Below the pieces are notes generated by a model, which did no database searches, was not told the DNA's origin, and saw nothing but the letters and a program-made list of their open reading frames with translations. This document shows positions 1-24,000 of a stretch of DNA of 24,000 nucleotides, one piece after another; position 1 is the first letter of the stretch, and every line of letters starts with the position of its first letter. This stretch comes from Bacteroidales bacterium (GTDB lineage: Bacteria > Bacteroidota > Bacteroidia > Bacteroidales > Tenuifilaceae), in contig JBFXDX010000005.1 of the NCBI GenBank assembly GCA_050180705.1, positions 106,006 through 130,005 of the forward strand, given 5' to 3'. The translations under genes were made by a program, and so were the position numbers.

Positions 1-52
1 TATCCCAAATGAACTCTTTGAATGAATCAAAAAAACCTTTTAATTCTCCCAT
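1..52 (-). CDS. 5' end of an unidentified gene downstream of the sspD-like gene (partial, runs off the window)
   Basis: A minus-strand ATG at 52 lies 12 nt after the sspD-like stop at 65. It translates as MGELKGFFDSFKEFIWD... with no stop before the window edge. Only 17 codons are visible, so no product can be called. Its position suggests it belongs to the same operon. Confidence 0.35.
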   Translation of the reverse strand, partial: MGELKGFFDSFKEFIWD

Positions 53-64
53 GATTTATAAGTT

Positions 65-1168
65 TTAGACAAAACATGCAGCACAACCTTCTCCTTCCGC
101 TTCATCTAAAATATCGAGAAGATAAGGTGATTTCAACTTGTTACTTTTTTCAGTCCTTTTTAGGAAATCCTCCTTTATTTTTTTTATTCGCTCAGGTTTT
201 ATCAAATCTGCAAGGGTTTCATCTTGCATCCACGTATACCCATCTTTTTCATATTCCATTGCTTGAGCAAACAAATCTGGATGTTGTTCAAATAACCATA
301 CCCATTCTACCTTTTGCTGGAAAAAACAAAAAAAACAACCTGACCGACTTCTAGAATATTCACCCTTTTTCCCGTTGACCTCAAAACTAACTTTCTTATA
401 ATACTCAGGAACACCTACACCGCTTTCTTCTAATATCCTAAATATATCTTCTCTTACTAATACATCTTCGTTATCAATTAAGTCAAATGATATTTCGTGG
501 GCTAAAGGATAGTTGGTAGTCTTTAAGAAATTATAAACTAGGTAATTAAATTCTCTTATAGATATATCAAGAAGAATATTTAGTTTTTGAGTTTGAGTAT
601 TATTGTTGGTTAATGGTTGTTTCAATATCTCAAAAAAACGGTCAGTATTTTTATTAGTAACAATTTGGTCATAAATACCTAAAACTTGGGTTAAGTTTGA
701 ATTTGATAATACTTTTGACACCACATCTTCACTCCAAATATTCTTCCTAAAAGGAAATATGCTTTGTATGTTGCTTTTTCTAGAAATGTATCCATCTCTT
801 TCTTCATCGCCCCTTATACCTACATATGAGATTACATTATCATTGCCTACAAATTTCTCGAAGGGCTCTAATTTCAGTTTTTTTGTACACCACCGAGAAC
901 TTGATGATGGAAGGTAGCCACCATACATCTTTAAGAAGTGGTCAAAGGGGGCTTCATCACTAGAACGAGTACCTTTTAACAGGGTGATTTTCTTGCCAAG
1001 ATAATTTTCAAGATTCAGAATTAACTGATAAGTTTCATCCAACTCTTTCCCAGTATCACAGGTGTAATACTCTATATCAAGATGAGGATATTTGTTCTTT
1101 AAATATATTGCAAGAGCAGCACTATCTTTACCCCCAGATATTCCCAAAAGATGTCGTACTTTTTTCAT
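65..1168 (-). CDS. sspD: PAPS-reductase / PP-loop ATP pyrophosphatase family protein, SspD-like (DndC-like) phosphorothioation protein
   Basis: 367-aa ORF. It has the N-terminal PP-loop motif LGISGGKDSAALAIYL and Cys clusters near the C-terminus (SGCFFCFF, EGCAACF). Its ATG overlaps the stop of the upstream ATPase gene (ATGA at 1165-1168), which implies translational coupling. Context is DUF4007-like + large ATPase + PAPS reductase. Confidence 0.7.
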   Translation of the reverse strand: MKKVRHLLGISGGKDSAALAIYLKNKYPHLDIEYYTCDTGKELDETYQLILNLENYLGKKITLLKGTRSSDEAPFDHFLKMYGGYLPSSSSRWCTKKLKLEPFEKFVGNDNVISYVGIRGDEERDGYISRKSNIQSIFPFRKNIWSEDVVSKVLSNSNLTQVLGIYDQIVTNKNTDRFFEILKQPLTNNNTQTQKLNILLDISIREFNYLVYNFLKTTNYPLAHEISFDLIDNEDVLVREDIFRILEESGVGVPEYYKKVSFEVNGKKGEYSRSRSGCFFCFFQQKVEWVWLFEQHPDLFAQAMEYEKDGYTWMQDETLADLIKPERIKKIKEDFLKRTEKSNKLKSPYLLDILDEAEGEGCAACFV

Positions 1169-4100
1169 TTTTTTAAGAGGTCTTTTAACACATTAGCTAA
1201 TGCTGCAATATTTAATGTTGCATCATTAGAAAGTTGAGATTTTATCAATTGCTCAATATTACCAACTTCTTTTAACTTTGTTTTTGGAAAACGAACTAAT
1301 CGTTTTTGAATGCCTTCAGCAAAAGAACTCATTTCGATACCAAGTATATTTTCTTTGGTCTCATCTAAATCAACTTTGGATATGTTGGTTAAACTGTCAA
1401 GTTCTAGTATTAAATTTTTGAATTTATCATAAAGCAATAATTCTTCTTCATCCTTAATCGTTTCAAGTGTTTTACCTATTACTGAATGAGCAATTGAACT
1501 TAACCAAGCGTTTCTGTCATCTAATTGTGAATCTAAACGCTGAATAAATGTTTTTTGATAAGGCAAGCATAAGTGCTTCTTTAACTTCTTATAACGATTT
1601 TGAAACTTTGGTTTATATTCTTCAAAAGGTAAGGATTCTCCTATGAAATCATTTAATATGAAGTCTTCAAAGCGATTCAGTAGACCATCATAACTTGTTC
1701 TAAGTTCACGGATAGATTCTTGTAACTTAATGATATACTCTTGAAGTTTATCTTTTGATTTTTGAAGTGATTCAATACTGTAACCTAAAGCCATTGGAAA
1801 ATCTTCAAAGAATGATTTTTCAGGGTCTTTAGAGTTTGCTATAGCCTCACGAATTGCTAGAGTTTCCTTTTTTAATCTTTTAGTAGTTCTCGAATATTCA
1901 GAAAGCCCTCGATAAAAGACTAAGAATGGCTTTATTGTCTCTATGAATGTTTGATTATCTAGTTTGTTCTTAGAATTCTGATTTAGAAAAAGGCGATAGC
2001 TATTAAATATATCTAATTTGACTCCTTCAATATCAAAGGATTTAATCTCATAGTTTTCTGGGTACTTTATTACAAGTTCCAACACCTCATCAGTTAAATA
2101 TGGTATGTACCCACTTTCTCCAAACAATGCAAAGTCATCTCTCTTGATGAAAAGAAATGATGCTATCCAGAAATCTATTAACCCTTGTTTTAGCTTAAAA
2201 GGCTGTTTTGTTAATGGTTCTACAAATTCTGAAACTAACTTTCTATTTTGCTTTGCACTTTCTATGAAATCGATGGAGTATTTCCAAAGATGAATGAAAG
2301 AAGAGTTTTGGGTTACTTCTGTATTGAAGTTTATATCATCAGAATATAAATTAATACCATTCTCTTTAAGTAACGTAAGGTATATAGTTTTTTCAGGTGG
2401 AAATTTATTACTATCAAAGCCTAAGTCTGGTTTATTCCAATTATCAACCAATGCACGTAAATATGATTTCTTAGCCGTATAAATAGAACTTGAAATCTTA
2501 TGCTTATTAACCAATTCATTCTTAAATATTGGTGCTTTTGAGTAGACTTGATGACATATTTGTGAAATAAATTTATTGAAATCTTTTTTGCTGGAAATAG
2601 AAACCTCCTCACCTTTGAAGAACCATTTAACTTCTGAGTTTCTTTGATATAGGTTGTTCAATATGTAATGAGTAAGAAGGTTCTGTTGGTGTTGCAATAT
2701 GTTGTTTAGTTCTCTTAGGGCTATCTTATCGCTCTCGTTCTCATCAATCACTTTTCTTGTTTTTTCAATCTCAAAAAGTTGATTTTTTATTATTTTAGAG
2801 TTTTGATAAAATCCATATATAATTGCCTCCTCTTGTTTATATGATTCTCTTTTTATTTCGCTTATGTCAAGTTTTTCACTAAAGATAAGGTTAATGAATC
2901 CGTCTACTTCATCTTTAGGTGCTTCAGATATAGGATATTCAGTGATTCTGAACTCAAACATTCTGGGTGTGCCATTCAGATAAGAATAGCTTTTTGCAAC
3001 AATAGAGGGTAATTGATAATAACGATTTAGTAAAGTGGCAACGTCATTTATCTCATTTACCTTATTCCCTGCCTCAATTAATGCAGATGAGATATCAAGG
3101 TCTGTACCTTCAGAAATAATGAATCGTTTACTATAATTCCTGTACCTTATTATTTTTTTGGATTCTAAGTCATCGATTAGTTTTTTTGCATTCTCTATAC
3201 CTAAACAGATATTTAAGTAATTTTCTAAAAAGTTAATTCCTAAATCTGAACCAGACGCAGAGGTTATATTCAGTAACCCAATTGTTTTAAGTATTCTTGA
3301 ATAATCGTTTATGTCTGAATCAAATGTTCTTTCTGCTAACTCTATTGAATTCTTTATAGCAGACCAAGATGCGAAGTCAGGATTGTAGCGTGAATTGATA
3401 AATGAGTAAAAATTGAATAAAAGGTAATCAAATACGCAGGACGCATTGTAAAATGGATTTGTTTTTTTATCAAAATTATTTATTCCTGTGTGGTCGGTAG
3501 ATTCAAGAAATGAAAACAGAGACCGTTCGTTTTGACCGTATTTTTGTAAGGAAAGTGTAAGAATGTTTGCAGCCACCAAATCTAGAGGGTATAGTTTTGT
3601 TGCTATTTCAGAAGCGTATTCTGAACTGATATTGAAAGCTTTTGTTCTCTTTATAGTTGATACTGTTGATTTAATTAGGCTTTCCTTCTCCTTATCAAAT
3701 GAACCTTGCTGCAAATGCTCTGCTGCTAAAAAAAGTAATTGCTCGACAGGCTCATTAAAAACAATTTCACGAAACCTTCCTTTAATTTTTGTCCACTCTT
3801 GCTTTTGTGTGTTGTTAAGAGAATAAGCATATGCATCAAAATTTTGGTGGACAGTTGTAAGTAGGATGATATTGTAATCAGGGTTATTGACAAACTCAGA
3901 AAGTTGCTGAATAAAATATAGTTCTTTCTCTGGGTCTTGCTGAGATGCATATTCTAGAAACTTCCCAAATTCATCAACCACTAACACAAGCAGGGGATTT
4001 TTATCTCCCAAACCATGATAAAGATTGTAAATTTCAGACAGAATACTTTGTGTAAGGTGTTTTGAATTGTTTATTTCAAAATAATCTGCAAAGTGATTTG

Positions 4101-4386
4101 TCATAGACTTGTATTCGCCTACAATGTTGATAATCTCAACCTTTGGATTTTTAAGAATATTTAGTGAGAAAAAATTTTTCCTATTTGTGATACTTTGCTC
4201 TAATGCCCATAGAAATGATGACTTCCCTGTACCATAAGAACCAATAATGTTAAAAGACCTTATACCCTTTTTAAAGTCATTAGCAATTTGATTCACCACA
4301 CTTATTGAATTTGGTGTCGGTATATAATTTAACTCTCTTGTTATATCTCTAATAATATTTGTAGATGTAGTATATTTAGTTTGCAT
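1165..4386 (-). CDS. sspC: Large P-loop NTPase, SspC-like
   Basis: 1073-aa ORF. Walker A GSYGTGKSSF lies near residue 50, with a Walker B-like LLVLVVDEFGKF. It overlaps the upstream DUF4007-like gene by 11 nt and the downstream PAPS-reductase-like gene by 4 nt. The SspC name rests on this gene order, not on a recognised SspC-specific motif. Confidence 0.6.
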   Translation of the reverse strand: MQTKYTTSTNIIRDITRELNYIPTPNSISVVNQIANDFKKGIRSFNIIGSYGTGKSSFLWALEQSITNRKNFFSLNILKNPKVEIINIVGEYKSMTNHFADYFEINNSKHLTQSILSEIYNLYHGLGDKNPLLVLVVDEFGKFLEYASQQDPEKELYFIQQLSEFVNNPDYNIILLTTVHQNFDAYAYSLNNTQKQEWTKIKGRFREIVFNEPVEQLLFLAAEHLQQGSFDKEKESLIKSTVSTIKRTKAFNISSEYASEIATKLYPLDLVAANILTLSLQKYGQNERSLFSFLESTDHTGINNFDKKTNPFYNASCVFDYLLFNFYSFINSRYNPDFASWSAIKNSIELAERTFDSDINDYSRILKTIGLLNITSASGSDLGINFLENYLNICLGIENAKKLIDDLESKKIIRYRNYSKRFIISEGTDLDISSALIEAGNKVNEINDVATLLNRYYQLPSIVAKSYSYLNGTPRMFEFRITEYPISEAPKDEVDGFINLIFSEKLDISEIKRESYKQEEAIIYGFYQNSKIIKNQLFEIEKTRKVIDENESDKIALRELNNILQHQQNLLTHYILNNLYQRNSEVKWFFKGEEVSISSKKDFNKFISQICHQVYSKAPIFKNELVNKHKISSSIYTAKKSYLRALVDNWNKPDLGFDSNKFPPEKTIYLTLLKENGINLYSDDINFNTEVTQNSSFIHLWKYSIDFIESAKQNRKLVSEFVEPLTKQPFKLKQGLIDFWIASFLFIKRDDFALFGESGYIPYLTDEVLELVIKYPENYEIKSFDIEGVKLDIFNSYRLFLNQNSKNKLDNQTFIETIKPFLVFYRGLSEYSRTTKRLKKETLAIREAIANSKDPEKSFFEDFPMALGYSIESLQKSKDKLQEYIIKLQESIRELRTSYDGLLNRFEDFILNDFIGESLPFEEYKPKFQNRYKKLKKHLCLPYQKTFIQRLDSQLDDRNAWLSSIAHSVIGKTLETIKDEEELLLYDKFKNLILELDSLTNISKVDLDETKENILGIEMSSFAEGIQKRLVRFPKTKLKEVGNIEQLIKSQLSNDATLNIAALANVLKDLLKK

Positions 4387-5254
4387 AGTAGTCCTTTAAT
4401 ATTGAAATAGCTGTAGGTTTAGTCTTAAATTGTAATTCTTTAATCCCAGCATGGTCATTAAAAACAAGAAAGGGATACTTAACTGTAAGATTTTCAATTT
4501 TGGATAAGATTCCACTTTTATTAATGGCGAAAATTGAACCAACGCTACTATAGTTCTGCTCAATACTGTTTATGTTTACAGATAAATCGAAAGAATCATC
4601 ATCCAAAATAGAATACAAAATAACTTCATCGGGAATATCTTGTCTTTCACTGTTCTCTATAATATAAACATCTTCTTTCCCCTTACTGTATGTTTTTACT
4701 AAGTCAAGTTCCGTGAGTAATCCCGAAAATGTGTCTTCTTTGTCTTTACTTTGTGCATTAGACCGTATATACATCTTTGAGAAAACATAGAAATCTTCAG
4801 TTAAGGTTTTCTCATTTATCTGAAATGACTTTTCAATCTCAGCCTTACGTTTAAGAAACCCTATAAAATTATCCCTAGTGAATTCTATCTTTTCCTTGCG
4901 AAGCTCGTTGAAAACAATCGAATAAATAGAAGCAAAGCCCCTTTTAACCAGTTGATAGTGTAAAATCCAAATACTTGCATCATCTTCTAGATAGGGGTCG
5001 AAACCATCATCAGATAAAAGACAGTGTGCAAAATCAGTTAATTCATCGTTAACTGTAAGAATATTAAATGCTTTCATCCAAAATCGAATTGAACTTACCA
5101 TATTCTTTCCTACTCCTAACTCAACCACTGCATCTTCATCACTAAAAGATTTGTTTTTGTTCACAAAATCATATCCTTTTTTGAGCCATAGATGCCTGCA
5201 CTGAAAAGACTCGTGTCCTGAGAAAGTAAACTTGATATTTGGAATTGTACTCAC
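4376..5254 (-). CDS. sspB: DUF4007-like protein, SspB-like
   Basis: 292-aa ORF with a GTG start; the frame closes 21 nt upstream and holds no ATG. The N-terminal FSGHESFQCRHLWLKKGYDF...LGVGKNMVSSIRFW matches the DUF4007 signature as I remember it. It is the first gene of the three-gene overlapping set. Confidence 0.65.
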   Translation of the reverse strand: MSTIPNIKFTFSGHESFQCRHLWLKKGYDFVNKNKSFSDEDAVVELGVGKNMVSSIRFWMKAFNILTVNDELTDFAHCLLSDDGFDPYLEDDASIWILHYQLVKRGFASIYSIVFNELRKEKIEFTRDNFIGFLKRKAEIEKSFQINEKTLTEDFYVFSKMYIRSNAQSKDKEDTFSGLLTELDLVKTYSKGKEDVYIIENSERQDIPDEVILYSILDDDSFDLSVNINSIEQNYSSVGSIFAINKSGILSKIENLTVKYPFLVFNDHAGIKELQFKTKPTAISILKDYYAN

Positions 5255-5306
5255 ACTTTTTAAAATTAAAAGGTTTTATCTGTGAAAATCATAAGATACT
5301 AATGAG

Positions 5307-5314
5307 CAAAAGTA
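5307..5314 (-). promoter_or_regulatory. Candidate Bacteroidota-type -7 promoter element (TACTTTTG) upstream of the sspB-like gene
   Basis: The minus strand reads TACTTTTG, matching the TAnnTTTG -7 consensus of Bacteroides-type promoters. It lies about 53 nt upstream of the GTG start at 5254. Only a T-rich stretch, not a clean TTTG, sits at the expected -33 distance. Confidence 0.25.
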
Positions 5315-5553
5315 TGAATTTTATTAGCATTAAAAAATCGAAAAATATCAACATATAATTGACACTTTGTGGCTTGCAAATGCTTTACTATAACACGAAT
5401 AAGGTAAATTTGTTCGGGAAATGAAACGAAATTCACATATAAAGGGCTGTTCACTTTTTAATCTATATATCGAATAGTTCTTAATACAATCTATAATAAA
5501 AGTATCGATTTTCAAACGTTGGCAATTCTTTGGTGTACTTTTGTCATGTATTA

Positions 5554-5573
5554 ATGCTATACAAGTATAGCAT
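5554..5573. repeat. Perfect 20-bp palindrome ATGCTATACAAGTATAGCAT
   Basis: Read directly: ATGCTATAC AA GTATAGCAT, with 9-bp arms that are exact reverse complements. It sits in the 482-bp intergenic region between the ADP-ribosylglycohydrolase stop and the sspB-like start. Confidence 0.8.
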
Positions 5574-5736
5574 CGTTAATAATTTCTTGTTTCCTTAAAA
5601 AAAGAATCTGATACTATCATATTTGCTTTAGTACAATATATATAATAACAATTCTCTTGGTTCTTATCATAGAACTTATTTATTAGCAATGTGCTAAATA
5701 ACAAACCCATAAATAGTTTGTCTATTCTATTTTGCT

Positions 5737-6696
5737 TCAAACCTTTTTTATTATCACAGCTAATCTCTCAGCCAAATCCACAATATCATTTCTTCTCGCC
5801 AATTTATCCAACCATTCTTGAGGGATACTTTCTATTCCATACAGCAAGCCAGCACAACCTCCTGTCAATGAGGACGTTGTATCTGTGTCGTCACCTAGGT
5901 TTACTGCCTTCAGTACAGCATCTTTATAGTTGTCGGTTGTAAGCAAACACCAAATACTTGCCTCCAAGGTATGAAGGACGTAGCCACTACTTTCTATTTC
6001 GTTTTCAGGAAGTTCGTAAATATTTCCTTTAAACAACCTGTCAAATAAGTTAATCTCTGTCGAATCAACTTTTAACGAATAAAGAAAACTTGGTAATACT
6101 GTTTGTAACTTACAGTAAGCCTCAAACTTGTCTTTACCCATTAGTAAAAGCCTCATAAACTCCAAATAATAAAAGCAAGATAATACTGAGCGAATATGTC
6201 CGTGAGTTATCGATGAAACCTGTCGTGTCAACTCAAACCTTTTTTCAATTGTTTTATCTTTAATGTAAAATAACAAAGGCGAAATTCGCATTAAAGACCC
6301 ATTGCCATTATCTTTTGCTTCTCGACCACCCGCCAGCAGGGGATTGATACCATCTTTCAGTCTGTATATGGCATGTCTGGTGGCATTACCTACATCGAAG
6401 GCCTCTCCACGTGCTGTCCAGTAGCCTTCTGTATACCATTCAACAAAATATCGTGCTATCAGGTTAAGGTCAAACTCATGCGTTAAAGCGTCTGCTAAGC
6501 ATAGTGAAAGTGAAGTATCATCGCTGAAACTGCCAGCAGGCTGAGAATGCGTTCCAAATCCTTTCATATCAGTGATTGGATTGCATTTTAATTCTTCTCG
6601 GTTGCAGAATTCCACGGGAACTCCAAGGCTATCGCCAACAGCTAGGCCAAGTAGTACGGCTTTGATTTTTTCTGTTAATTCTTTTGCATTACTCAT
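5737..6696 (-). CDS. ADP-ribosylglycohydrolase family protein
   Basis: 319-aa ORF with family-typical motifs: LGLAVGDSLGVPVEF near the N-terminus, SFSDDTSLSLCLADAL, GNGSLMRISPL, and the C-terminal metal-site motif LGDDTDTTSSLTGGCAGLLYG. Confidence 0.85.
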   Translation of the reverse strand: MSNAKELTEKIKAVLLGLAVGDSLGVPVEFCNREELKCNPITDMKGFGTHSQPAGSFSDDTSLSLCLADALTHEFDLNLIARYFVEWYTEGYWTARGEAFDVGNATRHAIYRLKDGINPLLAGGREAKDNGNGSLMRISPLLFYIKDKTIEKRFELTRQVSSITHGHIRSVLSCFYYLEFMRLLLMGKDKFEAYCKLQTVLPSFLYSLKVDSTEINLFDRLFKGNIYELPENEIESSGYVLHTLEASIWCLLTTDNYKDAVLKAVNLGDDTDTTSSLTGGCAGLLYGIESIPQEWLDKLARRNDIVDLAERLAVIIKKV

Positions 6697-6804
6697 ATGT
6701 GAGATATTTGGCTATTAAATATATTCGTTTGAAGTCTTTAAAAAGTCTAAATAGTGTTATTTTTTTTAGTTGTGCTTAGCTTATACTTTTGTAAAAACAA
6801 AAAA

Positions 6805-6996
6805 ATGGAAGACAAAAAGTTGACTATGATTGCCCATCAGGATATCTTTAACTCCGATGGAACTCTTGCTTTTATGCTAGTTATGGAATATTTTGACAAC
6901 GAAGGAGTGGTAAAACATGCTTACAAAGCAAAATATCCGAACCTATTCTTTGCGCCAGACCCATTCCTTAATAAATTTCAAATTGTTTTTAACTAG
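6805..6996 (+). CDS. Small hypothetical protein (63 aa from the internal ATG of the 6754..6996 ORF)
   Basis: This is the only plus-strand ORF in the island that is not antisense to a larger gene, apart from the recombinase region. It translates as MEDKKLTMIAHQDIFNSDGTLAFMLVMEYFDNEGVVKHAYKAKYPNLFFAPDPFLNKFQIVFN, with no recognisable motif. It ends 4 nt from the convergent recombinase stop. Confidence 0.3.
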   Translation: MEDKKLTMIAHQDIFNSDGTLAFMLVMEYFDNEGVVKHAYKAKYPNLFFAPDPFLNKFQIVFN

Positions 6997-7000
6997 TGAC

Positions 7001-7588
7001 TCAAAAACTCAAAACATCATATGTTTGCATCAGTTCCTCTTTAGCAATTCCCAAATACCTTCTGGTAATCGCTGGGTTGCTATGATTAAACAACTGGCTC
7101 AATTTAATCAATGCCAGTTCCGCATTACTCCCACTTCGATTGAAAATTTCACGACCAAATGACTTACGTAAAGAATGGCTACTGAAATTCTTAATTTTAA
7201 GATTATACTTGATTTTTAGCGATTTCAATATCACATTAATTCTTTGAATTGAGAATACGCAACCTTTCTGGCTAATGAATATGAATTCATCTTTAGATTT
7301 TGGGTTAATTTGGGTGTAACAATCCTTAATGTGACGTTTTAGCTGGGAATTAATCTTAATTTCCCTGTTCTTCTTAGTTTTGCCTTCGACCAACATAAAT
7401 TCATCCTTGTCAAGTACTTGCTCCCAATTCAGTTTTAGAATATCCGAAATCCTAAGCCCCCAAAAAGTACCACATGCAATTAGTAATGATATACGATAGT
7501 TTTCATCATTGTATAGATTCCTGATTAAATTCATCGCTTGATTCCATTCAAGGCAGTCTGCTGTAGTTTGGCTAAATTTTGCACTCAT
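7001..7588 (-). CDS. Tyrosine-type site-specific recombinase, catalytic domain only (195 aa)
   Basis: The catalytic residues appear in order: WGLRISDILKLNW (Arg I), EGKTKKNREIKI (Lys), SSHSLRKSFG (His-x-x-Arg), NHSNPAITRRYL (His/Tyr nucleophile region). There is no N-terminal SAM-like DNA-binding domain. Confidence 0.85.
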   Translation of the reverse strand: MSAKFSQTTADCLEWNQAMNLIRNLYNDENYRISLLIACGTFWGLRISDILKLNWEQVLDKDEFMLVEGKTKKNREIKINSQLKRHIKDCYTQINPKSKDEFIFISQKGCVFSIQRINVILKSLKIKYNLKIKNFSSHSLRKSFGREIFNRSGSNAELALIKLSQLFNHSNPAITRRYLGIAKEELMQTYDVLSF

Positions 7589-7615
7589 ACTATTTCAGTT
7601 TTGTAGATTATCGAT

Positions 7616-7631
7616 TAAAAGTGAATGTTTT
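7616..7631. repeat. Direct repeat copy 1 (TAAAAGTGAATGTTTT)
   Basis: This 16-mer is identical to the one at 7708..7723. It lies 28 nt upstream of the recombinase start codon, which is on the minus strand. Confidence 0.8.
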
Positions 7632-7707
7632 TACTTGAGTTACATCTCTGATTAATTCTATAACCTTTGTTTTTACTGTGGTTTTCAAAATAATATTCAC
7701 TATTGGC

Positions 7708-7723
7708 TAAAAGTGAATGTTTT
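7708..7723. repeat. Direct repeat copy 2 (TAAAAGTGAATGTTTT)
   Basis: This 16-mer is identical to the one at 7616..7631, 92 bp away. Both copies are followed by a T-rich stretch ending in TTAC. Confidence 0.8.
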
Positions 7724-7790
7724 GTTTTACTGAAAAATGTGCCGTCATATCATTTTTATTTTAAATACCCACGAAACAATTTGTTGTGTT

Positions 7791-7835
7791 ACCCTAATAT
7801 AGTCTATTGAGTAATTAGACCATAATATTTAGGGT
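7791..7835. repeat. Imperfect inverted repeat / extended hairpin
   Basis: ACCCTAA (7791-7797) pairs with TTAGGGT (7829-7835). TAT (7798-7800) pairs with ATA (7825-7827). GTCTA (7802-7806) pairs with TAGAC (7816-7820). The loop is 9 nt. It sits in the 348-bp spacer between the recombinase gene and the 178-aa ORF. Confidence 0.6.
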
Positions 7836-7936
7836 GAGCAAAAATATGAAGCAAAATCTGGGAAAAAAAGCTGAAACTGGCCGTGAAAAGTGCATCAACT
7901 TTGGGTATACTCTAAAATAGTATCAGAAATGACTTG

Positions 7937-8473
7937 TTATAAGAAATCATCATATAATGATTCAATTTTTCTCTTTCTCAGTATTTGCTTTGGTGTTGGG
8001 GGAATGATTGTTATTTTTAATTCGTAGTATATTGTTTTCAACTCATTGATAAAAGTCGAGAAATTAATTATTGCTTTTTCATAATCAACATTATCAATTA
8101 ACGCTTTAAACTTAACATGTAACTCATCAATCTTTGGCATTTCAGTAGAAAAAACATAAGCATGCTGATTTTCCTCAATCTGGTGGTAGAGAATAATAGC
8201 ATGCTCAGCGTTTAGTACATATTTTATGTGGTTTATTGTGAGATTGTTTGAATTAATAACATTAACCAAGTCTCTGTATACGTACATTACAGATTTAGAA
8301 GTGTAGGTTCGTCTTTCTGGTGAATTATCTTTGGTAATCAGTACTTTGAATTCTATTCCACTCCAACTCCAGCTCATCCTATAAGTGTTATTATCAGATT
8401 TTCCAACCAAAGTAATGTAATCTAGCTCCCCAACATTAATAGTTATTAATTCTCGCAACTCTTTCTCTGTCAT
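7937..8473 (-). CDS. Hypothetical protein (178 aa), downstream of the retron RT
   Basis: This long ORF is co-directional with the RT and 286 bp downstream of it. I see no recognisable motif. The C-terminal tail is basic (PKQILRKRKIESL). Confidence 0.6.
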   Translation of the reverse strand: MTEKELRELITINVGELDYITLVGKSDNNTYRMSWSWSGIEFKVLITKDNSPERRTYTSKSVMYVYRDLVNVINSNNLTINHIKYVLNAEHAIILYHQIEENQHAYVFSTEMPKIDELHVKFKALIDNVDYEKAIINFSTFINELKTIYYELKITIIPPTPKQILRKRKIESLYDDFL

Positions 8474-8759
8474 TTTTTTTATTCTTATATATAAAAAAGC
8501 ATTATTAAAAAAGATGATTTCTGGAGGTGTTGGGAGACGAAGCCATTTTGTATTTGCTTGAATAATAATATTATGTGATTTTTAAATTGAAATAAAATTT
8601 GATATAAAAAGCAAAAGAAGTGCTTTAAATGAAACAAATCATTTCATTATATTTTATTACATGAAATGTTTGGATACTTTAAAATGTTTCTCTAACCTAA
8701 TAGAATACTTTTGGGGTCTCGTTTAGTGAAAAGTTGAAATAGGATTTCTTTGAAAAACT

Positions 8760-9872
8760 TTAATTACCTATCGAATAAATACAGTTTGACTTTTCAAACT
8801 TATTCTTAAATATCAAATACAACGTATCATCCTTCCCTCGAATTTGACCAATAAAATTGACATAACCTCTTAACCGATTTAGGAATGTTACTCTCATCTC
8901 ATCCGTCAGTATATGGCTTTTATAATGTTTTTTTACAGCTTCGTCAAGTCCATTCAAGGAAAGGTCATGTATCATAGCTCTAACCTTTTTAAGCAATATA
9001 CGGTCAACGTTGACTCTGTCATTTACAGTTAAGCCTGTTACTGTTTGCTTACGATTCTTGGACTGTATTCTTAGCTTCTTTTGATTTATAGAAAAGTTGT
9101 TTTTCGTAATAATGTTAATTATATCAAGTAACTCATCATGAGATATCTTTCTACTTGAGGAAAAGGTCAAATCATCTGCATAACGAGTGTATGCAAAGCC
9201 ATGGTCTTTGGAAAATTCAATTAGGTCTTCATCTAGTACTCTACATATGAAATTCGAAATAACTGGAGAGGTTGGTGCTCCTATTGGTAATCTACCATTG
9301 AGTGTCGTTAATAATGTAATAGCATTGGTAATTTGTTCATCGAAATTAAAAATGTCAGATAAAAGCAATTCTTTAACTTGTTTTGCTCTAATGCTCGGAA
9401 AAAAGTCCTTTAAATCTATGTTAAGAACGCTCTCTCTACCAACATGTATTTTGGCATTGGCAGCAATATTACAATGTGTACCCAAATAATGTGGATTAAT
9501 AACAAATCCGTGAACTTCTTTTGGTTTTATGCATAAATAGTAAGCTTGCAAGTAGTAGTTTAACCGCTTCTGGATTCTTTTCAATTCGTTTGACGGAGCA
9601 TAGATTTCTCTATATCCGCCTTTTTTCTTGGGTCGATGAAAATGAATGTAGGCTGGATTATTAATTACATTTTCAACTTCACTAAATGTGGCATCTAGCA
9701 ACTTGCAGAGTTCATAAGGAGTATCAATTCTAAGTAACTTTAAGGCATTGTTTTCATGGTAATAGGGTTTAGAACCATGATTAATTTCCCTTACGAGTTT
9801 CCCATTGAAGCATAGGTTTGCTTTATTAGGACTAACTTTTTTAATGGTAATAATTTCTTGTATAGTTTTCAT
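8760..9872 (-). CDS. Retron-type reverse transcriptase
   Basis: 370-aa ORF with RT motifs in order: KKKGGYREIYAPSNELKRIQKRLNYYL (motifs 1-2), VHGFV...NAKIHVGRESVLNIDLKDFFPSI (motif 3 / A), LPIGAPTSPVISNFICRVLD (B), YTRYADDLTFSS (YADD, motif C), and the retron-typical VTGLTVN after the catalytic core. No endonuclease or maturase extension is present. A structured non-coding region with terminal inverted repeats lies immediately upstream. Confidence 0.9.
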   Translation of the reverse strand: MKTIQEIITIKKVSPNKANLCFNGKLVREINHGSKPYYHENNALKLLRIDTPYELCKLLDATFSEVENVINNPAYIHFHRPKKKGGYREIYAPSNELKRIQKRLNYYLQAYYLCIKPKEVHGFVINPHYLGTHCNIAANAKIHVGRESVLNIDLKDFFPSIRAKQVKELLLSDIFNFDEQITNAITLLTTLNGRLPIGAPTSPVISNFICRVLDEDLIEFSKDHGFAYTRYADDLTFSSSRKISHDELLDIINIITKNNFSINQKKLRIQSKNRKQTVTGLTVNDRVNVDRILLKKVRAMIHDLSLNGLDEAVKKHYKSHILTDEMRVTFLNRLRGYVNFIGQIRGKDDTLYLIFKNKFEKSNCIYSIGN

Positions 9873-9883
9873 TTAAAAAAAGA

Positions 9884-10052
9884 TGAGCCGTTGCCAATTA
9901 TCCAAGAATTCTTAAACGCAATTTGCGAGAAGCGGAGCGTAGTGAGCATCGCAGTGAATTGCGTACTTCGCTATCACCACTCCTTTGTGGGTTGCAGGAA
10001 CACAACCGCATAGCCTTGAAAAATGACTCATAATTAGTTAAGCAACGGCTCA
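9884..10052 (-). ncRNA. Putative retron msr-msd non-coding RNA locus
   Basis: A perfect 11-bp inverted repeat, TGAGCCGTTGC (9884-9894) and GCAACGGCTCA (10042-10052), brackets 169 nt directly upstream of the RT start (9872). This is the geometry of retron a1/a2 repeats. The interior is more G+C-rich than its surroundings. On the minus strand it holds several hairpins: GGTTG-N8-CAACC, GCGAAG...CTTCTCGC enclosing about 35 nt, CGCAAATTGCG, and AAGAATTCTT. The exact msr/msd ends and the branching G cannot be set by eye. Confidence 0.7.
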
Positions 10053-10063
10053 ATATTGTTAAA

Positions 10064-11110
10064 TTATAAAGGACTATTATCTATTTCATCGAGTCTATAA
10101 CTTGATATGGAAAATTCACGCTTCACTAATTCGAAGTCTTTAAACTTTGTAAAGTCTTTATCGACCATAAGCTTAATGTCATCAACTCTTCCATTCCTGT
10201 TCTTTGCAATTAATACCTCTGCAACGCCAGTAATGTTATTTCCCTCTTCATCCTCCTGAAATCCATAGTATTCTGGACGATGAATAAAAATTACTTTATC
10301 TGCATCCTGTTCGATAGCTCCAGATTCACGCAAATCTGATAGCTGAGGTCGTTTATTTCCACCTCTGCTTTCAACAGCACGACTCAATTGACTAGAAGCT
10401 ATTACGCACACATTATTGTCTTTTGCAATATTTTTTAGTTCTCGGCTTATATAGCCTATCTCTAAATCTCTGCTATTACGGTATCTGTTAGAACTCATCA
10501 TCTGCAAAAAATCAACCATGATTATTTTAATACCATCCTCTTGAATATGCTTTAAACATTGTGATTTCAATGCAGAGATTGAACAATTGCTACTATCGTT
10601 AACTAGTATTCGGTGTTTTTCTAGTTCCTTTTCAGCATGTAGTAGTCTAGTTTTATCTAGAGGGTTTAGACTATTCTGGATTATCTTATTTACAGCAACT
10701 CCTGTAAGTGCAGAGATAAATCGATAAGTGAGTAATCTTTGAGATAAATCAAAGGTAAAGTAGAGTATGGGGGCTTCAATAGAAACATTCAAGGCTAAAG
10801 ATACTAGGAACTGCGTTTTACCCATTGAAGGTCGCCCTCCAATAACAACAAATTCACCCAAGGACAATCCCCCTATTGCCAAGTCTAAGTCGGTAAAACC
10901 AGTCTTAATAAGGTCGGGGCTTAAAGTCTCGCTCTGTAATGTTTTCAGATTTTCTTTAGCTAAATCAAAAATAGACTTTGACTCTTTGATGTTTATATCC
11001 TTCATCTCATATTCGTACACCAGTCTCTTTATCTGATGCATGATTTCAGCCTCATCCAATCCTTGATTGTTGATTACTGACATTATGTGTTGTAAGATAT
11101 CCTGTTTCAT
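10064..11110 (-). CDS. DnaB-family (RecA-fold) ATPase lacking the DnaB N-terminal domain
   Basis: 348-aa ORF. IKTGFTDLDLAIGGLSLGEFVVIGGRPSMGKTQFLVSLALN covers the linker and Walker A. IIMVDFLQMM is Walker B. SRELKNIAKDNNVCVIASSQLSRAVESRGGNKRPQLSDLRESGAIEQDADKVIFIHRPEYY is the DnaB C-terminal signature. Only about 65 residues precede the linker, so the primase-binding N-terminal domain is missing. The stop codon lies 11 nt from the retron inverted repeat. Confidence 0.85.
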   Translation of the reverse strand: MKQDILQHIMSVINNQGLDEAEIMHQIKRLVYEYEMKDINIKESKSIFDLAKENLKTLQSETLSPDLIKTGFTDLDLAIGGLSLGEFVVIGGRPSMGKTQFLVSLALNVSIEAPILYFTFDLSQRLLTYRFISALTGVAVNKIIQNSLNPLDKTRLLHAEKELEKHRILVNDSSNCSISALKSQCLKHIQEDGIKIIMVDFLQMMSSNRYRNSRDLEIGYISRELKNIAKDNNVCVIASSQLSRAVESRGGNKRPQLSDLRESGAIEQDADKVIFIHRPEYYGFQEDEEGNNITGVAEVLIAKNRNGRVDDIKLMVDKDFTKFKDFELVKREFSISSYRLDEIDNSPL

Positions 11111-11218
11111 ATGTCTAAATTAAGCATTCTAGTTGAATACTTTTTCACTGTTAATAACTAAATATTGAGTACGGTTTTTATAGGAAGATTAAGTATTCCA
11201 CTTTTATTGCTGCCTAAG

Positions 11219-11226
11219 CAAATTTA
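11219..11226 (-). promoter_or_regulatory. Candidate -7 promoter element (TAAATTTG) upstream of the DnaB-like/retron block
   Basis: The minus strand reads TATAAATTTG, which contains the TAnnTTTG motif, about 110 nt upstream of the DnaB-like ATG at 11110. I found no clean -33 TTTG at the canonical spacing. Confidence 0.25.
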
Positions 11227-11266
11227 TAGATAACAATAATATGATAGGCTTAAAGAAAACAGAATT

Positions 11267-12013
11267 CTAATACTCTATAACATCTTGAACAGTATCAGTT
11301 TTTTCGTATTCCTTGTTGTTGTAGTACATCTTTTCTGGGACGTAAATGTGGCTAATCTTCCATCTTCTATCCACTGCATTTAAACCACCAACAGTCTGAT
11401 AGTCGATAGGTATGTAATTGCCTTTAGGCATATCATTTCTATGGTCTATAATGTAATACATGTAACCAGAGGGAATTGCTCCTTTCCAATATACAAGGCA
11501 AAGAGCGTGTCCAATAACCTTGGTTCGTCCAAATCTTGCAATATAGGGCTCTAAACCCCAAAATCTTAACAAACCAGCAGTCATTAAAGCCCAATCGTCA
11601 CACTTCCCTCCTCCATACTTCATAAATCTGTCAGGCCGAAGAATTGTGTCACATATGAAATACCTGTACTTGGCTACTAACATTTTCTGGAAAGATTCAA
11701 TCTCAGGCCAACTTAGAGAAGCATCCCTGTTTAAATCGGCATTGATATACATTTGCTCTAACTTCTCATCATGCAAATAGGTGGCATTTCTGAAAACAAA
11801 GGTGTTGACCTTAATGTATAGTTCATATCTGGATGTAAGTGTGATATTAGAATCTAGAAGAGTATAGGTCTTTTTGTTATTTTTAGTTTTAATAGTATAT
11901 CTATGGTTACGATATAAAAGAGTGTCTTGGGAGAATGCGCTAAATTTAAATAATATGAAATATATTAAAATTAAAAGTATAATTGTGAATTGATTTTTTT
12001 TTGAATAATACAT
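11267..12013 (-). CDS. Secreted or membrane-anchored transglutaminase-like cysteine peptidase-fold protein with an EF-hand-type loop
   Basis: 248-aa ORF with an N-terminal hydrophobic segment (FTIILLILIYFILFKFSAFSQ). A Cys-His-Asp arrangement typical of the transglutaminase core is present: GGGKCDDWALMTAGLLRFWGLEPYIA, GHALCLVYW, YIPIDY. DLNRDASLSWPE (nt 11702..11737) fits the 12-residue EF-hand Ca-binding loop at positions 1, 3, 5 and 12. Confidence 0.6.
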   Translation of the reverse strand: MYYSKKNQFTIILLILIYFILFKFSAFSQDTLLYRNHRYTIKTKNNKKTYTLLDSNITLTSRYELYIKVNTFVFRNATYLHDEKLEQMYINADLNRDASLSWPEIESFQKMLVAKYRYFICDTILRPDRFMKYGGGKCDDWALMTAGLLRFWGLEPYIARFGRTKVIGHALCLVYWKGAIPSGYMYYIIDHRNDMPKGNYIPIDYQTVGGLNAVDRRWKISHIYVPEKMYYNNKEYEKTDTVQDVIEY

Positions 12014-12139
12014 GCTTGCAATTAAAAATTAAACCTGTCCTTTCACGTCCAATATTGCCTGTAAACTTCAATCAAGCCTTGATTATTTGTAAGGAAAACT
12101 TTATACTGATTGAGAAAAAAATGAGCAAGGCCATTAGAA

Positions 12140-14263
12140 TTAATGACAATATATTCTTTTTAATTCTTTAATCATAATGTCAATCGTGTTGGGAGAAATT
12201 TTACTACTACTAGTCGCATTATTTTTCAAATGGTTAATTAAATCTTCGTTTGAATGTTTGTCTAATTTTACCAAACTACCATCTTTTCTTTTATACCCAT
12301 TTTCTCGATGTACTTTTTGAATCCATTCTATTTCAGTTTTTACTTTTTTTAATTCATTTTTTGGAATGAAAGAAGAAATTTTATCAAAAGCACTATAGTC
12401 ATAAATAAAAAGTTGATTCTCATTATCATCAAATAACATTGATGTTTGTTTTGGAATTGGTTTTTGTGTTATTTCTTCATCGATTGTTCGATTTGATTTA
12501 GTTTTCAAATAAGCAATTACAGCCTTCCATTTCCCAATTGTACCTTTCGGAGGCTCTATACGTTCTAAGGCTTTTATATAGTCATCCGAAATATCACCAC
12601 GGTACAATCTAGTCATCTCTGTCTTATAATACTTCTTGTCCTTTTCCTTTAGAATTGAAAAATCAGATACATTAATTTCAATATCTTGAATTAAAATGGA
12701 AATGACATTGTTTGAAATATCTTCATTCTTTCCATCTTTATTAACTTTTGTTTCAACTAAAATCGATTTTGGTTTTTCTTCTTTTGGCAAAATTCCAATC
12801 AATTCGATATTATGAATTTGTTTGAATAGAGTTTTGTAAATTTTGGACAAATAATCTATATCTGACTCAAAAAGACCTGCAGTAAATACCCTTGATAAAT
12901 TAGCAAACCCACAAATAGAACCATAAAAGCCAAAAGCAAGGCGACCATCCTCAATTTCAGATAAAATTAGAAAATCAGTTAATTTTTCAAAATCATCTCC
13001 TTTTAATAGAAATGAGGCAATAGCAGATATCAAACCAGTATTCCATTGGATGTTAAACGCTTCCTGTCCAGCAATATTTCGTCTTAAACTATTTAGGTAT
13101 TTATTTGCATCGTGAGTTTTCCATTCTTCTTCACCGACATAACTCTTAATTTTTCTAGTTATCTCATCAGCTAGTCTTGACCTTTCAGTACTAAACGAAG
13201 ATTCTGTAATGTCAGAAGAAACAAAAATATCATTAATTAGGTTTTGATACATTTCTCTCGTTTCTAGTTTTGTAATAAACGAGTCTTCGTATTGTGTCAA
13301 TCTATTTCCAACTAAAGCGATGCTATTCCATTCAAATTTGGGTTTACTAATATTACTGTTTTCAATCATTTTATTACTCCAATTTTTCAACTCTTGTAAT
13401 GAAATTTCATATTTTGCTCTATCAGTAAAGGTTTCGAGATAACTTTCGAAGTTGTATCTATTTGGAATTCTCATTCCAAAATTGTTATATATTTCATTCC
13501 AAACATTGTTGTATTGGTCTGGCAGAATCGCCCTTAAATATTCTTTTACATCTTTATATTGATATGAAGTGATTTTTTGTAAAAGATATTTTAGTTCATC
13601 AGTTTGTTGCTGAGTTCCTTTTCCCGAGACACTATTAACAATAGCAGAAGAGAGGTTGATGGTCTTGTTAATAACATTTGCTAATTGAACGCTTTCTTTC
13701 GATTTTGCATTATTTGCAGCAATTAAATAGGCATAAGCAAACCCTTTGATTTTGTTTATTTGATTATCTTTTTCTATTTCTTCATAATTAAGGTTTTGAA
13801 TATCATATATGCCATCTAAATTGTATTCTCTACTCTCTGATTGAAAAACAAAAATACTATTCCAATATAATTTGACTAATTTTGTTTCAGCACTTGATTC
13901 AGAGCGTGAAATAATAGTTCTTTTATTGTCAGGAGTTAAGAAATATATTTTGGAATTAAAAGGATTCAAGTATATGGTTCTGTCGGTCTGCCAAATTTCA
14001 TTTTGTATTCTTTTTAAGCCATCCAACTCAACATCAATGTCAACTTCTATTACCATTGGATAATTGACTAACTCACTGTTAGAAATCTTAAATTCGGGGA
14101 ACGCTTCAAAGAGAAGTAATGAATTATTAAAACTATTCAAATCAACTTTCTCGAAAGTTTTATACCCAAAGTTTCTTTGTAAATAAAACCCATGCGGAGA
14201 TATTGATTCACAAGACATTATATTATTAAAGTTCAGAGAACTGGTTGGAATATATAGTTTCAT
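12140..14263 (-). CDS. Large hypothetical protein (707 aa), last gene of the DUF1848/MTase/helicase operon
   Basis: The ORF is uninterrupted and starts 12 nt after the helicase stop. I recognise no Walker, nuclease or other catalytic motif. The N-terminus is MKLYIPTSSLNFNNIMSCESISPHGFY. No transmembrane segment is obvious. Confidence 0.85.
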   Translation of the reverse strand: MKLYIPTSSLNFNNIMSCESISPHGFYLQRNFGYKTFEKVDLNSFNNSLLLFEAFPEFKISNSELVNYPMVIEVDIDVELDGLKRIQNEIWQTDRTIYLNPFNSKIYFLTPDNKRTIISRSESSAETKLVKLYWNSIFVFQSESREYNLDGIYDIQNLNYEEIEKDNQINKIKGFAYAYLIAANNAKSKESVQLANVINKTINLSSAIVNSVSGKGTQQQTDELKYLLQKITSYQYKDVKEYLRAILPDQYNNVWNEIYNNFGMRIPNRYNFESYLETFTDRAKYEISLQELKNWSNKMIENSNISKPKFEWNSIALVGNRLTQYEDSFITKLETREMYQNLINDIFVSSDITESSFSTERSRLADEITRKIKSYVGEEEWKTHDANKYLNSLRRNIAGQEAFNIQWNTGLISAIASFLLKGDDFEKLTDFLILSEIEDGRLAFGFYGSICGFANLSRVFTAGLFESDIDYLSKIYKTLFKQIHNIELIGILPKEEKPKSILVETKVNKDGKNEDISNNVISILIQDIEINVSDFSILKEKDKKYYKTEMTRLYRGDISDDYIKALERIEPPKGTIGKWKAVIAYLKTKSNRTIDEEITQKPIPKQTSMLFDDNENQLFIYDYSAFDKISSFIPKNELKKVKTEIEWIQKVHRENGYKRKDGSLVKLDKHSNEDLINHLKNNATSSSKISPNTIDIMIKELKRIYCH

Positions 14264-14275
14264 AAATTTAAAATT

Positions 14276-15331
14276 TTAAATGTCTGTAATTTCGTCAAAT
14301 TCAGTTGTTTTATAAAAGTTTTCTGGTACATTACCGTTAATAAATGAAGTTAAATCTCCACTATGCATAATGTATAGATTTTTATACGTTCTTGTCATTG
14401 CAACATATAATGATTTCTGTTTGCTATAACCTTTGTCATCATTTTCAATTGTGCAATCAGGTAAAAATACAGTTTCAAATTGTAATCCTTTAGCTGAATG
14501 ATATGTCATTAATTTGGGATTAGACGTTTCAAAGTCTAACGTATTTCTATCATTTTTCCAATTATTTCTATCTCTAAATTGGACTTCATTATTTATTCCA
14601 TTTTGAGTTAGCACTTTACTCGCTTTTTCAACTTGTTCATTATGTGGAAATAATATTCCAACATCAGTCATATTATTATTTTTAATAATTCTAGCAATTG
14701 CTTCAATTTGCTTATCATAGTTTGGATAAAAAATAATGCGAGGGATAGAATTCTCTTTACTTTTATATGTTCCTTCGTTATATCTAGTTCCCACACCAAT
14801 ATAGTTTTCAGTAATTTTGGCTATCGGTTTTGGCAACCTATAATTAAAATATAAGGGAAATTCTGACAATCCTGATTGATATGCTATATCTCTAACATCT
14901 TGCGTAGACTTTAACCCATCATATATTGACTGTGCAGTGTCTCCAAAAAAGAAAAATTGTTTACGAGTAGCCTTCTTGAAATCGTCAATTTCTTCTTTTG
15001 TGAAATCTTGGATTTCGTCAACAATAACATAGTCTGATTGAGGACACCCTAGTTTATTTTTCCAGTGCCAATGATAGTAAAAATCATTTTTTAGCTCTAA
15101 GGTCTTTCGCCCTGAATTCATATAACTACTTAACGATTTTGTAAAAACAATAATTTGATAATCATTGCCTTTTTCTTTTTGAATCTGTTTTGCTTTATGT
15201 AATGCAATGACTGATTTACCGCTACCAGCGCAACCAGATACAACCATTGATTGGTCTAGAGTTCTGTATAATAAATTTCTTTGATAATCATCTAAATCTG
15301 ATTCTTTAATAAAAAAATCCTTCTTTGCCAT
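14276..15331 (-). CDS. Minimal SF1 (UvrD/PcrA-like) helicase-fold ATPase, 351 aa
   Basis: All core SF1 motifs are present in order: VVSGCAGSGKSVIAL (I / Walker A), YVIVDEIQDF (II), FFFGDTAQSIYD (III), FNYRLP (IV), MTYHSAKGLQFETVFL (V), LYVAMTRTYKNLYI (VI). The protein is too short to carry the 1B/2B accessory domains of UvrD or Rep. Confidence 0.85.
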   Translation of the reverse strand: MAKKDFFIKESDLDDYQRNLLYRTLDQSMVVSGCAGSGKSVIALHKAKQIQKEKGNDYQIIVFTKSLSSYMNSGRKTLELKNDFYYHWHWKNKLGCPQSDYVIVDEIQDFTKEEIDDFKKATRKQFFFFGDTAQSIYDGLKSTQDVRDIAYQSGLSEFPLYFNYRLPKPIAKITENYIGVGTRYNEGTYKSKENSIPRIIFYPNYDKQIEAIARIIKNNNMTDVGILFPHNEQVEKASKVLTQNGINNEVQFRDRNNWKNDRNTLDFETSNPKLMTYHSAKGLQFETVFLPDCTIENDDKGYSKQKSLYVAMTRTYKNLYIMHSGDLTSFINGNVPENFYKTTEFDEITDI

Positions 15332-15341
15332 ATCTTGGTAA

Positions 15342-16187
15342 TTAAATTTTATAATTATCTTTAACTAAATAGCCATTACTTTTCTGACAATATTTTGCGG
15401 AATTATAATCTTTCCCCAAAATGTTTATGTATGAACAATTGTTATCGAAAACATGAATTTTGTTAGCAAAACATGAATTTGTCATAATTCGATATGTTAC
15501 CTTGGTTTTATCATTTTTCTTTATTGAATGAGAAATGCTGAAAGTACGTTGAGTAAAGCAATTCCCTGAACACTCCTTTTCAAATTCACCACATGAAATA
15601 GGTATAAGTGTTTTAAAACCACTTAATTCATTAATTGCCCTATTGGCTTGTAAATTCATTAAAATAGGATTAAAGGTTGTTCCAACTTTTGTAGTCACAT
15701 CTAGTAAAAGGAACAGTCCAACTTGTGATAACCTTGGCAAACTAAAAGTTGTTAAGTCGTAATAAAAATCAGTGTTCCCTTCTGCAATTAGTTCGCAACC
15801 CATTTTAGATGACATTATAAAATCATATTGTGAATCTTTAATCCATTCTAGGTCTTTTGTCGTATGTATGGATTGACACTCCGTTTTTAAGGTTATTGTA
15901 AAAGTTGTTCTTTTGGAAAATTCTTCTACAAAATCGCTTAAAACTATGAGTGCATTAGAGTGACCATCTAAAGCAAGTATATTTACATTTTTAATCGCTA
16001 GGCTGTATTTATTAATAGCAACCAACAAACCCATCAGATTTCCACCTGTGCCACTCCCAATATCAAGAATATTTATTTCTTCCTTTGTAGCTAAACTCGA
16101 ATAACATTCATTCTCAAATATATTGTCGAAAACACAAAAACTTTCTCCATAACTTCTTGGGAAATATGTTCCGAGGTAAACCCTCAA
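15342..16187 (-). CDS. Class I SAM-dependent methyltransferase domain (3' part of a frame-disrupted gene; the ORF-track start is a TTG)
   Basis: The SAM-binding motif I is INILDIGSGTGGNLMGL, followed by an acidic motif II region (NILALDGH). The codon at 16185-16187 is TTG, and the same frame stays open without any ATG, GTG or TTG up to 16559. See the next feature. Confidence 0.75.
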   Translation of the reverse strand: MRVYLGTYFPRSYGESFCVFDNIFENECYSSLATKEEINILDIGSGTGGNLMGLLVAINKYSLAIKNVNILALDGHSNALIVLSDFVEEFSKRTTFTITLKTECQSIHTTKDLEWIKDSQYDFIMSSKMGCELIAEGNTDFYYDLTTFSLPRLSQVGLFLLLDVTTKVGTTFNPILMNLQANRAINELSGFKTLIPISCGEFEKECSGNCFTQRTFSISHSIKKNDKTKVTYRIMTNSCFANKIHVFDNNCSYINILGKDYNSAKYCQKSNGYLVKDNYKI

Positions 16188-16648
16188 TTCTTCTTCTGAA
16201 AGATTTAAATTCTTTTCGAACCGTTTGTGGTCAGGAGCATATTTTCCTTGATGTTTCTCAAAAATGCTTTGCTGTAACCAAGTTGGCAGAATTGATGAGT
16301 TTTTTAAACTATCAACTAGAAGTTCTTCCTTACTAATTAATCTGTTTTGTAAATCTTTAGGCGTTTCAATAGGTCGGTTTCGATTAAATCCTTCAAACCA
16401 ATATAGAACATTATCATGACTTGTTTTAGTAAAACTTACAGTTTTATGCAGGAAACTCTCATATTTTTCTTTTGCAATTGGAGCATCATTATCTTTAACC
16501 CAAATACAAACTAAATAATCGGATTGGAATTCAATGTTTTCAATATTTTTGGCAAAGTGTCATTTTCTCCATATACCTCAAATTTATCGACATTTATTTC
16601 GATTGATTCAATAATTAGTTTGACTAGTTGGTTTAGACTATCTTTCAT
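16188..16648 (-). pseudogene. Orphaned 5' portion of the methyltransferase gene, split by a 1-nt frame change
   Basis: Hand translation shows that the methyltransferase frame continues start-less from 16187 up to 16559 (HFAKNIENIEFQSDYLVCIWVKDND...EEELRVYLGTYF). A 45-codon ATG ORF (16511..16648, MKDSLNQLVKLIIESIEINVDKFEVYGENDTLPKIL...) begins 2 nt after the DUF1848 stop, in the adjacent frame. The two frames overlap only in 16514..16559, which contains an A5 run (T5 on the plus strand, 16546-16550). One extra A there would give a continuous 435-codon gene spanning 15342..16648. Confidence 0.65.
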
Positions 16649-16650
16649 TT

Positions 16651-17739
16651 TTATCTTCCTGTAATAGTTTCAGACAATTCGCTAGTGTTTTTAATATAAT
16701 TATAATTTTCTGAAACAACTCTTTTGCTCGTATTGGCATAGCAATATTCGCACAAATGAAGGCAAGTATTATATTCCCCAATATCTTTACTAAAAATACA
16801 ACCACAAAGTTCACGTTGTCCTTTATCTTTAATATTCTTTTTCTTAATAATCTGAGGTTGTGTATTGAAAAATAAATCAGCATTTACTTTCTCCACGCCT
16901 AAAAAATCCATAAGGATTCTATCGTTTGAGAAGAGCTTAATCATTAAATCATCATCCACGCACTTATTGTGTTTAATGCCATATTTTTCAAGTGGTATTT
17001 TTTCTGCACAAGTTCCAATCTCAAAATTCCAATTTTTATTAAGTTGCTGGAGCCCTATGGCAAAATCATCCATTAGTCTCTCATTAAATTCTTGATATTT
17101 AATAGAGTTCTTTCTAAGGTTGTTTTGAACTTTTTTATAAAGGTTTATGTCTGCAAAGCTAAAAACCATTTTTTCGGTATGATTCTTTAGTTGGTTTCCT
17201 ATGTTCTCAACTTTTCTCAAAAGTTCATCTACTCCAATCGTATCAGTTAGTATTAAGGGGTCAAATCTCCATATTACTTTGCTCCTACCAATCTTTTCGG
17301 AAAGTTCAATAAAGGTTTCTATTCTTGAATTTACATTGGGAACATTAGGCTCAAGTTTTTCCTTGTCGTAATCATTGAGGGTAAACTGGAAATAATAATT
17401 TATTCTCTTCTCGTCAATAACACCAAGATGCTTGATGATTGGTTTGGGGTTTTTCGACCAGAATACAATTAGCCTTGCTTTACTGAACGAAACATAAAGA
17501 GGAACACCATTAAAAGGATTTTTCCATTTTACATATCCTTCATTTATCCTTTGAATCAACCAATCGGAGTAAAATGCGGGTATATCAGTTGAACGGCTAG
17601 CAGATATAATAATTGGGGCTTGAGCATCAACAACTTCACCATCTTTCTTCTTAATTTTTATCTTGTCCCAATTCATTCGATATGCTGTTAGTTCACGTAA
17701 AAATACAAAAAGATTAAGTGTTACAAAAGAAATTTTCAT
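16651..17739 (-). CDS. DUF1848-like protein with a C-terminal Cys cluster (putative Fe-S / radical-SAM-related)
   Basis: IIISASRSTDIPAFYSDWLIQRINEGYVKWKNPFNG, YYFQFTLNDY, VIWRFDPLILTD and the C-terminal CGCIFSKDIGEYNTCLHLCEYCYAN match the DUF1848 family pattern as I remember it. The likelier start is the internal ATG at 17676 (MNWDKIKIKKKDG...). The 17739 ATG adds a hydrophobic 21-aa leader, although it directly abuts the stop of the upstream 88-aa ORF (TAAATG). Confidence 0.8.
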   Translation of the reverse strand: MKISFVTLNLFVFLRELTAYRMNWDKIKIKKKDGEVVDAQAPIIISASRSTDIPAFYSDWLIQRINEGYVKWKNPFNGVPLYVSFSKARLIVFWSKNPKPIIKHLGVIDEKRINYYFQFTLNDYDKEKLEPNVPNVNSRIETFIELSEKIGRSKVIWRFDPLILTDTIGVDELLRKVENIGNQLKNHTEKMVFSFADINLYKKVQNNLRKNSIKYQEFNERLMDDFAIGLQQLNKNWNFEIGTCAEKIPLEKYGIKHNKCVDDDLMIKLFSNDRILMDFLGVEKVNADLFFNTQPQIIKKKNIKDKGQRELCGCIFSKDIGEYNTCLHLCEYCYANTSKRVVSENYNYIKNTSELSETITGR

Positions 17740-18006
17740 TTAGAAGATGATAAAATACCATCCCATGAATTGAGTTTCAGCATCACCCAATTTCCCAACC
17801 CAAAGTTGATACCTTATTATATAAGCAGATTTTCCAATCATAAAATTATTATTTTTATTTTTATCAAAAACCTGCATATCAATTATATAGCAAGTATTGA
17901 CTTGATGTAATGTCACTATAAATGACCAAGGTATCAATAAGCTGTCAACTCCACCACTTAAACTAACACACTGTCTATCATGTATATAATAAACAAATTT
18001 TATCAT
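17740..18006 (-). CDS. Small hypothetical protein (88 aa)
   Basis: The ORF is co-directional with the DUF1848 gene and immediately upstream of it, and it is not antisense to any larger ORF. The composition is aromatic-rich with no recognisable motif. Its coding status is uncertain. Confidence 0.35.
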   Translation of the reverse strand: MIKFVYYIHDRQCVSLSGGVDSLLIPWSFIVTLHQVNTCYIIDMQVFDKNKNNNFMIGKSAYIIRYQLWVGKLGDAETQFMGWYFIIF

Positions 18007-18130
18007 CCATAATTTTTTTTTTCTGAAAATTAAACTTTTAATTAATGGTTAGATATATAAAGCATCTAGTTCGAGCTGGAAACCTTACCTGATTCTAGAA
18101 AGGGTAAGACCAAAAAATAATTTAATACCA

Positions 18131-18298
18131 ATGAGTTATGAAGGTGATGCTTATAAAGAAGTTTATTCACGAGCAAAGTTAAGTCCTGAAGAAATAAGGC
18201 AATTCAATTTCTTCAAAGATTGTTCGGATGCTGAGGTTAATGAAATAGCCGAAAAAATGTTTGATTTAGCAGTATTAGTAAAAATAATAATGGATTAA
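18131..18298 (+). CDS. Small ORF (55 aa) immediately upstream of the serine recombinase
   Basis: This ORF is not in the ORF track because it is under 60 aa. Hand translation gives MSYEGDAYKEVYSRAKLSPEEIRQFNFFKDCSDAEVNEIAEKMFDLAVLVKIIMD, with the stop 3 nt before the recombinase ATG at 18302. The tight spacing suggests co-expression. Function is unknown. Confidence 0.3.
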   Translation: MSYEGDAYKEVYSRAKLSPEEIRQFNFFKDCSDAEVNEIAEKMFDLAVLVKIIMD

Positions 18299-18301
18299 AG
18301 T

Positions 18302-19954
18302 ATGGATGATTTAAGTAGATTTAGAAAATTTGTGAAAATTAAGCCAACGTCAAAAAATGTTGGAAATAAGAATGTTTGGCTCTATACACGAGTGTCCTCC
18401 TCGAACCAAACAGACAATTACTCCCTCGAATATCAAAAAGAAGAAGCCTATAAGTACGCACAAAGTAAGGGCTTAACAATTACTGATGTGTTCGGAAACA
18501 CAAACGAATCCGCTTCGGACGACTTTACCCGAAAAGAATTCACAGAACTTATACAAAGAGTTCGAAGGTCAAAGTCCAAACCCCATGCAATTCTTGTTTA
18601 TGTGATGAACAGGTTTAGCAGGACAGGAGGCAATGCAATTGCAATTGCAACAGAACTAGTAGATGAACTGGGTGTTAATTTAATTGAAGTGTCAAGCGGA
18701 GTCGACACATCAACAAAAGAGGGAAGAAATATTATCCATCAAAAATTATTAGAAGCTAATAAGCAGAATCTGGATAGATTAAGTCACACTTTGCCTGGAA
18801 TGAAAAAATTAATTCAATCGGGTAAAAATTTAGGTAAAGTTCCATTTGGTTATGACGTATTTGGCCCAAAGGTGGCTGATTTTGAGAAACGAAGTATCGT
18901 GCAAAAAATAGTGATTAATGAAGATGGGAAAAAACTTAGAATGGCATGGGAATGGAAAGCACAAGGGATGCCCGACTATAAGATTATTGAAAATTTAAAA
19001 ACCTTGGGCATAGTAATAAGAAAACAGAAGCTTAGTGCTATCTGGAAGAAGGCTTTCTATTGTGGGATTCAGACCAATGCATTGCTTGAAGGAATATGTA
19101 TTAAGGGGAACTGGGAGCCCCTTATAAGTGAAGAATTATTTTGGAAAGTTCAATCAATGCTAAATAAAAACCATCACGGCTATACAGTTGTAAAAGAATC
19201 CGAAGAGAGGCCGCTATCTGGTTTTATATATTGTTCAAAATGTGGGAAAAAGTTAACTGGATACCATAATAAAAAGAAGAATCTTCACTACTATAAGTGC
19301 CAGACCTGTAAATCTGTCTCAATGAATGCAAGTACTCCAAAGAGATACCCAAATCATATTGGCGCAAACAATTTGTTTGTAGAAGTTCTAGCTCTCCTTA
19401 ATTTAGAGCCTAAATATGAAAAATTGTTTGAGTTGCAGTTAAAAAAAATATTCAATTGCTTTGAGGACTCTGAAAAGCAGGAAATAGCCATTTTCAGAAA
19501 GCAACTTGCAGAACTAGAGAAAAAGAAGAACTCACTAGAAGAGCGGTATGCTTTTGGAAACATTGAAAAAGAAATTTACGACAAGTACAGGACTAAAATT
19601 GAAGAAGAAATACTTGATTTAAGAACTAAATACGAAATACCCCAAATTGACACATCTAACTTTAGAGTGGGTCTAAATAAAGCATTGTCGTTTATTCAGA
19701 ATATCAGTAAATATTGGCTTTCAACAAGTGTATTAAACAAAGAGAGAATACAAAAATTACTGTTCCCTCAGGGATTAACATTAGATGTAGAAAAAAGGCA
19801 ATATCTAACCTCAGAAGTAAATACTTTGTTTATGTTAAAGTTAGATTTAATGGGACTTACAGAAGAGGACAAAAAGAAACTCCCCATCGTTTTTGATGGG
19901 GAGTCCGATTTAGTAGCGGGGACAGGACTCGAACCTGTGGCCTTTGGGTTATGA
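18302..19954 (+). CDS. Large serine recombinase (serine integrase)
   Basis: The N-terminal resolvase domain carries the catalytic Ser context VWLYTRVSSSNQ, plus SLEYQ and MNRFSRTG. A recombinase domain (PFGYDV) follows, then a zinc ribbon (CSKCGKKLTGY...YYKCQTC) and a coiled-coil (LAELEKKKNSLEERYAFGNIEKEIYDKYRTKIEEEILDLRTK). The last roughly 13 codons (VAGTGLEPVAFGL) are encoded by the antisense strand of the tRNA gene. Confidence 0.9.
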   Translation: MDDLSRFRKFVKIKPTSKNVGNKNVWLYTRVSSSNQTDNYSLEYQKEEAYKYAQSKGLTITDVFGNTNESASDDFTRKEFTELIQRVRRSKSKPHAILVYVMNRFSRTGGNAIAIATELVDELGVNLIEVSSGVDTSTKEGRNIIHQKLLEANKQNLDRLSHTLPGMKKLIQSGKNLGKVPFGYDVFGPKVADFEKRSIVQKIVINEDGKKLRMAWEWKAQGMPDYKIIENLKTLGIVIRKQKLSAIWKKAFYCGIQTNALLEGICIKGNWEPLISEELFWKVQSMLNKNHHGYTVVKESEERPLSGFIYCSKCGKKLTGYHNKKKNLHYYKCQTCKSVSMNASTPKRYPNHIGANNLFVEVLALLNLEPKYEKLFELQLKKIFNCFEDSEKQEIAIFRKQLAELEKKKNSLEERYAFGNIEKEIYDKYRTKIEEEILDLRTKYEIPQIDTSNFRVGLNKALSFIQNISKYWLSTSVLNKERIQKLLFPQGLTLDVEKRQYLTSEVNTLFMLKLDLMGLTEEDKKKLPIVFDGESDLVAGTGLEPVAFGL

Positions 19955-19986
19955 GCCCAACGAGCTACCAACTGCTCCACCCCGCA
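19914..19986 (-). tRNA. Initiator tRNA-fMet (anticodon CAT)
   Basis: The minus strand reads TGCGGGGTGGAGCAGTTGGTAGCTCGTTGGGCTCATAACCCAAAGGCCACAGGTTCGAGTCCTGTCCCCGCTA, and I folded it by hand. The acceptor stem is 2-7/66-71 with a U1-U72 mismatch. The D stem is GAGC/GCTC with A11:U24. The anticodon stem carries three consecutive G:C pairs (GGG/CCC) flanking the loop CTCATAA. The T arm is ACAGG TTCGAGT CCTGT. These are hallmarks of a bacterial initiator tRNA, and the sequence closely resembles E. coli tRNA-fMet. CCA is not encoded; the next bases are CTA. Confidence 0.9.
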
Positions 19987-20223
19987 ATACAATATTTTTG
20001 TGTGACTTGTTATCGTTTTAGCGGGTGCAAATATAAAGTGCTTTTATGATATTACCAAATTTTATCCAAAAAAATCTCTCAAATATTACGATGTATTTAA
20101 TCTGATGGGCAATAGCATTTGTGTAACTCACAATCTTTGCTAAAATTAAATCAAAACAGAATCTTTTAAAGAACGTTTTTAGAATTCAACTATATTTGTG
20201 AGTGATTCAAAAAATAATTATCC

Positions 20224-21084
20224 GTGAGCGAAAAGAAAAAGAAAGTTCGAATATTCCGGAATCTATGGGATAAGTATCGGCTTAGCATATATAATGATCA
20301 GACTTTCGAAGAGGTTTGGCAATTTCGCCTTTCGCGAATGAATGTCTTGATTTTTTTTGGAGGATTTGCCATTGCGTTGGTTTTGGGTGTCACTGTTTTG
20401 ATAGCCTTTACGCCTATTCGAGAGTTCATTCCAGGGTATCCCGATGGTAAAACAAGAAAAGGATATGTACAGAATGCATTAAAGGTTGATTCTCTTGAGA
20501 GTGTTTTGGGTCAGTGGAAAAATTATTATTCCAATATCAATGTCATTCTGAATGGAGGAGAGCCTCAAAGTATAGAAAGTAAGCCAGATTCCTCTAAGAG
20601 ATATAAATCAATTGAATTTACAAAGTCGGAGGAGGATTCGCTGCTTCGTATGCAAATTGAGGCTGACGAGATGTATAACTTGTCGTTCAACTATGCTGAT
20701 AATTCCAAGTCAAGTGCTTCTTTTTTTATACCACCAGTAAAAGGTGTAGTTACCAATCAGTATAATCCTAGAATTGATCATTATGGAATTGATCTAGTGG
20801 CAGCTCCTAACGAGGTTGTTTTGGCAACTGCGAATGGAACAATTATACTATCGAACTGGACGTTGGAAACTGGCTATACGCTTGCAATTCAGCACGAGAA
20901 CAATTTTATATCAGTTTACAAGCATAATAGTAAGTTGCTGAAGCATCAAGGTGATAGGGTGAAGGCCGGGGAAGCTATTGCTATTATAGGAAATTCGGGT
21001 GAGTTAACTACTGGGCCGCATCTTCACTTCGAGTTATGGCAAAACGGAAATTCGGTTGATCCAGCAAAATTTATACATTTCTAG
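20224..21084 (+). CDS. M23 family peptidoglycan metalloendopeptidase (membrane-anchored)
   Basis: 286-aa ORF with a GTG start and an N-terminal TM segment (VLIFFGGFAIALVLGVTVLIAF). M23 zinc-site motifs are present: HYGIDLVA and GNSGELTTGPHLHFELW. Confidence 0.85.
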   Translation: MSEKKKKVRIFRNLWDKYRLSIYNDQTFEEVWQFRLSRMNVLIFFGGFAIALVLGVTVLIAFTPIREFIPGYPDGKTRKGYVQNALKVDSLESVLGQWKNYYSNINVILNGGEPQSIESKPDSSKRYKSIEFTKSEEDSLLRMQIEADEMYNLSFNYADNSKSSASFFIPPVKGVVTNQYNPRIDHYGIDLVAAPNEVVLATANGTIILSNWTLETGYTLAIQHENNFISVYKHNSKLLKHQGDRVKAGEAIAIIGNSGELTTGPHLHFELWQNGNSVDPAKFIHF

Positions 21085-21094
21085 GGAGGGGCAG

Positions 21095-22249
21095 ATGAAG
21101 AATGTTGCTATTTTAGGTTCTACGGGATCAATCGGCACACAAGCATTACAGGTTATTGAATCTCATCCCAACTTGTTTCAGGTTGAACTGCTGACCGCTC
21201 ATAACAATTGGGAATTATTAGTTGAGCAGGCATTGCGGTTCAATCCTAATATGGTAGTTATTGGTAATTCAAAAAACTATCAGGCAGTAAAGGATGCTCT
21301 TTCAAATACAGATATTAAGGTTTACACGGGAAAGGAATCGATTGTTGATGCCGTAAAATCGACCAGCATAGATGTTGTATTAACAGCATTGGTTGGATTT
21401 GCTGGTTTAGAACCAACGATATCGGCCATAGAGGCGGGGAAAACAATTGCACTGGCCAATAAGGAAACGCTTGTGGTTGCTGGCGAATTAATAACAAAGA
21501 TTGCAATCGAGAATAAGGCACCAATACTTCCTGTTGATTCGGAGCATTCGGCAATATTTCAGTGTTTGACAGGGGAGCATAGCCCAATCGAAAAGATTAT
21601 TCTTACCGCATCGGGAGGGCCTTTTAGAAGTTTTACAGCCGAACAGCTCAAAACGGTAACATCAGTTGAGGCATTAAATCACCCAAATTGGTGTATGGGG
21701 AATAAGATCACCATCGATTCGGCATCGTTGATGAATAAAGGGCTAGAGGTTATTGAGGCTAAATGGCTTTTTGGACTAAAGCCAGAACAGATAGATGTAG
21801 TTGTTCATCCGCAATCAATAATTCATTCCATGGTACAATTCGAGGATGGATCTATTAAAGCGCAAATGGGACTTCCTGATATGCGTATCCCAATTCAGTA
21901 TGCTTTAACCTATCCGTATCGGGCTAAGTCCGATTTTGCTCGATTGAACTTTATGGAGTATTCTCAGTTAACATTTGAGAAACCTGATATAGCAAGATTT
22001 CCAAACTTAGCATTAGCACATGATGCGCTAATTAAGGGAGGAAATATTCCTTGTATTTTGAATGCTGCTAACGAGGTTGTTGTGGAAGCATTTTTGCGAA
22101 ATCAAGTCAGATTTATGGAGATGTCCGACATTATTGCAGAGGTAGTTAATAGATCGGCATTTGTCCAGAATCCCACGCTTGAGGATTATGCGCAATCCGA
22201 TAGTGAAGCCAGAGTAAAAACAGTTGAAATAATATCACACAAACATTAA
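21095..22249 (+). CDS. dxr: 1-deoxy-D-xylulose 5-phosphate reductoisomerase
   Basis: MKNVAILGSTGSIGTQAL is the NADPH-binding N-terminus. LANKETLV, DSEHSAIFQC, ILTASGGPF, NHPNWCMGNKITIDSASLMNKGLEVIEA and HPQSIIHSMV are classic Dxr motifs. I place the start at the ATG at 21095 rather than the ORF-track start at 21056, which overlaps the upstream gene. Confidence 0.95.
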   Translation: MKNVAILGSTGSIGTQALQVIESHPNLFQVELLTAHNNWELLVEQALRFNPNMVVIGNSKNYQAVKDALSNTDIKVYTGKESIVDAVKSTSIDVVLTALVGFAGLEPTISAIEAGKTIALANKETLVVAGELITKIAIENKAPILPVDSEHSAIFQCLTGEHSPIEKIILTASGGPFRSFTAEQLKTVTSVEALNHPNWCMGNKITIDSASLMNKGLEVIEAKWLFGLKPEQIDVVVHPQSIIHSMVQFEDGSIKAQMGLPDMRIPIQYALTYPYRAKSDFARLNFMEYSQLTFEKPDIARFPNLALAHDALIKGGNIPCILNAANEVVVEAFLRNQVRFMEMSDIIAEVVNRSAFVQNPTLEDYAQSDSEARVKTVEIISHKH

Positions 22250-22251
22250 GG

Positions 22252-23571
22252 ATGGAAATATTAGTTAAAACAGGACAATTCCTTTTGAGCCTATCTATTC
22301 TCGTGATACTCCACGAAATGGGGCATTTTTTATTTGCAAAACTATTTGGTGCTAGAGTCGAGAAGTTTTACCTATTCTTTAACCCTTGGTTTTCGCTATT
22401 CAAGGTTAAAAAGGGCGAAACGGAATATGGTGTTGGCTGGCTGCCTTTGGGTGGATATGTTAAAATATCGGGAATGATTGATGAGTCGATGGACAAGGAG
22501 CAGATGAAGTTGCCTCCTCAGCCATATGAATTTCGTTCTAAACCTGCATGGCAACGATTATTTATTATGATAGGTGGTGTTTTGGTGAACTTTGTTCTTG
22601 CTTTGCTAATTTATAGTGCCATTCTTTTTACTTGGGGTGAGGAGTATTTGGCAACACGTAATGTAAAGTATGGAATTTCCTGTGACTCCTTGGCTGTTGA
22701 GTTGGGGTTTAGAAATGGCGATAAAGTTCTCACGGTTAGCGGACAGGAGGTTGAGAGTTTCCTTCAAATTTCGCATGATATTTTGCTTAACGAGAATCGT
22801 GAAGTTGTATTGCTACGTGGAACCGATACCGTTAAAGTAAATATTGATGAAAGTGCAGTTCCCAAGTTGATAAAGAATCCTATGATTTTTGTTCCTCGAT
22901 TTCCCTTCATTGTTGAGGAGTTAAAGCCAAACGATGTAGCAGAGAAATCTGGATTTAAGAAAGAGGACAAGTTGTTGGCAATAAACGGAGAGCCAAAGCA
23001 ATTCTTTGATGAGTTTAAGGAGGCGGTTCTGCAGAACAAAAATAAATCTATCGATGTAACAGTATTGAGAGGTGTAGACACTATCAATATACAGGTCAAT
23101 GTTCCTGAGTCAGGATCGGTGGGAATTACTCCTGTAACAGATTTGAAACGTTTTTTTGAGATTAATCAAAGAGAGTACACTTTGCTTCAGTCAATTCCAG
23201 CTGGTGTTAAACGTGGGTTTAGCACAATTCGGAGTTACTTAAAGCAGCTAAAATTATTGTTTAGTCCAGAGACAAAAGCCTACGAGTCGTTGGGTGGTTT
23301 TATAACTATTGGAAAGATTTTCCCGTCAACATGGGATTGGCAGTCTTTTTGGGCGCTAACCGCATTGCTCTCGATTATCTTGGCAATAATGAATATTCTT
23401 CCCATACCTGCGCTCGATGGAGGACATGTGCTATTTTTACTTTACGAGATGGTTACAGGACGTAAGCCTGGCGATAAATTTCTTGAATATGCACAGATTG
23501 CTGGAATGTTGATTTTGTTGGCACTACTGCTGTATGCAAATGCGAACGATGTAATTAGGTTATTTAAATAG
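22252..23571 (+). CDS. rseP: RIP (site-2) zinc metalloprotease RseP
   Basis: 439-aa ORF. It has HEMGHF (HExxH) in the first TM helix, PDZ-like central regions, and the C-terminal NILPIPALDGGH motif. It follows dxr by 2 nt, a common dxr-rseP arrangement. Confidence 0.9.
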   Translation: MEILVKTGQFLLSLSILVILHEMGHFLFAKLFGARVEKFYLFFNPWFSLFKVKKGETEYGVGWLPLGGYVKISGMIDESMDKEQMKLPPQPYEFRSKPAWQRLFIMIGGVLVNFVLALLIYSAILFTWGEEYLATRNVKYGISCDSLAVELGFRNGDKVLTVSGQEVESFLQISHDILLNENREVVLLRGTDTVKVNIDESAVPKLIKNPMIFVPRFPFIVEELKPNDVAEKSGFKKEDKLLAINGEPKQFFDEFKEAVLQNKNKSIDVTVLRGVDTINIQVNVPESGSVGITPVTDLKRFFEINQREYTLLQSIPAGVKRGFSTIRSYLKQLKLLFSPETKAYESLGGFITIGKIFPSTWDWQSFWALTALLSIILAIMNILPIPALDGGHVLFLLYEMVTGRKPGDKFLEYAQIAGMLILLALLLYANANDVIRLFK

Positions 23572-23660
23572 TTTTTGTCTAAATATTTACAGGATGATTA
23601 CGTTTATTGTAGCCGGGGTTGTTGAGGTTCCTAGAATAGTGTAATGGAGAATTTTTTGAG

Positions 23661-24000
23661 ATGAAACTACACTATAAAGTTTGCGCTACTGCTTTTTTGC
23701 TATTATTTGGTTTTGAATCTATCGGTTCGGAGATTGATCTTTCTTTGGGTCGAAAAGAGCCATGCCCAATAATTGATATGGTTGATGAATTGAAGTGCCT
23801 AAAAATATTTCCAATTGAGGAGCATCTTAAACGTTCGGATACAATAAACTCTCCACAGGATCTTATTTATGAGTGTCAGATCGCAGCCATAGGAAAGCAA
23901 TCGCCAATAGATTTTGACTATAACAACTATGTGCGTAGATATATCGACATCTATACCATTGAGAGACGAGAACAAGTTGCACAAATGCTTGGCTTGGCCG
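23661..24000 (+). CDS. Putative secreted protein, 5' partial (possibly the N-terminus of an MltD-like lytic transglycosylase)
   Basis: This ORF is absent from the ORF track because it has no stop in the window. Hand translation from the ATG at 23661 is open to the window end: MKLHYKVCATAFLLLFGFESIGSEIDL...DYNNYVRRYIDIYTIERREQVAQMLGLA. It has a signal-peptide-like N-terminus. The V(R/Q)xYIDxYT segment resembles the region upstream of the SLT domain in MltD-like proteins. The product call is weak. Confidence 0.5.
   Translation, partial: MKLHYKVCATAFLLLFGFESIGSEIDLSLGRKEPCPIIDMVDELKCLKIFPIEEHLKRSDTINSPQDLIYECQIAAIGKQSPIDFDYNNYVRRYIDIYTIERREQVAQMLGLA

Follow-up and report, generated by a model that had tools for sequence, protein, structure and literature searches.

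A question raised by this stretch of DNA, a window of 24,000 nt from a Bacteroidales genome, is whether the reverse transcriptase (RT) gene carried on its minus strand is part of a retron, as the initial annotation had proposed, and with which protein such a retron would act. The translation of the RT gene contains the YADD core and the VTGLTVN segment that had been read from it: the motifs RYADDLTF, VTGLTVN (region Y) and NAKIH (region X) lie at residues 230-237, 278-284 and 139-143, respectively, and YADD, VTG and NAxxH are among the residues invariant in 31 RT homologues. RVT_1 was the sole Pfam domain found, in agreement with the claimed absence of a maturase or endonuclease extension. The PADLOC models RT-Protease_XI (5.5e-92), RT-Toprim_I-C (2.5e-91) and RT-TIR_XII (1e-81) matched the RT, and the E-values of the retron models overall spanned 1e-57 to 1e-92. 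Among the NCBIfam models, the retron Ec67 family reached 7.7e-72, versus 2e-12 for the group II intron model and 6e-9 for Drt2. The top 15 matches in a PDB search were all retron RTs, with Ec67/Eco2 in first place (6e-37) and Ec86 also among the best. PADLOC, NCBIfam and PDB searches thus favoured retron RTs over group II intron and DRT models. The protein is not, at the same time, one of the known fusions. Only positions 5-318 of the 506-position type XI RT-Protease model were matched, with RVT_1 as the only domain, and only positions 22-310 of the 529-position type I-C Toprim model; retron_Ec67_fus of NCBIfam gave 242 bits against a cutoff of 450; and for the type XII TIR fusion only the RT part was matched, with 234 bits for NF042941 against a cutoff of 600.

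The gap between the RT gene and the preceding gene (10064-11110), which encodes a protein with a DnaB_C domain, measures 191 nt, as had been claimed. It contains TGAGCCGTTGC (9884-9894) and its exact reverse complement (10042-10052), a perfect 11-nt inverted repeat that encloses 147 nt. When the gap was shuffled with its dinucleotides preserved, a perfect inverted repeat of at least 11 nt appeared in 7 of 2000 sequences. The gap also has the G+C richness ascribed to it (41%, and 43% between the arms, versus 33% for the window as a whole and 23-33% for the remaining intergenic regions), and its RNA is strongly folded, as the hairpin-rich description had implied (-58.1 kcal/mol, z = -3.5; none of 200 shuffles folds as well). 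A covariance model, R1, scored 182.7 bits on the minus strand of the gap and 25.6 bits on the plus strand. It matched with 44-204 bits in all DnaB_C-linked loci that have a gap between DnaB_C and RT, including loci outside the model building, and these matches were strand-specific and always directly 5' of the RT. In one sub-branch (L021/L049), DnaB_C runs into the start of the RT gene, and a search with this kind of model with filters off found no ncRNA there. An Rfam scan of 8000-11500 (E <= 10) gave no match in the gap and no retron msr family, and the few matches elsewhere in this interval were far below the gathering score.

Conservation of the inverted repeat in related loci had been named as a point on which the retron reading could fail. 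The closing repeat is kept in these loci with compensatory changes. In a MAFFT alignment, which is not fitted to structure, 7 of the 10 pairs of the closing stem showed a compensatory change. In the covariance-model alignment of 18 loci, both sides had changed in 23 of 34 pairs and 95.1% of the cells were paired, a figure that is inflated because this alignment is fitted to the structure; none of 500 shuffles reached this level of pairing, and slid controls gave 30-50%. A distant locus, L089, has a wholly different perfect 11-bp closing pair at the equivalent place, together with the same loop of the second hairpin (P2). These data uphold the retron reading on three grounds, namely the RT profiles, the conserved and covarying inverted repeat, and the strand-specific RNA upstream of the RT. 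Judged from its sequence, the 8760-11110 region is a genuine, intact retron with an RT and a structured ncRNA, whose parts are listed in Table 1.

Table 1. Parts of the retron locus, with positions in the window.
Feature	Position	Strand	Remarks
Retron RT	8760-9872	minus	370 aa, unfused; family-specific N-terminal extension of about 45 aa; profile and PDB matches
U-run	9875-9881	minus	Follows the closing stem immediately; 2 nt separate it from the RT start codon
Retron ncRNA (msr-msd)	9873-10063	minus	Whole intergenic region, as matched by the covariance model
Closing stem, 3' arm GCAACGGCUCA	9884-9894	minus	Exact repeat partner; covariation
Conserved GAUAAUU	9896-9902	minus	AUAAUU supplies the 3' strand of the inner closing stem
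msd-like long hairpin, stem ACGCAAUU/AAUUGCGU	9916-9964	minus	Perfect 8-bp inverted repeat
msr-like hairpin P2 GCGGUUGUGUUCCUGCAACCC	9989-10009	minus	Columns invariant; 100% of cells paired
msr-like hairpin P1 (AGUC ... GGCU)	10012-10028	minus	3/3 modelled pairs compensatory; 98% of cells paired
Candidate branching guanosine (2'-OH priming)	10029	minus	G of conserved UUAUG directly after the closing duplex
Inner closing-stem extension, 5' side AAUUAU	10030-10035	minus	Pairs with 9896-9901
Closing stem, 5' arm (a1/a2-type) UGAGCCGUUGC	10042-10052	minus	9/11 pairs compensatory in 18 loci
Accessory DnaB-family RecA-fold ATPase	10064-11110	minus	348 aa; immediately upstream of ncRNA and RT

Individual elements of the ncRNA differ in how they are conserved. 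The inner extension of the closing stem has an invariant UUAU/AUAA core, and the neighbouring pair is changed from A-U to G-C or C-G in 3 loci. The G at 10029 is kept with hardly any exception in the 18 aligned loci, and its position, compared with characterised retrons, suggests that it may be the branch point. On the other side of the molecule, the GATAA columns within 9896-9902 are invariant or nearly so, and the G of GAUAAUU would mark the predicted first templated position. P2 is almost invariant in sequence; its loop recurs in L089 and upstream of L023, a type I-C RT-Toprim fusion. The stem of the msd-like hairpin shows compensatory changes in 8 of 8 pairs across loci and encloses a conserved segment of about 27 nt (9927-9954) that bears an inner stem, and the more distant loci have long hairpins of unrelated sequence at the msd position. 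The T-run after the 3' arm is present in all 18 family loci and also in L089 and the type I-C locus L023. By eye, GGAGUGG (9977-9983) could pair with CCGCUUC in the msd loop, a candidate pseudoknot.

The partner of the RT was sought among the neighbouring genes of related loci. Immediately upstream of the RT/ncRNA, a DnaB_C gene was found in each of the 22 related loci with sufficient upstream sequence, to which this count is confined, and these loci lie in unrelated genomic contexts. The order and strand of the DnaB_C and RT genes were constant in all loci, and these two were the only protein families common to 20 loci. The identities of the two proteins to the window copies rise and fall together (r = 0.92). 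In a neighbour-joining tree of our own sample, all 22 DnaB_C-linked RTs fell in one clade of 26 tips, the remaining 4 tips being contigs that end upstream. For each of the two proteins, the family comprises 120 or more clusters at 90% identity, and it is spread across Bacteroidota, including the cultured Flavobacterium branchiophilum (GCA_006716585.1) and Pedobacter glucosidilyticus (GCA_000799115.1), so that experiments are feasible; a search of genome contigs with a single RT sequence returned one distant locus only. By this pattern of co-occurrence, the role of conserved accessory component falls to the DnaB_C gene upstream and not to the 178-aa ORF (7937-8473) downstream of the RT. The latter was rejected as an effector, having no Pfam, PADLOC or NCBIfam match, and as a component, being conserved only in the closest relative, L082.

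The DnaB_C gene encodes a truncated member of the DnaB family. Its product matches the Pfam DnaB_C domain at 5e-79 and positions 117-433 of the 435-position DnaB profile TIGR00665 (277 bits versus a cutoff of 385). With the match starting at position 117, the N-terminal globular head, a primase-binding collar of about 116 residues, is absent, and a Pfam search of the protein gave no match to PF00772. The protein keeps a helical hairpin, the linker helix and the entire C-terminal ATPase domain, and these are followed by a family-specific C-terminal tail ending in PF. Bacterial DnaB proteins were the best PDB and Foldseek matches, the AF2 model has a pLDDT of 86.8, and no variation was seen in Walker A, Walker B or the remaining canonical DnaB ATPase motifs in sets of 18 and 47 homologues. 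Compared with replicative DnaB, the protein therefore shares the linker helix and the whole C-terminal domain with its canonical motifs, at 30-34% identity to the bacterial structures, but differs in the missing head, in the tail and in gene location, which is a variable island and always beside a retron RT. No PADLOC retron-effector model fits the protein, the sole match being mad8 at 1e-4.

On the minus strand, the locus thus reads as a truncated DnaB-family ATPase gene (10064-11110), an msr-msd ncRNA of about 170 nt (9884-10052) and a retron RT gene (8760-9872). The sequences compared here directly support a retron-type RT, a conserved structured ncRNA and obligate co-inheritance with a DnaB-like protein that appears ATPase-competent. 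By analogy with characterised retrons, the RNA would have a branch point and be copied into msDNA, and the locus is probably an anti-phage system. An intact three-part retron on the minus strand, with a DnaB-like effector that we propose to be caged, is the explanation that fits best, and we hold it with good though not full confidence.

How does this locus relate to known retrons? It lies outside all 13 published types, because its RT is clade-8/type XI-like yet unfused. A DnaB_C-associated, protease-less type XI-like lineage, TXI_noncan_h, was described in May 2026 from computation only (bioRxiv 10.64898/2026.05.14.725207), and the locus most likely belongs to it, a match made by description rather than by sequence. 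In both, the RT is unfused, has type XI as its best type model and carries NAxxH and VTG, DnaB_C is encoded as a separate protein no more than two genes from the RT (here adjacent, at position -1), and the hosts are Bacteroidota; both also appear to have a conserved ncRNA with a repeat of the a1/a2 type shortly before the RT. One row of the preprint even has a transglutaminase-like neighbour beside DnaB_C, as in the window. There are also differences. The preprint places DnaB_C at +1 in 14 of 20 loci and at -1 in 5 of 20, whereas here it is upstream and on the same strand in 22 of 22. The ncRNA modelled there, a compact double stem-loop, has 23 pairs, whereas the conserved structure here also includes the msd hairpin, which covaries (40 pairs counted). 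That ncRNA is placed 22-104 bp upstream of the RT start; the end of ours lies 11 nt from it. The preprint set holds 29 loci, among which F. branchiophilum and P. glucosidilyticus are not listed (bioRxiv 10.64898/2026.05.14.725207), versus the family size of at least 120 clusters given above. The initial annotation was right to regard the msDNA as probably uncharacterised, which it is experimentally; computation, however, had already led to a proposal of this lineage together with a partial model of its ncRNA (bioRxiv 10.64898/2026.05.14.725207). The locus is thus a probable new member of a recently proposed retron lineage known from computation.

Among the established types, type XI (Mestre 2020, PMC7736814) provides the best PADLOC model of the RT, through the RT part only, but our RT has no protease domain, and the locus has a clear ncRNA while type XI was described as without a recognisable one (PMC7736814). 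Since type XI-like retrons have long been thought to have no recognisable ncRNA, the full ncRNA model closes a gap. Eco2/Ec67 (type I-C; PDB 9I2F, 9LM3) is the closest solved RT and shares the same RT neighbourhood, Mestre clade 8. Its group also shares the RNA architecture of our family: the same arrangement stands upstream of type I-C RT-Toprim fusions, and the ncRNAs of the type I-C loci L023 and L073 have the closing stem, the P2 loop UUGUGUUCCUGC and the U-run in common with ours. Eco2 carries its effector, a TOPRIM nuclease, as a fusion to the RT, whereas our RT stands alone and its partner is a separate DnaB-like ATPase without a nuclease domain. An RT and msDNA together with an adjacently encoded P-loop ATPase partner are also found in type I-A (Ec78/Ec83, PtuAB) and type I-B (Eco8, OLD-family ATPase-Toprim). 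The ATPases of these types are, however, ABC/SMC-type and coupled to HNH or Toprim nucleases, unlike the nuclease-free RecA-fold ring-helicase type found here, and their RTs, although among the PDB matches of ours, are only distantly related to it (1e-9 to 1e-18).

In Eco2, a type I-C member that makes msDNA, the effector is caged by msDNA and is triggered when a phage nuclease degrades that msDNA (PMC12916289). Our caged-effector model is patterned on this mechanism of an msDNA cage and release by a phage nuclease. DnaB_C, ncRNA and RT would probably be co-transcribed, and the ends of the ncRNA would be closed by the 11-bp stem and its 6-bp extension. The RT would bind the conserved msr hairpins, prime from the 2'-OH of the G at 10029 and copy the msd part, that is, the long hairpin with its conserved internal segment, into an msDNA of about 65-80 nt. 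The DnaB-like ATPase, probably hexameric and seated where the msDNA is single-stranded, might then be bound and held inactive by the RT-msDNA complex. Damage, modification or sequestration of the msDNA by a phage would free the ATPase, which could engage single-stranded DNA or replisome partners unproductively and so arrest DNA replication (abortive infection). This mode of action is speculative, and its last step is a conjecture because a DnaB-like effector has, to our knowledge, no characterised precedent. In its specific form, in which a head-less replicative helicase has been captured as a retron effector, the msDNA, whose conserved single-stranded segment would lie inside a covarying hairpin, is threaded through or bound by the ring as a trap, and loss of the msDNA during infection frees an ATPase that poisons forks or titrates loaders, we advance the proposal tentatively and doubt it more than we trust it. 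Alternatively, the ATPase might act as a sensor or assist cDNA synthesis.

These two roles can be weighed against that of an effector. If the DnaB-like protein were a decoy or sensor, phage helicase loaders or DnaB inhibitors would bind it, alter the RT-msDNA complex and trigger the response. The protein is indeed a close structural copy of the linker and C-terminal domain of DnaB, its top fold matches include E. coli DnaB bound to lambda P and to DnaC (9oa1, 6bbm, 6kza, 6qel), both of which bind the part of DnaB retained here, and the primase-recruiting head is absent. However, the loci contain no other conserved gene to act as the toxin, and a passive decoy would not need strict conservation of all ATPase residues; we consider this role unlikely, though conceivable. 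The ATPase might otherwise serve as a processivity or maturation factor that unwinds the ncRNA or the RNA-DNA hybrid, with the true effector variable and encoded elsewhere, or with none at all. An intact set of ATPase motifs would suit such a factor, as would downstream genes that vary among loci and the joint expression of DnaB_C and RT that follows from the ncRNA lying between their genes. Against it, characterised retron RTs, including that of Eco2 as the closest one, make msDNA without a helicase; every characterised retron has, as far as we know, an effector, and no other gene is conserved here. Moreover, E. coli DnaB fragments without the N-terminal domain are described in the older literature as still able to hydrolyse ATP and bind ssDNA but no longer active as helicases. 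We therefore judge a cDNA factor to be improbable.

Two further readings dispense with defence or with the retron altogether. RT, ncRNA and helicase might form a replication or priming module of a mobile element, the RT product being a primer or loading site for the helicase. DnaB-family helicases are typical of phage and island replication, the phage_DnaB and SPI-7-island dnaB models also match the 348-aa protein, recombinases are found nearby in the window, and viral contigs (IMG/VR) yielded one distant member, the DnaB_C-RT pair L089. What makes this reading highly improbable is that the flanks of the two-gene cassette are unrelated and share neither element ends nor further replication genes, that no family member at 41% identity or above was found in 2.9 million viral contigs, that the primase-binding head is missing, and that the neighbours are typical of defence islands. 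The inverted repeat and U-run might, finally, separate two unrelated genes as a terminator or attenuator, the RT being a DRT/UG/Abi or degenerate group II intron enzyme. A stem followed by a U-run does resemble an intrinsic terminator, and the RT has weak matches to group II intron RT and Drt2/Drt4 models. But the stem encloses conserved, covarying structure over its 147 nt, and the terminator scan found nothing at it or elsewhere; the retron models are ahead of those for group II introns and DRTs by 60-80 orders of magnitude in E-value, the RT has no maturase or endonuclease domain, and a scan for the TR/VR-type repeats of diversity-generating retroelements, within 5 kb, detected no direct repeats of at least 30 nt in 5000-15000. 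The covariation and HMM results already contradict this reading, which strikes us as barely credible.

The preferred reading, a three-part retron with a DnaB-like effector, would matter in several respects. Retron effectors known so far are nucleases, NAD- or nucleoside-targeting enzymes, membrane proteins and proteases. A nuclease-free DnaB-like ring ATPase would be a different way to stop phage, one that ties retron immunity to the replication machinery, and a captured head-less helicase would, if true, constitute a new class of retron effector in which a core replication protein is turned into an immune weapon. In addition, the compact and well-defined msd hairpin could serve retron-based editing in Bacteroidota.

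Genes and signals around the locus were also surveyed. A sigma-70 promoter scan stayed at chance level. The Bacteroidetes -7 motif TAnnTTTG likewise occurred at chance level overall, with a single site (11219-11226) ahead of DnaB_C and no site in the stretch from DnaB_C to the ncRNA. Defence and mobile genes occur in the flanks: relatives have AbiEii, a type I restriction-modification system, HipA and Fic, and the flanks in the window hold an ADP-ribosylglycohydrolase in addition to the recombinases. The transglutaminase-like DUF553 gene (11267-12013) was rejected as a core part, being kept only in the three closest lineages; its product has an N-terminal signal-like hydrophobic segment.

The initial annotation read this locus as a retron with a YADD/VTG-type reverse transcriptase (RT) free of maturase or endonuclease extensions. 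The RT ORF indeed carries these motifs, and since RVT_1 is its sole Pfam domain (7.9e-20), neither extension is attached. PADLOC placed RT-Protease_XI (5.5e-92), RT-Toprim_I-C (2.5e-91) and RT-TIR_XII (1e-81) at the top, matched in their RT portions, with further retron types ranking below. In NCBIfam, it grouped with retron RTs (Ec67 family, 7.7e-72; TIR-retron, 4e-69; St85, 5.5e-57) rather than with group II intron RT (2e-12) or Drt2 (6e-9), and all 15 PDB sequence matches were retron RTs, led by Ec67/Eco2 (6e-37) and then Ec86. No TR/VR-type repeats were found near the RT. By these sequence comparisons, the protein is a retron RT. Toprim, TIR and protease fusions all fall within RT clade 8 of Mestre et al. 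2020 (PMC7736814); because only the RT portion of the fusion models was matched, this RT is an unfused, clade-8-like enzyme, without the fusion that defines types XI, I-C and XII. It also has about 45 additional N-terminal residues, which are kept across its family.

Features of the retron locus and its surroundings (window coordinates)
Feature	Position	Strand	Details
PAPS-reductase-like gene	65-1168		
1073-aa ORF	1165-4386		
DUF4007	4376-5254		
ADP-ribosylglycohydrolase	5737-6696		
Tyrosine-recombinase catalytic domain	7001-7588		short, 195 aa
RT ORF	8760..9872	minus	370 aa; motifs RYADDLTF, VTGLTVN, NAKIH
Intergenic gap	between the 8760..9872 and 10064..11110 ORFs	minus	exactly 191 nt
Inverted repeat	9884-9894; 10042-10052		TGAGCCGTTGC; exact reverse complement; encloses 147 nt
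ncRNA closing stem			GAGCCGUUG / CAACGGCUC
ncRNA inner extension of closing stem			AAUUAU / AUAAUU
ncRNA UUAUG			nearly invariant
ncRNA P1			small hairpin
ncRNA P2 hairpin			GGUUGUGUUCCUGCAACC; almost invariant
ncRNA long hairpin	9916-9964		stem sequence differs between loci
ncRNA GAUAAU			conserved
ncRNA 3' arm			followed by U-run
DnaB_C ORF	10064..11110	minus	348 aa; precedes RT
DUF1848	16651-17739		
Large serine recombinase	18302-19954		

The gap between the RT and the preceding gene, and the 11-nt perfect inverted repeat within it, proved to be exactly as first described. Dinucleotide-preserving shuffling of the gap produced a perfect inverted repeat of at least 11 nt in only 7 of 2000 trials. 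The description of the enclosed DNA as locally G+C-rich and hairpin-rich also holds, as the gap has 41% G+C compared with 23-33% in the window's other intergenic regions and folds as RNA at -58.1 kcal/mol (z = -3.5; 0 of 200 shuffles as stable), with the repeat as the closing stem. The signal from repeat and gap is beyond chance; in Rfam, no family matches the gap.

Related loci were gathered from metagenome contigs, exact-protein look-ups and viral contigs. Eighteen distinct loci, with RTs at 41-81% identity to that of the window, share a common layout in a DnaB_C-RT gap of 150-235 nt (DnaB_C being the Pfam C-terminal ATPase domain of the replicative helicase DnaB). The inverted repeat is kept among them, with compensatory changes in 7 of the 10 closing-stem pairs of a MAFFT alignment that was not structure-fitted. 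RNAalifold on ten closer sequences also gave P1, P2, the long hairpin and an inner stem. A covariance model (CM) built from these ten recovered all other DnaB_C-linked loci having such a gap, at 44-204 bits, on the RT strand and immediately 5' of the RT, against 15-30 bits on the opposite strand. In the CM alignment, which is biased towards the model, 95.1% of cells were paired (94.3% with the inner closing-stem extension) and two-sided changes occurred in 23 of 34 pairs, a result equalled by 0 of 500 shuffles; slid controls were 30-50% paired. Independent of the CM are the MAFFT result and the distant locus L089 (RT 35% identical), where the P2 loop and the U-run appear as in the family within a wholly different perfect 11-bp closing pair, AACCACTGTCC / GGACAGTGGTT. 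These data indicate that the gap RNA has the canonical msr-msd layout, with P1 and P2 as the predicted msr hairpins and the long hairpin as the predicted msd stem-loop. G10029, conserved right after the closing duplex, is the putative positional equivalent of the branching G.

Several further features of this RNA were observed. Within the msd hairpin, a segment of about 27 nt (9927-9954; UGCGAUGCUCRCUNCGYUCCGCUUCUC) is conserved in sequence while the stem around it covaries, an uncommon feature in an msd loop, and the upstream GGAGUGG (9977-9983) could pair with its CCGCUUC as a pseudoknot or alternative fold. The U-run (9875-9881), right after the 3' arm of the closing stem and just before the RT start codon, is found at the same position in every family member, in the distant L089 and in a type I-C locus (L023); it could be a leaky terminator, serve S1 or the ribosome as a landing site, or contribute to the function of the RNA. 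In Flavobacterium branchiophilum (L169, GCA_006716585.1), the RT (5001-6305) is annotated as 434 aa because its start codon was called through the ncRNA (4966-5156), likely an annotation error in the public record.

In every related locus with enough upstream sequence, the ncRNA is directly preceded by a same-strand gene for a DnaB_C protein of about 347 aa. After clustering of all neighbouring ORFs from 20 loci, DnaB_C and RT were the only shared families; the remaining flanking genes were unrelated (a type I restriction-modification system, AbiEii, HipA/Fic, helicases). The identities of RT and DnaB_C to the window copies were correlated (r = 0.92), and an un-bootstrapped NJ tree built on 159 RTs, covering every locus retrieved, put the 22 RTs with a DnaB_C link into one 26-tip clade, whose other four tips are contigs cut off upstream. 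Judged by this linkage, the upstream DnaB_C gene is the third component of the retron. Transcription probably starts ahead of DnaB_C, where positions 11219-11226 form a single Bacteroidetes-type -7 motif; none was found between DnaB_C and the ncRNA, and such motifs occur at chance frequency in the window. The DnaB_C/RT family is large; the best 120 matches per protein were all unfused, of about 350-370 aa and above 50% identity, many on shared contigs. All organism names given for its members are Bacteroidota, and the cultured members F. branchiophilum and P. glucosidilyticus carry the ncRNA at 179 and 183 bits. A 178-aa ORF downstream of the RT (7937-8473) was rejected as a component, having a homologue only in the closest relative (L082) and no family match; the 286 nt between it and the RT (8474-8759) are very AT-rich (23% G+C).

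The partner matches Pfam DnaB_C at 5e-79 and aligns to positions 117-433 of 435 of the TIGR00665 DnaB profile, and thus comprises the helical hairpin, linker helix and ATPase domain without the globular N-terminal head. Its AF2 model (pLDDT 86.8) shows three N-terminal helices, a RecA core and a short C-terminal helix, with E. coli and V. cholerae DnaB as the closest folds. Earlier studies of E. coli DnaB reported that fragments without the head still have ATPase activity and bind ssDNA but lack helicase activity. Two homologue sets, of 18 and 47 sequences and reaching down to 31% identity, show no variation in Walker A (G-R-P-x-M-G-K-T), Walker B D200, SQLSR, LSDLRESG-IEQDAD or the YRPEYY arginine, so the ATPase function is under selection; a family-specific C-terminal tail (F.FS..RL.E...PF) was also present. 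In a distant sub-branch (L049 4087-5912, L021, L089 2943-4930), DnaB_C is shorter (284-301 aa) and lacks the N-terminal helices, and the RT (319-320 aa) lacks the N-terminal extension; the two genes overlap in L049 and L021, where the CM search found no ncRNA, and L089, an IMG/VR contig, has the ncRNA in a 170-nt gap.

Two full-length RT-Toprim fusions of type I-C (L023 and L073; PADLOC 5e-210 and 1.6e-240) are likewise preceded by the same closing stem, P2 loop and U-run, so this RNA architecture extends to the Eco2/Ec67 group, for which msDNA production has been shown (PMC12916289). The 13-type retron classification has no helicase partner, the word "helicase" being absent from the paper (PMC7736814). 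A May 2026 preprint surveying SPIRE genomes (10.64898/2026.05.14.725207), computational only, proposes two protease-less type XI-like lineages; one of them, TXI_noncan_h (29 loci), has stand-alone DnaB_C proteins, assigned no clear role, and an a1/a2-flanked upstream ncRNA. Among the low-confidence type XI rows of its table are Bacteroidota loci with a DnaB_C neighbour, which in one of them adjoins a transglutaminase-like gene as in the window. In contrast to the loci gathered here, where DnaB_C is always upstream, the preprint places it mostly downstream, so its offsets may ignore strand; its ncRNA model is smaller than ours, and its sampling leaves out most of the family found here. The window locus fits this recently proposed lineage, known so far from computation alone, and very probably belongs to it.

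At the sequence level, the locus combines a retron RT with a conserved msr-msd RNA and a DnaB-like, ATPase-competent protein that is obligately co-inherited with them. It is a complete retron, and the initial reading as a retron is right. In Eco2, msDNA cages the effector, which is released when a phage nuclease degrades the msDNA (PMC12916289). By analogy with characterised retrons, Eco2 above all, the RT would prime at G10029 and, by copying the msd region, make an msDNA of about 65-80 nt, and the RT-msDNA would bind the DnaB-like ring and hold it idle until perturbation of the msDNA during infection freed it. The ATPase of the freed ring might then, more speculatively, block replication, e.g., by unproductive ssDNA loading or loader titration. 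Alternatively, the DnaB-like protein might sense phage helicase loaders or act as a decoy for them, assist cDNA synthesis, or belong to a mobile element's replication module; each of these roles matches the conservation pattern less well than a caged effector. Calling the locus a retron is ordinary in itself; what is unusual is its helicase-derived partner, which can be tested in cultured hosts.

The retron looks to lie within an integrated island carrying defence and mobile genes (window 1-20000; listed in the table), with housekeeping genes (M23 peptidase, Dxr) from 20224 onward. A transglutaminase-like DUF553 protein (11267-12013) with an N-terminal hydrophobic, signal-like segment is encoded directly upstream of DnaB_C; of the related loci, only L082 and L083-85, which make up the three closest lineages, conserve it. 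A small UvrD-like helicase (14276-15331), encoded two or three genes upstream of DnaB_C and paired with differing large proteins, recurs in three loci that are otherwise unlike each other: the window (12140-16187; 707-aa protein), L083 (1-3824; 2CompART/2CompARG) and F. branchiophilum (L169 1-3158; HSP70). It is possibly, with these partners, a separate neighbouring defence system. Three of the more distant loci (L011 2563-3996, L014 3535-4956, L015 6085-7506) have a gene for a protein of about 473 aa right downstream of the RT, on the strand opposite to it.

What the first reader, a model, noticed from the sequence alone, without database searches (positions are those of the whole stretch)
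12140..17739. Tight four-gene operon (DUF1848-like Fe-S protein, SAM methyltransferase, minimal SF1 helicase, 707-aa unknown): candidate undescribed DNA-modification or defence system
**Seen in sequence.** Four co-directional genes are packed with 2-, 10- and 12-nt spacers (stop 16651 / start 16648; stop 15342 / start 15331; stop 14276 / start 14263).

**Gene content.**
- A DUF1848-like protein with the CGC...C..C..C..C cluster that resembles a radical-SAM Fe-S site.
- A class I SAM methyltransferase (DIGSGTGG).
- A 351-aa protein with all SF1/UvrD motifs I-VI but no accessory domains.
- A 707-aa protein with no motif I recognise.

**Context.** The operon sits in an integrase-bounded island between a retron and the integrase, with an Ssp-like module further left. 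That is the kind of neighbourhood where defence systems cluster.

**Inference.** A modification enzyme pair, a helicase/translocase and a large unknown protein together resemble modification-dependent or self/non-self discriminating systems. I cannot match this combination to BREX, DISARM, Dnd, Ssp, Dpd, Gabija, Hachiman, Druantia, Zorya, Shango, Mokosh or classical R-M types.
Basis: partly seen in the sequence, partly recalled or inferred. Interest (0 to 1): 0.82.

Follow-up and report, generated by a model that had tools for sequence, protein, structure and literature searches.

The report
Conserved four-gene nucleic-acid-modifying defence candidate
This is a real, tightly packed four-gene cassette that travels as a unit between distantly related bacteria, looks like an uncharacterised immune or DNA-modifying system, and is probably disabled in this genome by a one-base deletion.

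Summary
Four co-directional minus-strand genes sit at 12140-17739 with 2-, 10- and 12-nt spacers:
- a DUF1848 protein (Pfam E 2.5e-94);
- a class I SAM methyltransferase, broken by a 1-nt deletion;
- a minimal 351-aa SF1 helicase;
- a 707-aa protein ("BIG") with no database hit.

The set recurs widely. Of 91 BIG-anchored loci, most are from Bacteroidota. Others are labelled Clostridia, Desulfobacterota, Planctomycetota, Kiritimatiellia, Ignavibacteria and Chlorobi. About 70 loci carry all four genes, and many of the rest stop at a contig end. Helicase-BIG adjacency is near-invariant, and flanking genes differ between loci.

PADLOC, Pfam and NCBIfam assign no named system.

New findings:
- BIG's N-terminal ~135 residues are a divergent relative of Pfam "2CompART".
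- A sister cassette exists: DUF1848, SF1 helicase, 2CompART+2CompARG protein, methyltransferase-like protein.
- DUF1848 has a C-terminal CX3CXYC motif plus four more invariant cysteines.
- Some methyltransferases are fused to NERD or PIN nuclease domains, and one locus has a SIR2-like insert.

Best reading (about 0.6): a mobile conflict or defence module that modifies nucleic acid using NAD+ and SAM. No function is proven, and the source paper for the Pfam names could not be read.

The parts
16651..17676 (-). DUF1848 gene. It is 341 aa from M22; the longest ORF extends to 17739. It is predicted to be a [4Fe-4S] radical-SAM-type enzyme.
   Evidence: Pfam PF08902 hit with E 2.5e-94 and PADLOC RTasDUF1848 with E 1.3e-41. 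In 64 cassette homologues the invariant cysteines are C223, C239, C291 and C293, plus C305-x3-C309-x-Y-C312. In the AF2 model (pLDDT 77) the highest-probability Foldseek matches are the radical SAM enzymes Cfr, Elp3 and PFL-AE, but all have E >= 0.026. JGI names homologues 'DNA repair photolyase'.
15342..16648 (-). Class I SAM-dependent methyltransferase gene, frameshifted. The fragments are 16511-16648 (45 aa) and 15342-16187 (a 281-aa ORF with a TTG start). The repaired length is 435 aa.
   Evidence: Three-frame translation. The repaired protein has more than 400 homologues, among them intact 435-aa proteins and forms fused to PIN_4 or NERD. Conserved features are YLGTYFPRS..E, motif I G(S/C)GTGG, D228, K282, E286 and a C-terminal set of four cysteines. 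No DPPY/NPPY or PCQ DNA-methyltransferase motif is present.
16544..16545 (-). Site of the 1-nt deletion that breaks the methyltransferase reading frame.
   Evidence: A DNA alignment with L009, L010, L011 and L013 shows a single-column gap in the window only.
14276..15331 (-). Minimal SF1 (UvrD/Rep-like) helicase, 351 aa.
   Evidence: Pfam hits to Viral_helicase1, UvrD_C, UvrD_C_2 and AAA_19. PADLOC hits to GajB, RTasHel and Nhi models. Motifs conserved in 78 homologues: GCAGSGKS, VDEIQD, GDxAQ, NYRLP, TYHSAKGLQF and YVAxTR. hhalign against the sister-cassette helicase gives E 1e-30.
12140..14263 (-). 'BIG': the 707-aa signature protein of the cassette. It always lies immediately downstream of the helicase.
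   Evidence: No hit in Pfam, PADLOC, NCBIfam or PDB sequences. AF2 model pLDDT 83.5, with no Foldseek match at E < 0.001 in PDB or BFVD. The family has 963 clusters at 50% identity with E <= 1e-3. It is the most divergent component, with a median pairwise identity of 33%.
13844..14263 (-). BIG N-terminal domain (residues 1 to about 140), related to Pfam 2CompART (an ADP-ribosyltransferase-like domain).
   Evidence: hhalign gives E 0.005 for the first 33 residues plus a collinear second segment. PF22546 is hit by 4 of 52 N-terminal domains, best E 0.025. In reciprocal HMM ranking, the 25 best matches (23 proteins) of the 2CompART N-terminal HMM among 2905 ORFs are all BIG, and 37 of the top 37 matches of the BIG N-terminal HMM among 471 ORFs are 2CompART proteins. 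All alignments are collinear at the N-terminus. Residues at least 94% conserved across 71 family members include P6, T7, N11, S22, P23, R30, G33, Y34, N43, Y98, E126 and K128.
12869..13033 (-). Conserved helical segment of BIG (residues about 411-465: G422, D439, R441, G448, G452-F-A-N). It is a possible helix-hairpin-helix DNA-binding element; the position is inferred.
   Evidence: HHH_RecD2 is matched by 6 of 40 family members, best E 4e-4, and some members carry a C-terminal Zn_ribbon_Top1. The tool did not report where in the protein the HhH hit falls, so placing it on this conserved Gly-rich segment is my inference.
17677..18301 (.). Divergent intergenic region between the cassette and the recombinase gene. 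It presumably holds the cassette promoter.
   Evidence: Only small unsupported ORFs lie here. The sigma-70 consensus scan is not above the shuffled expectation, as expected for a Bacteroidota genome.
18302..19986 (.). Context: a large serine recombinase gene (18302-19954, +) whose 3' end overlaps tRNA-Met (19913-19986, -). This is the right-hand boundary of the low-GC island that carries the cassette.
   Evidence: Pfam Resolvase, Recombinase and Zn_ribbon_recom hits. tRNA-Met found by ARAGORN and Rfam. GC rises from about 0.30 to about 0.39 beyond this point.

Best explanation
The four genes form one horizontally mobile conflict (defence-type) module that acts on nucleic acid, most likely DNA, through covalent modification.

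**Shown**
- The four families are inherited together in many unrelated bacteria.
- The helicase and BIG are always adjacent.
- Helicase, BIG and methyltransferase co-diverge.
- The cassette sits in variable, island-like contexts.

**Inferred division of labour**
- The minimal SF1 helicase loads or translocates on the target and exposes single strands.
- BIG is the fast-evolving targeting subunit. It has an ADP-ribosyltransferase-like N-terminal domain, a putative HhH element and, in some members, a zinc ribbon. It would recognise the nucleic acid and use NAD+ to attach an ADP-ribose-type adduct.
- DUF1848 is the highly conserved Fe-S enzyme with a radical-SAM-type CX3CXYC motif. It would process or reverse that adduct by radical chemistry.
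- The SAM-dependent methyltransferase would add a methyl mark or cap, either for self-protection or to complete the modification.

In some lineages a nuclease domain (NERD, PIN or REase-like) fused to the methyltransferase, or an inserted SIR2-like gene, supplies an explicit killing function.

In this window the methyltransferase is frameshifted, so this copy is probably inactive or only partly active.
For: **The four genes behave as a unit**
- Tight operon, with no internal terminator-like site.
- The four families co-occur in about 70 of 91 loci, retrieved through BIG from genomes of Bacteroidota, Clostridia, Desulfobacterota, Planctomycetota, Kiritimatiellia, Ignavibacteria and Chlorobi. 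Helicase-BIG adjacency is near-invariant, whereas DUF1848 changes position.
- Pairwise identities of HEL, BIG and MT correlate at r = 0.72-0.82. DUF1848 correlates with the others at 0.41-0.50, against a permutation maximum of 0.23.

**A parallel sister cassette**
- DUF1848, SF1 helicase, 2CompART+2CompARG protein and a methyltransferase-like protein occur in the same order in all 29 complete copies.
- BIG's N-terminus is related to 2CompART.

**DUF1848 recurs next to NAD/ADP-ribose or base-repair enzymes**
- A macro hydrolase and a Sir2 gene lie next to it in Roseburia.
- AlkB lies next to it in L092, and two genes away on the opposite strand in a Planktothrix plasmid.
- It is linked with UG25 methylase-RT genes (PMC9226505).

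**Defence flavour**
- In this window the island is bounded by a serine recombinase and tRNA-Met and also carries SspBCD and a retron-type RT.
- Among 140 sampled neighbours from 78 loci are SLFN_AlbA_2 (5), PDC-S01 (4), AriA/PtuA/AbiL-type ATPases (3), retron RT (2) and HEC-01A (2).
- Methyltransferases are fused to NERD or PIN_4. One locus has a SIR2-like insert and another a DpdF-like helicase/REase giant.
- Components are often split or truncated: the window and L011 MT genes, and loci L074, L083, L086 and L089. This is typical of costly accessory systems.
Against: - No experiment bears on function.
- The ART assignment rests on weak sequence similarity to a Pfam family whose own activity is only predicted. 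Foldseek found no solved ART fold, or any other match, for BIG. The classical H-Y-E or R-S-E catalytic positions cannot be assigned.
- The DUF1848 match to radical SAM structures is below significance (E >= 0.026). The cysteine-rich tail is modelled at pLDDT < 50, and Pfam Radical_SAM is not hit.
- The methyltransferase has no DNA-methyltransferase catalytic motif and no informative PDB relative, so its substrate could be RNA, protein or a small molecule.
- Most cassettes have no recognisable nuclease or other effector.
- Many sampled neighbours are ordinary housekeeping genes. Enrichment for defence genes was not tested against a genome-wide background.
- DUF1848 also occurs alone at very high similarity, for example in P. 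distasonis.
- The cassette is essentially absent from curated plasmids and verified phages.
Confidence: 0.6

Rival explanations
1. The cassette is a self-serving DNA hypermodification or anti-restriction module of integrative or conjugative elements. It would modify the element's own DNA, for example single-stranded transfer intermediates unwound by the helicase, to escape the recipient's restriction rather than to defend the host.
For: The cassette lies directly beside the island's serine recombinase, next to tRNA-Met. Integrases, HTH regulators and Fic/Bro-N genes flank copies of the cassette or its sister. One complete copy sits on a virome scaffold. Most cassettes lack an obvious nuclease, which suits a pure modification pathway.
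Against: There were no hits for BIG in 72,556 plasmids, and only one in 50,697 phage records, which is marked 'UNVERIFIED'. Many copies sit among housekeeping genes with no visible mobile-element genes. NERD, PIN and SIR2 add-ons are effector-like rather than protective.
Confidence: 0.15
2. The cassette is a nucleic-acid damage-reversal module. It would remove bulky base adducts, such as ADP-ribosyl or alkyl lesions imposed by toxins like DarT or by competitors. The parts would be a UvrD-like helicase, an SPL-like radical SAM 'DNA repair photolyase', an ADP-ribose-handling protein and a methyltransferase.
For: JGI annotates close DUF1848 homologues as 'DNA repair photolyase'. An AlkB-type dioxygenase overlaps the DUF1848 start in L092 and lies near DUF1848 on a Planktothrix plasmid. 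The sister-cassette protein carries a glycohydrolase (2CompARG) domain. DUF1848 sits next to a macro ADP-ribose hydrolase in Roseburia. DUF1848 is the most conserved part and also occurs alone.
Against: Repair genes are usually vertically inherited and syntenic. This cassette is patchy, is found in a tiny fraction of species (109 of 185,579 species genomes were confirmed by a scan that required either of two short peptide patterns, so this is a lower bound), and is often pseudogenised. BIG evolves fast (33% median identity), as expected for an arms-race component. Nuclease and SIR2 fusions do not fit repair. No ARG domain is detectable in BIG.
Confidence: 0.15
3. DUF1848 and the methyltransferase are a housekeeping RNA or tRNA modification pair. 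On this reading the helicase and the 707-aa gene are unrelated neighbours.
For: The methyltransferase lacks DNA-methyltransferase motifs. The best Pfam hit for the helicase is an RNA-helicase family, Viral_helicase1.
Against: All four genes co-occur and co-diverge. MT and DUF1848 are usually separated by the helicase and BIG. Flanking genes differ from genome to genome. The cassette is rare and occurs in an island here.
Confidence: 0.03
4. The local copy is a decaying remnant. The family may well have a function, but the cassette in this window would be non-functional because the methyltransferase is frameshifted.
For: The window carries a 1-nt deletion relative to four homologues. PGAP annotated only the 281-aa fragment (P0139). 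The 72%-identical relative L011 carries an independent TAA stop at codon 17 of the same gene. Other loci show split BIG, HEL or DUF1848 genes.
Against: The source is a metagenome-assembled genome, so a single-base indel next to an A5 run could be an assembly error. The other three genes are intact. The 281-aa ORF still holds every conserved methyltransferase motif from Y158 onward, and natural short forms of about 270 aa exist.
Confidence: 0.4

Closest known systems
Sister cassette built around Pfam '2-Component system' ART/ARG proteins (PF22546 2CompART plus PF22545 2CompARG)
   Same: It has the same four-part logic and partly the same proteins. DUF1848 is 72-82% identical to the window's copy, closer than the DUF1848 of most type-A cassettes. 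The helicase is a homologous minimal SF1 enzyme (hhalign E 1e-30). The protein after the helicase shares BIG's N-terminal domain. A fourth protein carries a class I methyltransferase domain. The order is fixed in all 29 complete copies.
   Different: BIG has no detectable 2CompARG (glycohydrolase) domain and has a different body of about 570 residues. The two methyltransferases share only the SAM-binding region (E 0.0017). Gene order differs. BIG falls below Pfam's threshold, so type-A cassettes are invisible to the existing models. I could not read the publication behind the Pfam names, so I do not know what has been said about this system.
UG25 / UG35 'DRT' reverse-transcriptase systems (Mestre et al. 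2022, PMC9226505)
   Same: UG25 pairs a methylase-RT fusion with a DUF1848 protein, and UG35 pairs a methylase-RT fusion with a UvrD-like helicase. The window's DUF1848 hits PADLOC RTasDUF1848 (E 1.3e-41) and its helicase hits RTasHel (E 4.8e-15).
   Different: The cassette has no reverse transcriptase. The methyltransferase gave no PADLOC hit at E <= 0.01. The defence role of UG25 and UG35 was itself 'inconclusive' in that paper.
DarTG (DNA ADP-ribosyltransferase toxin plus glycohydrolase antitoxin)
   Same: The concept is the same: an ART-fold enzyme predicted to act on DNA, with a glycohydrolase counterpart in the sister cassette. This comparison draws on established knowledge of DarTG, not on a test made here.
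   Different: No sequence or structural similarity to DarT or DarG was detected. DarTG has no helicase, radical-SAM-type enzyme or methyltransferase.
Multi-enzyme DNA-modification defence systems with helicases (Dpd, Dnd/Ssp, DISARM, BREX)
   Same: All combine modification enzymes with a helicase or translocase in mobile islands. One variant cassette (L077) replaces MT and HEL with a giant protein whose helicase is DpdF-like (E 1.6e-70). SspBCD lies in the same island here.
   Different: None of their signature proteins is present in the cassette. The chemistry implied here, ART-like plus DUF1848, is different.
Gabija (GajA/GajB)
   Same: The helicase gives its best PADLOC hits to GajB models (E 1.9e-18).
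   Different: There is no GajA (OLD/ATPase nuclease). The helicase is about 350 aa against roughly 500-600 aa for GajB. The similarity is confined to the shared SF1 core.
Radical SAM enzymes acting on nucleic acids (spore photoproduct lyase, Cfr)
   Same: DUF1848 has a CX3CX(aromatic)C motif. Homologues carry a 'DNA repair photolyase' label. The highest-probability structural matches are Cfr, Elp3 and PFL-AE.
   Different: The cysteine motif lies at the C-terminus rather than the N-terminus. Four extra invariant cysteines are present. There is no Pfam Radical_SAM hit, and the structural E-values are not significant.

Membership tests
DUF1848 (PF08902) | Full-length match to the Pfam model above its gathering score | tested here: met
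   316.4 bits against a cut-off of 30.5, covering model positions 1-262 of 262.
Radical SAM superfamily (for DUF1848) | CX3CX2C [4Fe-4S]-binding motif with an aromatic residue before the last Cys | tested here: met
   C305-LHL-C309-E-Y-C312 is invariant in 64 homologues. Unusually, it lies at the C-terminus.
Radical SAM superfamily (for DUF1848) | Partial or full TIM-barrel core similar to solved radical SAM enzymes | tested here: inconclusive
   Foldseek probabilities are 0.94-0.97 for PFL-AE (8fo0), Cfr (9p0p; rmsd 4.2 over 167 columns) and Elp3 (6ia6). However, E is 0.026-0.037, and generic TIM barrels score as well or better by E-value.
Radical SAM superfamily (for DUF1848) | Sequence match to Pfam Radical_SAM (PF04055) or to solved radical SAM enzymes | tested here: not met
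   DUF1848 is the only Pfam hit. A profile search of PDB sequences found no radical SAM protein.
ADP-ribosyltransferase-like 2CompART (PF22546), for the BIG N-terminus | Match to the Pfam model above its gathering score | tested here: not met
   Only 4 of 52 N-terminal domains hit, with a best E of 0.025, below the 27-bit cut-off.
ADP-ribosyltransferase-like 2CompART (PF22546), for the BIG N-terminus | Remote homology shown by reciprocal profile searches and equivalent operon position | tested here: met
   The top 25 matches (23 proteins) and the top 37 matches in the two reciprocal HMM rankings are all the partner family, and the alignments are collinear. hhalign gives E 0.005. Both proteins follow a homologous helicase in DUF1848 cassettes.
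ART superfamily (enzymatic ADP-ribosyltransferases) | ART fold resembling solved ARTs, with an H-Y-E or R-S-E catalytic constellation | tested here: inconclusive
SF1 UvrD/Rep-like helicases | Motifs I, II, III, V and VI, and Pfam UvrD-type domains | tested here: met
   Pfam UvrD_C, UvrD_C_2, AAA_19 and Viral_helicase1 hits. Motifs are conserved in 78 homologues.
Class I SAM-dependent methyltransferases | Glycine-rich motif I and an acidic motif II in a Rossmann-like domain | tested here: met
   DIGSGTGG and D228 are conserved. Family members hit Methyltransf_23, _25, _31 and _12 and CheR. The window protein on its own gives only E 0.07-0.1.
DNA N6A/N4C or C5 methyltransferases (restriction-modification) | Catalytic (D/N/S)PP(Y/F) or PC(Q) motif and matching Pfam or PADLOC models | tested here: not met
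   The conserved positions contain no such motif. There is no N6_Mtase or DNA_methylase hit apart from one at E 0.3, and no PADLOC hit.
Gabija | GajA OLD-family ATPase-nuclease adjacent to GajB | tested here: not met
   No GajA-like gene is in the cassette. Only the helicase hits GajB models.
DRT UG25/UG35 | A UG/Abi reverse transcriptase with an N-terminal methylase domain | tested here: not met
   The cassette has no RVT domain. The window's only RT (8760-9872) is a separate retron-type gene 2.3 kb away, with two genes between it and the cassette.
BREX, DISARM, Dnd, Ssp, Dpd, Hachiman, Druantia, Zorya, Shango, Mokosh, MADS, Hma | Presence of their signature proteins as modelled in PADLOC-DB v2 | tested here: not met
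   MT and BIG give no PADLOC hits. DUF1848 and HEL hit only accessory or generic models. Newer DefenseFinder models were not available.

The most novel reading that the evidence does not exclude
The cassette builds, and perhaps also erases, a previously unknown covalent DNA modification. An ART-like enzyme would install an NAD+-derived ADP-ribose-type adduct on helicase-exposed DNA. A C-terminally permuted radical SAM enzyme and a methyltransferase would then remodel it. The result would serve as an immune mark or as a replication-blocking lesion on invading DNA. This would be a new branch of nucleic-acid chemistry in bacterial immunity, shared by two related cassette families: at least 963 BIG clusters at 50% identity, and more than 8000 DUF1848 clusters at 90% identity.
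Probability: 0.25. Interest if true: 0.85.

Novelty: new variant of a known kind. Interest (0 to 1): 0.64.

Why it matters
If the inference holds, this is an uncharacterised immune or DNA-modifying system with an unusual mix of enzymes: an ART-like domain, a radical-SAM-type Fe-S enzyme, a methyltransferase and a minimal helicase.

- It is common in gut and environmental Bacteroidota, including cultured Prevotella, Segatella, Phocaeicola and Parabacteroides strains.
- It would assign a role to DUF1848, a very large 'unknown function' family.
- It would link two cassette families and the UG25/UG35 RT systems through shared parts.
- It could reveal a new nucleic-acid modification, of interest for phage-host biology in the gut and as an enzymology resource.

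Intact copies in cultured strains are now identified, so the question is directly testable.

Tried and rejected
**Searches that found nothing**
- BIG gave no significant match in Foldseek against PDB or BFVD. PDB sequence searches with the whole protein and with the N-terminal profile A4 were also empty.
- DUF1848 and methyltransferase profiles against PDB sequences gave nothing informative. The best methyltransferase hit was a generic SAM-binding stretch of plantazolicin-type enzymes at E 0.14.
- BIG is absent from PLSDB plasmids and present in only one 'UNVERIFIED' virome scaffold.

**Hypotheses rejected**
- I tested whether BIG also contains the 2CompARG domain or shares its C-terminal parts with the sister protein. 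There was no enrichment in HMM rankings, so I rejected this.
- I considered whether BIG stands in for the reverse transcriptase of UG25/UG35. No RT-like hit or fold was found, so I dropped the idea.
- I considered a programmed frameshift at the A5 run in the methyltransferase. Nothing supports it, and the relatives are simply in frame.

**Tools unavailable or restricted**

**Literature**
- 'DUF1848' appears only in the UG/Abi paper and in one unrelated microbiome paper. 'PF08902' returned nothing.
- Searches for the origin of the '2-Component system ART/ARG' names failed.
[quoted passage not shown] By inference that review is the likely source. It is not held.

**Unexplained**
- Weak PH_SPO71 Pfam hits occur in 14 of 52 BIG N-terminal domains. 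I treat them as spurious.

Full report
**1. What is in the window**

- The DUF1848 ORF spans 16651-17739.
- The methyltransferase (MT) runs from its ATG at 16648 to its stop at 15342.
- The helicase (HEL) spans 14276-15331.
- The 707-aa ORF (called BIG here) spans 12140-14263.
- The gaps between genes are 2, 10 and 12 nt.

Pfam assigns the first gene to DUF1848 at E 2.5e-94. It assigns the third to UvrD-type SF1 helicase families. It gives nothing for MT or BIG. NCBIfam adds nothing.

Three details need correcting.
- Homologues start at MNW(D/E)K (L009; the close relatives in A6). The DUF1848 start is therefore probably M22, at 17676.
- MT is split. Three-frame translation and a DNA alignment with four relatives show one base missing between 16545 and 16544. 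The repaired 435-aa protein is 66% identical to an intact Thermophagus gene.
- The window comes from a Bacteroidales MAG, so an assembly error cannot be excluded. However, the 72%-identical relative L011 has an independent stop at codon 17 of the same gene.

**2. Context in the window**

The cassette is the first cargo next to a large serine recombinase gene (18302-19954, +). The 3' end of that gene overlaps tRNA-Met (19913-19986, -). Beyond it the GC content rises from about 0.30 to about 0.39, and housekeeping genes follow: an M23 peptidase, Dxr and RseP.

To the left lie, in order:
- a transglutaminase-like gene;
- a DnaB_C-like ATPase;
- a retron-type RT;
- a truncated tyrosine integrase;
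- an ADP-ribosylglycohydrolase;
- SspB, SspC and SspD.

**3. Is the four-gene set conserved?**

BIG has more than 440 homologues at the 90% clustering level. It has 963 clusters at 50% identity with E <= 1e-3 among 1.84 billion representatives.

The first contexts examined already showed the same partners in other orders. A scan of one genome per species returned 80 loci. I called ORFs in all 89 loci held at that point plus the window, built HMMs for the four families, and tallied the gene orders.

| Gene order | Loci |
|---|---|
| MT-HEL-BIG-DUF1848 | 55 |
| DUF1848-MT-HEL-BIG (the window's order) | 7 |
| MT-DUF1848-HEL-BIG | 2 |
| All four, with one gene split or an extra copy (3 with a split gene, 3 with a second DUF1848 or helicase hit) | 6 |

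- Many of the remaining loci are cut by contig ends.
- Helicase and BIG are always adjacent, and in that order.
- Hosts are mostly Bacteroidota. They also include genomes or MAGs labelled Oscillospiraceae, Clostridium, Desulfovibrio, Geobacter, Desulforapulum, Planctomycetes, Kiritimatiellia, Ignavibacteriaceae and Chloroherpeton.

Pairwise identities across 53 complete loci give these results.

| Comparison | Result |
|---|---|
| HEL, BIG and MT against each other | Spearman r 0.72-0.82 |
| DUF1848 against the others | Spearman r 0.41-0.50 |
| Permutation maximum | 0.23 |
| Median identity, DUF1848 | 64% |
| Median identity, HEL | 56% |
| Median identity, MT | 40% |
| Median identity, BIG | 33% |

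So this is one co-inherited unit. It has a conserved enzyme (DUF1848) and a fast-evolving large subunit (BIG).

**4. The parts**

*Helicase.* All SF1 motifs are conserved in 78 homologues. At about 350 aa it is a bare core. Its PADLOC hits are generic: GajB, RTasHel, Nhi and AbiO.

*Methyltransferase.* Motif I G(S/C)GTGG, D228, K282 and E286 are conserved. So are an upstream YLGTYFPRS..E motif and, in the long forms, four invariant C-terminal cysteines.
- Family members give modest hits to generic class I families and to CheR.
- There is no DNA-methyltransferase catalytic motif and no informative PDB relative, so the substrate is unknown.
- The family comes in forms of about 270, about 430 and about 600-670 aa. 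The longest carry PIN_4 or NERD nuclease domains.

*DUF1848.* Across 64 cassette homologues the mean column identity is 62%. Seven cysteines are invariant: C223, C239, C291 and C293, plus C305-x3-C309-x-Y-C312 (numbering from M22).
- The last three form the classical radical SAM cluster motif, but at the C-terminus.
- In the AF2 model (pLDDT 77) the cysteine-rich tail is modelled poorly.
- Foldseek gives no match below E 1e-3. The hits are TIM-barrel-like. Those with the highest probability and lowest rmsd are the radical SAM enzymes Cfr, Elp3 and PFL-AE.
- JGI labels many homologues 'DNA repair photolyase'.
- I regard a radical-SAM-type Fe-S enzyme as likely but not demonstrated.

*BIG.* The AF2 model is confident (pLDDT 83.5). 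It shows an alpha/beta N-terminal domain followed by a long helical body.
- Foldseek finds nothing in PDB or BFVD.
- Scanning 40 family members against Pfam gave HHH_RecD2 in six (best E 4e-4). It gave a Top1-type zinc ribbon at the C-terminus of a subgroup. Both point to DNA binding.

**5. The sister cassette and the ART link**

The closest DUF1848 homologues (72-82% identity) are not in type-A cassettes. They lie in a second four-gene arrangement:
- DUF1848;
- an SF1 helicase;
- a protein of about 550 aa with Pfam 2CompART (E about 1e-36) and 2CompARG (E about 1e-27) domains;
- a protein of about 515 aa with a weak class I methyltransferase domain.

A metagenome scan recovered 38 more loci. 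All 29 complete ones have exactly this order.

The two helicases are clearly homologous (hhalign E 1e-30). The two methyltransferases share only the SAM-binding region (E 0.0017).

The evidence that BIG's N-terminus is related to 2CompART is as follows.
- hhalign aligns the first 33 residues at E 0.005, plus a collinear second block. KLYIPTSS in BIG corresponds to K(Y/F)YLPISS in 2CompART.
- Four of 52 BIG N-terminal domains touch PF22546 directly, with a best E of 0.025.
- In reciprocal HMM ranking, the 2CompART N-domain HMM's 25 best matches (23 proteins) among 2905 ORFs are all BIG.
- The BIG N-domain HMM's 37 best matches among 471 ORFs are all 2CompART proteins. In every case the match is collinear and at the N-terminus.

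The individual scores are weak, but the ranking cannot be chance. Both proteins also occupy the same operon slot.

No similarity is detectable for the ARG domain or for the rest of the protein.

**6. Other clues to function**

DUF1848 recurs next to NAD+/ADP-ribose and base-repair enzymes.
- In a Roseburia replicon it follows a macro 'protein-ADP-ribose hydrolase' and a Sir2 gene.
- An AlkB-type dioxygenase overlaps its start in L092, and another lies two genes away on the opposite strand on a Planktothrix plasmid.
- In P. distasonis a solitary, cassette-like DUF1848 sits beside a non-specific endonuclease.
- In the UG/Abi survey, DUF1848 accompanies UG25 methylase-RT fusions, and UG35 methylase-RT fusions go with a UvrD-like helicase.

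Variant type-A cassettes add effector-like parts.
- L020 carries a SIR2-like gene (PADLOC Aga_SIR2, E 1.8e-9).
- L077 carries a 1738-aa protein with a DpdF-like helicase and weak hits to methyltransferase and REase_MTES_1575 models.
- L007 and L014 carry NERD-methyltransferase fusions.
- L080 and L085 replace MT and DUF1848 with three unknown genes.

A random sample of 140 neighbouring ORFs from 78 loci is a mixture of housekeeping genes and defence-associated families. The latter include SLFN_AlbA_2, PDC-S01, AriA/PtuA/AbiL-type ATPases, retron RTs, HEC-01A and a TOTE primase. The flanks are not syntenic. I did not compute a background-corrected enrichment.

**7. How it most likely works**

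*Shown:* the cassette is a co-inherited, mobile, four-enzyme unit with a helicase-BIG core.

*Inferred:*
- The helicase opens or tracks along DNA.
- BIG binds the DNA and, through its ART-like domain, transfers an NAD+-derived group.
- DUF1848 performs Fe-S and SAM radical chemistry on the target or the adduct.
- MT methylates the target or the adduct.
- The outcome is either a self-mark that licenses an associated nuclease or SIR2 effector, or a replication-blocking lesion on invader DNA, as with DarT.

I put about 0.95 on 'one functional module' and about 0.6 on 'conflict or defence system based on nucleic-acid modification'. I put about 0.25-0.3 on the specific ADP-ribose-plus-radical-SAM chemistry.

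The rivals are an element-selfish hypermodification or anti-restriction pathway and an adduct-repair module, at about 0.15 each. A housekeeping RNA-modification pair is effectively excluded.

Independently of all this, the local copy may be dead, because MT is frameshifted (about 0.4).

**8. Comparison with known systems and novelty**

The cassette is not a member of Gabija (no GajA) or of DRT UG25/UG35 (no RT). It is not classical restriction-modification, because it lacks a DNA-methyltransferase motif. It does not match any PADLOC v2 system.

Its nearest relative is the 2CompART/2CompARG cassette. The domains of that cassette have curated Pfam families, so that relative has been catalogued computationally. 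I could not access the source.

In the searchable literature, 'DUF1848' appears only in the UG/Abi paper and in one unrelated study.

I therefore rate this a new variant of a known kind, namely modification-centred conflict systems of the ART/ARG-DUF1848 type. Its signature protein family is invisible to current models, and no experimental characterisation was found.

**9. Limits**

- Only window or search-returned sequences could be modelled.
- The PADLOC models date from 2023.
- Most loci are MAG contigs, so some of the 'pseudogenes' may be assembly errors.

Noticed in passing
window 65-5254 (-): SspD (65-1168), SspC (1165-4386) and SspB (4376-5254) form a phosphorothioation module at the left edge of the window, with PADLOC E-values of 6e-94, 0 and 3e-110. 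The operon may continue beyond the window, and no SspE or other restriction partner is visible.
   Followed up: partly
window 5737-6696 (-): An ADP-ribosylglycohydrolase gene (Pfam E 1.5e-72) lies in the same island. Given the ART-like domain in BIG it might be functionally connected, but it is 5.4 kb away and separated by other genes.
   Followed up: no
window 7001-11110 (-): This stretch holds a truncated tyrosine integrase (195 aa, 7001-7588), a 178-aa ORF, a retron-type RT (8760-9872) and a DnaB_C-like ATPase (10064-11110). The RT's best PADLOC hits are the RT domains of types XI, I-C and XII. No retron ncRNA was searched for, and Rfam gathering found none.
   Followed up: partly
window 19913-19986 (-) and 18302-19954 (+): The tRNA-Met gene overlaps the 3' end of the large serine recombinase ORF, and GC rises just beyond it. 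This is the likely integration site and right-hand end of the island.
   Followed up: partly
L011:7624-7680 (MT gene of a 72%-identical relative): This relative has an independent in-frame TAA at codon 17 of its methyltransferase. It is a second N-terminal lesion in the same gene in a close relative of the window's cassette.
   Followed up: partly
L080:5503-11890, L081, L085:4241-10648: Copies labelled Geobacter, Desulforapulum and Planctomycetes keep the helicase and BIG. Upstream they carry three unknown genes of about 370-400 aa with no Pfam hits, and neither an MT nor a DUF1848 gene. This may be a third cassette type.
   Followed up: partly
L077:2835-12889: In this variant DUF1848 is followed by a 1738-aa protein with a DpdF-like SF2 helicase (PADLOC E 1.6e-70) and weak hits to methyltransferase and REase_MTES_1575 models. 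After that come a coiled-coil protein and a 966-aa BIG with weak, sub-threshold Sel1 and TPR hits.
   Followed up: partly
L020:12184-14338: A SIR2-like gene (PADLOC Aga_SIR2, E 1.8e-9) and a small cysteine-rich gene are inserted between BIG and DUF1848. L030 has a second helicase-like gene and L044 an 825-aa gene at the same position.
   Followed up: partly
L135:5322-7942 (Roseburia sp. 831b plasmid): A macro-type 'protein-ADP-ribose hydrolase', a Sir2-family gene and DUF1848 lie in a tight co-directional row. This is an independent link between DUF1848 and ADP-ribose metabolism.
   Followed up: no
L092:8390-9004 and L134:8915-9598: An AlkB-type 2OG-Fe(II) dioxygenase overlaps the DUF1848 start codon in a sister cassette. 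Another lies two genes from DUF1848, on the opposite strand, on a Planktothrix plasmid.
   Followed up: no
L133:6998-9203 (Parabacteroides distasonis): A solitary DUF1848 scores as high against the cassette HMM (625 bits) as true cassette members do. It lies next to a DNA/RNA non-specific endonuclease, with no helicase, BIG or MT nearby.
   Followed up: no
BIG N-terminal domains (alignment A4): Fourteen of 52 N-terminal domains give weak Pfam hits to PH_SPO71 (best E 8e-4). This is unexplained and probably spurious.
   Followed up: no
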